From Candidatus Dormiibacterota bacterium (lineage in GTDB: Bacteria > Chloroflexota > Dormibacteria > Aeolococcales > Aeolococcaceae): a stretch of 64,000 bases of DNA. The notes below the pieces were generated by a model, which saw only the letters and a program-made list of their open reading frames with translations, searched no databases and was not told where the DNA came from. The stretch covers positions 5,197-69,196 of the forward strand of contig DAINCY010000001.1 of the NCBI GenBank assembly GCA_036732145.1, read 5' to 3'. The position numbers and the translations under genes were made by a program. Every line of letters begins with the position of its first letter. Positions within the stretch are counted from its first letter, which is position 1. Shown here piece after piece: positions 1 through 64,000 of this stretch.

Positions 1-1
1 G

Positions 2-196
2 GAGCGTCTCCAGCGCTGGATCGGACAGATCGCCGGCCGCGGGGCGTGCCACCACCCCGACGGCGCCCTGGTGCTGCTCGCCAGCGGGCTGCGCGTCTTC
101 GCGGGGGACGTGTCGACCCACCTCCGCCGCGGCCGCTGCGACCGCGACCGCACCGCGCTGCTGCCCGCTCCCGACTGGATCGGGAAGCGCCGGTGA
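2..196 (+). CDS. 3' end of an unidentified upstream gene (partial); its stop overlaps the ferredoxin GTG start as GTGA
   Basis: Open frame 2 runs from the window edge to TGA at 194-196 (C-terminal ...GRGACHHPDGALVLLASG...DWIGKRR). No family recognised. Confidence 0.3.
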   Translation, partial: ERLQRWIGQIAGRGACHHPDGALVLLASGLRVFAGDVSTHLRRGRCDRDRTALLPAPDWIGKRR

Positions 197-405
197 GCCG
201 GCTTCGGGTCAACCCCATCCGCTGCGACGGCTTCGGGATGTGCGCCGAGATGCTGCCCGAACGGATCACCCTGGACGACTGGGGCTACCCGATCGTCGAC
301 GGACGCCCCGTCAGCCGGGAGCTCGTGGAGCTGGCCCGCCGGGCGGTGGCCGCCTGCCCCACGGCGGCGCTTCGGCTGGTCGACGACGCCGAGCCGTCCC
401 GCTGA
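193..405 (+). CDS. Small single-cluster ferredoxin (3Fe-4S/4Fe-4S type)
   Basis: ORF 46..405 contains a ~70-aa ferredoxin core (RVNPIRCDGFGMCAEMLPE ... AVAACPTAAL). GTG at 193 fits as the start; the longer N-terminal extension overlaps the upstream gene end and is rejected. Confidence 0.65.
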   Translation: MSRLRVNPIRCDGFGMCAEMLPERITLDDWGYPIVDGRPVSRELVELARRAVAACPTAALRLVDDAEPSR

Positions 406-421
406 GTCGGCAACGGAGCCC

Positions 422-3028
422 TCAAACCCGGGTGCGCACCACCGCAGGCTTGCCGAGGATCCCGTCGATCATCGCGAGGAACTCGGTGACCTTCGCCGGC
501 TTGGTGAGGTACGCAACGGCGCCGGCCTCGAGGAGCTGCCGGACCTGTCGCTCGGTGGCATCGGCGCTGTAGATCACCACGGGGATCTCAGCGGTGCGGG
601 AATCGGCCCTGAGGCGCTCGATCACCTCGTCGCCGTCGAGGTCGGGGAGGTGCAGATCGAGGACGATGAGGTGGGGCAGGTGCTCGCGCGCCAGTTCCAC
701 GGCGAGGCCACCCTGCATGGCGGTCAGCAGCCTCACAGTGGGTCGAAGCGAGAAGATGGCTTCCACCAGCGCAATGGTCGCGAGGTTGTCCTCGACGTAC
801 AGGACGGTGTGATCAGCTGCGGGATCGCGAAGAACAGCCGGCCCTTTGGCGGGAATCACGGAGGCCCGGTCGGTCCCGGTAGCCTGCTGCAGCCGAACCG
901 TGAACGTCGATCCCTCACCCCGTGCGCTGCGCACCTCCACGCTGCCACCCATGGCCACCGCCAGCTGGCGGGACAGGGCCAGCCCGAGGCCACTTCCCTG
1001 GATGTGGGTGCGCTCGGCGCCAAGCCGCTCGAACGGCTGGAAAAGCCGCCGCTGCTCGCTCTCGTTCAGCCCGGGGCCGTCGTCGATGACATCGATGTCG
1101 ACAGCGCCGTTCCTGGCCGCCGCGCCGACCACGACGTGGCCGCCTTCCGATCCGTACTTGATGGCGTTGCTGAGCAGGTTGAGCAGCACCTGGATGAGGC
1201 GCTGGCGGTCGGCCCGGACATGGATCTGATCGGTGCCCTCCACGCGCACGCTGACGGTGACGCGCCGCTCGCCGGCGGACTGCGCGACCAGGCCGACACA
1301 CTCCTCGAGAACTGAGCGAACGTCCAGCGGCTGCAGCGAGAGTGACTCCCGGCCGGCTTCGATACGAGCGATGTCCAGGACGTCGTTCACCAGGCTGAGC
1401 AGGTGTGAACCAGCGCGCTGGATGGCGTCGATCGCTGTCTTCTGGTCCTGGCGCGGCTGGCGCATCTCCAGCAGGTCGCTGAACCCGAGCATCGCCGCCA
1501 GCGGCGTGCGCAGCTCGTGACTCATGCGTGAGAGGTACTCGCTCTTGGCGTTGCTGGCCTGCTCGGCCGCGTCGCGAGCGCGGCGCAGTTCGTCGGCGAC
1601 GCGCTTCTCGTTGCTGATGTCGCGGTTGATCTCGAGAACCGACAGCGGTTTGCCGGCGACGTCGCGCTGTACAGCCCATCGGGCGCTGGTCGACAGCGTG
1701 CGGCCATCCTTGGTCCGCTGCACCAGCTCGCCCTCCCAGTGATCGTGCTCGCTGAGGGCTGCCATGATGGCGTGAACCGGCACGGAGTACTGCGTCTGGA
1801 GCAGTTCCTGTGAGTCCCTGTTGAGGGCCTCGGCCGAGCTGTATCCGTACAGCTCGGAGGCGGCCTTGTTCCAGTACTGGATGGCGCGCGAGGCGAAGTC
1901 CCAGCTGAAGACGGCGTCGTACGCCAGGTCGAGCAGTTCCGCATTGCGCCGCACGCCGACCACAAGGTGCACGCGATCCAGGGCCACGGTGATCGACACG
2001 GCGTACTGTCCGAGGCGCGCCAGCTCCTCATCACCGAACAAGGGGGTGAACGGGCCCCCGAGCACGGCCAGGAATCCATCACCAGCCTGGGAATGAAGAG
2101 GCACCACTGCGGTCGCCCCCAGTGAGCTCGTGAAGGACAGACCCGCTGAGTCGCGCACGTCTTCCAGGTCGCGATGGAGGCGCTCACCAGCGGCGAGATC
2201 GATTCCGGACACTGCCAGGACGCGCCCGTTGAGCACCAGCAGAGCAGCGCCGCCACCGAGCAGGCGCGCCGCCCACTCCAGCGCACGCTCGGCGAGAGTG
2301 ATCTCGTCGGCGGAGTACAGGAGCAGATTGTTGATCGCGTGGCGCAGTTGAATCTCCTCGCGCTCGCGCCAGACGCGGCGCAACCATCCAGGCGGTGACA
2401 GGGATACCGCAAGCAAGGGCATGCTGAGCAGCACGACGCTGTAGACCGCCACTTCGGCCGTCGTGCTCTGGGCCGCGACGGTGGCGACAACAGTGCCGAG
2501 CAGCGCGATGACGATTCCTGTGAACCCGGCGTTCAGGGCGCGCAGCCGAGCGCGCTGAACCGAGGGCAGCGTGCCCGACACTCGCCACAGGCGCAGGATC
2601 GACGCCCCCACCACGCCGCACCAGGCGAGGAGCGTGACGATGTCGACGGCCAGCGCCGAGCCGCTCGGCCTGGCCACCGTACCGTCGAGGTTGGCGGCGA
2701 TGCAGGCGGCGGTGACCCCGGCGAGGGCGATCGACGAGGTTCTCAGCGCCCATGTCCCAACCGGAATCAGGCTGTGACGAAACAGCAGGAAGGAGTATGC
2801 AGATGCCATGAACAGGGCGATGCTGACCGCCGACAGCAGCGCTCGCGAGGTGCCCGAGACTTGCGCGATCGCCACCAGTGTCCCGAGGATGCCGAGCAGG
2901 CCGACCGCAAGAGCCAGGTACCGCCGGCTGCGGTCCCTGTGTTGGAGCCAGTCGACGAAGGTCAGAGCACCGAGCACGTCCAGCGCCACCGCTACCGCCC
3001 ATTGCAGTGCCGCAAGTGCCTGGGTCAC
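422..3028 (-). CDS. Hybrid sensor histidine kinase: polytopic N-terminal sensor, PAS, HisKA, HATPase and C-terminal receiver domains
   Basis: 868 aa. Several hydrophobic helices at the N-terminus. H-box SHELRTPL. Has N/G-box ATPase motifs (NLLSNAIKYG, DDGPGL, GSGLGLAL). C-terminal REC domain with the LDLHLPDLDG aspartate pocket and a conserved K (YLTKP). Confidence 0.85.
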   Translation of the reverse strand: MTQALAALQWAVAVALDVLGALTFVDWLQHRDRSRRYLALAVGLLGILGTLVAIAQVSGTSRALLSAVSIALFMASAYSFLLFRHSLIPVGTWALRTSSIALAGVTAACIAANLDGTVARPSGSALAVDIVTLLAWCGVVGASILRLWRVSGTLPSVQRARLRALNAGFTGIVIALLGTVVATVAAQSTTAEVAVYSVVLLSMPLLAVSLSPPGWLRRVWREREEIQLRHAINNLLLYSADEITLAERALEWAARLLGGGAALLVLNGRVLAVSGIDLAAGERLHRDLEDVRDSAGLSFTSSLGATAVVPLHSQAGDGFLAVLGGPFTPLFGDEELARLGQYAVSITVALDRVHLVVGVRRNAELLDLAYDAVFSWDFASRAIQYWNKAASELYGYSSAEALNRDSQELLQTQYSVPVHAIMAALSEHDHWEGELVQRTKDGRTLSTSARWAVQRDVAGKPLSVLEINRDISNEKRVADELRRARDAAEQASNAKSEYLSRMSHELRTPLAAMLGFSDLLEMRQPRQDQKTAIDAIQRAGSHLLSLVNDVLDIARIEAGRESLSLQPLDVRSVLEECVGLVAQSAGERRVTVSVRVEGTDQIHVRADRQRLIQVLLNLLSNAIKYGSEGGHVVVGAAARNGAVDIDVIDDGPGLNESEQRRLFQPFERLGAERTHIQGSGLGLALSRQLAVAMGGSVEVRSARGEGSTFTVRLQQATGTDRASVIPAKGPAVLRDPAADHTVLYVEDNLATIALVEAIFSLRPTVRLLTAMQGGLAVELAREHLPHLIVLDLHLPDLDGDEVIERLRADSRTAEIPVVIYSADATERQVRQLLEAGAVAYLTKPAKVTEFLAMIDGILGKPAVVRTRV

Positions 3029-3079
3029 AGATCAAAGTATGACAACGGGGGGCCGAAGTGACGGCAGTCGCCCGCCCCG

Positions 3080-3718
3080 GTGACGTGGGCGACAATCAGC
3101 GAGGTGCCCCACTATTTCGACCGCGAGCCGCTGGCACCCTCCCATCCACGTGAGGTGGTGCTGAGGCTGCCGGATGTCACCGTGGGGCTGCACAGTGACG
3201 CGGGGGTCTTCGGACACCGAGCGGTGGACAGCGGCACCCTGTTTCTGCTGCGGCGCGCTCCGCCGCCTCCTCAGGCGGGCGACATCCTCGACCTGGGGAC
3301 CGGGTACGGGCCGATCGCTGTCGCGCTGGGTCTGCGCGCTCCGAAGGCGCGGGTGTGGGGCGTCGACGTCAACAGGCGCGCCCTGGAGCTGACATCCCGT
3401 AACGCCGCCGCCTCAGGAGCAACCAATGTGGTGGCCGCCACCCCCGAGGAGGTCCCCAGCGGGGTGCGGTTTGCCGCCATCTACAGCAATCCGCCCGTGC
3501 GCATCGGACTGCCGCTGTTGCATCCGCTGCTGACCGGCTGGCTCGACCGGCTCCTTCCTGATGCGGCGGCGCACCTCGTGGTGCACCGCCACCTCGGCTC
3601 GGACTCTCTGGCGCGGTGGCTCGTCGGCGAGGGTTTCGGCGTGGAACGAGTCGCCTCTCACGATGGCTTTCGCATCCTGCGTGTGCAGCCCCGACCAGCC
3701 GTGGGGGATGATCGCTGA
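3080..3718 (+). CDS. Class I SAM-dependent methyltransferase (RsmC/MTS small-domain type, likely rRNA or protein methyltransferase)
   Basis: DLGTGYGPIAVAL glycine-rich SAM motif and a YSNPP (NPPxR-like) catalytic motif. 212 aa. Confidence 0.65.
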   Translation: MTWATISEVPHYFDREPLAPSHPREVVLRLPDVTVGLHSDAGVFGHRAVDSGTLFLLRRAPPPPQAGDILDLGTGYGPIAVALGLRAPKARVWGVDVNRRALELTSRNAAASGATNVVAATPEEVPSGVRFAAIYSNPPVRIGLPLLHPLLTGWLDRLLPDAAAHLVVHRHLGSDSLARWLVGEGFGVERVASHDGFRILRVQPRPAVGDDR

Positions 3719-4576
3719 ATGGTCGTGCCTGCGCTCAACGCCGCCCTCGGGGTCATCCGCATCGACATCGATCCTGTGATCCGCATCGGCGGCCTGTCGG
3801 TGCACTGGTACGGCGTGATGTACGCCCTGGCCTTCCTGGTCGCCTTCCGCTATGGAGTCCTGCCTCACGTCGTCCCTCGGGGCGTCGATCGGGGTACAGC
3901 GGAACGCGCGCTCATCTGGACGATCATCTTCGGACTGCTCGGAGCACGTCTCTACTACGTCGTCCAACAACCCAATCTTGGTGACTACCTGCACAATCCG
4001 ATCCGGATCATCGCTGTGTGGGAAGGAGGCATGGCCTTTTTCGGTGCCATCATCGCCGGCCTGGCCACGGTCACTGTGTTCGCGTGGCGGAACCGCCTCT
4101 CCACCTGGGTGATGTGGGACGCGGCAGTGATCTTCGCCGTCATCGGCCAGCCCATAGGCCGCATCGGAAACCTCATCAACGGCGACATCCTGGGTGCGCA
4201 GAGCAACCTGCCGTGGGCGACCGCGTACGTCAATCCGCATGCGGTGCTGCAGAGCGGATTTCAGCTCTGTACGTCGGTCAGCTGCCCCGCCTACCAACCG
4301 GCGGCGGCGTACGAGGCCCTCGGCACCGTCGCCATCGGACTGATCCTCTTCGCCCTGCGCCGCCGCGGCGTGCGCAACGGCGCACTCGCCGTCGCCTACC
4401 TCCCGCTGTACGCGATCAGCCAGCTCATCCTCTTTCAGTTCCGGGCCAGTGAACCAGTCCTCGGACTCGGTCTGCACCAGGCGCAGTGGACGGCGCTGGT
4501 GATCCTGCTCCTGGTGGCCCCGCTGGTGTTTCTGGCGTGGCGCCGTCATCTCGACACCGTGGCGGTACCGGGGTGA
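3719..4576 (+). CDS. lgt: Prolipoprotein diacylglyceryl transferase
   Basis: Signature motifs HWYGVMY, GARL and GRIGNLINGDILG. Polytopic, 285 aa. The ATG directly abuts the stop of the preceding methyltransferase gene. Confidence 0.85.
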   Translation: MVVPALNAALGVIRIDIDPVIRIGGLSVHWYGVMYALAFLVAFRYGVLPHVVPRGVDRGTAERALIWTIIFGLLGARLYYVVQQPNLGDYLHNPIRIIAVWEGGMAFFGAIIAGLATVTVFAWRNRLSTWVMWDAAVIFAVIGQPIGRIGNLINGDILGAQSNLPWATAYVNPHAVLQSGFQLCTSVSCPAYQPAAAYEALGTVAIGLILFALRRRGVRNGALAVAYLPLYAISQLILFQFRASEPVLGLGLHQAQWTALVILLLVAPLVFLAWRRHLDTVAVPG

Positions 4577-5139
4577 CACCGGGCGGAGTGGGACCCCTGG
4601 CGTCGATTGTCGACCTCCTCTTCACCATCCTCGAACTGATGGTCTTCGCCCGCGTGATGCTGTCGTGGCTGCCGATCAGCCCGTGGAACCCAATCGCACG
4701 CTGGCTGAGACGCATCGTCGACCCGATCCTGCGGCCGTTCCGGCGCGTGCTTCCCGCCTTCAGCGGCATCGATTTCTCCCCGCTGCTCGCCCTGGCGGTG
4801 CTCTATGTGCTCCAGCAGGTGGTGCACTCGCTGCTCACCGTCGGCTCGGTGTCGCCGGGTTATGCGGTGCTCAGTGTGGTGCGCCAGGTTGCCCTGGGCA
4901 TCGTCATCTTCTTCTGCATCGTGTTGTTCGTCCGGCTGCTGTTCTCGCTCTTCCACGCCGACCGCTGGCACCCCATCGTGCTCTTGGTGCGGCGGATCAC
5001 CGACCCACTGGTCCGGCCGTTCGCAGGTCTGGTGCCACGCGGCGCCGCCGTCGATGGCGGCGCGGCGATCGCTTTCCTCGTCTTCCTGGCGCTTTTCTTC
5101 GTGGGCCAGGCGCTCTTCAACGCCGCCGGAGTGTTCTAG
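4573..5139 (+). CDS. YggT family membrane protein with two tandem YGGT repeats
   Basis: Two copies of the ARVMLSWLP...PIARWLRRIVDPILRPFRR motif (second copy ...ITDPLVRPFAGLVP). GTG at 4573 overlaps the lgt stop as GTGA. Confidence 0.65.
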   Translation: MTPGGVGPLASIVDLLFTILELMVFARVMLSWLPISPWNPIARWLRRIVDPILRPFRRVLPAFSGIDFSPLLALAVLYVLQQVVHSLLTVGSVSPGYAVLSVVRQVALGIVIFFCIVLFVRLLFSLFHADRWHPIVLLVRRITDPLVRPFAGLVPRGAAVDGGAAIAFLVFLALFFVGQALFNAAGVF

Positions 5140-5158
5140 TTCTGGCAGGGGCGGGCGG

Positions 5159-8100
5159 TCAGCTCCGACGTCCTGCGCCCCAAGCCTCGCGATCGGGAGC
5201 CCGCTCGCGCCGGGTTTCGAGGCGGTAGGCGCCGGCACCGAGCAGAGCCTCGACGGTGCGTTCCAGTCCGGGGCCGGGTTCCACTGTGAAGCCGTCATCG
5301 AGCGCGATGTCGTCGATGGACTCCGCGCTCTCGACGTGGATGAGCACGGGTGCGTCGCCGCGGTGCTCGGCGATCGCCTTGTGCAGGGGCGCGACCAGGT
5401 GATGCTGGTGAGGTCCAAGGCGGAAGTGCACCAGGCTGTTGCGCCGCCACCCGACCAAGCGCGGGTCATCGATGGCAAAGATGGCGTCGGCTCGTATCTT
5501 GGCTGGCTCGCTCTCGCGTTCCTCGTCGTCTGCGCTGTTGGGCGCCGGCCTGGCGGTCTCCACCTTCCCGCGGATGACCACCACCGCATCGGGGCGCAGC
5601 AGTTCCGCCACCTCCTCGAAGACGCGGTTGAAGACCACCACCTCACAGGCCCCGGTCAGGTCCTCGATCTGCAGGAATGCCATGCGCTGCCCGGTGGTGC
5701 TCTTGCGTGGCACGAAGGCGCGCACGTCGCGAATGCAGCCGCCCACCTGGACGACCAGGCCGTCGAGGTGCGCCCCCAACTCGTTGATCGAGGTGTCGAT
5801 GCGCTCCTGCAGGGTGGCGGCGATGCGGCGCAATGGGTGATCACTGAGGTACATGCCGAGCAGGTCGCGTTCCCACGCCAGCCAGGAATCATCGCCGCGG
5901 TTCGGCTCCCCGTTGTCACCGTCTGGCGCCACGTGCGGCACCAGGATGCCAATGATGTCGACGGCGTCGCCGAAGAGCGACGTCTGCCCGAGGTCTCGCT
6001 CCCGCCGCACTGCTGCGGCGTGGTCCATGGCCGAGTCGAGCTGGCGGAGCAGCGCGTGACGGTCACCGAGGGGATCGAGAGCGCCGCACTGGATGAGCGA
6101 CTCCATCACACGACGGTTGAGGTCACGGCTCTCCACGCGCATGCAGAGGTCGAGGAGGCTGGTGAACGGACCAGCCTGGTCGCGCGCCTCGATGACGGTC
6201 TCGGTGACGCTGTTGCCAACGTTCTTGACGTGCTGCAGTCCGAAGAGGATCTCACCGCCGGCGGCATCGCCCACCACGAAGCCGGCGCCACTGCGATTGA
6301 TGTCCGGCTTGTGAACCACGAGCCCGTGCGCGTGCGCGTCGAGGATGGTCTGCTTCAGCTTGTCGAAGTCGCCGCCGCGGCTGTTGAGCAGCGCCGCCAT
6401 GTACTCGAGGGGGTGATTGGCCTTCAGGTACGCGGTCTGGTATGAGATGAGTCCGTAGGCGACGGAGTGCGCCTTGTTGAAGCCGTAGCCTGCGAAGTGA
6501 GCCATCAGGTCGAAGAGTTCGGTGGCTCGATCCGCAGCAATTCCGTTGGCGGCCGCGCCGGCGACGAACTTCTCGCGCTGCTTGGCCATCTTCTGCTTGT
6601 CCTTCTTGCCCATGGCCCCACGCAGCAGATCGGCTTCGCCAAGCGTGAAACCCGCCACCGCCTGGGCGATCTTCATCACCTGGTCCTGGTACACCATGGT
6701 GCCGTGGGTCTCGGCGAGCACTGGATCGAGCAAGGCCTCGAGGCCGGCCGGGTATTCGACGGGCAGCTCGCCACGCTTGCGCTTCATGTACAGGTCGACC
6801 ACGCCGCCCTCGATGGGGCCGGGCCGGTTGAGCGCCACCGCCACGCCAAGGTCTTCGAGCGAGCGGGGCTGCATGTCGATGAGGATCCGCTTGGCGAAGG
6901 TGGCTTCGAGCTGGAAGACGCCGTGCGTGTCCGCCTTGCAGAGCAGCGCGTAGGTGGCAGGATCGTCCAACGGAATGTCATCGATGTCGATGACCTGTCC
7001 TGTGGACCGCTCGACCATGCGCAGCGCCTCCTCGATGACGGTGAGGTTGGTGAGGCCGAGGAAATCGATCTTGAGAAGGCCGACCTTGGCGATCCCCTCC
7101 ATGTCGAACATGGTCACGGCGCTGCTGCGGTCACCGGTGGTGGAGCGCTGCAGCGGCACGATGTTGGTGAGCGGCTCGGCGCCGATGACGACGCCGGCGG
7201 CATGAGTCGACGCGTTGCGGCAGATGCCCTCCAGACGGCGTGCGTTGTCAATGACCTGACGCGCCCAGCCCTCGCTCTCGTACAGGCCGCGCAGTTCCCG
7301 GCTGTCCGCAAGCGCTTTGTCCAGAGTGATCTTGACGCTCATCGGCACCAGCTTGGCGAGACGGTCGACGTCGGGCAATGGCACGTTGAGGGCGCGACCG
7401 ACGTCGCGGATGGCGGCGCGGGCCGCCATGGTCCCGAAGGTGATGATCTGAGCAACGTGGTCCTCGCCGTACTTCCCCTGCACGTACTGCAGGACGCGGT
7501 CGCGCCGGCGGTCGTCGAAATCGATGTCGATGTCGGGCAGCTCGACGCGCTCACGGTTGAGGAAGCGCTCGAAGATGAGACCGTACCGGAGCGGACAGAT
7601 GTTGGTGATGCGCAGCACGTACGCAACCAGTGAACCGGCCGAGCTGCCGCGCCCTGGGCCGACCACGACCCCATCGCAGCGGGCAGCTCGGATCAGGTCC
7701 CAGACGATCAGGAAGTACGGCGCAAAGCCGGTGGTCTCGATGACATCCACTTCCATGGCCAGCCGCTCTCTGGCCTCGGTCGTGATGTCCTCGCCGTAGC
7801 GTTCGCGCAAGCCCGCCTCACACAGCTCCCGGAGATAGCTCTCCGCCGTGTGCCCCGGCGGTATCGGCGAGTAGGTGGGAAGCAGGTTGCCGCCGAGCTT
7901 CAGCTCCAGGTTGCACAGGTCTGCGACCGCGAGCGTGTTGGACACCGCCTCGCCGTAGGCAGCGAAGCGATCTCGCATCTGCGCGCCGGTGGTAACCGAG
8001 AAATGCGGTCCAGCGAAACGGAAGCGCTTCTCATCCGCGCGTCGCGCCTGCGTCTGGATACAGAGGAGGATGTCGTGTGCCTCGGCATCATCGACACCGA

Positions 8101-8761
8101 TGTAGTGCGCGTCATTGGTGGCCACCAGCGGCAGACCGGTGCGCCGGGCGATCTCAACCAACCCGGTGCGGATGGTCTCCTCCTCGGGAATCGCGTGGTC
8201 CATGATCTCGAGGAAATAGCCATCGCGTCCAAACATCTCCATGTGCTGCCGCGCAACACTCTCGGCCGCATCCATGTCACCGGCGAGAATCGCCTGCGGC
8301 AACTCTCCGCCGATGCAAGCGGACAGGCAGATCAGGCCCTCGGCGTGTTCGGCGAGCAGCTCCTTGTCGATGCGGGGCTTGTAGTAGTAGCCCTCGAGAT
8401 GCGATTTGCTGACCAGCTGGATGAGGTTGCGATAACCGATCTGATTGCGCGCCAGGACGATGAGGTGGTTGGGGTCGCGGTCGGTCCGCCCCTCCTTGTC
8501 ATGGCGCGAGCGCGGCGCCATGTACATCTCGCAGCCGATGATCGGCTTGATTCCCGCAGCCCGCGCGGACGTGTAGAACTTGACCGCGCCGTAGAGGGCG
8601 CCGTGATCGGTGATGGCCAGCGCCGGCTGACCGTGTTTCTTGGCGGTTGCCACCAGGTCGCCGATGCGCGCCGCGCCATCGAGGAGTGAGTACTCGGTGT
8701 GGGTGTGCAGATGGACAAACGGCTCGTTCTGTACCTCAACCCCATCGACCGCCAAGTCCAA
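5159..8761 (-). CDS. dnaE: DNA polymerase III alpha subunit
   Basis: 1200 aa. N-terminal PHP domain (HLHTHTEYSLLDGA). Pol III alpha core fingers/palm motifs. C-terminal OB fold. Confidence 0.95.
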   Translation of the reverse strand: MDLAVDGVEVQNEPFVHLHTHTEYSLLDGAARIGDLVATAKKHGQPALAITDHGALYGAVKFYTSARAAGIKPIIGCEMYMAPRSRHDKEGRTDRDPNHLIVLARNQIGYRNLIQLVSKSHLEGYYYKPRIDKELLAEHAEGLICLSACIGGELPQAILAGDMDAAESVARQHMEMFGRDGYFLEIMDHAIPEEETIRTGLVEIARRTGLPLVATNDAHYIGVDDAEAHDILLCIQTQARRADEKRFRFAGPHFSVTTGAQMRDRFAAYGEAVSNTLAVADLCNLELKLGGNLLPTYSPIPPGHTAESYLRELCEAGLRERYGEDITTEARERLAMEVDVIETTGFAPYFLIVWDLIRAARCDGVVVGPGRGSSAGSLVAYVLRITNICPLRYGLIFERFLNRERVELPDIDIDFDDRRRDRVLQYVQGKYGEDHVAQIITFGTMAARAAIRDVGRALNVPLPDVDRLAKLVPMSVKITLDKALADSRELRGLYESEGWARQVIDNARRLEGICRNASTHAAGVVIGAEPLTNIVPLQRSTTGDRSSAVTMFDMEGIAKVGLLKIDFLGLTNLTVIEEALRMVERSTGQVIDIDDIPLDDPATYALLCKADTHGVFQLEATFAKRILIDMQPRSLEDLGVAVALNRPGPIEGGVVDLYMKRKRGELPVEYPAGLEALLDPVLAETHGTMVYQDQVMKIAQAVAGFTLGEADLLRGAMGKKDKQKMAKQREKFVAGAAANGIAADRATELFDLMAHFAGYGFNKAHSVAYGLISYQTAYLKANHPLEYMAALLNSRGGDFDKLKQTILDAHAHGLVVHKPDINRSGAGFVVGDAAGGEILFGLQHVKNVGNSVTETVIEARDQAGPFTSLLDLCMRVESRDLNRRVMESLIQCGALDPLGDRHALLRQLDSAMDHAAAVRRERDLGQTSLFGDAVDIIGILVPHVAPDGDNGEPNRGDDSWLAWERDLLGMYLSDHPLRRIAATLQERIDTSINELGAHLDGLVVQVGGCIRDVRAFVPRKSTTGQRMAFLQIEDLTGACEVVVFNRVFEEVAELLRPDAVVVIRGKVETARPAPNSADDEERESEPAKIRADAIFAIDDPRLVGWRRNSLVHFRLGPHQHHLVAPLHKAIAEHRGDAPVLIHVESAESIDDIALDDGFTVEPGPGLERTVEALLGAGAYRLETRRERAPDREAWGAGRRS

Positions 8762-8921
8762 CTCCCTCGCGCTGCTGTCGAACAGACGTACGGGAGTATA
8801 AGGCTAGGCTTGGCCAGCCGTTTGTCGTTTCGAGGTCAACGCTGGGCCGGCGTCAGGTCGCGCCGACGAGTTGGGCGACAATCCGCAGGGACCTTTGGCC
8901 GCCCCTGTAACGTGAGGCCGC

Positions 8922-9923
8922 GTGGACTTTCTCACCGGCCTGCACGGCGCTGTCGCAACCGTCCTCATCTGTGTCCTCCTCTTCATCGACGAGGCGGGCG
9001 TGCCGCTGCCGTTCATGCCCAACGAGGTGCTGCTCATCGTGGCCGGCCTGCTGATCGCAGCCGGCAGCCTCAACCCCTTCATCTTCTATCCAATCGCGTG
9101 CCTGGCGCTGTTCGGAGGCTCCTTCAGCGGGTACAGCTGGGCCAAACGGGTGGGTCCCAAGCAGCTGCGCCGGGTGGCGGGGATGCTCCGAGCCACCAAG
9201 GCGTACGACCGAGCCACCCGCCGCCTGGCGAACGCTGACGCTCGCCACCTCGCGCTGAGCCGCGTGATCCCCGGTATCCGGGTGTACGCGACGCTGTGTG
9301 CCGGCTCGGCGCAGGTTCCGGCGCGAACATTCTGGGCGGCCAACGTGCCCGCCATCCTCGGGTGGGTGGCGGTGATGACGGGCGTCGGCTTCGTGGTCGG
9401 CGCGCCTGCCGAGCACCTCCTGACCGCGGTTGAGGCCCAGCTGTTCAACTTCGCCCTCAGCGGGGGGCTGCTGGTGGCGCTGGGCGTGGTCGCGTACCGC
9501 GCCGCACGCCGGGCTCCGGATCCACGTCGTGAGCCGGCATCCGGACCCTTTTTCGGGATCGCGACGCGTGACCGCTACTGGCTTGCGTTTGCCGTCGACG
9601 CCGGCATCATCGCGACCGTCGTTGCCGGCTTTGACCGGATCACACGCGCGGTGCTGCACTTCAAGTATCAGATCCTCCCTGAGGGGAAGTACGACGTCGG
9701 GGTGATCGTCCTCGCCATGGCGCTCGCCTACATCGTGGTGAGCCGGCGCAGTTCCACAGGGGAGACGGCGGGCGAGCGGCTGTTCGACATCAGCTATGTG
9801 CACCGTGGGCTCAGGACTCCCGTGGCGCCCGACCCTTTCGACGACGAGGACGAGGACAGCGGGTTGGCAGAGGCGGTCGTGGTCATCGAACCGCGTGAAC
9901 GGTCGCCGAATGGTTCGGGATGA
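8922..9923 (+). CDS. Membrane protein fusing an N-terminal DedA/VTT (SNARE-associated) domain to a C-terminal RDD domain
   Basis: N-terminal ~190 aa match the DedA pattern (FIDEAGVPLPFMPNEVLLIVAGLL ... RVIPGIRVYATLCAGS). C-terminal region has RDD-family hallmarks (R..D...D start, RRSSTGETAGERLFDISYV end) and four hydrophobic helices. Confidence 0.65.
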   Translation: MDFLTGLHGAVATVLICVLLFIDEAGVPLPFMPNEVLLIVAGLLIAAGSLNPFIFYPIACLALFGGSFSGYSWAKRVGPKQLRRVAGMLRATKAYDRATRRLANADARHLALSRVIPGIRVYATLCAGSAQVPARTFWAANVPAILGWVAVMTGVGFVVGAPAEHLLTAVEAQLFNFALSGGLLVALGVVAYRAARRAPDPRREPASGPFFGIATRDRYWLAFAVDAGIIATVVAGFDRITRAVLHFKYQILPEGKYDVGVIVLAMALAYIVVSRRSSTGETAGERLFDISYVHRGLRTPVAPDPFDDEDEDSGLAEAVVVIEPRERSPNGSG

Positions 9924-10085
9924 CGGGACGACGACCAGCCAGCCGCTGCCAAATTGTTGCCGTAGCCGCGCCAGCTGCCACCCTCCACGGCCCGCCCGTC
10001 TTGGCGTCGCGCAAACGTCTCATGGACTTCGATCGCGGCAAGCGCTATCCTCTGTGACCTGAGGACGCTTCGGGAGGTTCGGGGG

Positions 10086-10271
10086 ATGGAAAGACGGCTC
10101 TCGCCGGAGAGCGAGAAGGCGGCGCAGTGGCTTGCCGACCTGCACGAGGATCTCCTCCTGATTCGCTATCCCACGCGCGTGGAGATGGCGCGCGCGGTGG
10201 GTGAAGCGGCGCGACGGGCGGAGAGCCTGGCGCGGCTCGAGTACGCGCTGCAGGGCCTGCGTCTGCCCTGA
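10086..10271 (+). CDS. Small hypothetical protein (61 aa, predicted helical)
   Basis: ORF only; no family recognised. Lies in an otherwise empty intergenic stretch. Confidence 0.2.
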   Translation: MERRLSPESEKAAQWLADLHEDLLLIRYPTRVEMARAVGEAARRAESLARLEYALQGLRLP

Positions 10272-10386
10272 CGCCAGGGTCGCCCGCGGCGGCATGGAGA
10301 GGCCGACCGCGGGACAAGGAACACCGTCGGTCGCGCCCTTTCCCCCGGACGTGCTGCTCGCGCTACGGCCGTCGCCGCGGACGACA

Positions 10387-10644
10387 CCTACTCCGCGAAG
10401 ATCTGATCCCAGGCGGCAGCGTCCTCGGGGTAGAACCAGCGTTCGAGCTGCTGTCCCTCGCGGTAGTGGAAGACGCTCACCACGCGTGTCTGTACATCGA
10501 CACCGCTACGTTGCGCGCCCATGATGCTCAGCGCGCAGACATGCCGTCGATGCCGATAAGGGCAGCCAGTGCGGCGTGATCGGCAGATCGGAATGCGTCT
10601 GCGGTGCGGCGATAGGCAAGCGCATTGGGATGCTCGCCGCTCAT
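10387..10644 (-). pseudogene. SnoaL-like (NTF2-fold, polyketide-cyclase-like) gene remnant with an internal deletion and frameshift
   Basis: N-terminal 38 codons (MSGEHPNALAYRRTADAFRSADHAALAALIGIDGM) end in TGA. The C-terminal 45 codons lie in another frame (VVSVFHYREGQQLERWFYPEDAAAWDQIFAE*). Both halves match the SnoaL_2 family and the middle ~50 codons are absent. The ATG overlaps the marR stop as ATGA. Confidence 0.55.
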
Positions 10645-11102
10645 CGCCGAACAGCTCGGCGACGAAGTGTGACCTGCGGCACCGGGCGCGAACTCATTGC
10701 TTCGATATTCGCGCGCATCCGCGCCAGAGCATGGATGAGCTGTTCGCGGGCGGCTTCGTCGACGCCTTCCAGTAGCTCCACCGACGAGGCGTGAACGATT
10801 GGGAGCATGCGGTCGACCAGGTGTCGGGCATCCTCGGTGATGTCCACCAGCAGCCTGCGCCGATCGTCTGGATGGGGCTCACGGCGCACCAGCCCGTGGC
10901 GTTCCAGGGTGTCGAGCAGCGACGTGATGCTGCCGCTGGTCTGTAGCAGTCGCTCGGCGATGACCTTCGGCGGCAGCGGTTCGCCGGCGCCCTCGATGAC
11001 GGCGAGTGCCTGCCACGCACTCGCCGAGAGATCGGCGACAGCCTTCCTCCGCCGATCCACCTCGGCAAGGCCCAGCGAGGAGGTGCGAGCGAGGTTCAAC
11101 AT
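10641..11102 (-). CDS. MarR family transcriptional regulator
   Basis: 154 aa from the internal ATG (MLNLARTSS...). Winged-helix MarR pattern (SGSITSLLDTLERHGLVRREPHPDDRRRLLVDIT). The long upstream extension of the ORF is not supported. Confidence 0.8.
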   Translation of the reverse strand: MLNLARTSSLGLAEVDRRRKAVADLSASAWQALAVIEGAGEPLPPKVIAERLLQTSGSITSLLDTLERHGLVRREPHPDDRRRLLVDITEDARHLVDRMLPIVHASSVELLEGVDEAAREQLIHALARMRANIEAMSSRPVPQVTLRRRAVRR

Positions 11103-11193
11103 GACCTCGCTCGCCGACCTGCTCGCACCCGGGAACTCCGCCTCGAAGTGCGCCGCCTGGCGGAGGGGCTCCGGTTGGGGCGGCGTCCCTCGG

Positions 11194-11481
11194 TCAGACC
11201 GGCTGCGCGGCGAGGGTTTCACCAATCACAACATGGGGCTCGCTGATCACACCGGCGGTCTGCATGACGGACTTCACTGAGGGATCCGCCATAAAGCCGA
11301 AAGCGGCCTCGCGTGACGGGCAGTCCATCACGAGCAGGATGCTGTTGGGGTCCTCCGCGCCGCGATACACCGCCTCGTTGGTGAAGCCGTGCTCACGCCT
11401 GACTGGTGCATGACCGTCGAATGCCGGGCGCCAGACGTCGTAGTCGCGAACCTGATGCGCGACGCTGATGGTGATGGCCAT
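11194..11481 (-). CDS. Small alpha+beta-barrel (ABM/Dabb-like) protein, first gene of the MarR operon
   Basis: 95 aa. Size and composition suggest a dimeric alpha/beta-barrel stress or antibiotic-biosynthesis monooxygenase-like protein. No catalytic motif confirmed. Confidence 0.45.
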   Translation of the reverse strand: MAITISVAHQVRDYDVWRPAFDGHAPVRREHGFTNEAVYRGAEDPNSILLVMDCPSREAAFGFMADPSVKSVMQTAGVISEPHVVIGETLAAQPV

Positions 11482-11518
11482 GGTGGTCCTCCTCGAGCTT
11501 GCCCGGTTCGGGATTTAT

Positions 11519-11560
11519 ACTTGATTTCAAGCTACTTGATATCAAGACTCATTGTCAAGT
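11519..11560. promoter_or_regulatory. Cluster of CTTGA-N2/3-TCAAG palindromes, putative MarR operator, in the promoter region of the ABM-marR operon
   Basis: CTTGATTTCAAG (11520-11531), perfect palindrome CTTGATATCAAG (11535-11546) and a third TTGTCAAG half-site. Sits in an AT-richer island immediately upstream of the minus-strand operon that starts at 11481. Confidence 0.45.
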
Positions 11561-12832
11561 GTCCGGCGGCGGACCCCAAGGCAATGGAGCGCTTCGGATG
11601 GCTTCGAGAGGCGTGAGATCGCCGCGGTGGAGCGTGGCGACGCACTCGATGTGGTGGGTCTGCGGAAACATGTCGACCAGCTCGAAGTCCTCGATCCGGT
11701 ACGGTCCGGACACGCTGAGCAGGCGCAGGTCGCGCGCCATGGTTGCGGGATCGCACGACAGATAGACGATGGTCGGCGGGCCGGCCAGTGCCAGCCAGGC
11801 GGCGACCCTTGGGTGACACCCGGCGCGAGGTGGATCGAGCACGATGGCGTCCGCGCCGACGCCGGCGGACGGCAGCGCGTCCTCCACCGCTGCCGCAATG
11901 TAGCGCACGCGCCCAGCGCAGCCGTTGAGCTCGCTGTTGAGCACGCCGAACCGAGCCGAGTCGCGATTGTTCTCGATGCACACCACCGATGCCCCGGCCG
12001 TCGCCAGCTCACAGGCGAGAACGCCGATACCGGCATAGGCGTCGACGATGGTGGTGCCGGCGACGTCTCCGAGGCCACGCAACGCCGATCCGTAGAGGGT
12101 TTCGAGCTGCCCCCAGTTGACCTGGATGAAGGTGTCCGGCAGGACGCGAAAGTCGTGGCCCCGCCAGTGGAGTGTCGTGGAGTTCGTGCTCCAGCGCACC
12201 TCCGCCGTCCGCGCCTGGGCATCTACAGCGGCGCTCGGGATGGCTCGCGTTGGGCGCGGCCGCAGCAACAGCTCATTGCCGTCCTCTCCAACCGTGAGAT
12301 GGAGCGCGGTCAGGTCTGTGGTGCCCGCGCCGCGCACCAGGCTGCGCAGCGCCGGCAGTGCGTCGGCGATGCGGGGATGGTGGATCAGGCAGTCGTCGAC
12401 GGGCACCGGTTTCCAGCTGCGCATCCGGTTGAACCCAAGCCGTGCGTCCGCCATGCCGGTGTCGCCGGGGATGACGTGAAACTCGCCGCGCCAGCGGTAG
12501 CGCCACGGATCGTCCATGCCATGGACGGTGATGTCATGCGGCAGCGCCACGTGCTGCCGGCGCATGGCGTCGCGGACGACGTCCTGCTTCAGCGTCAGCT
12601 GGTGTGCGTAGTCGACGTGCTGGAGTTGACAGCCGCCGCACTCCCCGTAGTACGGGCACGGCGCCCCCACCCGATACGGCGACGCCTCACCCACCGCGAC
12701 GGTGCGCGCAAACCACAACCTTCCCTTGCGGTGGTGGAGTTCCACGTCGACGAGTTCGCCGGGCAGCGCGCCGTCGACCAACAGGGCTGTGCCGTCATCG
12801 AGGCGGCCGAGGCACACCGCTCCGTGCACCAT
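11555..12832 (-). CDS. 23S rRNA (uracil-C5)-methyltransferase, RumA/RlmD family, with TRAM domain and Fe-S cluster
   Basis: TRAM domain with a four-cysteine cluster (CPYYGECGGCQLQH). Class I methyltransferase motifs (DAYAGIGVLA, VLDPPRAG). Start taken at the internal MVHGAVCLGRL. Confidence 0.8.
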   Translation of the reverse strand: MVHGAVCLGRLDDGTALLVDGALPGELVDVELHHRKGRLWFARTVAVGEASPYRVGAPCPYYGECGGCQLQHVDYAHQLTLKQDVVRDAMRRQHVALPHDITVHGMDDPWRYRWRGEFHVIPGDTGMADARLGFNRMRSWKPVPVDDCLIHHPRIADALPALRSLVRGAGTTDLTALHLTVGEDGNELLLRPRPTRAIPSAAVDAQARTAEVRWSTNSTTLHWRGHDFRVLPDTFIQVNWGQLETLYGSALRGLGDVAGTTIVDAYAGIGVLACELATAGASVVCIENNRDSARFGVLNSELNGCAGRVRYIAAAVEDALPSAGVGADAIVLDPPRAGCHPRVAAWLALAGPPTIVYLSCDPATMARDLRLLSVSGPYRIEDFELVDMFPQTHHIECVATLHRGDLTPLEAIRSAPLPWGPPPDT

Positions 12833-12902
12833 GGCGCCGGCGACGACGCTGAAGCGCTCCCCCCGGCGATGTTGCGCAGGCGCGATCGGAGGAGACGCGA
12901 GC

Positions 12903-14378
12903 TCAGGCGGAGAGTCGCTCACGCAGCAGGGTGGTGACGAGGGGGGCGTCGGCACGGCCGCGGGTGGCCTTCATCACCTGGCCCACCAGTGATTGCAGGG
13001 CGACGTCGCGGCCACCTCGAAAGTCAGCGCACGCCTTGGGGTTCGCCTCGATCACCTCCGCGATGATCGCCGCCAGCTGGTCGGCGTCGCCGACCTGGCC
13101 GAGCCCGCGATCGGCGACGAGCGCGGCAGGATCTCCCCCGCTGATGTACAGCTCGACGAGCAGCTCCTTGGCTGTCGACCCATTGATGGTGCCGGCCTCG
13201 AGCAGTCTGAGCAGCTCAGCCAGGCCACTCACCCCAAGCCCGCTGTCGGCGAGGGCCAGACGGTGCTCGTTGGCGAGCGCACCGACATCGCCCATCTGCC
13301 AGTTGGCGGCAATCTTGGCGGAAACGCCCGCACCCACCAATGCTTCGTAGGTGTCGGCGTCGGCGCGCGCGCTGGTGAGGACTCCGGCATCGTAGGCAGA
13401 CAGTCCGTATTGCTCACTGAATCGCGCCGCACGGGCCTCGGGCAGTTCGGGGATGGCGGCGCGGATGCGCTCCACAAGTTCACGGCTCAGCTGCAGCGGC
13501 GGGAGATCCGGCTCCGGGAAGTATCGATAGTCGTGGGCCATCTCCTTGCTTCGCTGCGACACGGTCGCACCTCGCGTCTCCACCCAACCACGGGTTTCTT
13601 GGACGAGAGTTCCGCCCCCGTCGAGGACCGCCGCCTGCCGCTCGATCTCGAACGTGATCGCTCGGTGCACGGCGCGAAAGGAGTTCATGTTCTTGACCTC
13701 GACCTTGGTGCCGAGCTCGGTTTCACCACGCGGTCGCAGCGACACGTTGGCGTCGCAGCGCAGCGAACCCTCCTCAAGGTTGCCGTCGTTGACACCGATG
13801 TACATGAGGATCTGGCGCAGGCGCACCAGATACTCGCGCGCCGCGTCCGCGCTGCGCAGGTCCGGTTCGCCAACGATCTCCATCAGCGGCACGCCGCAGC
13901 GATTGAGATCGATCAGGGAGCTGGTCGCCTCCTGGAGGACGTCGCCGGCGTGGTGCATCGTGCCCGTGTCCTCCTCAAGGTGAACGCGCGTGATGCCACA
14001 ACGCGTGCGCTCTCCGTCGACGACGAACTCAAGGTGTCCGTTCTGCGAGAGCGGAAGGTCGTACTGCGAGATCTGGTATCCCTTGGGAAGGTCCGGATAG
14101 AAATAGTTCTTGCGGTCGAACTTGGTGAAGGGCGGGATGTCGCAGTCGAGAGCGAGCGCGGTGAGCACTGTCATCTCCACCGCCTGCCGGTTCATCACCG
14201 GCAACGCGCCGGGCAGGCCCAGGCAGACCGGGCAGGTATTGCCATTGGGCGGCGCCGCGGTGTACTCGGCGCTGCAGGGGCAGAACATCTTGCTGCGCGT
14301 GAGCAGCTGGGCGTGCACCTCGAGCCCGATCACGACCTCGTAGCCGGTGTCGACGTGGGGCGGAGCCTGCACGGTCAT
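12903..14378 (-). CDS. gatB: Asp-tRNA(Asn)/Glu-tRNA(Gln) amidotransferase subunit B
   Basis: GatB N-terminal signature [13 protein letters not shown]. The ATG at 14378 overlaps the gatA stop as ATGA. The N-terminal 87 codons of the ORF are rejected. Confidence 0.95.
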
Positions 14379-15838
14379 ACGGCGACCAGGGGCGCTCGCT
14401 GCAGATGCCACTCGGTGGCGGCCTCGTACGCGGCGGCCACCTGGAAGACGCGTGCATCGCACAGACGCGGGGCGATCACCTGCAGGCCGACGGGCAATTG
14501 CTCGCTGAACCCGCAGGGCAGCGAGATCCCGGGAAGCCCGGCGAGGTTGACGGGGATGGTGAGCACATCGTTGAGGTACATCTCGACGGGGTCCTGGATG
14601 GCGCCGGTGGTGAAGGCCACCTTTGGGGATGTCGGACACACCAGCGCGTCGACCGTCTCGAACACCGCGTCGAACTCACGCGCGATCAAGGTGCGCACCT
14701 TCTGGGCACGCCGGTAGTAGGCGTCGTAGTACCCGCTGCTGAGCGCGTAGGTGCCCAGCATCACCCGCCGTTTCACCTCGTCGCCGAAGCCCTCGTCGCG
14801 GGTGCGCAGGAATGTCTCGGTGAGCGACGGTCGTTCCACCCGGCGACCGAAGCGGACGCCGTCGTAGCGGGCCAGGTTCGACGAGCACTCGGCGGGCGCG
14901 ATGATGTAGTAGGTCGACACCCCGAGGTCGGTGCTTGGCAGCGACACCTCGGTCACCGCTGCACCGAGCCCCTCGAGGACTCGGATCGCCTCGACGACGC
15001 GATCGCGCACCCCCGCCTCCAATCCCTCGCCCATGTACTCGCGTGGGACACCGAGACGCATGCCCCTGACCCCGTCGCCCAGTGTCGCCTGGGGATCGTC
15101 CATGGCGTCGGTGACCGAGGTGCTGTCGCGAGGATCGTTGCCACTCACCACCGCGTACGCTGCCGCGGCGTCCTCCACGGTGTGCGCGAACGGACCGATC
15201 TGGTCCAGGGACGACGCGAAGGCGATCAGCCCATACCGAGACACGCGCCCGTACGTCGGCTTGAAACCCACCACGCCACAGAGAGACGCCGGCTGGCGGA
15301 TCGATCCGCCGGTGTCGGTGCCGTAGCTGATCGGCACCATCCCCGCGCCCACCGCGGCTGCGCTGCCTCCGCTGCTTCCCCCCGGGACGCGCTCCACGTC
15401 CCACGGGTTGCCCACCGGCCCGAAGGCGGAGTTCTCAGTGGACGAGCCCATTGCAAACTCATCGCAGTTGGTCTTGCCCACCGGGACCGCCCCAGCATCC
15501 AGGAGGCGCTGCACGGCGGTGGCGGTGTACGGCGGCCGGAAGTTCTCGAGGATGCGCGACCCGGCAGTTGTCGGGTACCCCTCTACGCAGAGGACGTCCT
15601 TGAGCGCGACCGGGATGCCGCAGAGCGGACCTGCACCGCCTGGGTCGTCGCGCAGCATCTGCGCGGCCCGCTCGGCCTGTGTCTCCGCGAGCTCGTCGGT
15701 GAGCGCCAGGAAGGCGTTGAGCGAGCCATTGAGACGGCTCACCTGCGTGCGGGCATCATCGAGCAGGTTCCGTGGGGTGACCTGGCCGCGGCGCAGGGCC
15801 ACGGCCATCTCGGTCGCGGTCAGACCGGAGCTGCTCAC
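14375..15838 (-). CDS. gatA: Glutamyl-tRNA(Gln) amidotransferase subunit A (amidase family)
   Basis: Amidase signature [11 protein letters not shown] and the Ser-cisSer-Lys triad region. 487 aa. Overlaps gatC and gatB by 4 nt each. Confidence 0.95.
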
Positions 15839-16122
15839 TCCTGGATCGCTCCCACCTTGAAGTGCTGACCGTCGGTGTCGGGAGCGTTGGCGAGTGCCTG
15901 CTCCTGGCTCAGCGACTCCGCGGGCACATCCTCGCGCCAGACGTTGACGAGGTTGCCGACCTGGGCCGTCTCGGGAATGTCCGAGATGTCGGCGCGCTGG
16001 AGCGCCGAGATGTGCTCGAGGATGAGGTCGAGCTCGGCGCCGATGCGGCGTTTCTCCTGGTCGTCGAGGCCCAGCCGGGCAAGGAGGGCGACGTGGGCGA
16101 CCTCGTCGGGACTGAGCGGCAT
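15835..16122 (-). CDS. gatC: Glutamyl-tRNA(Gln) amidotransferase subunit C
   Basis: 95-aa GatC (MPLSPDEVAHVALLARLGLDDQE...) at the 3' end of ORF 15835..16587. Start placed at the internal ATG. Confidence 0.85.
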   Translation of the reverse strand: MPLSPDEVAHVALLARLGLDDQEKRRIGAELDLILEHISALQRADISDIPETAQVGNLVNVWREDVPAESLSQEQALANAPDTDGQHFKVGAIQE

Positions 16123-16192
16123 CGCTCCATTATTCGCGACCCATGCGCTTGGCCGTTCCTCCGCTTGCTGCCCGCGGCGGCGGCACCGCTCG

Positions 16193-16675
16193 TCAGCCGT
16201 CGGAAATCGGCAGCCATGTGAGGACCATCTGTTCAGTGGCTGCGAAGCCGGCGGCGCGGTAGGCGCGAAGGGCGGTGGGGTTGTCGTCGCGCGTCCACAC
16301 GCAGGCGAAGCTGACCACGTGGCGCCGAAGCAGCGCGACCGCCTCCGTGACCAGGCTGCGCGCCACGCCGCTGCCGCGCGCCTCCGGACGGACGTAGAGC
16401 TCAGCGATCTCCCCCTCCAGGCCCGTGCCAGGATCGAACAGCACCACCCAGCACACACCAACGGCGTGGCCTCGACGGTCGCGGGCGACCAGCAGGTGGT
16501 TCTCGCCGGTGAAGGTCGGGGCCACGCGAAGGCGCCTCTCAACCTCCTCGCGGGTCTCGTGCGGATGCGCAAAGTGCTCCTGCTCATCCAGGGCGAGGTC
16601 GACCAGCAGGGCGGCGACCTCCGGGTCCTCGCCGGCCATCTCCGCGATGCGAAACTCTCTGGCCACGGGCGGCAT
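16193..16675 (-). CDS. GNAT family N-acetyltransferase
   Basis: 160 aa from the internal ATG. Acetyl-CoA binding motif (RPEARGSGVARSLV) and GNAT fold pattern. Confidence 0.7.
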   Translation of the reverse strand: MPPVAREFRIAEMAGEDPEVAALLVDLALDEQEHFAHPHETREEVERRLRVAPTFTGENHLLVARDRRGHAVGVCWVVLFDPGTGLEGEIAELYVRPEARGSGVARSLVTEAVALLRRHVVSFACVWTRDDNPTALRAYRAAGFAATEQMVLTWLPISDG

Positions 16676-16707
16676 TGTGAGCGCGTGAGATCGGGTCTGC
16701 GGCGGTC

Positions 16708-18387
16708 CTAGGGGATTGTCGCGGGGATGGGCGAACCCTTGGCCCGTGGCGGCACTCCCGCAGGAGTGGCGGGCAGGATCTTTGTTGGGGGGAACACGCA
16801 GGCGGGCGTCAAGCCGGTGCTGAGGGTCGGACAGGTCGTCGGTGTGGGTGGCGGCGACGGCGCGGTGCCCCCGGCATATTTCCAAGAGGTCGCGTTCCAC
16901 ACCCAGGTGTCCGAGCCCACCGAGCCGCCTGAGCCCCCTGAGGACGCCACCGCGAAGCCTGAACCGACAGCCCCGCCGAAGAGGACCACGGTCCCCGACG
17001 GACCCGCGGCCATGGCCGCACCACTGCGAATGCTTGGACCGTTCGCGACGATGTCCTGAGTCCACTGACCAGCCGCGAACGTCCAGGTCTCTCCGGTGGT
17101 GGTGACGACCACGACATGCCCGGAGACCGCCGCCATCGAGGCGCCCGCAACGGACGGGCCGGCTTGGGGGGTGTACACCTGGGACAGCTGATTCCACGCC
17201 GTGCCCGTCCAACTCCAGGTGGCGACGAGATGCACAGGCGCCGGGCAGGAGGGCGTAGACGGCGGTGACTGCGCAGTCACGCCCGGGCACTGGTCGTTGC
17301 CCAGTCCGAACTGGGTCATCAACGTGGCGTGATCAGTGGCCGGATCATTGAAGAGCAGGGTGATCCGGGTCCCGGTCATGTGCAACGTCACGGCGGGCTG
17401 TGTGATCCAGTGCCCGCCTGACCACGTCCACGTCGCGATGGTGCCGGTACCCTGGCAGAGACCGACGGCGTCGCACGGAACCGGCGCGATGGCGGTCGTC
17501 GTCCCCGACTTCGAACCAGCGCCCAGCAGCGGACACGCGATCGCCGCGTCACTGGTTGCGGATTCGAGGGGCGGACCGCAGCTGAGGAAGCCGCTCGACA
17601 CCGCCACGACCTGCCGCGTGGTCGAGTCGAAGGTCAGCTGGGCGCCGCCGGACGGCGTGGTCGCCGAGGCGCCGGCGGCCGCGCGGTTCCAGCCGTGCCC
17701 GCCGAACAGCCAGGTCTGCTCGTTGGGCGCCGCCGCGATCGGCGGACAGGTCGGCGGAGGGATCGTCCCCGACGGAACCGGTGTGGGAAGGGTCGATGGG
17801 GCCGTGGCGATCGCCGGGGCCACGGCGGAGGGAACCGGGGTGCCACCGCTGGATACCGAACCTCCGCCAGTGGTGCCGCTGCCACTGCTGACGCACCCAC
17901 CTGCGCTGCCGCTGCCTCCGCTCGCCGGGGAAGCGGGCAGGCCGAGAAGCAGCACGCCGGCGTCGGCCGGGTCGTCGACCATGCGGACATCCACAAGCTG
18001 CCCTGGGCCCTTCGCCGCGGCGGTCCACGTCGAGCCGTCCCAGGTCCAGGTGTCGGTCAATGTGGTGCCGGAGCCGTCCGTCCCGCCGTACATGACAGTC
18101 ACTCCGGCGGCGGAGTCATAGGCCAGGGCGGCCCCCGAGCGTGCCGGCGGGTTGCCCGTGGAGCTCGCCGGCGCGCCGCCCTGCCTGGCACTTCGCAGAG
18201 CCAGGAACGTGCCCGCACCGGCGACCGCGAGGGCGATGGCGAGCACGCCGGCCACAGCCTGCGGCCAGCGCGACCTGGTGCTGGGTACGTCGAGGCCCGG
18301 GGTGCGAGTGGTGTAGTTGGCGGTCGACTCCGGTGCTCGCAGGTCCTCGAAGGCTGCGGAGAGATCGCGATCAGAGTTCTCGCTCAT
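16708..18387 (-). CDS. Anti-sigma factor-like membrane protein with an extracytoplasmic Kelch-repeat beta-propeller
   Basis: ATGA overlap with the ECF sigma gene. Short cytoplasmic N-terminus and one TM helix (AVAGVLAIALAVAGAGTFLAL). Pro/Thr/Ser/Gly-rich linker. At least five Kelch-like repeats with GG...W..W spacing (TWTWDGSTW, TWTWSGGHW, TWSWTGTAW, TWTFAAGQW, TWVWNATSW). Confidence 0.6.
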   Translation of the reverse strand: MSENSDRDLSAAFEDLRAPESTANYTTRTPGLDVPSTRSRWPQAVAGVLAIALAVAGAGTFLALRSARQGGAPASSTGNPPARSGAALAYDSAAGVTVMYGGTDGSGTTLTDTWTWDGSTWTAAAKGPGQLVDVRMVDDPADAGVLLLGLPASPASGGSGSAGGCVSSGSGTTGGGSVSSGGTPVPSAVAPAIATAPSTLPTPVPSGTIPPPTCPPIAAAPNEQTWLFGGHGWNRAAAGASATTPSGGAQLTFDSTTRQVVAVSSGFLSCGPPLESATSDAAIACPLLGAGSKSGTTTAIAPVPCDAVGLCQGTGTIATWTWSGGHWITQPAVTLHMTGTRITLLFNDPATDHATLMTQFGLGNDQCPGVTAQSPPSTPSCPAPVHLVATWSWTGTAWNQLSQVYTPQAGPSVAGASMAAVSGHVVVVTTTGETWTFAAGQWTQDIVANGPSIRSGAAMAAGPSGTVVLFGGAVGSGFAVASSGGSGGSVGSDTWVWNATSWKYAGGTAPSPPPTPTTCPTLSTGLTPACVFPPTKILPATPAGVPPRAKGSPIPATIP

Positions 18388-18905
18388 GTCTGCTCCCTCA
18401 ACCTGGCGCGGACGCGCTCCAGGGCTCTGTGGGTGGCCATCTTGGCCGCGCTCTCGCGCATGCCGAGCACCGCGGCCACCTCGGCGAAGCTCAAGCCACC
18501 GGCAATGCGCAGACCAACGAGCTGCCGATCGCGGTCGCGGAGCGTTTCCAGGGCAGCGCAGATGGACCTGAGGTCGCTGCGCTGTTCCGCGCTGTCCTCG
18601 ACGCTTTCGGGGAACTGGCGGTCGCGGCCCACGCGCGCCAGCAGAGAGCGACGACGTCCCTCGCGGCGGTACTGGTCGATCACGGCGTTGCGGGCGATCC
18701 GGAACAGCCAGGTGCGGGCCCCGGCGGCGTCGGGATGGACGCGTTCGTACGCCGCGAAGGCGGCGGCAAAGACGTCGGCGGTGATGTCCTCGGCCGTCGC
18801 GGCGTCGCGCAGCTGGGAGACACAGAACCGGTAGATCGCATCGGCATGCTCTCGGTACACCTCGTCGAACGGGGTCACCGCCCCCTCCAGCCGTGTGCCG
18901 GTCAT
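18384..18905 (-). CDS. ECF-type RNA polymerase sigma-70 factor
   Basis: Region 2 (AIYRFCVSQL ... DVFAAAFAAYE, WLFRIARN) and region 4 HTH (LSFAEVAAVLGMRESAAKMATHRA). ~173 aa. Confidence 0.85.
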   Translation of the reverse strand: MTGTRLEGAVTPFDEVYREHADAIYRFCVSQLRDAATAEDITADVFAAAFAAYERVHPDAAGARTWLFRIARNAVIDQYRREGRRRSLLARVGRDRQFPESVEDSAEQRSDLRSICAALETLRDRDRQLVGLRIAGGLSFAEVAAVLGMRESAAKMATHRALERVRARLREQT

Positions 18906-19015
18906 GGTGGCGATCATCGACTGCACAGACGTGGCTGCGTGCGATTGGTCACAGGCCGGGAGCGGCGGGCGACGTCGCTACACTGCCTGAGCGATCCACT
19001 GCACGGGAGCCGCCG

Positions 19016-19438
19016 GTGAGCGAAACGCCCCAGCCCAAGAACCCCGAACGCCTGGAGATCGAGGCCCTGACCGCCCTCCAGCCCGGTTTCGCGCGCCTCA
19101 TGCCGGAGATCGGGGTGAGGATGTGGAAGGCCTACCACGCGGGCCGGGCCAAGAACTGGGAGCTGGCCACCTGGCAGCTCAAGGAGATGCGCAAGCTCTT
19201 CCGGCTGGGCAACGTCACCCGTCCCAAGTACGAGGCCAACGTCGAGACGTTCCTCGACGAGGACCTGGCCCCGCTGTTCGCGGCGTGTGAGGCCGCCGAC
19301 CTGGCTGCCTTCGAGAGCGCCTTCGGCGAGGCTGTCGACGCCGCCAATGAGTACCACCGCCGCTGGAACAAGGGCTTCCTGGTGTGGAAGGTGCCGCAGA
19401 CGCCTCCGGAGGACCTGGTGCTCGAGCCACAGTCCTGA
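19016..19438 (+). CDS. Hypothetical protein, divergently transcribed from the ECF sigma operon
   Basis: ~141 aa from the in-frame GTG (VSETPQPKNPERLEIEAL...). Helical and charged; no family recognised. Confidence 0.4.
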   Translation: MSETPQPKNPERLEIEALTALQPGFARLMPEIGVRMWKAYHAGRAKNWELATWQLKEMRKLFRLGNVTRPKYEANVETFLDEDLAPLFAACEAADLAAFESAFGEAVDAANEYHRRWNKGFLVWKVPQTPPEDLVLEPQS

Positions 19439-19478
19439 TTGCGCTGCGACACCGCGGCGCATCTACTACACCGGACTG

Positions 19479-20114
19479 ATGCGTGCGGACGTGGCGGAGA
19501 TGCTCGAGACCCTGCGTGGGGGCGGGATCCACGACGAGCGGGTGCTTGCGGCGATGTCAACGGTCCCCCGCGAGCTCTTCGTCTCCGCCGCCCATCGGGC
19601 CGAGGCGTACGCCGACCGGGCGCTGGCGATCGACTGCGGACAGACCATCTCGCAGCCGCTGATCGTCGCCGCCATGGCCCAGGCGCTGGAGATCGGTGAC
19701 GGTGAGCGGGTCCTCGACGTGGGCACAGGATCCGGCTACCAGGCGGCCGTGCTTGCCGCCTGCGGTGCCCGCGTGTTCGGCATCGAGCGCGTTCCCGAGC
19801 TGGTCGAGGCCGCGCGGAAGCGGTTGACCGGCGCAGGGTTCGACGTCGACGTCCACGTCGGCGACGGCACCCGTGGACTGCCCGAAGAGGCCCCCTTCGA
19901 CGCCATCGTCGTCGCCGCCACAGCGCCCTGGCTGCCGCCCGCGCTGCCCCGGCAACTGCGCGAGGGAGGGCGGCTGGTCATCCCGCTTCACCGCGAGGGA
20001 GAGGAGATGGACGAACTGGTTCGCCTTCGCCTGATCGCGGGCCGGTGGGTCACCGACAGCCTCGGGCCATGCCGGTTCGTTCCCCTGATCGGCGACGACG
20101 CCTACACGCGCTAG
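19479..20114 (+). CDS. pcm: Protein-L-isoaspartate O-methyltransferase
   Basis: QTISQP motif and SAM-binding motif [16 protein letters not shown]. 211 aa from the internal ATG. Confidence 0.85.
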
Positions 20115-20464
20115 CCCGGGCCCGCCGGCACCCTGAACATGCGCACCAGCGGACCGCCTCCCGCTCGCTCCACGGCCTCCGCCGCCGCCTGGCCGAAGGC
20201 CGCCTCGAGGACGAGGCTCACCTCCCTGTCGGCCGGGGCCTGGTCCAGACGCGTGCGGGTGAGCGTCACCGCGTACTGGTCGACCCCGTCCTCGCGGTTG
20301 GGGTAACGAGACCGTGTCACGGCCACGCGCAGTCCCAGCTCGCCGATGTCGACCTGGTGGCGACCGGAGAGCTTGATCCCCGGAGGACTCTCGAAGTCCT
20401 CGTCGGCGCGCTCCCGGAGGCCGTGGAGCAGGGAAGCCATGCCGGTGTCGTCCTGCTCAGTCAC
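20111..20464 (-). CDS. Hypothetical protein (117 aa), convergent with pcm
   Basis: ORF only; no recognised motif. Confidence 0.3.
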
Positions 20465-20602
20465 GACCCCACAGTAGCGCCGCCGGGGGGCTTCACACGT
20501 TTAGCATCACTGTCCGGCGAGGTATGCCCACTGAAGCGGCGCACCGCGCTCGCCATCAGACCTGAATTTCCCGATTCGCAAGTCCTGGGAGGGATCAACC
20601 CC

Positions 20603-22507
20603 ATGGCCAAGACCGTCGGCATCGACCTCGGCACCACCAACAGCGTCGTCGCTGTGATGGAAGGTGGCGAGCCGGTCGTCATTCCCAACGCCGAGGGCGG
20701 GCGAACCACGCCGTCGGTGGTCGCGTTCACGCGCAGCGGTGAACGCCTGGTGGGCACCCTCGCTCGCCGCCAGGCCGCCGTCAATCCTGAGAACACACTC
20801 TCCTCGATCAAGCGTTTCATGGGGCGCCTCGTCAACGAGGTGAGCACCGAGGCCAAGCAGGTCCCCTACAAGGTCGTGCCCGGCAAGGACGGTCGCGTCG
20901 AGGTGGAGGTGTCCGGCGAACGCCATACCCCAGAGCAGATCTCCGCGATGATCCTGCAGAAGCTCAAGACCGACGCCGAGGCCTACCTCGGCGAGAAGGT
21001 GAGCGACGCGGTCATCACCGTCCCGGCGTACTTCAACGACGCCCAGCGCCAGGCCACCAAGAACGCCGGCCAGATCGCGGGCCTCAACGTGCTTCGCATC
21101 ATCAACGAGCCCACCGCGGCATCTCTCGCCTACGGGCTCGAGAAGAAGGAGAACGAGAAGATCCTCGTCTTCGACCTCGGTGGCGGCACGTTCGACGTCT
21201 CGATCCTCGAGGTCGGCGAGGGTGTGTTCGAGGTCAAGGCGACCAACGGCGACACCCACCTCGGTGGCGACGACTATGACCGACGCATCGTCGACTGGCT
21301 CGCCGACGAGTTCAAGAAGGACCAGGGCATCGACCTGCGCGGCGACCGTCAGGCATTGCAGAGGCTGACCGAGGCGGCGGAGAAAGCCAAGATCGAGCTA
21401 TCGCAGCGGCAGGAGACCGAGATCAACCTGCCGTTCATCACCGCCGACGCGTCGGGCCCCAAGCACCTGGCCATCGCGCTGTCGCGCAGCAGGTTCGAGC
21501 AGCTCACCGAGGACCTGACCAACCGCACCCGCAGGCCCTTCCAGGACGCTCTCAAGGACGCCGGCATGTCGGCGTCCGAGCTCGATGAGGTGATCCTGGT
21601 CGGCGGCTCAACGCGTATGCCGGTCATCCAGGAGCTGGTCAAGTCGTTCACAGGCAAGGACCCGCACCGCGGCGTCAACCCCGACGAGGTGGTCGCCATC
21701 GGCGCGGCCATCCAGGCGGGCGTGCTCAAGGGCGAGGTCAAGGACGTGCTACTCCTTGACGTCACACCGCTGAGCCTCGGCATCATGACCGAGGGCGAGG
21801 TCAACACCAAGCTCATCGAGCGCAACACCACGATTCCGACGTCGAAGTCGCAGGTGTTCTCCACGGCCTCGGACAGCCAGCCGTCAGTGGAAGTTGTCGT
21901 GCTCCAGGGCGAGCGACCTCTGGCGCGCGACAACCGCATCTTGGGCACATTCACGCTCGATGGCATCGCGCCGGCACCGCGTGGGCTGCCGCAGATCGAG
22001 GTTACCTTCGACATCGACGCCAACGGCATTCTCAACGTCAGCGCCAAGGACCGCGGCACCGGCAAGGAGAACCGGGTGACCATCACCGGGTCCACAACGC
22101 TCGACAAGAGCGAGGTGGAGCGCATGGTCAAGGAAGCCGAGGCCAATGCCGAGGAAGACCGCAAGCGCGCTGAGGCGATCGAAACCCGCAACCGCGCGGA
22201 GCACCTCGCCTACCAGGCCGAGAAGGCGCTCACTGACGCAGGCGAGAAGGTGCCGCAGGACGTGCGCACCGACATCGAGGCCAAGGTCAAGGCGGTACGT
22301 GACGCCATCGCCGCCGCCGACGGTGACGCCATCAAGCTAGCCAGTGACGACCTGCAATCGTCGATCCAGAAGATCGGCGAGGCAGTGTATGCGCAATCGA
22401 GCGCGACTCCCGACCAGGGTGACCCCAACGGATCTCCCACCACGGAGGAAACCACGAGTCCGCCGTCCGGAGAGGACGTCGTCGACGCGGAGTTCAAAGA
22501 GGTCTGA
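20603..22507 (+). CDS. dnaK: Molecular chaperone DnaK (Hsp70)
   Basis: 634 aa. Hsp70 signatures [24 protein letters not shown] and a C-terminal lid. Start at [10 protein letters not shown]. Confidence 0.97.
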
Positions 22508-22525
22508 TCCCCTGCGGACATCAGA

Positions 22526-22554
22526 GCCCGGCGCCAGATGGCGCCGGGCTTTTT
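22526..22554 (+). terminator. Rho-independent terminator downstream of dnaK
   Basis: Perfect 10-bp GC stem GCCCGGCGCC / GGCGCCGGGC with loop AGAT, followed by TTTTT, 19 nt after the dnaK stop. Confidence 0.75.
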
Positions 22555-22761
22555 CGTGCCATGGATTGCGTCAGCGCACGGTGGCGTGGACGGCGTCCAC
22601 GTCCGCGACGGGAGCTCCGGCCAGACCTGACCACGCGGTCTGTTCCGCCGACCGGCCCATCCCCTTTTACAAACCCCTTGCCGGAGAGCATGATCCGCGC
22701 TGGAAGTGCCGCCCGCGGGTATCCCCCGGGGGGGCGCAACGACGGAGTGGAGGTGTGGCAC

Positions 22762-23370
22762 ATGGCGCGTACGTTTGAAGACACGGCCCTGAGGACGCCG
22801 GAGCCGGCGCCGCTGACCGCCGACCCGGCTCCGCTCGGGCTCGCCGGCTTCGGCATCACCACGCTGCTGCTGTCACTCATCAACGCCGGCATCCTCAATG
22901 CCACCGTCACTGAGGGTGTCATGGCCCTTGCCCTCGCCTTTGGCGGCGGGGCTCAGCTGCTCGCGGGCATGTGGGCATTCAGGCGCGGCAACACCTTCGC
23001 GGCGACCGCATTCACGTCGTACGGTGCCTTCTGGTTCAGCTTCTACCTGCTGGTCAATGTCTTCATCCCGCAGATGAAGGGCGCGACGCCCACCGACATC
23101 AGCACCTTCGTGGCCACATATCTCCTGGCCTGGGGCATCTTCACCGCCTACATGTTCGTCGCATCCCTGGCCGGGGCCAAGGCCGTTCAACTGGTGTTCT
23201 TCCTGCTGGCCCTCACCTTTCTGGTGCTCGCTCTTGGTGACTACGCGGCGAGCACGACCATCCACAACGTCGGCGGGTACATCGGCCTCGCCACCGCAGC
23301 GGCAGCGATTTACGCGTCGTTCGCTGACGTGACCAACGCCAACTTCAAGAGGCGTGTTCTGCCCACCTGA
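22762..23370 (+). CDS. satP: GPR1/FUN34/YaaH (SatP) family acetate/succinate transporter
   Basis: NPAPLGL..FG.TT signature (DPAPLGLAGFGITT). Six TM helices. 202 aa from the internal ATG. Confidence 0.8.
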   Translation: MARTFEDTALRTPEPAPLTADPAPLGLAGFGITTLLLSLINAGILNATVTEGVMALALAFGGGAQLLAGMWAFRRGNTFAATAFTSYGAFWFSFYLLVNVFIPQMKGATPTDISTFVATYLLAWGIFTAYMFVASLAGAKAVQLVFFLLALTFLVLALGDYAASTTIHNVGGYIGLATAAAAIYASFADVTNANFKRRVLPT

Positions 23371-23429
23371 TCGACCACCAACAGAGACGACGGACCAGCG
23401 GCGCGCAAGCGCGTGGAGGAGACCACCTG

Positions 23430-25400
<1,971 letters not shown>

Positions 25401-25403
25401 GCG

Positions 25404-26339
25404 CTATCGAACCTGGTCGATCCTGGCCAGCACCCAGTCGTAGTCGCCGCTCATCACCGGCGCCTTGCAGTACGAACACACACCGCTGAGGTCGACATCC
25501 AGGGGAGCACCGCAATTGGGGCAGTGCTGTGCCATGGTGCCGCCGTCGGGCCGGGTGGTCGCCTTGGAGGAGCGCTCGAACAACCAGTCCTCGTACCACT
25601 CGCGCACTGTGAGGTCACCCCGGACGACCTTGTTGGTGGCGGCCTCGACGTCGTAGTCGGCGCAGGCAGCGTTCATGCGCAACTGGATGTGGTCGTGGTG
25701 CACGTCGCTGCCGGCACTGACGACGGTGGCGCCGGCAAGGGCCAGGTTGTCAAGAACGTTGCGCTGCCCCTTGGCGACGTACTGCTCGATCTGAGCGCGA
25801 TGCTGGTCCCACAGGGTGTCCGACATGACACGGCGGCTCTCCTCGGGCTTGCAGTCGCTCCAGGCCTTCTCGACGATGAAGAACTCGCGCTGCGCGAGGT
25901 TGATGAACTCGGTCTCGTCGAACTGCGGATCGTGCCCGCGAATCGCCGCCAGCCCGGCGGCCACGCTGTCGACTGCAGGCGGTCCTGACTGGCCCACCCC
26001 GAATCCGGCGGGGACGCCCATGGGACGGCTGTCGCCGTAGGAGGGGACGTACGCGCCCGACCCAAGACCCCGCCGTCCGCCGCCGGCCATCCGTCGCCAC
26101 GCGTTGAAGGCGGAGAGCAGGAGGAAGATGAAGAAGATGGGCCCCCCGCCGAAGAAGAGAAGAGACAGAAGGCCGAGCGAGCCCAGCCCACCGCCGCCGT
26201 AGTAGCCGCCCCCGCCGTAGTAACCACCACCGCCGTATCCGCCTCCTCCCCCGCCGAAGCCACCGCCGCCGAATCCCTGGCCGCCGCCGGCACGCGCCAG
26301 CACGGCGTGATGCAGGAGCAGTTGTGCAGTGACCATCAC
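25404..26339 (-). CDS. Tim44-like domain protein with an N-terminal Gly/Tyr-rich low-complexity region, TM helix and C-terminal zinc ribbon
   Basis: Gly/Tyr-rich low-complexity run (...GGGGGGYGGGGYYGGGGYYGGGG), then a hydrophobic helix, then a Tim44-like region. Four cysteines form a ribbon (CPNCGAPLDVDLSGVCSYC). Common actinobacterial-type architecture. Confidence 0.65.
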   Translation of the reverse strand: MMVTAQLLLHHAVLARAGGGQGFGGGGFGGGGGGYGGGGYYGGGGYYGGGGLGSLGLLSLLFFGGGPIFFIFLLLSAFNAWRRMAGGGRRGLGSGAYVPSYGDSRPMGVPAGFGVGQSGPPAVDSVAAGLAAIRGHDPQFDETEFINLAQREFFIVEKAWSDCKPEESRRVMSDTLWDQHRAQIEQYVAKGQRNVLDNLALAGATVVSAGSDVHHDHIQLRMNAACADYDVEAATNKVVRGDLTVREWYEDWLFERSSKATTRPDGGTMAQHCPNCGAPLDVDLSGVCSYCKAPVMSGDYDWVLARIDQVR

Positions 26340-26890
26340 GGCCTCCAGTTGTCGCCGGGCGCTGGGGGCGGCGGCAGGGGGTACCCGTCAATTCGCTCGT
26401 CGAGTGGGTCGGCGCCGCCGTCGTGCAACAGGCGGCTGAAGAGTGCCTGAAGAAGAATGGGGATGGCGATGGCCACGATGCCGAGGATGAACGTTGGGGA
26501 GTTGGGCAGATTGGCCTCGTTGCTCAGACCGTTGTAGCAGAAGAGCGCCTCGACAAAGGAGATGCCGATGATCACGGCCATGCCGATGACCAGCACCACC
26601 TCCTGATTGCGCTCCTGGAGCGGCCCGTTGTGGGGAAAGCGGAGCTTGGCGACCCGATAGATCTTCAACGCCGTCCACGAGTTGAGCATCAGGCCACTCA
26701 CGAAGGCGAGCACGCTGATGCCCAGGCGGAACTGGGCGAGGTGATGGACGATGAAGGCGGCGATGTTGACCATGATCAACCCGACCGGGGTGAGCGCGCC
26801 GATCGCTGGAATCGTCCAGCGGCGCAGCCCCACGGCGACCCCGCGACGCCGGGGCAGATCAAGCTCGCTCCGTCGCGTCCGGTTGAACAT
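26336..26890 (-). CDS. Hypothetical 4-TM membrane protein, translationally coupled (ATGA) to the Tim44-like gene
   Basis: 184 aa from the internal ATG (MFNRTRRSELD...). Four hydrophobic helices and a Pro-rich tail. Confidence 0.45.
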   Translation of the reverse strand: MFNRTRRSELDLPRRRGVAVGLRRWTIPAIGALTPVGLIMVNIAAFIVHHLAQFRLGISVLAFVSGLMLNSWTALKIYRVAKLRFPHNGPLQERNQEVVLVIGMAVIIGISFVEALFCYNGLSNEANLPNSPTFILGIVAIAIPILLQALFSRLLHDGGADPLDERIDGYPLPPPPAPGDNWRP

Positions 26891-27031
26891 GGGTAAAGAG
26901 TAGGCGGCCCAGCCCGCCAACGGGCGCCGGCGGCAGCGATCACGCCCCCCTTGTCCCTGCGCGGTTGGGCTCCTGCGCCACGCGGTACGATGGGGGCACA
27001 AAGCGCGTGTCCGTGGACGCGTTCGCCTCGT

Positions 27032-27401
<370 letters not shown>

Positions 27402-27503
27402 ACTCCATATGTAACCGCATCGATGACGGACCGGTGACGCCTGTCGACCCACCCCGGTGTACCCTGTGAGGGTTGCCGCCGCTTCATTTCAGGACGTCTC
27501 CTC

Positions 27504-29111
27504 ATGCTCACCCTGTCTTCCGCCCGCGTCGAGATGGGCGCGCGCACGCTCCTGAAGGAGACCTCTCTGCTGATCAAGCAGGGCGAGAAGGTGGCCCTGG
27601 TGGGGGCGAATGGCATGGGCAAGACAACACTGCTGCGCTCAATCGCCGGCGACCACACCCTCTCGGCGGGCACCGTCAGCGTTCCGCCAAGGACGGCGTA
27701 CCTGCGGCAGGAGACCCCTCGGCTGGATGCGGCAGATGAGCAGACGGCCCTCGAGTATCTCCTCCAGACGAGCCCGCTGACCGCACTGCGACACGAGATG
27801 GAACGGCTCTCGGGCCTGATGTCCACGAGCATCGGCGATGACCTCGATCGAGCCATCGATGAGTACAGCGAGCTGCACGAACGGTTCGTCCACGCTGGAG
27901 GCTACGAGCTCGACGCCACCGCCGAGCAGATCGCCAAGGGCGTCGGGCTCGACGACGACGCGCTGCTCACGCACGTGGGCGCTCTCTCCGGTGGACAGCG
28001 CCGCAAGCTCGACCTCGCGGGCCTCCTTCTGGCCGGGGGCGATCTCTTCATCCTCGACGAGCCGACCAACCACCTTGATGTCTCGGCCAAGAAGTGGGTG
28101 ATGAACTTCCTGGGGCAGACCGAGGCGACGGTGCTGGTCGTCAGCCACGACGTCAAGCTGATGGACGCATCCTTCGATCGAGTGCTCGCACTCGAGAACG
28201 CCCAGATCGACAGCTACAAGGGCACATACAGCGACTTCGTCCGGCAGCGCGCCGAGAACGAGGCACAGCGCGCGCACCAGGCCAAGAACATCACCAAGGA
28301 AGCGTCACGGCTGGCCGAGACCAAGAAGGTGTTCTCGAAGGGCAACGCCACGCACGCTGCCAAACGGCGTGCGCTGCAGCGACGCATCGACACCCTCAAC
28401 GAACGGCTGAAGGACCACGCGCCGCCCGTGCGACGCCGGCAGCTTCGAGTGCGTTTCCCGGAGCCCGCGCGCACCGGAGACCAGGTGCTGGACGTCACAG
28501 GTCTGTCCAAGGCATACGCGGACCACCAGGTGTTCGCCGGGGTCGACTTCAACCTTCAGCGTGGCGACATGCTGCTGCTTGTTGGCGTCAACGGCGCGGG
28601 CAAGACCACCCTGCTGCGCTGCCTGGCGGACCGCGAGACGGCGGACGCGGGCGCGGTGCGGCTGGGCGCGAACGTCAAGGTCGGTTTCTACGCACAGGAG
28701 CATGAGGACATCATTGCCAAGGCGTCGGTGCTCGACAACCTTCGCAGCAGCGTCCCCGACGCTTCCGAAGGAGAGCTGCGCAGCGTCCTCGGCCACTTCG
28801 GCCTGGTCGGTGATGTTGCGACCCAGGAGGCCGGAACCCTCTCGGGCGGAGAGAAGACCAAGCTGGCCCTGGCCCGCCTGATGGTGGCCCGTGCCAATCT
28901 CCTGCTCCTCGACGAGCCCACCAACAACCTCGACCCACATTCGGTCGAGGCGCTGCTGGCGGCGCTGCAACACTACGAGGGCACGGTCGTGCTGGTCAGC
29001 CACGATGCCGCCTTCGTGTCCCAACTCGCCCCGGAGCGGATTCTGCTGCTCCCCGAGAGCCAGCTGACCTACTTCGACGAGAGGATCCTGGGGATGATCC
29101 CCCAGCGCTAG
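27504..29111 (+). CDS. ABC-F family ATPase (two tandem ABC domains, no TM domain)
   Basis: Two Walker A motifs (GANGMGKTT, GVNGAGKTT), two ABC signatures (LSGGQRRKLDL, LSGGEKTKLAL) and Walker B motifs. An inter-domain linker and lack of any TM segment mark the ABC-F translation-factor class. Confidence 0.85.
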   Translation: MLTLSSARVEMGARTLLKETSLLIKQGEKVALVGANGMGKTTLLRSIAGDHTLSAGTVSVPPRTAYLRQETPRLDAADEQTALEYLLQTSPLTALRHEMERLSGLMSTSIGDDLDRAIDEYSELHERFVHAGGYELDATAEQIAKGVGLDDDALLTHVGALSGGQRRKLDLAGLLLAGGDLFILDEPTNHLDVSAKKWVMNFLGQTEATVLVVSHDVKLMDASFDRVLALENAQIDSYKGTYSDFVRQRAENEAQRAHQAKNITKEASRLAETKKVFSKGNATHAAKRRALQRRIDTLNERLKDHAPPVRRRQLRVRFPEPARTGDQVLDVTGLSKAYADHQVFAGVDFNLQRGDMLLLVGVNGAGKTTLLRCLADRETADAGAVRLGANVKVGFYAQEHEDIIAKASVLDNLRSSVPDASEGELRSVLGHFGLVGDVATQEAGTLSGGEKTKLALARLMVARANLLLLDEPTNNLDPHSVEALLAALQHYEGTVVLVSHDAAFVSQLAPERILLLPESQLTYFDERILGMIPQR

Positions 29112-29193
29112 GCCGATTCGGCCATGCCGCCCTGCGGCGGCGGCGCACAGGCGCATCTCTACGATGGTCACCCAGTCGAGGAGGAGGCCATAG

Positions 29194-30144
29194 GTGACAC
29201 GGGCGATGCGAGGGCTGATGTACGGCGTGCTCGCCTACGGGCTCTGGGGGGTGCTTCCCCTGTACTGGCCCCTCCTCGAGCCCGCCGGCCCCTTGGAGAT
29301 CCTGGCCTGGCGGATCCTCTGCAGTCTGGTCGCCGTCGCTGTGCTGCTGGCTGTCCGCCGCGAGCTGCTCCACATGCGACGCCTCGAGCGCGCCGCACTC
29401 ATGCGTCTCGGCATCGCCGGAGTGCTGATCACGGTCAACTGGGGCGCCTACATCTGGGCAGTCAACAACCACCATGTCCTCGAGACCAGCCTCGGCTACT
29501 TCATCAACCCGCTGCTCACGATCGCGCTCGGCGTGGTCATCCTGCGAGAGCGGCTCCGCGGCGCCCAGTGGGTGGCCGTCGCGCTCGGTGGTGTTGCGGT
29601 GGTCGTGCTCAGCGTCGACTACGGGCAGCCCCCCTGGCTGGCGCTGTTCCTGGCGGGCAGCTTTGCCGGCTACGGGTTCATCAAGAAGAGCGTCCGCGCC
29701 ACAGCTCTTGAGGGAGTGCTGGTCGAGGCAGGGGCGACGGCCGTTCCTGCGGTGGTGGTGCTCGTGGTGGTGGCGATCGCGGGAAGCGCCACCTGGGTGG
29801 GGCACGCGGCCACCCCGGGCCACCTCCTCCTGCTGGCAACATCCGGGCCAGTCAGCATCACCCCGCTGCTCTTCTTCGCCGGCGCGGCCAAGCGTCTCCC
29901 GCTCTCCTCGGTCGGCCTACTTCAGTATCTGGCGCCGGTGCTCCAGTTCGTCATCGGCGTGGTCGTCCTCCACGAGGCGCTCCCGCCGGCGCGGCTTGGT
30001 GGCTTTGCGCTGGTGTGGTTGGCGCTGCTCATCCTCGCCGTCGACGCGATCCGGCACCGCCGTGCAGCACCAGGCGTCGTGGCCGGTCCGGAGGTCGTCG
30101 ACGTCGCCGAACCGAGAGATGTGGCCCTGATGGGCAACACCTAG
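29194..30144 (+). CDS. rarD: EamA/RarD family transporter (10-TM drug/metabolite exporter superfamily)
   Basis: 316 aa. Duplicated EamA domains. N-terminus YGVLAYGLWGVLPLYW is typical of RarD. Confidence 0.7.
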   Translation: MTRAMRGLMYGVLAYGLWGVLPLYWPLLEPAGPLEILAWRILCSLVAVAVLLAVRRELLHMRRLERAALMRLGIAGVLITVNWGAYIWAVNNHHVLETSLGYFINPLLTIALGVVILRERLRGAQWVAVALGGVAVVVLSVDYGQPPWLALFLAGSFAGYGFIKKSVRATALEGVLVEAGATAVPAVVVLVVVAIAGSATWVGHAATPGHLLLLATSGPVSITPLLFFAGAAKRLPLSSVGLLQYLAPVLQFVIGVVVLHEALPPARLGGFALVWLALLILAVDAIRHRRAAPGVVAGPEVVDVAEPRDVALMGNT

Positions 30145-30623
30145 CCCGTCACGGCTCCCGGGGCTGTGCGGCGACGCACCTCCGCGAGAACGTCGGCCGC
30201 ATGGTTGGCCGCCTTGACCTGCGGCCAGACATGGACGATGTGGCCGTCGGGACCGATCAGGAATGACACGCGCTGAGTGGTGGGGAGGATGCCCATCATC
30301 TTGCCGACGCCGTAGGCGTTGCCGATGCCGTGGTCGCGATCGGACGCGAGCGCGAACTCCAGCCCGTACTTCTCTGCGAAACGCTGATGCGAATCCCAGC
30401 TGTCGGTGCTGACGCCGATGACGTCGGCGCCGCTCTCGGCCAAGGCGGACAGGTTGTCGTTGAGTCCGCGAGCCTCGGCGGTGCAGCCCGGCGTGTCGTC
30501 CTTGGGGTAGAAGTACACCAGCACATGCCGTCCGCGCAGGGATGAGAGTTGAACCGTGCTGCCGTCGCGGCGTCGCGCGGTGATGTCGGGTGCTTGCTCG
30601 CCAATGCCCAACAGGGCCATCAC
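30141..30623 (-). CDS. bcp: Thiol peroxidase, Bcp-type peroxiredoxin
   Basis: AhpC/TSA motif FYPKDDTPGCT with the peroxidatic Cys. ~155 aa. Confidence 0.85.
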   Translation of the reverse strand: MMALLGIGEQAPDITARRRDGSTVQLSSLRGRHVLVYFYPKDDTPGCTAEARGLNDNLSALAESGADVIGVSTDSWDSHQRFAEKYGLEFALASDRDHGIGNAYGVGKMMGILPTTQRVSFLIGPDGHIVHVWPQVKAANHAADVLAEVRRRTAPGAVTG

Positions 30624-30695
30624 ATTCCTCCTGTTGAGACCCAGGGTACGTCAGGGCGGCCCGCCCGGCAGTCGTCCCGCGCGTGCCGGGCGGCC

Positions 30696-31688
30696 TCAGA
30701 CGGGTTGCCGCGCCGGCAATCTGACCTTGAGCGCGGTGTCGTCGGCCGCGAAGTCCAGGTCCCCATCCGCCGGTGCGTGGCGCAGGTGCCAGCCGACAGA
30801 GGAACGCAACGCGGTCATGGCATCACTGTCGGTGTAGCCGAGCAAGGATCTCGCCTTCGAGGTCGAGACGAGCACGTGCTGGGTGAGGCGCGCCGAGCTC
30901 AGCGACATGTCCTCAGGAAGGACAGCGTCGGGGACCTCGACCAACTCGATGTCGGACTGCGCAGCCTCGAGGATTCGCATCGCCCACAGGCGGATCGTCC
31001 AGGTTTGCTCCTCCCCCAGGTTGAACACCTCACCCTGCAACTCCGGGTGCTCGGCGGCAAGTCGCGCGCCGCGGGCGATGTCGCGAACCCAGCCTCGCGT
31101 CCACAGAAAGCCGCCGGCGCCAATGGGGATGCTGCGGCGCCGTGCCCGCACCCGTCGCAGGATGAACTCCTCGCGCCGCTGGTAGTCATGCTCCCCGTAG
31201 GTAGCCGGCACCCGCAGCACAATGGCGCGGCGGGCCAGATATTCGTCCTCGACGTCCTGCTTGGAGTAGGACTCGTGCGCGGCGCCCCGCCCGCGACGGG
31301 GATAGCGGTCCTCGCTCAGCGGCGCGGTCTCATCGATGGGGACAGAGTCCGTGTCGCGCGCCGCGTTGAGCGACGCGAAGGCGCGGTACACGTCCACGCT
31401 GGAGAGCACCACCAGGTGCGCCCCGTCGGGGCACGCCGCGAGGGCCCCGCGGGCGTCATCGCGTGACAACGCCAGGCAGTCCAGCACCGCGTCTGGCCGG
31501 GTGGCGGCCAACTGTGCCGCCTCCGCCGCCCAGCGGTCGCGCGAGAGGTGGATGTGCGTCACCAGCGGCATGTCGGCCGGCTCACGATCGCCGCGGTGGA
31601 CAAGCGTGACATCGTGCCCCGCCGCCACCAGGTCCTCGACGATGGCACGGCCAATGAAGTGGGTTCCGCCGAGGATAAGCACACGCAT
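30696..31688 (-). CDS. NAD-dependent epimerase/dehydratase family protein (extended SDR)
   Basis: N-terminal Rossmann motif MRVLILGGTHFIGRAIV. 330 aa. Confidence 0.75.
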   Translation of the reverse strand: MRVLILGGTHFIGRAIVEDLVAAGHDVTLVHRGDREPADMPLVTHIHLSRDRWAAEAAQLAATRPDAVLDCLALSRDDARGALAACPDGAHLVVLSSVDVYRAFASLNAARDTDSVPIDETAPLSEDRYPRRGRGAAHESYSKQDVEDEYLARRAIVLRVPATYGEHDYQRREEFILRRVRARRRSIPIGAGGFLWTRGWVRDIARGARLAAEHPELQGEVFNLGEEQTWTIRLWAMRILEAAQSDIELVEVPDAVLPEDMSLSSARLTQHVLVSTSKARSLLGYTDSDAMTALRSSVGWHLRHAPADGDLDFAADDTALKVRLPARQPV

Positions 31689-31743
31689 CGCGCCATCGTA
31701 GGCAGGCGCCGCAGCCTGCGAGGGGCGCTCATACTCGGATGCT

Positions 31744-32595
31744 GTGACGCAAGGCGGGGCGCTCGCGACCGAATCAGCCCTCGGCGAGCCCCTCCTGGCG
31801 CAGGTCCACGGTCGCCAAGATCCGCCGTGGCTGCGGAATTTTCACGACGGATCGCACGAATGGCGCCGGCTGTTCTCGGAGCTTCTCGGCACCTTTCTCC
31901 TCGTTCTTGTCGGCGTGGGGGCCGGCGTGGTGACGTCGGTCAGCGGGGTGCCGATCTCGCGTGCTGCTGCCGTGACCGCCCCCGGGCTCCTGGTGATGGC
32001 TGTGATCCTCTTCATGGGCAAGGTCAGCGGCGCCCACCTCAACCCCGTCGTCAGCGTCGCCTTCGCGTTGCGCTCGGAGTTCCCGTGGCGGCGGTTGCCC
32101 GGCTACGTGGCCGCCCAGGCAGCGGGCGGGTTGCTCGCCTGCCTCTTTCTCTGGGCCGTGCTCGGCAGGCCGGGCAGTTTCGGCGCGACCATCCCGGCCC
32201 CTGCGATCAGCGACGTCCAGGCCATGCTCATCGAGGTCGTGCTCACCATGGGCCTGGTCAGCGTCATCCTCGGCACCGCGTCGAGTGCCCAGAACGTCGG
32301 CGGATTGTCCGCGATCGCCGTCGGAGGCTACATCGCGCTGGCGGGGCTGTGGTCGAGCCCGATCAGCGGGGCGTCGATGAACCCGGTGCGCTCCTTCGCG
32401 CCGGACCTTGTCCGCGGCGACCTCTCACACACCTGGCTGTACGTCGTCGGACCGCTGCTGGGCGCACTCGTCGCCGTCGGCTTTGCCTTTGTGCTGCGCG
32501 GCAAGGGTGCCGACAGCGCCGCCATGATCGCGGCCCAGGGAGATCCGCCGAAGACGCGCACTGACAGTGGCCACCGCAACGATCATCGGAGGTGA
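31744..32595 (+). CDS. MIP/aquaporin family channel
   Basis: Two half-repeats with SGAHLNPVVS (NPV) and GASMNPVRS motifs. Six TM helices. 283 aa. Confidence 0.8.
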   Translation: MTQGGALATESALGEPLLAQVHGRQDPPWLRNFHDGSHEWRRLFSELLGTFLLVLVGVGAGVVTSVSGVPISRAAAVTAPGLLVMAVILFMGKVSGAHLNPVVSVAFALRSEFPWRRLPGYVAAQAAGGLLACLFLWAVLGRPGSFGATIPAPAISDVQAMLIEVVLTMGLVSVILGTASSAQNVGGLSAIAVGGYIALAGLWSSPISGASMNPVRSFAPDLVRGDLSHTWLYVVGPLLGALVAVGFAFVLRGKGADSAAMIAAQGDPPKTRTDSGHRNDHRR

Positions 32596-32610
32596 GACAG
32601 CGGGCAGCCG

Positions 32611-33279
32611 TCAGGCCTCGCTTCGGTTCTCCATCTCCCAGGCGTGGTCCAGCACATGCCACGCAATGCGCCGCCCCGCGTAGCGGGGCAGCCACCCGCG
32701 GTCAACGGGCACCTCGCTGAGGTCGGCGGTGCGCAGCAGGGCGAGGATGGCCTCGCGCATGGCCGTGATCCGCTCCGTCTCGCCGGCGTGTGGCTGCGGC
32801 ACGCGGATGCCGAGCTTGCGGGCATAGGCGTGCTCTGCGGCGAGGACGTGGTCGACCATTGGATCGCGGTCGCGCCCCCCGCCGCGCGGTCCTTTGCGCA
32901 GCGACTGCGGCGTGGTGGCGACGACGCCGTCGAACACCGTCCACGCGGCCGCAACGAGAGCGGTCAGCCGCCTCGCGCCCGCCGCGCTCAGACGCTCACC
33001 CTCCAGCTTCGCCGCCGTCGCGGGGGCGCCGAAGTCGGTCGTGGCCGAACCTGGCATCCGCTCGATCACTGTGAACTCGCCCACTGCAAACGGCAGCGAT
33101 GCCGCGCTCGCCACCGCCCCGTATCGCCTCTCATGGTCGGCAAGCGCGTCGAGAGCGGACCGCTCGTCCTTGCCTGACCGGCACCACCCCGGCCAGTCGA
33201 GGGCGCTGGCGAACGCGCGCTTGCTGGTCGCCTCGATGCATACCCTGACCGCTCGGGTTGGTGCGGACCTGGCGGGCAT
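32611..33279 (-). CDS. Hypothetical protein, possibly DinB/YfiT-like helical-bundle fold
   Basis: ~222 aa from the internal ATG at 33279. C-terminal HVLDHAWEM-type motif. The long N-terminal extension of the ORF would overlap the hflX promoter and is rejected. Family assignment is weak. Confidence 0.35.
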   Translation of the reverse strand: MPARSAPTRAVRVCIEATSKRAFASALDWPGWCRSGKDERSALDALADHERRYGAVASAASLPFAVGEFTVIERMPGSATTDFGAPATAAKLEGERLSAAGARRLTALVAAAWTVFDGVVATTPQSLRKGPRGGGRDRDPMVDHVLAAEHAYARKLGIRVPQPHAGETERITAMREAILALLRTADLSEVPVDRGWLPRYAGRRIAWHVLDHAWEMENRSEA

Positions 33280-33385
33280 CGGCGGGCAGCATTGCACAGC
33301 CACCCGCGCGACAGCGATCCTCGGCAGCGCGACGTGCCGCGCGGATGAAACCGCCTTCGGGACAATGCAATAGGCTAGGCCGCGC

Positions 33386-34642
33386 ATGGCACGGCAGAGA
33401 CGCAGCGGCGCAGATCCCGCTATCGCGACAACGCTCGACAAGGTCCTGATCGCCGGAGCCTTCCGGGGCGGCCGGAGGCGCGAGCAGACCGAGATCGAGC
33501 TCGACGAGCTCGAGGAGCTGGCTCGCACCCTGGGAACATCGGTCGTCGAGCGCGCCGCGGTTCCGCTCCGCGACATCCACCCTGGGACGTTTTTCGGCTC
33601 GGGTATGGTGGAGGCGCTCGGGGCGCGCATCGACGAGCTCGGCGGGCCCGCCGCGCTCATCAATGACCAGCTCTCGCCGCGCCAGCAGCGCAATCTCGAG
33701 GAGAGCTGGGGCGTGCCCGTGCTCGACCGTACCGAGGTGATCCTCTCGATCTTCGCGCGACGTGCCCGCACGGCCGAGGGGCGCGTGCAGGTGGAGATGG
33801 CCCAGCTGGAACATCAGCTCCCGCGTCTCGCCGGAGGATGGGCGCACCTGGAACGGCAGCGCGGCCGCGTCGGCACCGGCGGCATGCGCGGTGGCATGGG
33901 CGAGAAGCAGATCGAGGTGGACCGCAGGCTCATCAACCAGAAGCTGCGCAGGCTGCGCCAGCGTCTCAAGGAGATCGAGCGCCAGCGCACCACCCGGCGG
34001 ACGGCGCGCTCGGCGGTGCCGCTGGCCTCATGCGCGCTGGTGGGCTACACCAACGCAGGCAAGTCGACCCTGCTCAACCGCCTCACCCACTCGACCGTCC
34101 TCGCCGACGACCTGCTGTTCGCTACGCTCGACCCCACGTCGCGGCTGCTCGGTCTGGCCAGCGGACGCCGCATCATCGTCACCGACACCGTCGGATTCAT
34201 TCAGTCGCTCCCGCATGAGCTGGTCGAGGCATTCGCGGCGACGCTGGAGGAGGTCCGCGAGGCCCACCTGCTCACCATCGTCGTCGACGCCGCTCACCCT
34301 GATGCCGAGGCGCAGCTGGAGACCGTGCTGGCCACCCTGGAGGAGATGGGCTGCGATCAGCCGGCGGTTCTTGCCGTCAACAAGGTCGATCGCCTCGCCG
34401 CCACGGTGGCGGACGACATGGCGCGGCGGCTCGGAGCCATCGCCGGCATCCCCCCGGTGCAGATCTCCGCGGCCAAGGGCACCGGCATGCGCGAACTGCG
34501 ACAGGCCATCGACGAGCTGGCGGCTCAGGCCGTGCCCGACACCCGCGCCAACCGCCCCATCATCGCCGCAGAGCCCTTCGAAGGCATCGTGGCTGAGCTC
34601 GAGAGCGAACCCCTCGGCAGCGCGCGGCGAGCCGCCTCCTGA
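33386..34642 (+). CDS. hflX: GTPase HflX
   Basis: HflX N-terminal domain. G-domain motifs GYTNAGKST (G1), DTVGF (G3), NKVD (G4). 418 aa. Confidence 0.9.
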   Translation: MARQRRSGADPAIATTLDKVLIAGAFRGGRRREQTEIELDELEELARTLGTSVVERAAVPLRDIHPGTFFGSGMVEALGARIDELGGPAALINDQLSPRQQRNLEESWGVPVLDRTEVILSIFARRARTAEGRVQVEMAQLEHQLPRLAGGWAHLERQRGRVGTGGMRGGMGEKQIEVDRRLINQKLRRLRQRLKEIERQRTTRRTARSAVPLASCALVGYTNAGKSTLLNRLTHSTVLADDLLFATLDPTSRLLGLASGRRIIVTDTVGFIQSLPHELVEAFAATLEEVREAHLLTIVVDAAHPDAEAQLETVLATLEEMGCDQPAVLAVNKVDRLAATVADDMARRLGAIAGIPPVQISAAKGTGMRELRQAIDELAAQAVPDTRANRPIIAAEPFEGIVAELESEPLGSARRAAS

Positions 34643-34759
34643 CCGCGCCTGACACCATCTGACTGGCGCGCGGCCGGTCGGCCTGTCGTCCCGTCGCACC
34701 TGCGTAACGGTCGCGCACACAGAAGGCCGAGCGCTGCCGGAGGGCCGACACTGGCGGGC

Positions 34760-36079
34760 GTGTCGGTGATGACCCGGCGGTGGCTGGCACCGCGCGCGGA
34801 CGGTTCCACCCGCGACTGGCGGTCGATCGTCACCGTGCTGCTCACGGCGGGCTCCATCGCCGCGGTGGTCGGCGCGGTCTACAACTTCGTGATTCTGCCG
34901 CTGATCGGATCCTTCGCGGGCCCCTTCGAGGACTTCGCCGTATATGCGAAGGCGGCCAGCGCCGTCGCCGCCGGAACCTCGCCGTATGCCCTCTTCGACG
35001 GCGGCACGATCGTGATGTCGGTGGGCTTCGACTACCCGCCCTTCGCGGCTGTGGTGCTCCGACCCCTGGCGGCGCTGTCGCAGCGCTGGCAGGAGCTGAC
35101 CTGGTTGTGGATCGCACTGGTGGCCCTGGTCGGTGGCGCGCTGATCACGGCTCGAGCCCTGCTGCCCTCGACCTGGCCGCGCGCGCGTATCGCCGTCTTC
35201 GTGGCTCTCACCTTCCCGCCCGCAACGTACAACCTCTGGCACGGGCAGATCAATACCGTCATCTTTCTTCTCCTGGCGATGGCGATGTCCGACTACCTGT
35301 CGGGGCACCGCACCCGCTGCGGAATCATCCTCGGGGTCGCAGCGGGCATCAAGCTCGCCCCCGTGGTCCTGCTCCTCGTCCTGGTCCGCCGGGGTTGGTG
35401 GCGCGGCGCGCTCGCCGGGGTTGCCGCCGGCACCGGCACGGTGGCAATTGGCGTGGCAGCGCTCGGCTGGTCTGTGACCCGCCACTACCTGACGTCGGTG
35501 CTGCCGGTGCTCAACCGGGACAACGGTTGGATCTACAACCAGACCTGGAACGGCGTGATCAACCGGCTGGGGCAACACTCCGTGCTGACTGTGGACAACC
35601 CGGCTCCCTGGCTGCACGGCGTGGCCACCGCGCTTTCGCTGGCGACCGTGGGCCTGATCCTGGTCGCTGTGAGCAGACGCGAGCGCACCCGCGCAGAGCA
35701 TGGGGCGGAATTTGCCTGCGGAGTGGCGGCCATGTTGCTCGCCGGCGCGATCGCCTGGTATCCGGTGTATGTGCACCTGCTCATCGCCATCGCGGCAGCC
35801 GTTGGCCTCGCGAACGAGCGCGGGCGGCTTGGCCACGCGCTGATGGGTTGGAGCGCCGGCGCATTGATCGGAGTCGGGCTCGTCGGAGGCGCGGCGATTG
35901 CCGCTCTTAGCATCCAGGGCATCAGCGCGATCTCCACCGGGCCTTTCTGGTGGCTGTTCCTCCAGGCGTGCTCGCTGCCTGCGGTCCTGGCGACCGGGCT
36001 TCTTGTCACGCTGGTCAGGGCGCTGCGTGATCGACCTGTGGTGGCCGGTCCGGTCAGAGTCGCTGCGCCCGCGCTGTGA
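34760..36079 (+). CDS. Polytopic glycosyltransferase of the GT87/DUF2029 family (PimE-like, GT-C mannosyltransferase)
   Basis: 439 aa with ~10 TM helices. N-terminal loop carries the DYPPF-type motif (GFDYPPFAAVV) characteristic of DUF2029/GT87. Confidence 0.65.
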   Translation: MSVMTRRWLAPRADGSTRDWRSIVTVLLTAGSIAAVVGAVYNFVILPLIGSFAGPFEDFAVYAKAASAVAAGTSPYALFDGGTIVMSVGFDYPPFAAVVLRPLAALSQRWQELTWLWIALVALVGGALITARALLPSTWPRARIAVFVALTFPPATYNLWHGQINTVIFLLLAMAMSDYLSGHRTRCGIILGVAAGIKLAPVVLLLVLVRRGWWRGALAGVAAGTGTVAIGVAALGWSVTRHYLTSVLPVLNRDNGWIYNQTWNGVINRLGQHSVLTVDNPAPWLHGVATALSLATVGLILVAVSRRERTRAEHGAEFACGVAAMLLAGAIAWYPVYVHLLIAIAAAVGLANERGRLGHALMGWSAGALIGVGLVGGAAIAALSIQGISAISTGPFWWLFLQACSLPAVLATGLLVTLVRALRDRPVVAGPVRVAAPAL

Positions 36080-36533
36080 TGCGTTCGACGTCACGGCGGG
36101 CGTCGCGTTCGGCGATGGCCTGGCGCTTGTCCCACAGCTTCTTGCCCTTGCACAGCCCGATTTCGAGCTTGATGCGGTTGCGCTTGAGGTAGAGGCGGAG
36201 GGGAATGAGGGTGAGGCCCTGCTGGGCCACCTTGGCGCCCAGATACTCGATCTCGCGCTTGTGGAGGAGCAGGCGGCGGCGCCGCTGCGGCTCGTGGTTG
36301 CGACGGTGGCCCTGTGTGTACTCCGCGATATTGACCCCGAGCAGCCACGCCTCCCCGTTCTCGACACGCACGTAGCCCTCGCGCAGCTGAGTGCGGCTGT
36401 CGCGGAGCGCCTTGACCTCAGTGCCGGCGAGCTCGATCCCCGCCTCGAAGGTTTCCAGGATGGAGTACTCGTGCGAGGCCTGGCGATTGCGCGCCAGCGT
36501 GGGATCGGTTGTCTTGGGCTTGGTCGTCGCCAT
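36054..36533 (-). CDS. smpB: SsrA-binding protein
   Basis: 159 aa. SmpB signature NRQASHEYSILETFEAGIEL..GTEVKALR. Basic C-terminal tail. Confidence 0.9.
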   Translation of the reverse strand: MATTKPKTTDPTLARNRQASHEYSILETFEAGIELAGTEVKALRDSRTQLREGYVRVENGEAWLLGVNIAEYTQGHRRNHEPQRRRRLLLHKREIEYLGAKVAQQGLTLIPLRLYLKRNRIKLEIGLCKGKKLWDKRQAIAERDARRDVERITARAQRL

Positions 36534-36604
36534 GGAGTGTTATGTACAGCAGTACGCTGCGCCTTCGTCCTCGAACCTCTCACTGCTGGAGGGCCCTGTG
36601 CGTG

Positions 36605-37120
36605 GTGCAAGATCTGGCCGATCCCCGCCGTGTCGAGCCGCCATACCTTCTCACTGAGCGGGCAATGCTGGAGGCCTGGCTTGACTTCCACCGCACCACG
36701 CTCCTGCTCAAGTGCGAGGGTCTGGACGACCAGGGACGCAAGGCCAGGCCGGTGGCATCCTCGAAGCTGTCACTTCACGGCCTGATCAGGCACATGGGAG
36801 AGGTCGAGCGCGGCTGGTTTCGTCGAACGCTTCTCCGCGACCCGCTGGCGCCGGCGATCTGGCGCGATCCTGCCGTGGAGGACAGCGAGCTGACACCTCT
36901 GGACGGCGCCGACTGGGACGCCGACCTCGCCGCATGGCAGGCCGAGTGTGTGAGCAGCAGAGTCGCCGCCGCAGAACACGACCTGGACGACACCGGGCTG
37001 CGGCACGGCGAGCCGTGCTCACTCCGCTGGATCTATGTCCACATGATCGAGGAATACGCCCGCCACAACGGTCACGCGGACCTCATTCGCGAACTGCTGG
37101 ACGGGGCTGTCGGCTGGTGA
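36605..37120 (+). CDS. DinB_2/DUF664 family protein (mycothiol-dependent maleylpyruvate-isomerase-like fold)
   Basis: Classic DUF664 C-terminal motif HMIEEYARHNGHADLIRELLDG. Start at the in-frame GTG at 36605. Confidence 0.65.
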   Translation: MQDLADPRRVEPPYLLTERAMLEAWLDFHRTTLLLKCEGLDDQGRKARPVASSKLSLHGLIRHMGEVERGWFRRTLLRDPLAPAIWRDPAVEDSELTPLDGADWDADLAAWQAECVSSRVAAAEHDLDDTGLRHGEPCSLRWIYVHMIEEYARHNGHADLIRELLDGAVGW

Positions 37121-37259
37121 GAATGCAGCCGTCCCACTGATCGTCGAAAGTCGCCGGCGGAGGGTCTGCGGTGCCGATGCCTTGGTAGCCACCGAACACG
37201 CAGTGAGGAGCGCGTGAGGCCGATGACAACGGCACCGCGAGCGCCATGCCGACGAGGAC

Positions 37260-38174
37260 TCACCGGGGCCTCGCGCAGGCAGGCACCGAATACAAGGTGT
37301 TGGTCGTCGAGTCAACGATCTCCAGGGTTCCCGTTGCCGTGACGGCCAGCCCTTGGGGGGCGGGCAGGTTGACCGCCACGGCCACCGACGCACCGGACGC
37401 TGGATCCACGGCCAGAACGTCGCGATGGTCCAGCTCGGTGACGTAGAGGAGCCCGGCGTACATCACCACCTCGTCGAGATCCGTGAAATGTCCCAGCGAC
37501 CGCTTCGCGCCCGCCGGCGTCACGATCGTCAAGCCCGGGCTGGATTCACTGGCGACGATGATGTCGCCAGCGCCGTCGGTGGTCGCCGCGACCGGGCGAC
37601 CGAGGCCGGACGCGAGAAGCTCGGGAGTGGGCGTGCCGCTGAGGCGGACGGCGAACAGCTCACCGGTAGGGCTGTCGGGGACGAGGACGCGGTGGCCGGC
37701 GACGTCGCTCGCGATGCCGTCAATCCCGGCGTTGTTGGTGTGGTTGGGGAGGGTGACCACAGTCCGGAGCGTCGGCGCGATCTCCAGAACGGAATTGAGG
37801 TTTTGTTGCGCCACGTACAGGGCGGTGGCATCGGTTGCGACGCCCTCGGGACCACCGGGAGCATCCTGCGTGGTGACCGCCCCCCCGGAGGCGTCCATGC
37901 CGATGAGCAGATTCGCCTCGCGAGCGGTCACCCAGAGGCGCCCGCCTGCGTCGACTGTGATGTCGTCGGGCGACACGGAGAAGTGATGGACGACATGCAG
38001 GGCGCTGCTGTCGCGGGCGGGGCCGCAATCGGCCAGCGTGGCCGTGACAGCGGACGAGGGGCTCGCTGTTGCGGTGGGGGCTGTGGTCGTGACAATTGCC
38101 GAGGACGAGGCTATGCGGGTGGGAATCGCGCCGGTACTGCCACATGACGCTGCGGTTGCTGCGACCAGCACCAT
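37260..38174 (-). CDS. Lipoprotein with an NHL/SGL-like beta-propeller domain
   Basis: Lipobox LVAATAASCGS after the internal ATG. Thr/Ser-rich linker. Repeated G..D/ALYV..-type propeller blades. 304 aa. Confidence 0.55.
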   Translation of the reverse strand: MVLVAATAASCGSTGAIPTRIASSSAIVTTTAPTATASPSSAVTATLADCGPARDSSALHVVHHFSVSPDDITVDAGGRLWVTAREANLLIGMDASGGAVTTQDAPGGPEGVATDATALYVAQQNLNSVLEIAPTLRTVVTLPNHTNNAGIDGIASDVAGHRVLVPDSPTGELFAVRLSGTPTPELLASGLGRPVAATTDGAGDIIVASESSPGLTIVTPAGAKRSLGHFTDLDEVVMYAGLLYVTELDHRDVLAVDPASGASVAVAVNLPAPQGLAVTATGTLEIVDSTTNTLYSVPACARPR

Positions 38175-38358
38175 GCCGGCGAGACGGCGGCCGGGCCCGG
38201 ACTGAGGTGGCACCGGATGAAGCGTACGGCAGCAATCTGAATCGTGGCTGAAAGTCGATGATGCCGGCCGGCTGACCCACCGCGCCGGTGGACCGTCGCG
38301 TGGCTTCGTCAACGTTTCTGGCCGCCAACGCAGCCCAGGGGGAGCCGCCGCTCAGGCG

Positions 38359-38799
38359 CTACCGCGAGGCACCAACCGGCTCCCGGAGTCGCTCGTTGCT
38401 GCGCTCCTCGTCGGCCGGAGTGGTTTCCACATCCGGCTCGGACAGCAGCGCCTTCCAGATGCCGGGGTCGAATCGCGGAGGCTTGGACGAGGGCTCAGTA
38501 CCTGGCCCGCGGTCGTCGCCGTGGTCGTTCTCAGGAGGAACTGTCTCCGGCGTCATGCAGGCGACGAGCAGGCCAGAGATGACGAGGCCGACGACCAGGC
38601 CGGTGGGGATGTACTCAACCGCCCACACGCCACTCATCGCTCCGGCGGTGACCAGGATGGCGACCGTGCCGACAAAAGCGAGGATGGGCGTGGCCCAGAC
38701 CCACTCGCTCTGTCCGCTGTGATCGATGTGGAGCAGTTGATCGAGCCGGCGCAGCTGCTCAGAGACCCTCTTCGAGACCCTTCCGGTGTGACGTGGCAT
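38359..38799 (-). CDS. Hypothetical 2-TM membrane protein
   Basis: 146 aa. Two hydrophobic helices and an acidic Pro-rich C-terminus. No family recognised. Confidence 0.4.
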   Translation of the reverse strand: MPRHTGRVSKRVSEQLRRLDQLLHIDHSGQSEWVWATPILAFVGTVAILVTAGAMSGVWAVEYIPTGLVVGLVISGLLVACMTPETVPPENDHGDDRGPGTEPSSKPPRFDPGIWKALLSEPDVETTPADEERSNERLREPVGASR

Positions 38800-38876
38800 C
38801 GCTCACCCTCACAAGGCCCATGCGTCCGTGAAGCATGGCACACATCGACCGCTCAGGTGGCCGGGCGCTGTGCTGA

Positions 38877-39794
38877 TCAGGACGGCCGCGTTCGACGGCC
38901 GCGGAGGTACGCGGCGGCGCTCATCGGCCGCCCGCCTGGCGGCTGGACGAACCCGACACGGTACACACCGCCGGCGGTCGCGACGTCAACGTCCTCCCCC
39001 GCAGTAGCGACCGCGTCGCCTGGAGTGGCGCCACGGGCGTCCATCCCGGGCAGCTCGCCGGCAATCAACCGCACCCGCTGGCCGCCCAGAGGGGCTGTGA
39101 CACCGGGCCACGGGTGCAGAGCGCGGACGCGCCGGTCCACCTCAACTGCAGAGACCGCGGACCACTCGATCGCACCGTCCTCGCGCGTCAGGCGCGGCGC
39201 GTAGGTCGTCTGCGAGTCGTCCTGTGGGATGGCGACGGCGCTGCCGGCGGCGAGAGCCTCGAGAACAGCGAGCAGCAGGCCGGCTCCGTGCTCGGCAAGC
39301 CGCTCCGCAAGCAGCGGGGTGGTATCGGCCGGTGCGATATCGATCTCACGCATCGCATACACGGCTCCCGTGTCCAAGCCCACATCCATGCGCATGATCG
39401 ACACGCCGGTGCGCTCATCCCCGGCCAGGATGGCCGCGGCCACGGGTGCCGCCCCCCGCCAGCGCGGCAGCACCGACCCGTGGACGTTGATCCCGCCAAG
39501 GCGAGGTCCATCGAGCAGCGATGCCGGGATGATCTGGCCATAGGCGGCCACAACCAGCGCGTCGGGTTGCAACGCGAGGATCGCCTCCACGCTCTCGGGC
39601 GCGCGAATGTGCTGGGGACGCAGCACCGGCAGTTGCAGCAGTTGAGCCGCGTCACCGACCGGCCGCGACGCCGGTAAACCTCGGGAGCCCGGACGGTCGG
39701 GCTGCGTGACCACCGCCAGCACATCGTGAACATCCACCAGCGCACGCAACGAGGGGACGGCGAAGTCCGCCGTACCGCAGAAAACGATGCGCAT
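38877..39794 (-). CDS. fmt: Methionyl-tRNA formyltransferase
   Basis: N-terminal MRIVFCGTADFAVPSL. Formyltransferase motifs HGSVLPRWRGAAP. C-terminal Fmt domain. Confidence 0.9.
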   Translation of the reverse strand: MRIVFCGTADFAVPSLRALVDVHDVLAVVTQPDRPGSRGLPASRPVGDAAQLLQLPVLRPQHIRAPESVEAILALQPDALVVAAYGQIIPASLLDGPRLGGINVHGSVLPRWRGAAPVAAAILAGDERTGVSIMRMDVGLDTGAVYAMREIDIAPADTTPLLAERLAEHGAGLLLAVLEALAAGSAVAIPQDDSQTTYAPRLTREDGAIEWSAVSAVEVDRRVRALHPWPGVTAPLGGQRVRLIAGELPGMDARGATPGDAVATAGEDVDVATAGGVYRVGFVQPPGGRPMSAAAYLRGRRTRPS

Positions 39795-39825
39795 CAGGCG
39801 CGGTCTCAGCGCAGCCCGGCGGCGG

Positions 39826-40341
39826 TCAGCCGACGAGCTCGCCCTCGAGCGCCTCGGCCTGCGCCTCGTCGGCGGGGTCCCAGCGTCGCAGCGTTCCCTC
39901 GATGACCTTGGTGGTGAAGAGGATGCCGTCCAGATGGTCGATCTCGTGCTGGATCGCCCGAGCCAGGAGGCCGTCGCCCTTGACGCGGATCTCCTTGCCG
40001 TGGCGGTTCTGCCCCTTGGCGACGACGCGCTGACAGCGGGTGACCTCGCCGATCAGTCCGGGGACGGACAGGCAGCCTTCAAAGCCGGTCTGTTCGCCCT
40101 CGCAGCGCACCATCTCCGGGTTGGCCAGCTGGTAGACCTGGTTGTCGACCTTGAGCACGATGACGCGCAGAGGCACGCCCACCTGGGGCGCGGCCAGACC
40201 GGCGCCGTGCGCGTCGATCATGGTTTCGACCATGTCGTCCATCAACTTGCGAATGGTGTCGTCAACGCGCGGCGCACGCGTGGCCTTGCTGACGAGAACC
40301 GGGTCCTCGTCAGCGGCGAGGACGATGGGGAGCACTGCCAA
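39826..40341 (-). CDS. def: Peptide deformylase
   Basis: Three signature motifs: GAGLAAPQVG, EGCLSVPG and QHEIDHLDG. Confidence 0.9.
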   Translation of the reverse strand: MAVLPIVLAADEDPVLVSKATRAPRVDDTIRKLMDDMVETMIDAHGAGLAAPQVGVPLRVIVLKVDNQVYQLANPEMVRCEGEQTGFEGCLSVPGLIGEVTRCQRVVAKGQNRHGKEIRVKGDGLLARAIQHEIDHLDGILFTTKVIEGTLRRWDPADEAQAEALEGELVG

Positions 40342-40349
40342 GGGTCACC

Positions 40350-42407
40350 TCAGGGTCCGGGATCGACGTCGATGCTCCAGCCGCGCCCCCGCGGCAGGTG
40401 CGGGAAGGCCCTCTGAATCGCCTCGCCTCGCACCGTGATCTGCCAGCGGTACTCGCCGCGGAGGCGGTGGAGAAAGGCGGGAGTCGGCCCGAGGACGTCG
40501 AGGCCCGACCCGGCGCCGAGTTTACCAGACACCTCTCCAAACACTCGCCGCGCTTCGATCTCGGCGCGGGCATCCTCACCATGGGTGACCGTGCACACGA
40601 CCATGCGGGTATACGGGGGGAAGCGCAGGGAGCGGCGGACGCGGATCTCCTCGCGTGCGAACGACAGGTAGTCGTGCGTGGTGGCGTGCCGCACCGCGTA
40701 ATGCTGCGGGCTGTAGGTCTGCAGGATGACGCGGGCGGGCTCGTCGCCGCGCCCCGCCCGTCCCGCCACCTGGGTGAGCAGGGAGAATGTCAATTCCCCG
40801 CTGCGGTAGTCGGGAAAGTGCAGCGACACGTCGGCGTTGACGATCCCCACCAGGCGCACGTTTCCGAGATCCCATCCCTTGGCCACCATCTGGGTCCCGA
40901 TCAGGCAATCTGCCTCATGGTTGGCGAAGCTGTCGTAGATGGTGAAGTAGGCGTCCCGAGTGGCCGTGGTGTCACGGTCCATACGCAGCAGCCGAAGCTC
41001 AGGAAAGCGCTCGTGCACCTCTGCCTCGAGCCGCTCGGTGCCCATGCCAAGTCCGCGGATGGCGGTCGATCCACAGCTCGGACAGATGTCCGGCATCGGC
41101 CGGGAGGCACCGCAGTAATGACAGTCGCAACGACGCCGCTGAGCGTGGTACACGAGCGACACACTGCAGCTGTCGCAGCTCACCGCCTCGCCGCAGCTGC
41201 GGCATACCACAACTGTCGCGGTGCCTCGCCGGTTGAGAAAGAGGATCGACTGCCCTCCACCGTCGTGGCACTCACGGAGCGCCCGGTCCAGTTCCAGGGA
41301 CAGCGGGCTGCGGTTGCCGGAGCGAAGTTCCTCGCGCAGGTCGACGACCTCGATGGGCGGGAGCTCGCGGCCGCTGATGCGCTCGTCCAGGGTGACCAGC
41401 TCGAACCCACCGGTGTGCGCGGCGTAGTACGTCTCGACGCGCGGAGTCGCGCTGCCGAGGACCACGGGGACGCTCTCGATGCGGCCGCGCTCCAGAGCGA
41501 CGTCCACCGCGTGGTACCGGGGGATGCGATCCTGCTTGTAGGCACTGGCATCCTCCTCGTCCACAACGATGACGCCGAGGCGCGGGAGCGGCGCGAAGAC
41601 GGCGCTGCGTGAGCCGACGACGACGTCGAGCATGCCGTCTCTGATGCTGCGCCACTCGTGGGCGCGCTCGGACTCCGTCAGGCCAGAGTGGAGAACGGCC
41701 ACCCGACCGGGGAAGCGCGCTGCGAAACGGCGAATGGTCTGCGGGGTGAGCGCGATCTCCGGAACCATGACGATGGCCTGGCGATTCGCTCGCAAAGCCG
41801 CGGCGATGGCGACGAGGTACACCTCGGTCTTGCCAGAGCCGGTGACTCCGTGGAGAAGCACGCGGCGGTGTGTGCGGGCGGCGATGGCATCGATGAGTGG
41901 GGCGGCCGCGTCGCGCTGCGCGCTGGTGAGTTGCGGCGGGGACTCGGCGGTCGTCCCCTCGCCTGCTTTCGCGGCTTCAACGGCGGCGGAGGTGGTCCGC
42001 GGGCCGCGCCTGCGGCCATCGGGGCGGGCCGCGCGGATGCCCTTGGGGAGCATCGCCTTGATCACCTCGCCAAGCGGAGCGCAATAGTGCGCGGCGATCC
42101 ATCGCGCGAGTTCGAGCGCTGCGGCGCCCAGGATGGGTGCCTCAGCGAGGACCGACGTGATCGGACGTGCGTTACCGCTGATCAGCGCCCTGTCGGCGTC
42201 GACGACATACCCGAGCACTTCGCGGCGCCCGAATGGGACCTCGACACGGGCGCCGCGGACCACGAGCTCGGCAAGATGCTCGGGGACCGCGTACGTGTAC
42301 TGATCCTGGGGAAGGATCGCGCCGGTGTCAGGGACAACGGCAACGTAGCTGACGGCGGCGGCGCCACGGGGCCGGTCGGTGGCCTCCTCTGTCCCATGCG
42401 CCGTCAC
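40350..42407 (-). CDS. priA: Primosomal protein N' (replication restart helicase PriA)
   Basis: N-terminal 3'-binding domain (VEVPFGRREVLGYVV). Walker A GVTGSGKTEVYL. Cys-rich zinc insert (CRSCGEAVSCDSCSVSLVYH ... CHYCG ... CPSCGS). Start uncertain: GTG at 42407 or TTG at 42467. Confidence 0.9.
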   Translation of the reverse strand: MTAHGTEEATDRPRGAAAVSYVAVVPDTGAILPQDQYTYAVPEHLAELVVRGARVEVPFGRREVLGYVVDADRALISGNARPITSVLAEAPILGAAALELARWIAAHYCAPLGEVIKAMLPKGIRAARPDGRRRGPRTTSAAVEAAKAGEGTTAESPPQLTSAQRDAAAPLIDAIAARTHRRVLLHGVTGSGKTEVYLVAIAAALRANRQAIVMVPEIALTPQTIRRFAARFPGRVAVLHSGLTESERAHEWRSIRDGMLDVVVGSRSAVFAPLPRLGVIVVDEEDASAYKQDRIPRYHAVDVALERGRIESVPVVLGSATPRVETYYAAHTGGFELVTLDERISGRELPPIEVVDLREELRSGNRSPLSLELDRALRECHDGGGQSILFLNRRGTATVVVCRSCGEAVSCDSCSVSLVYHAQRRRCDCHYCGASRPMPDICPSCGSTAIRGLGMGTERLEAEVHERFPELRLLRMDRDTTATRDAYFTIYDSFANHEADCLIGTQMVAKGWDLGNVRLVGIVNADVSLHFPDYRSGELTFSLLTQVAGRAGRGDEPARVILQTYSPQHYAVRHATTHDYLSFAREEIRVRRSLRFPPYTRMVVCTVTHGEDARAEIEARRVFGEVSGKLGAGSGLDVLGPTPAFLHRLRGEYRWQITVRGEAIQRAFPHLPRGRGWSIDVDPGP

Positions 42408-42498
42408 CGAGCGAGTCTGGCAGTCCGGAGGGCTGGTGGTGCGGCCGGCCCGGCCGACGTTGTTCAATGACCAGCGTCGGACGAAGCGGAGGCGGAAG

Positions 42499-43287
42499 AT
42501 GGCTCAACTCGCGGTTGTGACGGGCGCGTCGTCCGGGATCGGAGCGGCCTATGCGGAGAGACTTGCTGCCGACGGCTGGGAGGTGGTGGCGGTTGCCCGC
42601 CGTCGCGACCGTCTGGAAGAGCTCGCGGCACGGCTGTCATCGGCGCACGGGGCCACCGTGAGGGTGGTCGAGGCTGACCTCAGTCGTCGAGAGGACCTGG
42701 TGCACCTGTGCGATGAGCTCGCCCGCCTGCCCGTCCACATGCTGGTCAACAACGCCGGGCTCGCTCACTACATGCCGTTCGGTGATCTGCCGACCGGCAC
42801 CATTGACGAGCTGGTCGACCTCGACCTGCTGGCGCCGCTGCAGCTGACCCGGGCGGTCTTGCCCGGCATGCAGACGCGCGGGGGCGGCGCGATCATCAAC
42901 ATCGCCTCCCTGCTCGCGTTCAGCGGGGCCTGGGAGGCTCCCTTCCTGCCGGCACGCGCGGTCTACTCCGCCGCCAAGGCCTCACTGGTCACGTTCAGCC
43001 AGATCCTCAGCGCGGAGCTTCGCGACCAGGGGGTTCGCGTTCAGGTGTGCTGTCCCGGCATCGTCCGCACCGAATTCCACACCCGTCAGGGGATGGACAT
43101 GAGTGGCGCTCCGCGCATGGAACCCGACGCGGTGGTGGAGGCCAGCCTCCACGACCTGGACCACGGCGTGGTGGTTTCCATCCCGGGAATCGCCGATCCG
43201 GCGAGGTTCGCGGCGGTGGTCGCCGCCATGGGGGCGCTGATGGGCGGAACACGGGCGGCGGAGCTCCCAGCGCGCTATCGCGACTGA
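42499..43287 (+). CDS. Short-chain dehydrogenase/reductase (SDR) family oxidoreductase
   Basis: TGASSGIG cofactor motif, NNAG, and catalytic YSAAK. 262 aa from the internal ATG. Confidence 0.8.
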   Translation: MAQLAVVTGASSGIGAAYAERLAADGWEVVAVARRRDRLEELAARLSSAHGATVRVVEADLSRREDLVHLCDELARLPVHMLVNNAGLAHYMPFGDLPTGTIDELVDLDLLAPLQLTRAVLPGMQTRGGGAIINIASLLAFSGAWEAPFLPARAVYSAAKASLVTFSQILSAELRDQGVRVQVCCPGIVRTEFHTRQGMDMSGAPRMEPDAVVEASLHDLDHGVVVSIPGIADPARFAAVVAAMGALMGGTRAAELPARYRD

Positions 43288-44033
43288 GGCGGCCTTGAGG
43301 GTTCCAACCCGGTCGGTCCGGTACCGACGTCCCTCATGCGTGCCTCGACGACCTCGAGCAGAGCTGTCGCGACACGCGACTTGGGGCGCTTGCTGATGTG
43401 TGCAACCACGCCGGCGGAGTCGTACACAGTGACCTCGTTGTCGACGCTGCCCATGCCGATGTCCGGACGTGAGATGTCGTTGAGGACGATGAGGTCGAGC
43501 TGCTTCTCCACAAGCTTGCGCGCGGTGTTGGCGTCGAGGTCGTCGGTTTCCGCGGCGAATCCGACCACGAACACCGCCTCGCGAATCGGGTCACCAACGA
43601 GGCTCCGGAGGATGTCGACGGTGGGGATCAGCTGGAGTGTCAGGGAGGCACTCTTCTTGATCTTTTCCGAGCCGACCTCTGCAACACGATAGTCTGCGAC
43701 AGCGGCAGCCATCACCAGCAAGGCTGCGCCGGGCAGCGCAGCGCGAACGGCGGCGTTCATCTCACCGGCGGTCTCGACGTGGACGACGTTGATCCGCGCG
43801 TCGTCGGGCGGGTCCACGGTGGTGACCAGTGTCACCGTTGATCCTCGCTGCGCGGCGGCGATGGCGATGGCATTGCCCATCCTGCCGCTGCTGCGGTTGC
43901 CGAGGTACCGGACCGGGTCGACCGGTTCCCGTGTGCCGCCGGCGGTGACGATGACGCGGCGACCGGAGAGCGGTGAGACAGGTGGGGGCACAGCGGGGGT
44001 ACTGTGCCAGACCGCCTCGGTGTCCGACCCCAT
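43275..44033 (-). CDS. coaB: Phosphopantothenate-cysteine ligase (CoaB), encoded separately from CoaC
   Basis: CoaB motifs RVIVTAGGTREPVDPVRYLGNRSSGRMG and the Lys-containing ATP region. Starts 16 nt downstream of the coaC stop, in a different frame. Confidence 0.75.
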   Translation of the reverse strand: MGSDTEAVWHSTPAVPPPVSPLSGRRVIVTAGGTREPVDPVRYLGNRSSGRMGNAIAIAAAQRGSTVTLVTTVDPPDDARINVVHVETAGEMNAAVRAALPGAALLVMAAAVADYRVAEVGSEKIKKSASLTLQLIPTVDILRSLVGDPIREAVFVVGFAAETDDLDANTARKLVEKQLDLIVLNDISRPDIGMGSVDNEVTVYDSAGVVAHISKRPKSRVATALLEVVEARMRDVGTGPTGLEPSRPPQSR

Positions 44034-44049
44034 CAGGGCCGCCCCGGCC

Positions 44050-44613
44050 TCAGACGCCGCGCAACTGTGCGAGGGTTTCCTCGGCGATCGCGCTGATATC
44101 TGCCATGCGCCCATCGCCTGTCGCGCCGCTGGCCAGGCGGCCGGTCACCGGCCCGATGAACTGCACGCCTCGGGCCTGCAGCACCTCAACGTTGGCGCGG
44201 GTGGCCGGGTGTTCCCACATCGCGGTCTCCATCGCCGGCGCGAGCAGCAGCGGAGCACGACTGGCGAGCAGGATGGTGCTGACGGCGTCGTCGGCGAAGC
44301 CGTGCGCGAGTCGTGCGATCAGGTTGGCGGAGGCCGCCACGGCGACGTGCACCTGCGCCCAGGCACCGAGCTCGATGTGACCCATGCCGTGGCCGGTGGA
44401 TCCCTCGTGCCACACATCGGTGAGGACATGATGACCGCTGAGGCTCTGCAAGGTCGTCGGCGTGATGAACCGCTGCGCGCCGGCGGTCATCGCAACCCGC
44501 ACCTCGCACCCCTGTTTGCGGAGGGTGGTGATGACCTCGCAGGCCTTGTAGGCCGCCACGCTGCCAGACACGTGGACGGCAACGCGACGGTCCGGACCAG
44601 GCGAGCCGTTCAC
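44050..44613 (-). CDS. coaC: Phosphopantothenoylcysteine decarboxylase flavoprotein (CoaC), stand-alone
   Basis: Flavoprotein signature VHVSGSVAAYKACEVITTLRKQG and the PAMETAMWEHP substrate-clamp region. Ends with a stop before the CoaB domain. Confidence 0.75.
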   Translation of the reverse strand: MNGSPGPDRRVAVHVSGSVAAYKACEVITTLRKQGCEVRVAMTAGAQRFITPTTLQSLSGHHVLTDVWHEGSTGHGMGHIELGAWAQVHVAVAASANLIARLAHGFADDAVSTILLASRAPLLLAPAMETAMWEHPATRANVEVLQARGVQFIGPVTGRLASGATGDGRMADISAIAEETLAQLRGV

Positions 44614-45209
44614 CGTGTGCTCTGGGCGCGGCTGCGCCCCACGATGTCGAGGACCTCGCGGGCGGCACGGCCGACGTCGTCGTTCACCACCCGATGATCG
44701 TACGCTGCGCCGTCGGCGAGCTCGGTGACAGCGTTGCTGAAGCGCAGCTCGAGAGAAGCCTCGTCCTCAGTGTCGCGGCTGACCAGTCGGCGACGCAGCT
44801 CCCCCTCCGAAGGAGGCAGCAGAAAGATGAAGATGGCGCCGGCCACGCGCGGTCGAATCCAGGCCGCACCCTGAACGTCGATCTTCAGCACGATGTCCTC
44901 GCCGCGGTCCAGCGCCGCTTTGACGCGTGCCTCGGACGTGCCGTAGAGGTGGCCGTGCACCTCGGCCCACTCCAGGAACTCCCCGCGTTCAGCCATGGCC
45001 CGGAATGTCTCTGTGTCGACGAACGAGTACGCCACACCATCCACCTCGCCCGACCGCGGCTCGCGTGTGGTGTACGAGACGCTGTAGCGCAACGAGGGAT
45101 CGAGGTTTCGCAGTTCGTGCAACACGGTGTCCTTGCCGACCCCGCTCGGTCCGGAGAGCACGATCAGCCGCCCCGGCTGGGTTGTGACGCGCGGGCCGTG
45201 CGCCATCAC
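44610..45209 (-). CDS. gmk: Guanylate kinase
   Basis: P-loop GPSGVGKDT. Conserved guanylate kinase region YSVSYTTREPRSGEVDGVAYSFV. Confidence 0.9.
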   Translation of the reverse strand: MMAHGPRVTTQPGRLIVLSGPSGVGKDTVLHELRNLDPSLRYSVSYTTREPRSGEVDGVAYSFVDTETFRAMAERGEFLEWAEVHGHLYGTSEARVKAALDRGEDIVLKIDVQGAAWIRPRVAGAIFIFLLPPSEGELRRRLVSRDTEDEASLELRFSNAVTELADGAAYDHRVVNDDVGRAAREVLDIVGRSRAQSTR

Positions 45210-46111
45210 GACATCTCCGCGGCCGCGGCCAGGGCGGCGACGAGGTCGTCCGGCAGCGCGGATTCGAAGTCACAGCGGCGGCCGTCGTCGGGATGCAGGA
45301 GCGTGAGGCGCTGGGCGTGGAGCGCCGGGCGCGCACACACCGCGTCGCCGCGTCGTCCGTACACCGCGTCGCCGGCGACGGGATGGCGGATCGATGCCAG
45401 GTGGACCCGGATCTGATGGGTGCGGCCGGTGAGCAGACGCACCTCGAGGCGCGTGAAACGGCGCATCCCTTCCATCACGGTGAAATCTGTGATCGCCGCA
45501 CGTCCCGCATCCACGACCGCCATACGCTGGCGGTGGCCGGGATCGCGCCCGATCGGCGCTTCGATGCGACCACTGGCCTCGCGAAAGCTGCCGTGCACCA
45601 AGGTCCAGTAGACGCGTCCCAGCGTGCGCCGTTGCAACTGCAGCGACAGCGAACGATGGGCAGCCTCCGTCTTGGCCACCACCAGCAGCCCGCTGGTGTC
45701 GCGGTCGAGGCGGTGCACGATGCCAGGGCGTTCGTCGCCTCCGAGCTGCGACCAGGTGGTGCCGCGCTGACGCAATCCGTCGGCGAGGGTGCCCACGGGG
45801 TGGCCGGGTGCCGGGTGAACCACCATGCCGGCCGGTTTGTCGATCACCGCCAGCGATTCGTCCTCGTAGACCACCACGAGCGGAACGGCCGGTCCCGCGA
45901 TCTCGGCCGGCGCCGTCGCGGACGGGGGGATGATGACGACCACGTCGTCATCGACGCGCACCCGCTGCCCGGATTTCGCCGGCCGGTCGTTGACGCGAAC
46001 GTGGCCACCCGCGATCAATGACTGCGCGGCGCTGCGGCTCACCTGTTCCTGGCGCATGACGCGCAGGTCAAGCCGGAGCGGTGCCGGGTCGCTCTCAGCC
46101 ACGCTGGTCAC
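45206..46111 (-). CDS. rluD: RluA-family pseudouridine synthase with S4 domain (RluD-like)
   Basis: Catalytic motif HRLDRDTSGLLVVAK. S4 domain upstream. GTG start at 46111 overlaps the lspA stop as GTGA (tcac at 46108-46111). Confidence 0.8.
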   Translation of the reverse strand: MTSVAESDPAPLRLDLRVMRQEQVSRSAAQSLIAGGHVRVNDRPAKSGQRVRVDDDVVVIIPPSATAPAEIAGPAVPLVVVYEDESLAVIDKPAGMVVHPAPGHPVGTLADGLRQRGTTWSQLGGDERPGIVHRLDRDTSGLLVVAKTEAAHRSLSLQLQRRTLGRVYWTLVHGSFREASGRIEAPIGRDPGHRQRMAVVDAGRAAITDFTVMEGMRRFTRLEVRLLTGRTHQIRVHLASIRHPVAGDAVYGRRGDAVCARPALHAQRLTLLHPDDGRRCDFESALPDDLVAALAAAAEMS

Positions 46112-46680
46112 GTGGAGTGGTCGCCGACGTCGCGGGCCGCCGCGGGCACCACCCGCAGGGTGAGAACCCCAACCAGGATCCCCACGACGATGCACATGTC
46201 GGCGACGTTGAAGACCGGCCAGCGCTGCAGGTCGATGAAGTCCACCACGTACCCCTGCACGACGCGGTCGACGGCGTTGGCGAGCGCACCGCCGAGCACC
46301 ATCCCGAGCAGCACCTGCGGAAACAGACCGGGACCGAATCGCCGGCCGGCGATCAGGATGTAGGTGGCGACCGCGAGCGCAACGGCGAGGAAGATGAACT
46401 GCATCTGCGGAAAGAGGCCGAACGCCGCACCGCGATTCTCGATGTGATGCAGAGTCACTGGTCCGCTGCTGGGGACCTGATCACCGAGGGCGATGTTCTG
46501 GGTCACCAACCATTTGGTGAGGTGGTCGAGGACGAAGACCACCGCGGCGGTGCTGAGCAGCACGGCGAGTTGCCGGCGACGGCCCGGCAGGGCTGCCTCA
46601 GCCAAGCTGACCGCCGGCTCAGATTCGGGGCGTGAGGTATCCATCATGGAGGCGTTCAGGATAGCCGCGGGCGGCGTCAT
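46108..46680 (-). CDS. lspA: Lipoprotein signal peptidase (signal peptidase II)
   Basis: Conserved motifs NRGAAFG and FNVADMCIVVG. Four TM helices. Confidence 0.9.
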   Translation of the reverse strand: MTPPAAILNASMMDTSRPESEPAVSLAEAALPGRRRQLAVLLSTAAVVFVLDHLTKWLVTQNIALGDQVPSSGPVTLHHIENRGAAFGLFPQMQFIFLAVALAVATYILIAGRRFGPGLFPQVLLGMVLGGALANAVDRVVQGYVVDFIDLQRWPVFNVADMCIVVGILVGVLTLRVVPAAARDVGDHST

Positions 46681-47391
46681 CCCCCGCGGGCGGGCCGCTC
46701 GCCGAAGAGCGCTCGACCGAGGCGAATGACAGTGGCTCCCTCTGTGATGGCGATCTCGAAATCGTCGCTCATGCCCATGCTCAGCTCATCCAGCGCGATC
46801 CCATGGCTCTGACGGAGAGCGTCGCGGAGGCCGCGCAACCGCGAAAAGCAGTGCGCCACCGACGCGGGGGGGCCCGGCGGCGCGATGGTCATGAGCCCCA
46901 CAGGCTCGAGCTCGACGAGCCCGCGCACCACCTCGAGCAGGGCGGCCGCATCGGCGGCGTTCACCCCGGTGCGCCCGGGCAGCCCGGTCAGCTCCACCTC
47001 GACGAAGACGCGCAACCGCGGCGCGTCGCTGGTCCGGTGGCGGGCGAGGGCGGTGGCCACGGCAGCGTTGTCGATCGAGTGCACTGTGTCGAAGAGCGAC
47101 GCCGCCATCCTCGCCTTGTTGCGCTGCAGGTGGCCGATCATGTGCCAGCTCACCCCGCGGGCGGCGATCGCCGCCCGCTTGGCCTCCGCCTCCTGCACGC
47201 GGCTCTCGCCGATGTCGCGCAGTCCCAGGGATAGCGCGGCCTCGATGGAGCCGGCCGGATGGCCCTTGGTGACTGCGAGCAGCCGGATGGCGCCGGGGTC
47301 GCGTCCGGCGGTTCGGGCTGCTCGCCCCACCTGCTCGCGGATCGACGCCAGCCGATCTGCCAGGAGATCCGCGGCTGCCTGGCTGCTCACC
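46677..47391 (-). CDS. yggS: YggS family pyridoxal-phosphate homeostasis protein (alanine-racemase-fold PLP-binding protein)
   Basis: LLAVTKG with the PLP lysine. HMIGHLQRNK and ELSMGMSDDFEIAI motifs. GTG start inferred at 47391. Confidence 0.8.
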
Positions 47392-47430
47392 GCCGGTCCG
47401 TGCCGGTGCGATCTGCGAGACCACGGCTGC

Positions 47431-47970
47431 TCACTTGCCCATGTCGAGTGGCAGCTCGCGGCCGCCGTCGGCGCCGCGGCGCCGGCGGCGCGGCGCGTCG
47501 GGAGGCTTGGTCCCGGGGGGATTGGCGAGCACCTCCTCGATGGTGGCGCGCATCTGCTCGACATCCCGGAAGGAGCGGTACACGGAGGCGAAACGCACGT
47601 AGGCGATCTCGTCAAGAGTGCGCAGGTGCTGCATCACCATCTCGCCCACCTCCAGACTGCGCACCTCGGTGACGTTGCGCGAGCGCAACGCATTCTCCAC
47701 GTCGTCGACAATGACCGCCAGCTGGGCTGAGGCGATGTCGCGCTTGGTCGAAGCGTTGACCAGGCCGCCGAGCAGCTTGCGGCGGTTGAACTCTTCGCGC
47801 CGGCCGTCCTTCTTCACCACCCACAGCGGGACCGCCTCGACGCGCTCGTAGGTGGTGAAGCGCTTGTGGCAGGCCAGGCATTCGCGGCGGCGGCGAATCG
47901 CCTCACCGGTCTCGGAGTCGCGCGAGTCGACAACCTTGGACTCCGGCTCAGAGCAGTATGGGCACTTCAT
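47431..47970 (-). CDS. nrdR: Transcriptional repressor NrdR
   Basis: Zinc ribbon [18 protein letters not shown] ... [18 protein letters not shown]-cone domain. Confidence 0.9.
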
Positions 47971-48027
47971 GGCACAAACAGGCACCCCCCCGCGTCGCGG
48001 GGGGTTCCTGACGTGAGAACGTGGTCG

Positions 48028-49128
48028 CTAACGGCGATCGCGCAGGAACGCCGGGATGTCGAGATCATCCGCGTTGGGCGGCGTGGCCGAACGGCCGCCG
48101 ATGGTGAACGCCGGCGACGCGGCCGCCACCGAACGCGCCGCGGGCTCGTACGCGAGCGTTCCGAGAACGTCGATGTGGCCGGTGAAACCGGTGGCGATCA
48201 CGGTGATCTTCACCTCTCCCTTCATGGCTTCGTCGATGACGGTGCCGAAGATGATCTGGGCATCGGGGTCGGCGGACTCGCTGACCAGCTGGGCCGCCTC
48301 GTTGACCTCGTACAGGGTGAGGTCGGGGCCGCCGGTGACGTTGAGGAGGATGCCCTTGGCACCGGCGATGGTGGTCTCAAGCAGCGGGCTGGCCACGGCG
48401 TCGCGCGCGGCGTCGGCGGCGCGGGTATCCCCGTTGCCGAAACCGATACCCATCAGGGCAGCGCCCTGGCCGGACATGATCGCCTTGACGTCCGCGAAGT
48501 CGAGGTTGATGAGGCCCGGGAAGACGATCAGATCACTGATGCCCTGCACGCCCTGGCGGAGCACGTCGTCTGCGAGCTTGAACGCCTCGGTGATCGGGGT
48601 CCGCTTGTCGACCACCTGCATGAGCCGCTCATTGGGGATTGTGATGAGGGTGTCGACGCGTCCCTGCAGGTTGGCGATGCCGTCGTCTGCGGCGCGCTGC
48701 CTCTTGAGGCCCTCGAACTTGAACGGCTTGGTGACCACGCCGATGGTGAGAGCCCCCTGTTCGCGGGCGATCTCGGCGACCGCCGGGGCTGCCCCGGTGC
48801 CGGTGCCACCGCCCATGCCGGCGGTGACGAACACCATGTCACAGTCCTCGAGCAGCTTGGTGAGCTCCTCTCGCGACTCCTCGGCCGCCTCAGCTCCACG
48901 GACGGGGTCGCCGCCGGCACCAAGGCCTCTGGTCAGCTTGGACCCGATGCGCACCTTCTTGTGGGCGTTGCTCAACTGCAGCGCCTGGTGGTCGGTGTTC
49001 ACGGCGATGAACTCCACGCCCTTGAGGCGGCTCTGGATCATGCGGTTGACGGCGTTGCTGCCTCCGCCGCCGACGCCCACCACCTTGATGCGGGCATTTC
49101 CCTCCAACGTCCTGTCGAGATCGTTCAT
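48028..49128 (-). CDS. ftsZ: Cell division GTPase FtsZ
   Basis: Tubulin signature [28 protein letters not shown]7 loop NLDFADV. C-terminal conserved peptide [10 protein letters not shown]. Start at [10 protein letters not shown]. Confidence 0.95.
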
Positions 49129-49261
49129 GGGCGTCTCCTCACGCTGCCTGCTCTTGGGACGCAGCGAAACCTTCCCCGCACGCGTCGTTTCATCATCGTT
49201 GCCGCCACTGATGGGCTGCGAGGGCGTGGCGCCGTCGTCGTGCCCGTATAACTTCATCCGT

Positions 49262-50500
49262 TCAGAAAAGTTCACGCAACCACCGTCCAAATCGGTCCCC
49301 GACGTGCTGTCCGTTGCCGTTCTGCGCCCTGCCGGTCAGCGCCACATTGCGACCGATCCGCCCCCGCGCACCCCAGCGCAGAAGACCGACGACGGTGGCA
49401 TGGTGCGGACCGCTGATCTCGTCGTTCATGCCGTGCACACCGTTGGGCGCGGCGACACGGGCGGGCAGGTCGGTCACCTGCTGTATCACCTCTGCGAAGC
49501 CGCGAAGAAGGGCGCCCCCGCCCGTCAGCACGATCCCGCCGGGAAAGCTGCTCGGGGGCCCGGCTTTCTCCACCTGCTCGGCGATGAGCTGGGCCATCTC
49601 GCGTGCCCGCGGGCCGATGATCTCGGCGAGAAATCGCTGCGGAACGTTGACAGGCTCGTCGTACCCCATCGGCGTCAGCTGCACCTCCGCGTCGGCGGGC
49701 AACGTCAGTTGCAGGCAGTGCCCGTAGGCGCGCTTGGTCGCCTCGGCAGTCTCGAGGTCGCAGCGCAGCCCCACCGCCAGATCCCCGCTCACGTGGTTTC
49801 CGCCGACTGGGATGACGACTGTGTGGATGATGCTGCCCTTGGCAAACACGGCGACGTCGGTGGTGCCCCCGCCGATATCGGCGACGACCACGCCACGATC
49901 CAGTTCGTCCTCGCCGATGACCGCCTCAGCCGAGGCGAGCACCTGAAGGACCAGGTCCTCCACGTCCAGTCCCGCCTTGTGCACCACCTTGACCACGTTC
50001 TGAATGGCGGTGTTGGTGCCTGTGATGATGTGCGCGTCGACCTCCAGGCGCGTGCCGGCCATGCCCAGCGCATCGCGCACGCCCTCCTGGCCGTCGATGG
50101 TGAACTGCTGTGGGAGGACGTGAAGGATCTTGCGATCCGACGGCACGCTGACGGCTCGCGCGGCCTCCACCGCGCGCGTGACGTCGGCGTCGCGCACCTC
50201 GCGGTGGCCAGCTGACACGGCGACCACGCCGCGCGAGTTCTGCGAGGTGATGCTGGTGCCGGCGAGACCGACCACGGCAGAGTCGACCGGGACTCCGCTC
50301 ATCTGTTCGGCAAGATCAACCGCTTCGGCGACCGCCTCGGCGGCCCTGTCGATCTCGATGATCGCCCCCTTGCGGATGCCGCGGGAGGGGGCCTCGCCCA
50401 CACCGATGACACGCAGCCCGGTGCTGTCCAACTCGGCGATGGCGCAGCAGACCTTCGTCGTTCCTAGATCGAGTGCAAAGACGCGGCGAGAACGGGTCAC
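49262..50500 (-). CDS. ftsA: Cell division protein FtsA (actin-like ATPase)
   Basis: [15 protein letters not shown] phosphate-1 motif and [12 protein letters not shown] phosphate-2. GTG start at 50500 with a GGAGG Shine-Dalgarno 9 nt upstream on the transcribed strand. Confidence 0.9.
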
Positions 50501-50833
50501 ACTGGCCTCCGAGTATAGCCGGAGCCCTCCCCCAAAGATAGGGGTTGTCAGGCACAAAACCGCAAGATGCTGAGTTTGCGGTCGGAGTATGCCACAAGAT
50601 GTGGCCTGTCCAGACCTAACCCACCGAGCCCGCCAAGCCGATGAAACATCCCTAACCGACGGGGCCGGAGGGCCCACCGGAACAGCTCACGGCGGTCAGT
50701 GAGTGGCCGTGTTTAACGCAAACAGGGCCTCGCCACTGCACCGTTCGGACGAGACCCTGTCGGCCGCAGCCCCAGTCGGGCCACGCAGCGCCGGTCATCA
50801 TCGCACCGGCAACCAGCTCTGTAAACCCGTGGA

Positions 50834-52534
50834 TCAGCCGACAGGCAGCACCGCGGTGTGCTCGATGCGCACCGCCTTCAGGTCACCCGGCTCCAGTCCC
50901 AGCAGCGCAAGGATGGTTGGTGCGATCTGCGTGGTCTCCACGGCGCGGTCATCGATCACGTGCGTGGCAACCGACCCGCCCGACACCACCAGCGGGACGT
51001 CGCGGTCCTGCGGGTTGGCACCGCCATGCTCGGCGATCTTGCCCATCTTGCCGGTGTAGACGCTGCCGAGCTGCGCGATGCCCAAGACGTCAGGAACGCG
51101 CGCGTCGCCGGGCGCCACATTGAAATAGTCAGCCGCCGCCTCTCCGGCGTGGACCGCCCTCAGTCCCGACTGGCTGAACGGCTTGGGGTTGCCGTTGATG
51201 TCGTTGCCGGTACCAGAATGCCCGAGCAGGAAGGTGCGCGCGAAGGACGTCGCCGCCGCCGAGCGATCGTTGAGCCAGATCATCATTCCATCGTCATCGA
51301 TGGCGAACGCCACCAAGGCTGCCGTCGACGAGGGATGGGCCGCCTGCCAGGCCGCGTCCAGCGCGTCGATGATGGGGCCGTCGGGGATGCGGGTCAGTCC
51401 GGCCGGCGTCTGCGGCGACTGGCCGTGCTTGGCGGACAGGATGATGGTGGTGCTCTTGTCGAGGTGCCGGTCCCGGATGGCGTCGCGGAAGCTGCCCACC
51501 TGGGTGTTGATGTAATCGAGGGCACGCACCAGCAGCGGTCCAGGGGTCACACCGTCGGCGAGGTAGCCGCCGGGTAGGCCGTTGGACACCGGCAGCTTCT
51601 CCGCGGTGGAGACGGTCTGGAAGTTCATCCCGAAGATCGAGGGTGTCCCCACAACGGTGCTGCCGCTGTGGTCGTAGCCGTTGATCTCATTGATCACCGC
51701 CTGCACCTTGTAGCTGTCGTACTGCATGGTGAGGGCGTTGTCGGTGGTCCAGTCGTTGCTCGAGCCCAACGTCGGCGCGTTGCTGTTGATCTCGGGCGTG
51801 AACAGGTCCTGGATGCCCGCGCCCGACGGCCCGTTGAGGACCTCGTACGCGGCGTGCTTGTCCGACCAAGCAGTGCGCAGTCCGGCGGCGCGTGCCACCT
51901 CGAACACCGTGTTGACCTTCAGGTAGGAGTGCGGGTACACCGGCTTGCAGGTGACCGGGTCGACGGGCAGCTTGGACGGATCGAGAAGGGTGGTTGCGTT
52001 GCCGGTGAGCTGCAGGATGCTGCCGGGCAAGTTGGCCAGGCCCTGGCCGGCATCCAGGGAGAGCGGGTTGAGGTCGGCCGCCTCGAAATAGGTCACCTCG
52101 ACGCCCGGCGTCGCGCCCGCACAGTTGGTGGTGCCCGCCGGAAGCAGGGCGTGGCTGTAGCTGTCGTCGTAGTAGATGCCGGTTGATGACGGGTTGCCGC
52201 CGGTCACCTGGCCGACCATCCCGGGGAACGAGTCCGAGGGAACCGGCGTCACCGCGTTGCTGAATTCGACGCCGGCGCCGACCAGCCTGGCAAGGGCGGA
52301 GTTGGGATGGTGCGCGACGTACCAGGTGAGGTCGGTCTGGTGCAGGCCGTCGACCGAGAGCAGCAGGACATGACGGTCCTGAGCACCGTCGTGGGCCAAT
52401 ACCGTGCCGGAGACGCCCAGCGACAGGGCGGTCAGACCGAGGGTGGTCAGCGCGGCGACACAACGGACAACTTTTCCTGGCACCGGTGGCCCTCCTGGAG
52501 CAACGACCGCGGACGCGGTGCGGGGCACCGCCAA
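50834..52534 (-). CDS. Secreted alkaline-phosphatase-superfamily enzyme (type I phosphodiesterase / nucleotide pyrophosphatase, PF01663-like)
   Basis: N-terminal signal peptide. Metal-site motifs LLLSVDGLHQTDL and TPVPSDSFPGMVGQVTGGNPSSTGI. 566 aa. Confidence 0.6.
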   Translation of the reverse strand: MAVPRTASAVVAPGGPPVPGKVVRCVAALTTLGLTALSLGVSGTVLAHDGAQDRHVLLLSVDGLHQTDLTWYVAHHPNSALARLVGAGVEFSNAVTPVPSDSFPGMVGQVTGGNPSSTGIYYDDSYSHALLPAGTTNCAGATPGVEVTYFEAADLNPLSLDAGQGLANLPGSILQLTGNATTLLDPSKLPVDPVTCKPVYPHSYLKVNTVFEVARAAGLRTAWSDKHAAYEVLNGPSGAGIQDLFTPEINSNAPTLGSSNDWTTDNALTMQYDSYKVQAVINEINGYDHSGSTVVGTPSIFGMNFQTVSTAEKLPVSNGLPGGYLADGVTPGPLLVRALDYINTQVGSFRDAIRDRHLDKSTTIILSAKHGQSPQTPAGLTRIPDGPIIDALDAAWQAAHPSSTAALVAFAIDDDGMMIWLNDRSAAATSFARTFLLGHSGTGNDINGNPKPFSQSGLRAVHAGEAAADYFNVAPGDARVPDVLGIAQLGSVYTGKMGKIAEHGGANPQDRDVPLVVSGGSVATHVIDDRAVETTQIAPTILALLGLEPGDLKAVRIEHTAVLPVG

Positions 52535-52583
52535 CAGGTCGCGAGGCTATGCGCGGCGCGGAGGTGAGGGTGGTAAGTGAGAG

Positions 52584-53672
52584 TTAAGAATCCGCGGTGT
52601 CAACTGCTGGCGACGGCGTCAGCACCAGCTTGCCCCGCCGCTCCCCGCCGGCCAGCGCCACGAAGGCTTCCGCGGCGCCGGCGAGTGGCCGCACCGAGTC
52701 GACGAGAGGATGCACCCGCCCGGTGGCGCACAGCTCGACGACGCGCGACAGCTCCTCACGCGTTCCCATGGTGCTGCCGGCGATGGTCAGTTGGCGCCAG
52801 AAGATGCGGTTGAGCTGCGCCGGCGGATTGGCTCCAGTGGTTGTCCCTGACACCACCACGACGCCGCCCGGCCTCACCGCGCGCAACGAGAAGTCCCAAG
52901 TGGCCTCTCCGACGGTGTCGAGAACGGCATCCACGCCGCCGCCGCTGGCAGCGATCACCTGCTTCACGGCGTCGCGATCGGTGGCGAACGCGGCCGCGGC
53001 CCCGAGCTCAACAGCTGCGCGCCGTTTGGCTTCGTCACGCGAGGTGGCGAACACCGTGAGGCCGCCGGCTGTCCCCAGGAGGATGGCTGCGCTGGCCACG
53101 CCCCCGGTGGCGCCGTGGACGAGCACTCGTTGGCCCGGGCGCAGCGCCGCTCTCACGAACAGCATCCGATAGGCGGTGAGGTAGGCCGTCGGCAAACAGG
53201 CCGCCGTGACACAGTCGACGCTCTCGGGAAGCGCAAGAATGTTGCTGACCGGGACCACGAGGCGTTCTGCGAGCGTGCCCGGGAATGGCGGTTCGCTGAG
53301 CAGGCCGATGCGCGGGCAGTGAAGTTCGTCACCGGAACGGCAGGCCGGACACCGGCCGCAGGTCATGACGCTGTGGACCACGACCGCGGCCCCGACGGCG
53401 GGGGCACCCTCGGGCGGCTCGCCCCCGCCGTAGCCAAGAACGAAGCCGGCCGCATCGCAGCCGAGGACCTGCGGTTCGGTCAGCGGGCGCGAGCCGACCC
53501 CGCGCAGGGTCCAGAGATCGTGGTGATTGAGGGCCGCCGCGGCGACAGCGATCAGCACCTCTTCCCTGCCGGCAACGGGATCGGTGACCTCGGCGATCTC
53601 GAGGTTGCTGAGCGGGTCGTCACCGCCGTATCGGACCGCACGAACTGCCAGCACGGCCGCCAACGGTAGCAT
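52584..53672 (-). CDS. Zinc-binding MDR-family alcohol dehydrogenase / quinone oxidoreductase
   Basis: GroES-like domain with Zn-ligand cysteines (CGRCPACRSGDELHC). Rossmann motif VLVHGATGGVASAAILLG. Start inferred at the internal ATG at 53672. Confidence 0.75.
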   Translation of the reverse strand: MLPLAAVLAVRAVRYGGDDPLSNLEIAEVTDPVAGREEVLIAVAAAALNHHDLWTLRGVGSRPLTEPQVLGCDAAGFVLGYGGGEPPEGAPAVGAAVVVHSVMTCGRCPACRSGDELHCPRIGLLSEPPFPGTLAERLVVPVSNILALPESVDCVTAACLPTAYLTAYRMLFVRAALRPGQRVLVHGATGGVASAAILLGTAGGLTVFATSRDEAKRRAAVELGAAAAFATDRDAVKQVIAASGGGVDAVLDTVGEATWDFSLRAVRPGGVVVVSGTTTGANPPAQLNRIFWRQLTIAGSTMGTREELSRVVELCATGRVHPLVDSVRPLAGAAEAFVALAGGERRGKLVLTPSPAVDTADS

Positions 53673-53715
53673 CACGGTGGCGCCGAACCGCCGAGGTCCG
53701 TCACCATCATGGGCC

Positions 53716-54603
53716 ATGCGCATCGATAGCCTGTTCAGGCAGGACGAGCCGCTCTTCTCCTTCGAGTTCTTTCCGCCGCGGGACGACGAGGGTGCCGACA
53801 GGCTGTTCGACACCATCGCGACACTGGGCGACCTGTCGCCGGCATTCGTGTCCGTGACCCACGGCGCCGGCGGCAGCCAGCGCGATGACCGAACCGTCCG
53901 GCTTGTGGAACGCATCGGCCGCGAGACCGGGCTGCTGCCGATGGCCCACCTCACCTGCCGCGACTCGACGATCGCGGAGCTCCTCACGGAGATCCGCCGA
54001 TACCAGGACGTGGGGATCGACAACGTCCTAGCGCTGCGCGGTGATCCACCCAACGGGGAGGGACGGTTCGTTCCCCACGAGGGCGGCCTGCGCTACGGCA
54101 GTGAGCTGGTGCGCCTCCTCCACGACAACGCCGACATCTGTGTCGGCGCCGCCTGTTCTCCCGAGAAGCACGTCGAGTCGGCGAGCCTGGACGACGACGT
54201 CGTCGCCGCGTGCCAGAAGGTGGAGGCGGGTGCGAGCTTCCTGATCACCCAGCTCTTCTTCGACAACAGCCGCTACTTCAGCTTCGTGGCGCGGGCGCGG
54301 GCGGCTGGTGTGGACGTGCCCATCGTGCCCGGGATCATGCCCATCACCAACGTCGACCAGGTCTACCGCTTCACCGCGAAAATCGGCGCGTCGATTCCGA
54401 CGGCGCTCCGCGCTGCGCTGGAGACGCGGATGGACGATCCCCACGCGGTCATTCAGCTGGGCGTTGCCTGGGCCACGTTGCAATGCAGCGAGCTGCTCCG
54501 CGCCGGTGCGCCCGGCGTGCATTTCATCACGCTGAACCGCTCTCCGGCGACCCGCGCCATCCTCACGGCACTGCGGATCGCCCGACCCTGGGAGGCCGGC
54601 TGA
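53716..54603 (+). CDS. metF: 5,10-methylenetetrahydrofolate reductase
   Basis: MetF pattern FSFEFFPP, HLTCRD and ITQLFFD. 295 aa from the internal ATG. Confidence 0.85.
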   Translation: MRIDSLFRQDEPLFSFEFFPPRDDEGADRLFDTIATLGDLSPAFVSVTHGAGGSQRDDRTVRLVERIGRETGLLPMAHLTCRDSTIAELLTEIRRYQDVGIDNVLALRGDPPNGEGRFVPHEGGLRYGSELVRLLHDNADICVGAACSPEKHVESASLDDDVVAACQKVEAGASFLITQLFFDNSRYFSFVARARAAGVDVPIVPGIMPITNVDQVYRFTAKIGASIPTALRAALETRMDDPHAVIQLGVAWATLQCSELLRAGAPGVHFITLNRSPATRAILTALRIARPWEAG

Positions 54604-54640
54604 GGGCGAAGCTGGGAGGTCCGCCCGCCCAGTCAGAACA

Positions 54641-55777
54641 TCAGCCGTGCGCGGTCGGCGGCGGCGGAAGCGTGAAGACCAAGGGGCTCGGGGTGGGACG
54701 CGGGGTTGGGGCAGGCGTCGCGGTGGGGGTCGGCGTCGCGGACACGGAGGGGATGGATGGACCAACGCTGGTCGCCGGCGTCGATGCCTTCAGGGAGCTG
54801 CCCGCGATGTCGCGGCCCAGCGACGCCGGCTCACCTGGGTGACCACCGATCGCAGGTGCTGTGGGGTTCTCGAGGTCGACGTATCCGAAGGCGGGGTGCG
54901 CCAGGTCAAGGCGTCCGTTGAGGGCGGCCAGCACCGCCAGCTGTCCGGGAATGGCAGCCAGGGCGTCACTGCTGTCCAAGGCCCCGAAGATCGCCTGCCA
55001 GCCACTGCTGCACCACGCCGAGAGCACGTTGCTGTTGCTCAGCACAAAGGCGTCCAGGGTGCAGCCGTAGACAGACGCCCACCGCCGGGCGGCACTGGCG
55101 AGGACATCGGCCAGGCCGTTCATCACGGGCTGCTGGGTCCCGGGGCGATAGTCGAGGAGCAGCGGCACGCCCCTCTCTGCCGCCGCGGTCGACTGAGTGA
55201 GTGGGAGCGTGGCTCCATTGGCGGCGACGAACGTGCTCTGGGCGCCGTGGCGGAGAAGCAGGTCCGGCTGCCATTCGGTGACCGCGATCTGCACGGTCGA
55301 CGGCAGCTGGGTGGTGACCGTGGCAGAGCGGACCCAGGGAAGCCGGGCGATCCGGGAACGGATCGCCTCACCGTCCACTGTGAAGAGGCTCGACTGAGGC
55401 ACGCGAGCGGCTGCGAGCACGGCGGCGCGGCTGAGCAGATGGTCGCCGGTGACATCCACAGTGTCGACGCGAAAGCCGGGAGCGGTGAGGAGCGCGGCGA
55501 GCAGGCCAACCTGGGCGAGCAGAAGGGCGGCGCCGACCAACCGGCGCAGCAGTGGTCCACGCCGACGTTCTGCGGCCGCCACCGGTTGCCGGCTGGCTCC
55601 GTGCTGACGGCGCCGCGATGAGGGCTGCAGCGGTACCCCGGCAGGGACGTGAAATCGACGGCCCATGCGCGGTCCGTCCACCAGGCCGGCGGCGATGACG
55701 CGGATCTGTGCTTGGCGCGCGCCGGCGTCGTCGAGCACAGGGCTTGTGGGAGGGCGCTCTTTGAGGTTCTGGGGCAT
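54641..55777 (-). CDS. ftsQ: Cell division protein FtsQ/DivIB (POTRA domain), with a Pro/Thr-rich C-terminal tail
   Basis: Basic cytoplasmic N-terminus, a single TM helix (LVGAALLLAQVGLLAALL) and a POTRA region (FRVDTVDVTGDHLLSRAAV). Position in the dcw cluster supports the call. Confidence 0.7.
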   Translation of the reverse strand: MPQNLKERPPTSPVLDDAGARQAQIRVIAAGLVDGPRMGRRFHVPAGVPLQPSSRRRQHGASRQPVAAAERRRGPLLRRLVGAALLLAQVGLLAALLTAPGFRVDTVDVTGDHLLSRAAVLAAARVPQSSLFTVDGEAIRSRIARLPWVRSATVTTQLPSTVQIAVTEWQPDLLLRHGAQSTFVAANGATLPLTQSTAAAERGVPLLLDYRPGTQQPVMNGLADVLASAARRWASVYGCTLDAFVLSNSNVLSAWCSSGWQAIFGALDSSDALAAIPGQLAVLAALNGRLDLAHPAFGYVDLENPTAPAIGGHPGEPASLGRDIAGSSLKASTPATSVGPSIPSVSATPTPTATPAPTPRPTPSPLVFTLPPPPTAHG

Positions 55778-55877
55778 CGAGAGGAGGACGTGAGCAAGGA
55801 CGTTCGGCCCGGGCGCCGGTCCGCACAGTATGGGACCGATTGACGCACCGCGACGGATTGCGCGGACCCCGGACGGG

Positions 55878-57527
55878 TCAGGCAGCCCCCAGGTAGGTGT
55901 CGGGAAGGTCGTTGGCGAACAGGACGGCATCGCCGGCGCCGGCGATGCGACCGATCATCTCGGTGGCCTCCGCGAGCGACCGCACCACGTGGACGCGGTC
56001 GTCGGACATGCCGCCGGCGCGCAGGCCGTCTCGCAGAGCGCGCGCCGGTCGCGCGTCCATGACGATGACGTGGTCGCAGACGCGGGCGGCGTGCTCACCG
56101 TACCTGCGGTTCTCCTCGTCCTCGACAGCTCCCAACTCAACCAGGCCGGGGGTGACGAGGATGCGCGACCTCGCCTCGAGCTGCGACAGCACCTCAAGCC
56201 CGTTGTGCACGCCCACCGGGTTGGCGTTGTAGGAGTCGTCGATGACGGTGATGGCATTGCCGGTGGGAACGGGTTGGAGGCGATGATCGACCGGGCGCAG
56301 CGAGGCCACCTCGGCCAGCGCGGGGTGGAGAGGCAGACCGAGCCGGTGCACAGCCGCCAGGGCCGCACTGACGTTGAGCACCTGGTGACGACCGAGGAGC
56401 GGCAGCTCGAGATCATGGTGCACTCCGGCTGCTGGCCATCGCCACGTGAAGCGCGAGCCCTGTCCCGTGATCTGGACATCCTCGGCCACAACATCGAGAT
56501 CGCCTGTCCCCGCAATGCCGTAGCGGATCACCTCATGTCCTGCTGCCCGGGCCCTGGCCGCCAGGGCAGCGCCCCACTCGTCTCCCGCGTACACCAGCGT
56601 AAAGCCATCCGGCGCCAGCGCGTCGATGGTTTCGTAGAGGGCGCTGCTGATGCGCTCGAGGCTGCCAAAGCGCTCCAGGTGCTGCGGCCCGACTGAGGTG
56701 ACCAGAGCGTGACGTGGTCGCACAAGAGCGCAGATGGACGCGATCTCTCCGGGAGCGTACGCGTCCATCTCGACGATGAAGGTGCGGTGATGCTCGTCGA
56801 GGACGTCGTTGACCGTGCGGCACACGCCCATCAGGGTGTTGAAGCTCTTGGGGGTCGCCAGCGTGGGGCCGTACTGCTCCAGCATGTGCGCCAGGATGTG
56901 CTTGGTCGAGGTCTTCCCGTAGCTTCCCGCCACCGCGATCACCAGCGGCTGGAACCGTTCGAGCCGGAGCCGGGCGCGTCGCAGGAAGCCGCGCCGCACC
57001 CCCGCCTCGATCGGTGCGTTGAGGATGTTGGCGGCCACCAGCACCCCCATGCTCAGCGCCGTGAACCCGAGAGACAGCAGGGTGGACAGGGCGCCGGCGA
57101 CCCACACGGGACCGATGGACACCGCCAGCGAGACCAGGGCGGCGAGCAGTGCGCCGAGGACGGCGGCGGTCGCCAGCATGCGGCGCAGCCGCGGGGTGTA
57201 CACCAGTTCCTTCTTGGGCCGCAGCCATCGCCAGAGGACGTGAGCCGCGCCGACCCCGCCGGCCCATGCGGCCGCCACCGCGACGCGCAATCCCGGCCTG
57301 CTGAGGTCGGTGATCGCGAACACAGTCACCACCGCAACAGGGGTGGTGGCGACCATCACGCAACGATGGAGCAGCCAGCGGCGCGTGGCGCCCCAGGCGA
57401 GCAGCCGTGCTGCCTCGTACTCCTCGATCTGATACATCCGAGCCGCAACCAGGGCAGCGCGACCAAGCAGCGCCATCCAGGCAGCGCCCGCGACCGCGAC
57501 CAGCGCACCCTGGAGCGCGGCGGTCAC
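55878..57527 (-). CDS. MurF-like Mur ligase (D-alanyl-D-alanine-adding enzyme signature) with an N-terminal polytopic membrane domain
   Basis: Mur ligase P-loop VIAVAGSYGKTSTK. MurF-specific C-terminal motif IDDSYNANP. The first ~190 aa contain 4-5 hydrophobic helices in place of a soluble MurF N-domain. The ATG overlaps the hydrolase stop as ATGA. Confidence 0.7.
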   Translation of the reverse strand: MTAALQGALVAVAGAAWMALLGRAALVAARMYQIEEYEAARLLAWGATRRWLLHRCVMVATTPVAVVTVFAITDLSRPGLRVAVAAAWAGGVGAAHVLWRWLRPKKELVYTPRLRRMLATAAVLGALLAALVSLAVSIGPVWVAGALSTLLSLGFTALSMGVLVAANILNAPIEAGVRRGFLRRARLRLERFQPLVIAVAGSYGKTSTKHILAHMLEQYGPTLATPKSFNTLMGVCRTVNDVLDEHHRTFIVEMDAYAPGEIASICALVRPRHALVTSVGPQHLERFGSLERISSALYETIDALAPDGFTLVYAGDEWGAALAARARAAGHEVIRYGIAGTGDLDVVAEDVQITGQGSRFTWRWPAAGVHHDLELPLLGRHQVLNVSAALAAVHRLGLPLHPALAEVASLRPVDHRLQPVPTGNAITVIDDSYNANPVGVHNGLEVLSQLEARSRILVTPGLVELGAVEDEENRRYGEHAARVCDHVIVMDARPARALRDGLRAGGMSDDRVHVVRSLAEATEMIGRIAGAGDAVLFANDLPDTYLGAA

Positions 57528-58294
57528 GAGGTCTCGCGGCGCAGGAAGACGTTGACGATGCGACAGAAGCGGTCGGGCTCCTGCGCATACGCGAAGTGAC
57601 CACAGCCGTCGAACACCACCAGGCCGGCGTCGGGTATGAGCAGCTCCATGAGGCGCGCGTCACTCAGCGGCGTCTCCTGGTCGCGCGCACCCCAGATCAA
57701 CAGCGTGGATGCGGCCAGTCGCGAGAGCTGGGGGCGCAGGTCCGCGTTGACCAGCCGCACCATGCTGGCTCGAACCGTTCCCGTCGCTGCCCGGTAGTCC
57801 TCGCTGCCCCGCAGCTCAGCACGACGCTGGGCCAGGCGGCGAAGTGGCGCGGGCAGCCAAGGCCGCAGTGAGGCGGCGCGCAGCGCCTTGAAGGTGCCCA
57901 CCCGCCACCGGTGGCCAAGCCCATGGCGCGGCCGGATCCCCGCGCTGTCGGTGAGGACCAGGCGATCCACCCTGTGCGGGTGGGCGGACCCCACGGCGAT
58001 GGCCACCCGGCCGCCGTTGGAGTGCCCGACGATATGGGCGCGCTCGATGCCCAGGCGATCGAGCAGGGCGATCACCCACTCGGCATAGTCGTCCACCCCC
58101 CAGGCCTGAGGCGGAGGTGGGGTGGCCCCGAAGCCGGGCAGGTCGGGGGCGACGATGCGGTAGCCGGGGAGCCGCTCTGCGATGGGGGCCATCAGCTCCT
58201 TGCTCGCACCCCACCCGTGGAGCAGGAGCAGCGCCGGCCCGCTGCCCTGATCGAGCAGGGCTGCGGCCGGGTCCTCTGCAATCGCGACCATCAC
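57524..58294 (-). CDS. Alpha/beta-hydrolase fold protein
   Basis: LLLLHGWGAS oxyanion region, nucleophile elbow GHSNGG, C-terminal His (GCGHFAY). Overlaps ddl and the MurF-like gene by 4 nt each. Confidence 0.8.
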   Translation of the reverse strand: MMVAIAEDPAAALLDQGSGPALLLLHGWGASKELMAPIAERLPGYRIVAPDLPGFGATPPPPQAWGVDDYAEWVIALLDRLGIERAHIVGHSNGGRVAIAVGSAHPHRVDRLVLTDSAGIRPRHGLGHRWRVGTFKALRAASLRPWLPAPLRRLAQRRAELRGSEDYRAATGTVRASMVRLVNADLRPQLSRLAASTLLIWGARDQETPLSDARLMELLIPDAGLVVFDGCGHFAYAQEPDRFCRIVNVFLRRETS

Positions 58295-59481
58295 GGGACG
58301 GTCTTGGCGCCTCCGCCGCCGAGCATCCAGTGATCGAACACCACCGTGCTCTCACCGCGTCGGGCGTGACCTCGACGAGCAATCTCGATCAGCTCGTCGA
58401 GCAAGGCTGTGAAGGAGAGTCCCGCCGGCTCGAAGAGATAGAACGAGAGGGAGCCGGGAATGGGATTGACCTCGTTGACCACAAAGCTCTGAGCTTCGGT
58501 GTCGACAAGGAAGTCGATCCGGGCGACGCCCGATGCTCCCACTGCTGCAAAAGCCGCCAGGGCCGCGGCGCGAACGCGCGACGCGAGCTCCTCGTCGAGC
58601 GGCGCCGGGATGATTCGCTGTGCGCCCTTCATCCCCGCCGAGGTGCTCGACGACTTGGCCGAAGGGGCCCGGTATTTGTCGTCGTAGCTGAGCAGGCCAC
58701 GCTTGGTCGGCTGTTCGAGGAGCGAGGTGCGGGCGTCGATCCCATCGCCAAGAACTGCGCAGTTGATCTCGACGATCTGCTCCTGAGCGGCCTCGACGAG
58801 ACAGCGTTGATCGTAGGTGAGGGCGACGTCGACGGCGTCGCGCAGCTCTGATCGATGTGCGGCCCGCGACACGCCGATGCTCGACCCCAGGCTGACCGGC
58901 TTGACGTAGAGCGGGTACGACGCCAGTGCCTCGGCCGCGTGCACGGCCTCATCAACGTCGTCGCGCCAGCGGTCGCGGTCGATGACGACATCGCCGAGCA
59001 CCGGCAGATCCGCGGCGCGAAGCACCGTCTTGGCCAGCGACTTGTCCATGGCCACCGCGGAGGCGGCCACACCGCTGCCGGTGTATGGAATCCCCGCCAT
59101 GTCGAGAAGGCCCTGCAGGCTACCGTCCTCCCCGAAGCTGCCGTGCACCAGTGGCATGGCGACATCGACGTCCACCGCAGCGGCGCCGGCACGTCGGAGG
59201 AGGCCGCGGCGCGAGGCCCCCACGGGCAGCAGCGCCAGCCCTGGGCGTGAGGGGTCGATGACGGGGGTGACCACGGTGCAACCGGCGAGCAGACTGTCCA
59301 CGTCGGCGAACCGATCCAGTTGAGTGAGGGGATCGCCTGTGTACCACCTGCCGTTCTTGGCGATGTACACCGGCACCGCGTGATGCCGGGGCGAGAGTGC
59401 AGCCAGCACCTGATGCGCGGTGATCACCGAGACCTCGTGCTCGACCGAACGGCTCCCGAAGATGGCGGCGACGGTGCTCAT
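58291..59481 (-). CDS. ddl: D-alanine--D-alanine ligase
   Basis: N-terminal AAIFGSRSVEHEVSV. ATP-grasp motifs. SYDDKY omega-loop region. C-terminal NEVNPIPG. 396 aa, slightly extended. Confidence 0.9.
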   Translation of the reverse strand: MSTVAAIFGSRSVEHEVSVITAHQVLAALSPRHHAVPVYIAKNGRWYTGDPLTQLDRFADVDSLLAGCTVVTPVIDPSRPGLALLPVGASRRGLLRRAGAAAVDVDVAMPLVHGSFGEDGSLQGLLDMAGIPYTGSGVAASAVAMDKSLAKTVLRAADLPVLGDVVIDRDRWRDDVDEAVHAAEALASYPLYVKPVSLGSSIGVSRAAHRSELRDAVDVALTYDQRCLVEAAQEQIVEINCAVLGDGIDARTSLLEQPTKRGLLSYDDKYRAPSAKSSSTSAGMKGAQRIIPAPLDEELASRVRAAALAAFAAVGASGVARIDFLVDTEAQSFVVNEVNPIPGSLSFYLFEPAGLSFTALLDELIEIARRGHARRGESTVVFDHWMLGGGGAKTVP

Positions 59482-60404
59482 GGAACGCTCCGTGCCGCCG
59501 CTCGGATGTGCAGGGGCTCGCCCAGAAGCACGATCTCGCGTTCCAGCACAACGCCAAAACGGGAGGCGACCTCGTCGCGGGCGATGTCAACGAGGGCCAG
59601 CACGTCGGCGGCGCTGGCGTGGTCGACGTTGAGGATGAAGTTGGCATGTTTGGGCGAGATCTGTGCGCCGCCGTGGCTGCGCCCACCCAGGCCGGCAGCC
59701 TCGATGAGACGCCCCGCGAAGTCACCGGGAGGGTTCTTGAAGGTGCTTCCCAGGCTGCGCACCCCGTAGGGTTGCGTGCGTTTGCGCTCAGCCTGGACGG
59801 CGTCGGTGCGCCGCCGCACCTCGGACACCTCGTCGGGCTTCACGGCGAAACGGCCGCGCAGGACGACGTGGCCGCTCAGGTCGTTCTTGAACCGCGAGTC
59901 CCGATAGCCGAAGGCGCACTCGCCGCGGGCCATCCATCGCGTGGTGCCATCGGGAGCGGCGACCAGGCAACTGATGAGGCTGCCGGCCACCTCGCCGCCA
60001 AAGGCTCCCGCGTTTCCCCAGATTGACGCTCCGCAGCTGCCGGGAACGCCGATGCCCCATTCCATGCCGCCCAGCCCGATGCGGGCGAGATCGAGAGCTG
60101 CCCGAGGCAGCATCGCCCCGGCCGCCAGGATGACCTCGCCGTCGCCGACGGACATCTCCTTGCTCATCACGCGCAGCGCGAGTCCGCGCACGCCGCCGTC
60201 CTGGATCAGCGCATTGCTTCCCGCGCCGAGCACGGTCACGGCCACACCGTTCTCCGTGCACCGGCCGATCAGCTCGGGGACGGTTGCGAGGTCGTCGAGG
60301 CGCAGGAAGAGGTCGGCGGGGCCACCGATGCCGTACTGGCTGTGACGCGAGAGAGGCTCGTTGCGACGCACCCCTGGCCACCGCTCGAGCCACTCAGTGG
60401 ACAC
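59478..60404 (-). CDS. murB: UDP-N-acetylenolpyruvoylglucosamine reductase
   Basis: FAD-binding GIGGPADLF...GAGSNAL. Catalytic region RSLGSTFKNP. GTG start at 60404 overlaps murC by 11 nt. Confidence 0.9.
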   Translation of the reverse strand: MSTEWLERWPGVRRNEPLSRHSQYGIGGPADLFLRLDDLATVPELIGRCTENGVAVTVLGAGSNALIQDGGVRGLALRVMSKEMSVGDGEVILAAGAMLPRAALDLARIGLGGMEWGIGVPGSCGASIWGNAGAFGGEVAGSLISCLVAAPDGTTRWMARGECAFGYRDSRFKNDLSGHVVLRGRFAVKPDEVSEVRRRTDAVQAERKRTQPYGVRSLGSTFKNPPGDFAGRLIEAAGLGGRSHGGAQISPKHANFILNVDHASAADVLALVDIARDEVASRFGVVLEREIVLLGEPLHIRAAARSVP

Positions 60405-61794
60405 CGGCTGCCCCCAGCGCCGCCACCAATCGCAGAGCGACCTGGTCGAATCCGCCCAGGGACAGGACCACAAGAACGTCGCCTGGTCTGGTGGTGCGCG
60501 CCAGCATGTCGATCGCCTCGGTCGATGAATCCACCACGTGCACCGGCACTGAGTCGCCGAGGCGGGCGGCGACATCGTGGCTGCTGACGGTCGCCTCCAT
60601 GCCGCGTTCCCGGGCAACCTCGATCGGTCCAAGCACCACGACGTCTGCCCCGGCGAAGCTGTGCGCGTAGTCATCGAGAAGCGTGCGCGTCCGAGAGTAT
60701 GTATGCGGGGTGTGGATGGCGACGAGGCGGCGGCCGGGGTAGCGCTCACGCGCGGCCGCGATGGTCACCTCGACCTCCGTTGGATGATGGGCGTAGTCGT
60801 CCACCACGGTGACGCCGCCGACGTCGCCAACCACCTCGAAGCGGCGCGCCGGACCTCGGAAGTTGGCGCAGGCGTCGATGCACAGCTGCAGCGGGGCGCC
60901 GGCGTCAACGGCCAGCACCAGCGCCGCTGTGGCGTTGAGCGCGTTGTGTCTGCCGGGGAAGGTCAGGGCAACCTCGTGCAACCCGGCCGCCTCGGCGACG
61001 GTGTAGCGCTGTTGCTGACCGGTGTCGTTGCCGAGCTGCACCCGCCAGTCCGCGCCCTCGTCGCACCCATACGTGACCACCCGGCACGTGGCATGCGCGG
61101 CGAGGCCGGTGCATTCGGGATCATCGGCACAGAGCACGAGGAGACCGTCGGGCGGCATCGATTGGGCCAGCTCCACGAACGGGGCCCGGTAGGCGTCCAG
61201 GGTCGGATAGACGTCGGGGTGATCCAACTCCAAGCGGGTGACGCAGGCAGCGACCGGCCGGATGTGGAGGAACTTGGGACGCGGATCCCAGGGGGCTGTG
61301 GTGTACTCGTCACCCTCGAACACGAACGGCCCGGTCCCCAGCCTGGCGCTCCCGCCCAGGTCAAGAGAGGTCGAGCCGAGCCGGTACCCGGGGTTCATGC
61401 CGCACGTGTCGAGCATGTGGGCGAGCAAGGACGACGTGGTGGTCTTCCCGTGCGTCCCGCAGACGGCGATCCGGCGGCGATCGGCGGTCAGCCTCAGGTA
61501 GAACTCCATCTCGCTGCACGTCGGTAGCCCGCGGTCACGGGCGGCCAGCCACTCAGGATTGGTCATGCGGGTCTGGTTCCCCACCACCACCAGGTCGGGG
61601 ACACCCCAGCGTTCCAGGTTGGCCGGGTCGCTGCCGTCGACCCAGTCGACGCCGGCCGCGGCGAGGATGTCGGTGGTGGGCGGGTAGGCGTGATCGTCGG
61701 AGCCGGACACCCGCCAGCCCTGCTGGCGCGCCACCAGAGCGGCGCCGCTCACCGCGTAGCCGCAGATGCCGAGGAAGTGGACATGACCGGTCAC
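60394..61794 (-). CDS. murC: UDP-N-acetylmuramate--L-alanine ligase
   Basis: N-terminal HVHFLGICGYAVSGAA. P-loop GTHGKTTTSS. 466 aa. Confidence 0.9.
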   Translation of the reverse strand: MTGHVHFLGICGYAVSGAALVARQQGWRVSGSDDHAYPPTTDILAAAGVDWVDGSDPANLERWGVPDLVVVGNQTRMTNPEWLAARDRGLPTCSEMEFYLRLTADRRRIAVCGTHGKTTTSSLLAHMLDTCGMNPGYRLGSTSLDLGGSARLGTGPFVFEGDEYTTAPWDPRPKFLHIRPVAACVTRLELDHPDVYPTLDAYRAPFVELAQSMPPDGLLVLCADDPECTGLAAHATCRVVTYGCDEGADWRVQLGNDTGQQQRYTVAEAAGLHEVALTFPGRHNALNATAALVLAVDAGAPLQLCIDACANFRGPARRFEVVGDVGGVTVVDDYAHHPTEVEVTIAAARERYPGRRLVAIHTPHTYSRTRTLLDDYAHSFAGADVVVLGPIEVARERGMEATVSSHDVAARLGDSVPVHVVDSSTEAIDMLARTTRPGDVLVVLSLGGFDQVALRLVAALGAAGVH

Positions 61795-62894
61795 CCCGGA
61801 ATTCTCGCCGCCGCACCGGTCAACTCGCCGAGCAGTTCCACGATCCGAGATGCCGCATCACGCCGCCCGAGCTGACTGCTGATGGTGGCCATGCGCCGCC
61901 ACGTCGAGGGATCGTCGAGCAGGGCTGTCAGCTCACTGGCGACACGCTGCCCATCGCACTCGGAGTCGGGGATGAGCCGCGCCGCCCCGGCGTCGACGTA
62001 CGGTGCCGCGTTGAACCGCTGATGGTCGCCGGCATGAGGGTAGGGAACAAGGATCATGGGCCGGCCCAGTGCCGCGCATTCGGCCACCGACGAGCCTCCC
62101 GCTCTCATCAGCACCAGGTCCGCAGCCGCGATGGCCGCGCCGACGTCGCGGATGAAGGGAACCAGGTCCCAGCGCTCACGCAGGTCGGTGGCGAGCCCGG
62201 CGGCCACAACATCCATCTCGTCGGCGTCGAGAGCGCCCGTCTGATGGGTGATGCGCAAGCCAGGGTGCTGTCGCAGCAACGTCTCGATGCATCCGGCCAT
62301 CGCCCGGTTGATCCGCCGCGCACCCTGTGAGCCGCCCATGACCAGCACGGCATCGCAGCCCTCGCCGAGAGTTCGCAGCGGTGTGGCGAGCACCTCGGCG
62401 CGGATGGGATTGCCGGTGTGGATCACTCGCGCGCGAGGGAGATACGCGGCTGTCTGCGCAAATGCGGCCGCGACCATGCTGTCCCGCCGGGCGAGCAGCC
62501 GCGTGGCACGTCCGGGGACCGCATTCTGCTCCATCAGGGCGACGGGAACTCGCAACCACCGGGCCGCCAGGACCACCGGTACGCTCACGTACCCGGCGCC
62601 GCCGATGACGACGTCGGCGCCAAACTCACGGATGATTCTCCGTGCGGTGCGCACCGCCGCCGGCAGTCGAGCCGCGAAGCGGATCACGCTGCCCACGTTG
62701 CCGGCATCCAATCCGGAAACGCGCAGGGTTTCGAGCCGGAATCCCGCCGCCGTCACAAGGCCTTCGGCGACACCACCGCGACGGCCGACGATGAGCACAT
62801 CCCCACTGGGATCAGCGCGGCGCAACTCCTGAGCCATCGCGAGCACCGGTGTCAGATGGCCACCCGTTCCCCCGCCTGCGATCAACGTGCGCAC
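61791..62894 (-). CDS. murG: UDP-N-acetylglucosamine--N-acetylmuramyl-(pentapeptide) pyrophosphoryl-undecaprenol N-acetylglucosamine transferase
   Basis: N-terminal G-loop IAGGGTGGHLTPVLA. GT28 C-terminal domain. Confidence 0.9.
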   Translation of the reverse strand: MRTLIAGGGTGGHLTPVLAMAQELRRADPSGDVLIVGRRGGVAEGLVTAAGFRLETLRVSGLDAGNVGSVIRFAARLPAAVRTARRIIREFGADVVIGGAGYVSVPVVLAARWLRVPVALMEQNAVPGRATRLLARRDSMVAAAFAQTAAYLPRARVIHTGNPIRAEVLATPLRTLGEGCDAVLVMGGSQGARRINRAMAGCIETLLRQHPGLRITHQTGALDADEMDVVAAGLATDLRERWDLVPFIRDVGAAIAAADLVLMRAGGSSVAECAALGRPMILVPYPHAGDHQRFNAAPYVDAGAARLIPDSECDGQRVASELTALLDDPSTWRRMATISSQLGRRDAASRIVELLGELTGAAARIPG

Positions 62895-63930
62895 GCAGTG
62901 TCACCCCCTGTCTGCGGCCCTGAGCCGACACGTTGCAGAGGATGCCGACCCCCGCGAGCGTCATTGCCAATGAGGTGCCACCGTAGCTGATGAACGGCAG
63001 CGGGATGCCGGTGGTGGGAATCACACCGGTGACGGCCCCCATGTTGACGAATGCCTGGATCCCGATCCACGCGGTGATACCTCCGGCGAGCAGCGCACCA
63101 TAGGCGTCTGGCGCGCGCATCGACGCCCGCACTCCACGCCACAGCAGGAGTGTGAACGCCAGGATCACCGAAACAGTTCCGACAAGTCCAAGCTCCTCGC
63201 CGATGATCGCGAAGATGAAGTCCGTGTGCGCCTCCGGCAGCCACTGGTACTTCTGCACCGAATTGCCCAGGCCGACTCCGCCAAGTCCGCCGCTGCCAAG
63301 CGCATAGAGCGCTTGGCACGCCTGGAAACCGGTGTTCAGGGCATCGTCGCACGGATGCGTGAACGTGGCCAGGCGGCTGGACCGGTATGCAACAAGCATG
63401 ACCAGCAGGTAGCCGCCTGCCATGACCACGGCAAGCAGGATAAGCATGTGCCGTTTGCGAACGCCGCCGAGCGCCAGCAAGACCAGGGCTGTCCCGGCGA
63501 TGATGATGCTGCTGCCCAGGTCGCGTTCCAACAGCACCAACGTCAGAAGCACGCCCACGAGCAGGCCGTAGTCGCGGACTCCACGGACGGTGCGGATGGC
63601 CGGAGCACGATCCACCAGCCACCTCGAGAAGAAGAGCACGGAGACGAGAATGGCGATCGCCGAGGGTTGTACCGAGAGCGGTCCGACGGTGAACCAGCGC
63701 CGAGCTCCATTGGCCGCCGTGCCAAAGCGCGGCAACAACACGAGCACAAGCAGCGCCAGAAGACACAGCGCGAGAACAGGAGCCAGACGGCGCAGACGGT
63801 GGTAGTCGGTGCGTGCGAGCACGACGAGTGTGACCACACCGAGAGCCATCCCGACCAACTGTCTCTCGAAGAAGTAGTTGGCGTTTTCGAACCAGAGAAA
63901 GCCCAGCGCCTCGCTGGCGCTGTAGACCAT
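62812..63930 (-). CDS. ftsW: SEDS-family peptidoglycan polymerase FtsW (N-terminus may extend beyond the listed ATG)
   Basis: FtsW/RodA motifs (PEAHTDFIFAIIGEELG, PFISYGGTSL). Ten TM helices. Overlaps murG by 83 nt. Confidence 0.85.
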   Translation of the reverse strand: MVYSASEALGFLWFENANYFFERQLVGMALGVVTLVVLARTDYHRLRRLAPVLALCLLALLVLVLLPRFGTAANGARRWFTVGPLSVQPSAIAILVSVLFFSRWLVDRAPAIRTVRGVRDYGLLVGVLLTLVLLERDLGSSIIIAGTALVLLALGGVRKRHMLILLAVVMAGGYLLVMLVAYRSSRLATFTHPCDDALNTGFQACQALYALGSGGLGGVGLGNSVQKYQWLPEAHTDFIFAIIGEELGLVGTVSVILAFTLLLWRGVRASMRAPDAYGALLAGGITAWIGIQAFVNMGAVTGVIPTTGIPLPFISYGGTSLAMTLAGVGILCNVSAQGRRQGVTLRAHVDRRRGNGWPSDTGARDGSGVAPR

Positions 63931-64000
63931 GACCAGTCCGAAGGCGCACAGCGCCGCGATGTCGGTGAGCAGCCACCCGTCGACGCCGCCGAGGCTCAGC

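Follow-up and report, generated by a model that had tools for sequence, protein, structure and literature searches.

The canonical dcw cluster of the E. coli type runs ...murC-ddlB-ftsQ-ftsA-ftsZ, and the cluster considered here is broken between ftsQ and ftsA. This raises the question of how ftsA and ftsZ are transcribed at such a locus, and of whether the break is a recent insertion or an old arrangement. The locus lies in a 64,000-nucleotide stretch of DNA (the window) from a soil bacterium of Candidatus Dormibacterota. We compared it with 80 genome loci found via FtsA, all of which belong to Dormibacterota, using synteny maps made by tblastn; gene identities in the window were checked against Pfam and NCBIfam.

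Gene order around the broken cluster

The genes that flank the break, together with the genes that separate ftsQ from ftsA (the wedge), are as follows:

47431..47970, minus strand: nrdR, a Zn-ribbon plus ATP-cone repressor (PF22811 and PF03477)
48028-49128, minus strand: ftsZ (TIGR00065, 438 bits)
49262-50500, minus strand: ftsA (TIGR01174, 404 bits)
50834-52483, minus strand: secreted alkaline-phosphatase-superfamily protein (phosphodiesterase, PDE; N-terminal match to PF01663)
52584-~53672, minus strand: MDR dehydrogenase of the Zn-type alcohol-dehydrogenase family (ADH_N and ADH_zinc_N), its start uncertain by ~18 nt
53716-54603, plus strand: metF, methylenetetrahydrofolate reductase (TIGR00676)
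54604..54640: 37-bp gap that separates the stop codons of the convergent ftsQ and metF
54641-55777, minus strand: ftsQ, POTRA-type (PF08478, POTRA_1, 59 bits; a 374-aa ortholog is called in L202)
55878-57527, minus strand: Mur-ligase paralog (Mur_ligase_M and Mur_ligase_C domains)

The minus strand shares with the canonical cluster the order ftsW-murG-murC-murB-ddl ... ftsQ and ftsA-ftsZ. It differs from it in the break itself, in an alpha/beta hydrolase and a membrane-anchored Mur-ligase paralog between ddl and ftsQ, and in the presence of nrdR between ftsZ and yggS. The upstream genes transcribed in the mur/fts direction end with ftsQ, which lies 4140 bp from ftsA, confirming the separation of about 4.1 kb given in the original prediction; with metF on the opposite strand in this gap, ftsQ, ftsA and ftsZ are neither contiguous nor co-transcribable. 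The gene content, distances and strands claimed earlier were likewise borne out by Pfam/NCBIfam and the coordinates, including a 333-bp spacer (50501-50833) between the PDE and ftsA and a 100-bp gap between the Mur ligase and ftsQ. The ftsA start codon is GTG in the window, and some relatives have TTG in its place.

The metF gene scores above the MetF equivalog cutoff (TIGR00676, 306.3 bits versus 293.7, over the full-length profile). It had been described as divergently oriented, which holds toward the MDR gene, to which it stands head-to-head (~43-61 bp between), and not toward ftsQ, with which it is convergent, tail-to-tail across the 37-bp gap. No strong terminator was predicted within that gap. 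The GC content of the region (0.65-0.72) is the same as that of the flanks, with no composition anomaly seen, and repeats flanking the wedge were looked for and not found. The wedge also lacks mobile-element genes in the window, in keeping with the earlier view that the intervening genes are not mobile.

The PDE matches PF01663 with 54 bits (cutoff 23), but only over profile positions 1-68 of 342, and shows in addition a weak C-terminal Sulfatase match. Its homologs are labelled 'alkaline phosphatase family protein' in the sources, and the superfamily assignment is secure. The N-terminus resembles a signal peptide when read by eye, and the 549-aa form is an exact database match (P0001). The last mur-type gene ahead of ftsQ, previously called MurF-like, fares differently: its match to TIGR01143 (MurF) begins at profile position 64 and reaches 202 bits, under the cutoff of 288.6, and its N-terminal ~190 aa look hydrophobic, with predicted membrane segments replacing the N-terminal domain. 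MurF identity was hence rejected on account of the score and the missing N-terminal substrate-binding domain, and, as judged from its domains, the gene is best described as a Mur-ligase paralog that is not demonstrably MurF. In most loci it and the alpha/beta hydrolase that precedes it are conserved as a pair.

The proximal block and its paired boxes

The 333-bp spacer had been regarded as a simple leader. It comprises instead two conserved modules, namely a distal structured RNA unit and a proximal block of 115 bp with a predicted paired NrdR-type operator. The last ~115 nt ahead of ftsA are almost invariant throughout the phylum, and the DNA further upstream is unalignable. A conserved RNA fold was sought in this block and not found (-0.7 kcal/mol); the block is conserved as DNA sequence and not as RNA structure. 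Its elements, among which the promoters, like all promoters and terminators in this work, are predictions, are:

50592..50607, minus strand: NrdR-type box 1, AGGCCACATCTTGTGG, with 6/6 key positions (C4 A6 A8 T9 T11 G13)
50586..50591, minus strand: predicted -10 element, CATACT preceded by TGg, read from the sequence and the alignment; box 1 overlaps this promoter
50560..50575, minus strand: NrdR-type box 2, ACTCAGCATCTTGCGG, with 5/6 key positions (G at position 6)
50512..50517, minus strand: phylum-conserved TATACT/TACACT element, predicted -10 of a proximal promoter, 11-16 nt ahead of the ftsA start codon

An NrdR box is defined as a 16-bp element with C4, A6, A8, T9, T11 and G13, and paired boxes are separated by a linker of 15-16 bp, so that the box centres lie a whole number of helix turns apart (PMC13584703; PMC12051234). 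We took the definition from PMC13584703 and the search expression from PMC12051234. The fit of the boxes to this definition can be read directly. The linker between them is 16 bp in the window; box 1 has all six positions in all but 2-3 of the most divergent of 79 loci, and box 2 has all six, with A at position 6, in 20 loci, the window and most lineages having G6. A change of A6 in an E. coli NrdR box cut the affinity ~10-fold (PMC13584703). The published core expression, with at most one mismatch, fits 76 of the 79 loci, which count as roughly one evolutionary observation because the box site is inherited by descent. A core-to-core spacer of 22 nt, equivalent to the 16-bp linker, is found in 70 of these 76, and the distance of the pair from the ftsA start codon is fixed at 61-65 nt. 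The predicted -10 at 50586..50591 is not kept in every clade, and no recognisable box pair was found in the two deepest loci (L073 and L075), though nrdR still follows ftsZ there. A search of 2.8 Mb on both strands recovered 42 strict pairs, 41 of them at the ftsA site, where ~5 would be expected by chance.

The gene for the presumed ligand of these boxes is itself part of the locus: in the window nrdR is the next gene after ftsZ and shares its strand, and it follows ftsZ in 66 of 67 loci, a linkage that is directly observed. The NrdR of the window matches solved NrdR structures over its full length and possesses the VVDSR motif (D15/R17, DNA-reading). In the ftsZ/nrdR gap a GC-rich hairpin (47984..48005, minus strand), ~14 nt ahead of the nrdR ATG, is kept in most lineages with differing sequence; there is no room for a separate promoter, and the hairpin is likely to be a partial terminator or stabiliser.

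Known NrdR operators control reductase operons, such as nrdRJ and nrdAB in S. coelicolor and nrdAB/nrdHIEF/nrdDG in E. coli (PMC9110341, PMC12051234, PMC13584703). The ftsA pair resembles them in its two partially palindromic 16-bp boxes, in the six key positions, in the linker length and in the overlap with a promoter. It further resembles S. coelicolor nrdRJ in that nrdR is in the controlled gene string, which leads us to propose autoregulation. It differs in that the downstream genes are ftsA-ftsZ and not a reductase, in the G6 of box 2 in most lineages, and in being a predicted operator. Reductase genes were searched for within the window and ±10 kb of the 80 loci, and none was found. Since the pair sits upstream of ftsA, without a reductase operon, we file it as a candidate that works like an NrdR operator and not as a classical member. 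A study on bioRxiv (10.1101/2025.03.28.645925) cites single NrdR boxes at the Shewanella dnaA gene and the Pseudomonas topA gene, which are comparable in that an NrdR-type sequence lies upstream of a gene for replication or the cell cycle; those are single boxes of doubtful function, whereas the ftsA site has a full pair with canonical spacing and phylum-wide conservation.

It might be argued that the boxes bind some other regulator (e.g. a DnaA-like or developmental one) or serve an alternative sigma factor, and that they look like NrdR boxes by chance. Position 6 of box 2 departs from the definition, and the CCACA/TGTGG cores are, by our own comparison, loosely like DnaA-box cores. Moreover, a study of E. 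coli and P. aeruginosa reports paired NrdR boxes at no operons but those of reductases and regards other hits as mostly false positives (bioRxiv 10.1101/2025.03.28.645925), and the gene here is not a reductase. Against this, box 1 agrees at 6/6 key positions and box 2 at 5 or 6, the linker is kept in 70/76 loci, a strict match by chance in the 160-nt region has a probability of ~4e-4 (an estimate from the single-core frequency), and the same string of genes includes nrdR. The box-1 pattern (ACATNTTGTG twice, 31-33 nt apart) bears on both sides. It matched more than 120 metagenome contigs and retrieves reductase promoters, the ORFs beside the matches being enriched in ribonucleotide reductase families (one locus is a Kribbella class I reductase), but several matches adjoin non-reductase genes. 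On balance we consider a regulator other than NrdR unlikely, while giving it some weight, and retain the NrdR-type operator as the preferred reading.

The distal structured RNA and the upstream interval

The distal module of the spacer has the following parts:

50797..50825, minus strand: promoter-like site (TTTACA, 17 nt, TG-c-GATGAT, an extended -10)
50715..50795, minus strand: structured RNA of ~75 nt, from covariation and a covariance model
50783-50767, minus strand: hairpin A
50760-50722, minus strand: hairpin B, 13 bp, with a 13-nt loop holding an invariant GGUGCAG
50722-50715, minus strand: U-rich tail

In a simple scan of 47900-56100 the promoter-like site was the only sigma-70-like match, and its -35 and TGn-TAnnnT elements are kept in other clades. 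The covariation of the RNA is seen directly in the alignment: it has 20 pairs, with 96.2% of cells paired (slid controls, 41-50%). Compensatory double changes are seen at 9 of the pairs, and none of 500 shuffles reached the observed covariation score. With the covariance model, a single copy is detected in the window and in each of 69 loci. This module shares with intrinsic-terminator small RNAs and Rfam intergenic motifs a predicted promoter of its own, two hairpins, a U-rich tail, a conserved loop and covariation. It differs from the latter in having no Rfam 15 family match, at E <=5 in the window and at E <=1 in six other loci. These features suggest that the distal module is a small structured RNA complete in itself, with a predicted promoter and a hairpin/U tail, and it may be phylum-specific and previously undescribed.

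Alternatively, the RNA might act in cis as the leader of ftsA, serving as a riboswitch or an attenuator: transcription would start at the RNA promoter, and read-through of hairpin B would control ftsAZ. Such a role would be compatible with its orientation, since it faces ftsA in 68 of 70 occurrences, usually ~200 nt upstream, with the terminator-like hairpin B and U tail, which could be regulated, and with the invariant 13-nt loop. It is difficult to reconcile with the inversion of the whole unit, including the promoter-like region, in L005 (from the alignment read in reverse complement) and its location on the opposite strand in L012 (from the covariance model), or with the other ORFs that intervene before ftsA in L021, L027, L044 and L080. 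Furthermore, the covariance model detected no copy in L001, L010, L011, L016 and L022, where the proximal block is kept, and an alternative anti-terminator pairing was not found. A cis-acting leader thus seems rather improbable to us, and a separate small RNA is preferred.

A further possibility is that MDR(-PDE)-ftsA-ftsZ forms one operon transcribed from the metF/MDR divergent region, which would tie the MDR protein to division and leave only modulation to the proximal block. Throughout the phylum the MDR gene does immediately precede ftsA on its strand, with a gap as short as 140-200 nt in some lineages. However, in most lineages the RNA unit, with its promoter and terminator, lies between the two genes, in others up to 3.8 kb of unrelated genes, partly on the opposite strand, separate them, and four loci without the MDR gene nonetheless retain the ftsA control block. 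We therefore regard this operon as improbable. Under the preferred reading, the terminator of the small RNA would also insulate ftsA from MDR/PDE transcription. The earlier claim that ftsA and ftsZ need promoters of their own is upheld by the conserved proximal block and by this terminator-like unit between the PDE and ftsA.

Age of the break and the proposed transcription unit

Gene order and its conservation, which are read directly from the synteny maps, date the break. In none of the 68 Dormibacterota loci that show both genes is ftsQ next to ftsA, the gap ranging from 1544 to 8858 bp, and the order ftsQ+ metF- mdr+ ftsA+ occurs in 57 of the 63 loci having at least 5 kb of upstream sequence. 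Even the deepest lineage (L073, 64% FtsA identity) retains an MTHFR-like gene (-), the MDR gene (+) and ftsA. Synteny with relatives had been named beforehand as the test of an insertion, and the same gene order was found, which makes this an ancestral arrangement and not an insertion in this genome. Because this order is common to essentially all sampled loci, down to 64% FtsA identity, the wedge is ancestral to the phylum, where 'ancestral' refers to the sampled Dormibacterota, the loci being from that phylum alone. The break is older than the divergence of these lineages, and the core of the wedge consists of two ancestral parts, the opposite-strand metF and the MDR oxidoreductase. That three metabolic genes entered a contiguous ftsQ-ftsA-ftsZ in the window genome or its close relatives, forcing new ftsAZ promoters in the leader, accords with the gene order of the window and the truly lineage-restricted PDE, but is very improbable and, for metF and MDR, refuted by the synteny table, as these two genes have the same position and orientation in almost all of the 80 loci, the ftsA control region is equally old, and FtsA identities of 64-97% speak against the sampled loci being one shallow clade. 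Insertion into a canonical cluster presumably occurred at a deeper evolutionary point.

The PDE is where the idea of an insertion survives. Its occurrence at the ftsQ-ftsA site is confined to the window, L004, L008 and L202; it is absent from the near relatives L079 and L003, and has a homolog, 73% identical, in a different context in L201. It is the sole lineage-specific addition to the wedge in the window, and may have been copied or moved there from elsewhere within the phylum. The best explanation is that the interval has since acted as a permissive site gathering accessory genes that differ between lineages; in L019 the cargo is an HNH/DUF222 gene (Pfam). Separately, ORF translations from other lineages, as read without a Pfam scan, suggest toxin-antitoxin-like, alpha/beta-hydrolase-like and SRPBCC-like cargo.

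The break is real, and less exceptional than had been supposed, for in Bacillus ftsAZ is known to have separate promoters, and genes are known to lie between ftsQ and ftsA. In B. subtilis and the B. cereus group the order is divIB(ftsQ), then sbp etc. or a 400-bp spacer, then ftsA and ftsZ, with dedicated ftsAZ promoters (PMC3762067). Both systems have non-contiguous ftsQ and ftsA and, by prediction here, an ftsA-ftsZ pair expressed from its own promoters upstream of ftsA. In Bacillus, however, what separates the two genes is short and of the same strand, and murB-ftsQ-ftsA-ftsZ transcripts of greater length are still made (PMC3762067), whereas in Dormibacterota they are kept apart by metF on the opposite strand and by 1.5-8.9 kb of unrelated genes, in a break that is fixed phylum-wide. 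Taken together, these results support the original interpretation in part.

Given the break and the wedge, the best reading is that ftsA-ftsZ-nrdR would constitute an autonomous transcription unit under NrdR-type control, which probably runs on into yggS-lspA-rluD-gmk; the transcription starts and the extent of this operon are deduced from the arrangement of genes and predicted signals. The box pair overlaps one predicted promoter and lies upstream of the second (TATACT). NrdR binding is a matter of deduction too: loaded with dATP plus ATP, NrdR would bind the pair and repress ftsA-ftsZ and nrdR itself, together with the ribonucleotide reductase genes, and the synthesis of division proteins would thereby be coupled to the state of dNTPs and replication. 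We hold the explanation as a whole, that is an old phylum-wide break, a separate ftsA-ftsZ-nrdR unit, NrdR-type control and a small RNA, to be reasonably probable. The more specific proposal, that in Dormibacterota NrdR directly represses ftsA-ftsZ and its own gene via a canonical box pair, alongside an undescribed phylum-specific small RNA next to ftsA, is plausible and tentative, falling slightly short of an even chance in our judgement. If true, the proposal would make this the first full NrdR operator at genes that do not encode a reductase, and would provide a direct transcriptional link from dNTP supply or replication state to cell division.

Gene order and the age of the ftsQ-ftsA separation

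The ORF map and family scans of the window agree with the earlier gene calls, and the gene content and distances of the original prediction were correct. By decreasing coordinate the genes are:

High to low coordinates ahead of the hydrolase, minus strand: ftsW, murG, murC, murB, ddl (ORF map and family scans)
57524-58294, minus: alpha/beta hydrolase
55878-57527, minus: Mur-ligase paralog with an N-terminal membrane region
54641-55777, minus: ftsQ
53716-54603, plus: metF
52584 to about 53672, minus: MDR alcohol-dehydrogenase-family gene
50834-52483, minus: alkaline-phosphatase-superfamily gene (PDE) with an apparent signal peptide
49262-50500, minus: ftsA
48028-49128, minus: ftsZ
47984-48005: GC-rich hairpin between ftsZ and nrdR, at the same position in most loci
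47431-47970, minus: nrdR
Below nrdR in coordinates, minus: yggS, lspA, rluD, gmk, coaBC

ftsQ and ftsA are separated by 4140 bp, with a 333-bp spacer preceding ftsA and a 100-bp gap preceding ftsQ; metF and ftsQ are oriented towards each other, metF and the MDR gene away from each other. GC content is flat (0.65-0.72, with no shift) across the wedge of metF, MDR and PDE and its flanks. Neither repeats nor mobile-element genes flank the wedge in the window, which agrees with the proposal that the intervening genes are metabolic and not mobile. The gene before ftsQ had been labelled MurF-like; it is a Mur-ligase paralog, not demonstrably MurF, since its score stays under the MurF cutoff and the N-terminal domain is missing, its place being taken by about 190 aa of predicted membrane segments. 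Together with a long Ddl (396 aa) and the alpha/beta hydrolase it forms a three-gene module occupying the murB-ftsQ interval (55878-59481). Some relatives' loci (L016, L022, L056-L059, L064, L067, L068, L071 and L080) lack the hydrolase and the paralog, and their Ddl is only 30-33% identical; the three genes thus seem to be gained or lost together, and could constitute a peptidoglycan-stem-peptide variant module.

An FtsA scan with one genome per species recovered 80 loci of this type (L001-L080; 64-97% FtsA identity), the majority of whose records are titled Candidatus Dormibacterota, and tblastn of 18 window proteins onto these loci provided a synteny map. ftsQ and ftsA lie 1.5-8.9 kb apart and are adjacent in none of the 68 loci showing both genes. 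Of the 63 loci whose upstream sequence extends to 5 kb or more, 57 have the exact order ftsQ(+) metF(-) MDR(+) ftsA(+), the exceptions including four loci without MDR and one without metF. The most divergent locus, L073 (64% FtsA identity), shows an MTHFR-like gene on the opposite strand, followed by MDR and then ftsA. The original prediction had taken all three wedge genes for an insertion splitting the dcw cluster, and had named a shared gene order in close relatives as the observation that would speak against this. The synteny map finds precisely such an order in close and distant relatives, so that for metF and MDR an insertion in this genome is not borne out and the metF-MDR wedge is better viewed as ancestral. 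Gene order thus indicates that the split is almost certainly ancestral to the sampled phylum. Our literature search found no described Dormibacterota dcw split.

Eight loci of Dormibacterota type with the same synteny and 72-80% FtsA identity (L020, L022, L023, L024, L041, L062, L068 and L072) come from genome records that bear the names Saccharimonadales, Acidiferrales, Angelobacter, Solirubrobacteraceae or 'Actinomycetes', probably through mis-binning of the contigs or mislabelling of the assemblies.

The phosphodiesterase and other accessory genes

The PDE gene is present at this site only in the window and in three other loci (L004, L008 and L202). In a small tree of FtsA, FtsZ, MDR and MetF the window groups with L004 and L008 and also with L079 and L003, the latter two being without a PDE gene at the site. 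The insertion claim therefore holds for the lineage-specific PDE and fails for the ancestral metF and MDR; judged by its distribution, PDE is the only recent part of the wedge. PDE homologs with 72-80% identity are very common and named as Dormibacterota proteins, and one in a further locus (L201) lies in an unrelated gene context. The restriction to few lineages, the phylum-internal homologs and the occurrence of one elsewhere suggest that the gene was copied or moved in from within the phylum, landing between the MDR stop codon and a structured-RNA unit. Around PDE, weak chance repeats were all that turned up when insertion scars or repeats were sought, and the MDR-PDE spacer shares no sequence with the upstream region of the L201 homolog. 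The 549-aa form of the protein (GTG start at 52483) exactly matches a database record (P0001); an exact-sequence look-up of the longest-ORF start (566 aa) was empty, and the shorter form is the one on record.

Other loci carry different genes in the ftsQ-ftsA interval. A Pfam-supported HNH/DUF222 endonuclease-type gene is found in L019 (6237-7493), and ORF translation alone suggests antitoxin/PIN-like pairs (L056, 7149-7860; L058, 7745-8549), an SRPBCC-like ORF (L021, 9310-9867, on the opposite strand; also L027), an alpha/beta-hydrolase-like ORF (L034, L051), and regulator-like and short-chain-dehydrogenase-like ORFs (L055). After breakage of the operon, the interval appears to tolerate insertions and to serve as a landing site for accessory genes.

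Two modules in the ftsA leader

Directly after the PDE stop lies TTTACA, 17 nt, TG-c-GATGAT, the sole sigma-70-like site that a scan of 47900-56100 revealed. This predicted promoter is followed, at about 50790-50715, by a predicted RNA of some 75 nt that folds into two hairpins and ends in a U-rich tail. A 17-mer taken from the second hairpin has a single occurrence in each locus, invariably in the interval from MDR (or metF) to ftsA. The consensus from an alignment of 62 distinct copies comprises 20 base pairs; the share of paired cells is 96.2%, and drops to 41-50% with partners slid. Compensatory double changes occur at nine pairs (e.g. U-A in 30 sequences versus C-G in 26), and the 13-nt loop contains an invariant GGUGCAG preceded by A or C. 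With a covariance model built from this alignment, the window and 69 loci each yield exactly one copy. We consider the structure very likely to be real. With the region and six relatives as queries, no Rfam 15 family matches the element, the only hits being sub-threshold chance ones off the element (BjrC68, atpB). A 23-codon ORF inside the RNA was rejected, because the sequence varies in a compensatory way that preserves base pairing and the lengths of the loop indels are not divisible by three. The predicted promoter (-35 and extended -10) is conserved in kind across clades, with the variants GTAGAC, TGGACA or CTTGCG, 17 nt, and TGcTACGGT or TAGGGT.

In its majority orientation the RNA could be taken for a cis-acting attenuator or riboswitch of ftsA. 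However, in L005 (9724-9791, minus) and L012 (9720-9806, minus) the covariance model finds the unit with its orientation reversed relative to ftsA, the promoter-like region of L005 being inverted along with the RNA (read from the reverse complement of the alignment), and in L021, L027, L044 and L080 other ORFs stand between the unit and ftsA. Given these inverted copies and intervening ORFs we set the attenuator reading aside as the less likely one, though the RNA may still act in this way in its majority orientation. In L017 and L019 the unit stays by ftsA, 3.8 kb away from MDR. We read the distal unit as a predicted autonomous small RNA or terminator unit, which would also insulate ftsA from upstream transcription.

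Among genus-level relatives, the stretch of approximately 115 nt that leads up to the ftsA start codon hardly varies, the rest of the intergenic DNA being unalignable, and the key motifs of this block are kept down to 72% FtsA identity. No conserved RNA fold was found in the block, suggesting that it is constrained at the DNA level; hairpins picked out visually (CCCCTT/AAGGGG, and another that would cover the Shine-Dalgarno sequence) find no support across clades. In L005 and L012 the block is unchanged despite the opposite-strand RNA unit. Its elements are:

50607-50592: box 1, AGGCCACATCTTGTGG, with all six key positions of an NrdR box
50591-50586: TGg-CATACT, predicted extended -10, overlapped by box 1
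50575-50560: box 2, ACTCAGCATCTTGCGG, with five key positions and G6
11-16 nt before the ftsA start codon: TATACT/TACACT, predicted -10, universal and invariant

TGg-CATACT is present in the window's clade and the largest clade, and degenerated in others. The conservation of the block, with its predicted promoters, supports the proposal that ftsAZ have a promoter of their own, and independent transcription of ftsAZ is, on this evidence, highly probable. At the ftsA start codon (50498-50500 and orthologous positions) close relatives differ, having either GTG or TTG, and a GGAGG Shine-Dalgarno sequence precedes ftsA in some clades only, whereas TATACT is universal; this hints at a near-leaderless ftsA transcript in some lineages.

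NrdR operators comprise a pair of partly palindromic boxes of 16 bp (C4 A6 A8 T9 T11 G13) 15-16 bp apart (PMC13584703), and have been sought with C.[AT].A[AT].[AT].G as the search pattern, the cores being 20-23 nt apart (PMC12051234). The boxes upstream of ftsA, a pair of the type CAACATnTTGTG, have a 16-bp linker; box 2 has all six key positions in 20 loci and G6 in most lineages. A pair with at most one mismatch occurs in 76 of 79 loci, at a fixed 61-65 nt from the ftsA start codon, with a 22-nt core spacing in 70 of the 76; it is absent from the deepest loci, L073 and L075. In 2.8 Mb, both strands considered, 41 of 42 strict pairs are at this single site, against a chance expectation of about 5. 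Readings of the boxes as MraZ-type repeats, DnaA boxes or -35-like elements were rejected, since spacing and sequence fit NrdR far better.

A metagenome pattern built from box 1 only (ACATNTTGTG, 21-23 nt, ACATNTTGTG) matched more than 120 contigs, against a rough chance expectation of about 15 that assumes a collection of the order of 5e11 bases. The most frequent families in 90 flanking ORFs were Ribonuc_red_lgC (7), ATP-cone (7), Ribonuc_red_lgN (6), NRDD (5), Ribonuc_red_2_N (4) and NrdR (2); these reductase families indicate that boxes of this type do serve as NrdR operators in high-GC bacteria. One match, L118, is a Kribbella class I reductase locus, and with its reductase as query no Dormibacterota were among the matches listed. 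A class II (B12-dependent) ribonucleotide reductase with a Hint/intein domain adjoins an NrdR-type pair in the metagenome contig L159 (64% GC; gene at 2387-3436, minus). Four high-GC soil metagenome contigs (L091, 840-882; L151, 1031-1073; L154, 464-506; L189, 285-327) share a nearly identical pair, ACATCTTGTGGTTTGTAACG...CGCTACATCTTGTG, adjoining an ECF-type sigma factor or HTH regulator gene and not a reductase; these may be further non-reductase targets, or the site of an unrelated regulator.

The encoded NrdR, with a Zn-ribbon and an ATP-cone, can be aligned in full to solved NrdR structures and contains VVDSR with D15/R17; C4 and G13 are reportedly read by these residues (PMC13584703). 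In 66 of 67 loci nrdR comes after ftsZ, on the same strand. The strong intervening hairpin differs in sequence between lineages, most of which keep the stem, with a U-rich tail in some clades only. The 10-20 nt from its end to the nrdR start codon are too few for a separate nrdR promoter, and repressor and operator would thus lie within the same gene string, a configuration likewise seen in S. coelicolor nrdRJ.

The pair at ftsA agrees with an NrdR operator in sequence, spacing and cognate protein, but the gene downstream is ftsA and not a reductase operon. As paired boxes have been argued to occur only at reductase operons in E. coli and P. aeruginosa (bioRxiv 10.1101/2025.03.28.645925), this pair is either novel or a false positive. 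A literature search found no NrdR-ftsZ link. If it works like an NrdR operator, it would be a new kind of target and not a classical member.

Proposed control of ftsAZ and its significance

At their end the upstream mur-ftsQ genes meet metF tail-to-tail, and ftsA-ftsZ-nrdR lie behind the conserved control region, probably as a transcription unit of their own. The small RNA unit would terminate MDR/PDE transcripts and may regulate on its own, and the hairpin after ftsZ might keep nrdR expression below that of ftsAZ. In its form loaded with dATP and ATP, NrdR would bind the box pair and repress ftsAZ and itself alongside the reductase genes, by which the supply of division proteins could be tied to dNTP and replication state. 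We lean only slightly towards NrdR control of ftsAZ, judging from sequence.

In Bacillus, ftsAZ have separate promoters and a gap or a gene (sbp) lies between ftsQ and ftsA (PMC3762067); hence, the principle of the split is not new. Dormibacterota differ in the opposite-strand gene, the larger and older wedge and its phylum-wide fixation, in the hydrolase and membrane Mur-ligase paralog before ftsQ and nrdR after ftsZ, and in a control region predicted to be of NrdR-operator type. Beyond the confirmed split, the added value lies in the contents of the leader.

The division/cell-wall cluster is among the most conserved bacterial gene arrangements. The permanent uncoupling of ftsAZ in a whole uncultured soil phylum shows cluster linkage to be dispensable, its replacement being a dedicated, deeply conserved control region. 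The structured RNA represents a new candidate RNA family for a phylum without genetics. Should the NrdR reading fail, the finding would be an ordinary lineage-specific gene-order variant. If the boxes are true NrdR sites, the regulon of a repressor regarded as reductase-specific would reach the division machinery, providing a simple mechanism for coordinating DNA-precursor supply with division.

Follow-up and report, generated by a model that had tools for sequence, protein, structure and literature searches.

A conserved gene module joins a MurF-type ligase with a predicted membrane domain to Ddl and an alpha/beta hydrolase

The genes for Ddl (a D-alanine--D-alanine ligase), an alpha/beta hydrolase, and a MurF-type ligase with a predicted membrane domain (TM-MurF) form a conserved three-gene module that is so far uncharacterised. 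Both teaching and inhibitor work treat MurF as a soluble cytoplasmic enzyme with three domains. The module points to a second, widespread form of MurF, which would be membrane-integral, would lack the domain for binding the UDP end of the substrate, and would be accompanied by a serine hydrolase and a Ddl of its own. In the window (the whole 64-kb stretch of DNA that was analysed) the three genes and the parts of the ligase have the following positions.

58291..59481, minus strand: Ddl (D-alanine--D-alanine ligase), 396 amino acids; 289 bits with model NF002528 against a cut-off of 262
57524..58294, minus strand: cytoplasmic alpha/beta serine hydrolase, 255-256 amino acids; Abhydrolase_1 (PF00561), E 1.2e-32
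55878..57527 including the stop codon, minus strand: TM-MurF, MurF-type ligase, 549 amino acids, GTG start
56943..57527, minus strand: predicted N-terminal membrane domain of TM-MurF, residues 1-195; five transmembrane helices and a cytoplasmic linker helix, 171-192
57414..57431, minus strand: QIEEYE, a motif of cytoplasmic loop 1; Q33 and Y37 invariant family-wide, E35 nearly so
57180..57218, minus strand: basic cytoplasmic loop 3, PKKELVYTPRLRR; T111, R113, and R116 invariant, K105/K106 nearly so
56298..56942, minus strand: Mur-ligase central (ATP-binding) domain, with the P-loop GSYGKTST at 56904-56927
55881..56297, minus strand: Mur-ligase C-terminal domain, containing DDSYNANP and NDLPDTY
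56217-56240, minus strand: DDSYNANP, MurF-type motif in the C-terminal domain
55893-55913, minus strand: NDLPDTY, family-specific C-terminus that replaces the canonical MurF ending

The ligase part of TM-MurF matches the Pfam families Mur_ligase_M (PF08245; residues 199-393, E 3.9e-35) and Mur_ligase_C (PF02875; residues 415-538, E 3.4e-15), and there is no Pfam match N-terminal of Mur_ligase_M. The top NCBIfam model is TIGR01143 murF, with a score of 202.3 bits that is below the curated cut-off of 288.6. The alignment to this model begins at residue 184 of TM-MurF, opposite profile position 64, indicating that the canonical N-domain is missing, and the shortfall relative to the cut-off is consistent with its absence. 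The other NCBIfam scores are 85 bits for murC, 81 for murE, 62 for murD, 42 for Mpl, and 27 for CphA; the MurT model reaches 18.9 bits against a cut-off of 800, and CapB/PgsB models have no match at E <= 0.01. The best sequence matches in the PDB are MurF of P. aeruginosa (135 bits) and of E. coli (126 bits), and the nine highest-ranked Foldseek matches are all MurF. Judged by sequence, TM-MurF is nearer to MurF than to other Mur-ligase families. The P-loop and the MurF motif named in the first-pass annotation of this reading frame are both present, and the profile searches that it proposed gave the two Mur-ligase matches described above.

Residues 1-170 of TM-MurF are hydrophobic, and the AlphaFold model contains five long helices in this region (residues 2-34, 55-73, 80-98, 112-138, and 141-169), with pLDDT values of about 90. 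The lysine and arginine counts of the N-domain obey the positive-inside rule when the ligase is placed in the cytoplasm, and the predicted topology has the N-terminus outside and the ligase cytoplasmic. According to the model, the soluble UDP-MurNAc-binding domain 1 of MurF is replaced in TM-MurF by a polytopic membrane domain, as had been proposed earlier from the hydrophobic helices. Sixteen of the 18 N-domain columns with at least 80% conservation are located in cytoplasmic loop 1, cytoplasmic loop 3, and the linker, whereas the membrane helices are poorly conserved. This distribution favours anchoring and docking over an intramembrane substrate site. When 26 diverse N-domains were compared with Pfam at E <= 1, the only matches were scattered, single, and weak. 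Neither the membrane domain nor the three-gene module is described by any Pfam family, solved structure, or publication in the literature searched in full text, and the full-text search found no mention of a membrane-bound MurF or of a hydrolase/TM-MurF/Ddl module. The earlier statement that no MurF of this architecture has been characterised agrees with these searches of the PDB, Pfam, and literature.

More than 100 Dormibacterota homologues have the TM-MurF architecture, and the N-domain is carried by 639 protein clusters formed at 50% identity. The genome scan for the family used an alignment of the C-terminal region, and the family C-terminal signature was found in at least 584 species-representative genomes, from about ten phyla as named in the database records. 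A full-length ligase together with a match to the N-domain HMM is present in 75 of 80 species-representative loci, including those of low-GC Firmicutes and Bacteroidales. The hydrolase gene adjoins that of the TM-ligase in 68 of the 72 testable loci, and a Ddl gene is positioned within 2.5 kb of it in 71 of 80. Among 66 hydrolase/TM-ligase junctions delimited by our own ORF calls, 17 have a 4-nt overlap, and most of the others are within about 60 nt. Neighbour clustering of 86 loci revealed no fourth conserved partner gene; the frequent clusters beyond the three module genes are antisense shadow ORFs and lineage-specific core genes. The first-pass annotation had made the proviso that the architecture would merely be typical of the lineage if it were the norm for the clade. 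It is the norm in Dormibacterota and widespread beyond them, so that the proviso largely holds.

High-GC DNA yields many long spurious ORFs, dozens of them in this stretch. The hydrophobic N-region could accordingly be a spurious extension of a ligase with an internal start, and the hydrolase an unrelated neighbour. We regard this explanation as already refuted. In keeping with a real coding sequence, the GC3 of the TM-MurF ORF is 0.85. The N-region is kept in more than 100 full-length TM-MurF homologues, and its protein identity decreases from 82% to about 30% across phyla with the invariant motifs retained. The AlphaFold model of the region is confident, its HMM matches extend to the low-GC loci, the hydrolase is the neighbour in nearly all testable loci, and no in-frame start would leave a normal MurF N-domain. 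The start upstream of the hydrophobic region, for which the first-pass annotation had argued, is upheld by the conservation of the region and by the lack of such an alternative start.

The conservation of active-site residues was evaluated in 133 members of the TM-MurF family, in which two positions of the central domain vary together.

56763..56765, minus strand: Asp255 of TM-MurF, which covaries with residue 297
56637..56639, minus strand: Leu297 of TM-MurF, aligned with E. coli MurF Lys202

The P-loop GSYGKT, E253, and H283 are invariant, and N385, R416, N436, P460, and G461 differ in one of the 133 members at most. H415, D430/D431, and N434 are conserved in 126-130 members; the individual counts are 132 for N436, 130 for D431, and 127 for N434. 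From these residues, the ATP-binding and C-terminal domains of TM-MurF look MurF-type and catalytically complete. Lys202 of E. coli MurF is presumably the carbamylated lysine of MurD/E/F, and a lysine is kept at this position in 103 of the 133 family members. Residue 255 is a glycine in 103 of 133 members and in both aligned canonical MurFs (P. aeruginosa and E. coli). The two positions occur as Gly255 with Lys297 in 101 sequences and as Asp255 with Leu, Ile, or Met at 297 in 28; Asp255 with Lys297 does not occur among the 133, and Gly255 is combined with a residue other than lysine in only two. The clade of the window has Leu, Ile, or Met at position 297 together with Asp255. The covariation suggests that Asp255 probably supplies the carboxylate that is missing where the equivalent of Lys202 has been lost.

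The protein encoded between ddl and TM-murF had been identified as an alpha/beta hydrolase, and the Abhydrolase_1 match bears this out. Its distinctive residues are positioned as follows.

58019-58021, minus strand: Ser92, inside the motif GHSNGG
57794-57805, minus strand: lid motif S-E-D-Y
57680-57682, minus strand: Asp205
57596-57598, minus strand: His233

In 79 hydrolase orthologues there is no variation in the HGWG oxyanion motif, in the catalytic triad of Ser92, Asp205, and His233, or in the lid motif S-x-D-Y. The scores of the hydrolase with the NCBIfam models for PcaD, BioH, MenH, BphD, and EstV are all below the curated equivalog cut-offs (105 against 256 for PcaD, and 83 against 207 for BioH). 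Its PDB matches are generic, and the best full-length one is CumD, with 98 bits. In the single-member cluster P0226, an 869-residue ORF tentatively combines a TM-ligase with a hydrolase at its C-terminal end, which has 52% identity to that of the window. A 661-residue Ddl-hydrolase "fusion" in another locus (L004) is an indel artefact and not a Rosetta stone, because in its translation the conserved Ddl C-terminus is lost and out-of-frame sequence is in its place. By analogy, an indel probably also accounts for a 909-residue FtsI-MraY ORF of that contig, and neither ORF was counted as evidence.

Lys-Tyr in the omega loop is the mark that distinguishes D-Ala-D-Ala ligases from the D-Lac and D-Ser types, and DDKY or its equivalents are present in all six module Ddl sequences that were read. 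With the D-Ala-D-Ala ligase model the Ddl of the window scores above the cut-off, and with the D-Ala-D-Lac ligase model NF000206 it reaches 178 bits against a cut-off of 550. By its sequence the protein is assigned to the DdlA-type D-Ala-D-Ala ligases, as the putative supplier of the dipeptide. A van-type resistance cassette was considered and rejected, because Ddl passes the D-Ala-D-Ala cut-off and fails those of the D-Ala-D-Lac and D-Ala-D-Ser ligases.

The first-pass annotation had described ATGA overlaps of the hydrolase gene with both of its neighbours, and a series of overlap-coupled genes from ftsW to TM-murF. The hydrolase gene does overlap TM-murF and ddl, but the sequences are a 4-nt GTGA and GTGATG, respectively; GTGA is likewise found at murG/murC, and ATGA solely at murB/ddl. 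Of the upstream overlaps, those calculated from gene-caller starts are 11 nt at murC/murB and about 26 nt at ftsW/murG. In the window, the module closes the murG-murC-murB block and is translationally coupled to it, and its co-expression with the D-Ala-D-Ala supply, as suggested previously, is a fair inference.

In a near-identical strain (L010), the cell-wall (dcw) cluster has the order mraZ-rsmH-ftsL-like ORF-ftsI-mraY-murD-ftsW-murG-murC-murB-ddl-hydrolase-TMmurF-ftsQ, and two further loci (L001 and L003) have the same order from ftsI on. There is no murE and no other murF in the cluster of L010 between mraZ and ftsQ, and the 64-kb window contains neither a second Mur ligase besides murC nor another Ddl-like gene. 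The absence of murE from the Dormibacterota cluster indicates that part of the pathway is encoded elsewhere. In closed chromosomes of NC10 and Poribacteria, the order is murE-hydrolase-TMmurF-ddl-mraY, with the module in the canonical murF slot, and the remaining ligases of these loci were identified as MurE, MurD, and MurC. No second copy of the module was seen in dcw-embedded loci. TM-MurF appears to be the only MurF within the cell-wall cluster of Dormibacterota, NC10, and Poribacteria. The designation "paralog", given to the gene initially, finds no support in the gene content of the near-identical strain and of the window, nor in the position of the module between murE and mraY in the two other phyla.

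Outside these phyla, the module has various surroundings. In Tissierellia and Clostridia it is found among core genes, such as eno, the gene for an iPGM-type phosphoglycerate mutase, that for an H+-pyrophosphatase, rnr, and smpB. In Alphaproteobacteria it lies outside the dcw cluster amid metabolic genes, and it is also present in Parasutterella and Thiomargarita. Proteobacteria have a canonical murF in their dcw cluster. The module is therefore probably an extra copy there, which leaves room for a function other than that of a plain MurF. A tblastn search of 72,556 plasmids found no copy of the TM type; the matches were all canonical MurF-type, from residue 192 onward. The carriers include cultured Clostridia and Tissierellia as well as metagenome-assembled Bacteroidales, several of them apparently from animal guts. 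Among the genomes with the module are OY970067.1 (NC10), OZ245030.1 and OX638351.1 (Poribacteria), OY781471.1 (Tissierellales), the Dormibacterota MAG GCA_963777285.1, those of Stellaceae, and those of the cultured [Clostridium] ultunense DSM 10521 and Peptoniphilus stercorisuis DSM 27563. The source of the window is a soil bacterium, which has the module in its cell-wall operon.

The probable extra copies in Proteobacteria fit two alternative explanations of the module. In the first, which we consider rather unlikely, the module would act as an accessory system: its TM-ligase would join the Ddl product to a membrane-held acceptor other than UDP-MurNAc-tripeptide, the hydrolase would prepare or edit the substrate, and a canonical MurF would be encoded elsewhere. 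Candidate acceptors are lipid-linked MurNAc-tripeptide and another carboxylate-bearing lipid or polymer of the envelope. The replacement of the UDP-binding domain 1 by a polytopic domain, the score below the MurF cut-off, and the stand-alone copies outside dcw in Alphaproteobacteria, together with those in other Proteobacteria, speak for such a system, and the textbook MurF step has no role for a catalytic hydrolase. However, in NC10 and Poribacteria the module lies between murE and mraY, and neither those clusters nor the Dormibacterota one contained a further murF. The conserved N-domain positions are cytoplasmic and the helices poorly conserved, the MurF-type DDxYNANP is retained, the attached Ddl has the Lys-Tyr of the D-Ala-D-Ala type, and no module was found on plasmids.

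The second alternative, a redundant or condition-specific isozyme, is decidedly unlikely. TM-MurF would then catalyse the MurF reaction in genomes that also encode a canonical soluble MurF, and the module would provide a second pair of ddl and murF, to serve for instance under certain growth or stress conditions. Many bacteria keep two Ddl isozymes, and the location of murE outside the Dormibacterota cluster, with the pathway thus partly encoded elsewhere, is compatible with such redundancy. However, in the window the module lies within the core dcw operon, coupled by gene overlaps, and in two other phyla it takes the place of the canonical murF. In Firmicutes it resides among core genes, and no second copy was seen in dcw-embedded loci.

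We consider it moderately probable that TM-MurF is the working MurF of the lineage, tethered to the membrane and provided with a catalytic hydrolase partner. The membrane helices would mainly hold the final cytoplasmic step to the membrane, beside MraY. The loops with the motifs QxEEY and KKPLVxTxRxxR would constitute a docking surface that substitutes for the lost domain 1, and this surface might bind the acceptor by its nucleotide-diphosphate end, bind the hydrolase, or do both. The hydrolase may form a complex with TM-MurF and catalyse a reaction on a small carboxylate-bearing intermediate of the MurF step; our best guess, which is a tentative one, is that it edits or turns over the dipeptide or the terminus of the stem peptide. 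If TM-MurF is the working MurF, the last cytoplasmic precursor step is membrane-tethered in these lineages, and an additional hydrolytic step is attached to precursor synthesis. Homologues of TM-MurF have already been named MurF by the NCBI and JGI pipelines, which would then be labelling an uncharacterised architecture as an ordinary MurF. In a very improbable variant, MraY would first load MurNAc-tripeptide onto undecaprenyl phosphate, TM-MurF would extend the lipid-linked tripeptide by D-Ala-D-Ala on the inner membrane face, and the hydrolase would edit the stem-peptide terminus. The last cytoplasmic and the first membrane steps of peptidoglycan synthesis would then be reversed where the module is the only MurF.

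TM-MurF shares with canonical MurF (TIGR01143, EC 6.3.2.10; PDB 1GG4, 4CVK-4CVM, 4QF5, and 3ZL8) the P-loop, the glutamate, the histidine, and DDxYNANP, as well as the linkage to ddl and dcw and, in some phyla, the murE-mraY slot. Unlike canonical MurF, it lacks domain 1 and has in its place five predicted membrane helices with conserved cytoplasmic loops, ends with (F/L)(E/A)NDLPDxY, and is encoded next to an alpha/beta hydrolase. In the clade of the window it also differs from E. coli MurF in the leucine at the K202 position and the putatively compensating aspartate. In Gram-positive bacteria, MurT and GatD together form the lipid II isoglutaminyl synthase; MurT is homologous to the Mur ligases but has no N-terminal nucleotide-binding domain. 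The two proteins form a fixed complex of two catalytic partners that acts on a membrane-bound precursor, and as a precedent for a Mur ligase that works with a second enzyme at the membrane, MurT/GatD comes closest. However, MurT is soluble, GatD is a glutaminase and not an alpha/beta hydrolase, the reaction is an amidation and adds no dipeptide, and the MurT model matches TM-MurF poorly. The MurE-MurF fusion (PDB 8F5D), which matches TM-MurF both by sequence and in Foldseek, demonstrates that late ligases of the cytoplasm need not be free and can have a physical organisation, but it consists of two fused soluble ligases with neither a membrane domain nor a hydrolase. In VanT, a serine racemase from a resistance operon, a polytopic N-terminal domain is joined to a cytoplasmic enzyme that supplies the terminus of the stem peptide. 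By description, its architecture resembles that of TM-MurF, whereas the Ddl of the window appears to be of the D-Ala-D-Ala type.

The cell-wall genes of the window form a series on the minus strand in the order ftsW, murG, murC, murB, ddl, an alpha/beta hydrolase gene, and an ORF encoding a MurF-type ligase with a membrane N-domain (TM-MurF). A POTRA/FtsQ gene follows after a gap of 101 nt. The last three genes of the series are referred to here as the module.

58291-59481, minus strand: ddl (D-Ala-D-Ala ligase), downstream of murB
57524-58294, minus strand: alpha/beta hydrolase, between ddl and the TM-MurF ORF
55878-57527, minus strand: TM-MurF ORF, 549 aa, last of the overlapping run

The coupling of these genes, described in the first-pass annotation as ATGA overlaps, is real, but the junctions are mostly of the GTGA type (murG/murC GTGA, ddl/hydrolase GTGATG, hydrolase/TM-MurF GTGA), and among the four listed ATGA occurs at murB/ddl only. 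The GC content is approximately 0.68 across the window, and the GC3 of the TM-MurF ORF, 0.85, is similar to that of the other genes. The nearest homologues of TM-MurF bear the name Candidatus Dormibacterota.

TM-MurF is a ligase of the MurF type whose catalytic residues are intact; five helices anchor it, and its catalytic domains are cytoplasmic. Pfam identifies Mur_ligase_M (residues 199-393) and Mur_ligase_C (415-538), and no domain upstream of residue 199. The top NCBIfam model is MurF with 202 bits, below its cut-off of 288.6; MurC, MurE, MurD, Mpl, cyanophycin synthetase, and MurT are far behind. The alignment to the MurF profile starts at profile position 64, indicating that the canonical N-domain is absent. 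The nearest solved relatives are the MurF proteins of P. aeruginosa and E. coli, and the nine best matches in a fold search with the AlphaFold model are all MurF. Of 133 family members, at least 125 keep the P-loop, Glu253, His283, His415-Arg416, DDxYNANP, and TPGxxELG; for most of these elements the count is 130 or more. Leu297 (window 56637-56639) is aligned with E. coli MurF Lys202, the carbamylated lysine of MurD/E/F. In the clade carrying Leu297, Asp255 (window 56763-56765) stands where a glycine is otherwise conserved. As judged from the alignment, positions 255 and 297 co-vary almost perfectly among the 133 sequences: 101 have Gly and Lys, 28 have Asp and Leu/Ile/Met, and none has Asp and Lys. 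The covariation suggests that a side-chain carboxylate may take the place of the carbamylated lysine. It fits such a replacement and argues that TM-MurF of the window clade is compensated and active, not decayed.

The N-terminal region was proposed earlier to be polytopic, and hydropathy analysis and two AlphaFold models (full-length protein pLDDT 92.6, pTM 0.87; N-domain alone pLDDT 89.7) bear this out. Both models contain five long helices, formed by residues 2-34, 55-73, 80-98, 112-138, and 141-169; loop 1 holds two short helices, and a linker helix (171-192) enters the ligase. Lysines and arginines are concentrated in loop 1 (four), loop 3 (five), and the linker (seven), with two more at the start of TM4; loops 2 and 4 contain one and none, respectively. 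This distribution is consistent with an external N-terminus (N-out) and a cytoplasmic ligase. The N-domain is kept in more than 100 full-length Dormibacterota homologues of 53-82% identity and in relatives of about 30% identity, indicating that it is real coding sequence. Helix 1 is followed by the conserved motif QxEEY..R...W, the loop joining helices 3 and 4 carries KKPLVxTxRxxR, and the linker contains PxE. Sixteen of the 18 columns conserved at 80% or more are in the cytoplasmic parts (loop 1, loop 3, and the linker), and the membrane helices are variable in sequence.

The window protein is not peculiar to its genome but typical of a large uncharacterised family. The N-domain profile matched 639 clusters (50% identity) among 1.84 billion representatives, and nearly all full-length matches are 520-575 aa long with the domain at the N-terminus. 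A profile built from distant members gave thousands of matches, with names including Poribacteria, Ktedonobacterales, Dehalococcoidia, and Chloroflexota; a divergent subgroup occurs in Alphaproteobacteria (Stellaceae, Bauldia). When one genome of each species was scanned with the C-terminal patterns specific to the family, ..TPG[ML][VI]E and ..[EA]NDLPD, at least 600 stretches matched, 584 of them confirmed. Of these at least 584 loci, the best 80 are from Dormibacterota, Solirubrobacterales, NC10, many Clostridia and Tissierellia, Bacteroidales, Poribacteria, Chloroflexota, Synergistaceae, Spirochaetes, Acidobacteriota, Balneolaceae, Thiomargarita, and Parasutterella, as named in the titles of MAG records, some of which may be mis-binned (probably including locus L013). 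The family is also found in cultured organisms, among them Peptoniphilus stercorisuis, Fenollaria massiliensis, [Clostridium] ultunense, Sporosalibacterium faouarense, and a Gorillibacterium strain.

Among the same best 80 loci, 75 have a full-length ORF matching the N-domain HMM, and the remaining five are truncated at contig ends. TM-MurF is encoded together with a D-Ala-D-Ala ligase and a catalytic serine hydrolase: Ddl is at most 2.5 kb away in 71 of the 80 loci, and of the 72 loci that have space for a hydrolase, 68 have it next to the ligase (65 recognised automatically, three on inspection). The order on one strand is hydrolase, TM-ligase, Ddl in the great majority of loci, and Ddl, hydrolase, TM-ligase in Dormibacterota and one Bryobacteraceae MAG. 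Seventeen of 66 hydrolase/ligase junctions, from our own ORF calls, have a 4-nt overlap, and most others are within about 60 nt. No fourth conserved gene was found among the genes neighbouring the loci. In Tissierellia and Clostridia (L020, L048, L063, L081, L035) the module lies amid genes for enolase, iPGM phosphoglycerate mutase, H+-pyrophosphatase, RNase R, and SmpB; such a conserved core-gene setting points to vertical inheritance and away from a mobile island. No copy of the module was found on the plasmids searched. Loci L043, L070, L075, and L085 (Thiomargarita, a MAG, Balneolaceae, Parasutterella) lack a hydrolase next to the TM-ligase, and three of the four lack a neighbouring Ddl as well; they are possible natural tests of hydrolase dispensability.

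The partner is a catalytic serine hydrolase, as its catalytic motifs are invariant in 79 orthologues: HGWG, the His-Ser of GHSxGG, Asp205, and His233. The family-specific Ser164-x-Asp166-Tyr167 and Gly202 are also invariant. No N-terminal signal peptide or membrane helix was seen by eye in seven hydrolase sequences. The hydrolase scores below every curated NCBIfam subfamily cut-off, and its PDB relatives are generic (alpha/beta-fold hydrolase 6I8W in part, meta-cleavage-product hydrolases over the full length). The module Ddl proteins (window 58291-59481; L005, L007, L008, L009) are 390-430 aa long, longer than E. coli DdlB, and contain a Gly/Ser/Lys-rich insertion right behind the omega-loop Lys-Tyr (RAPSAKSSSTSAGMKGAQ in the window).

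Protein P0226 (869 aa; ENA contig of 44.7 kb) joins a TM-ligase to a C-terminal hydrolase that shares 52% identity with the window hydrolase. A true fusion and a read-through are both conceivable, and the evidence, from a single sequence, is tentative. P0226 has a 45-aa N-terminal extension before the ligase, and its domain order reverses the usual gene order. Two apparent fusion ORFs occur in L004, a relative at 54-57% identity.

1-2024: FtsI-MraY, 909 aa
8019-10004: Ddl-hydrolase, 661 aa

The 661-aa ORF has out-of-frame sequence where the conserved C-terminus of Ddl should be, and was rejected as a frameshift or indel assembly artefact; the FtsI-MraY ORF is probably another.

The first-pass annotation regarded TM-MurF as a paralog of a canonical MurF, to be sought upstream of ftsW; gene order speaks against this. 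The whole division/cell-wall (dcw) cluster, present on the window contig and on L010 (25 kb, from a near-identical strain), reads RNase H, mraZ, rsmH, a small FtsL-like ORF, ftsI, mraY, murD, ftsW, murG, murC, murB, ddl, hydrolase, TM-murF, ftsQ, and contains neither murE nor another murF. The same order is found in two relatives at 54-57% identity. ftsI directly precedes mraY (L010 1-20792; window contig), without murE between them. The 64-kb window holds no Mur ligase besides TM-MurF and MurC, and no second ddl. It is possible that a canonical murF lies elsewhere in the genome, beyond the cluster and window. In closed Poribacteria and NC10 chromosomes the order is rsmH-ftsL-ftsI-murE-hydrolase-TM-murF-ddl-mraY-murD...murC, with the module in the exact usual position of murF; the remaining ligases there are MurE, MurD, and MurC, above NCBIfam cut-offs. 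This placement is the strongest evidence that TM-MurF does the job of MurF. In at least three phyla, TM-MurF belongs to the cell-wall cluster, and no second murF is visible there.

Copies outside dcw keep alive two other explanations, that the module ligase works on another acceptor than that of MurF, or that the module is a conditional isozyme. In two Alphaproteobacteria contigs from Stellaceae and relatives, the three genes lie amid unrelated metabolic genes.

L008 7911-11590: Ddl/hydrolase/TM-ligase trio, Ddl divergent
L009 7955-11602: Ddl/hydrolase/TM-ligase trio, Ddl divergent

Because Proteobacteria have canonical murE-murF-mraY, the module is probably a second set there. In a Ktedonobacterales MAG (L007), a hydrolase/TM-ligase pair outside dcw lies near Ddl and a gene of the MR_MLE family, to which L-Ala-D/L-Glu epimerases belong; the neighbourhood hints at a link to murein-peptide recycling. 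Ddl lies between the MR_MLE-family gene and a gene for a 294-aa protein without a Pfam match (L007 11693-14923).

On balance, TM-MurF is rather likely to be the working MurF of its lineage, tethered to the membrane and with an obligate hydrolase partner. It would add the Ddl product onto UDP-MurNAc-tripeptide at the membrane surface, beside MraY. Together with the linker, the two conserved cytoplasmic loops may form a docking surface that replaces the lost domain 1 and serves the diphosphate end of the acceptor, the hydrolase, or both. The hydrolase, in complex with TM-MurF, might edit or turn over a small carboxylate-bearing intermediate, a specific role that is doubtful. Annotation pipelines already name the family proteins MurF. 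No Pfam family or solved structure was found for the N-domain, and the full-text literature searched, most subscription journals excepted, gave no paper on a membrane-bound MurF or the three-gene module. The earlier statement that no MurF of this architecture had been characterised agrees with these searches.

The dcw cluster of the window is split between ftsQ and ftsA by inserted genes.

50834-54603: MTHFR (metF), plus strand; zinc alcohol-dehydrogenase family; phosphodiesterase/sulfatase family

The metF and alcohol-dehydrogenase insertion is also present in both relatives at 54-57% identity (L003, L004).
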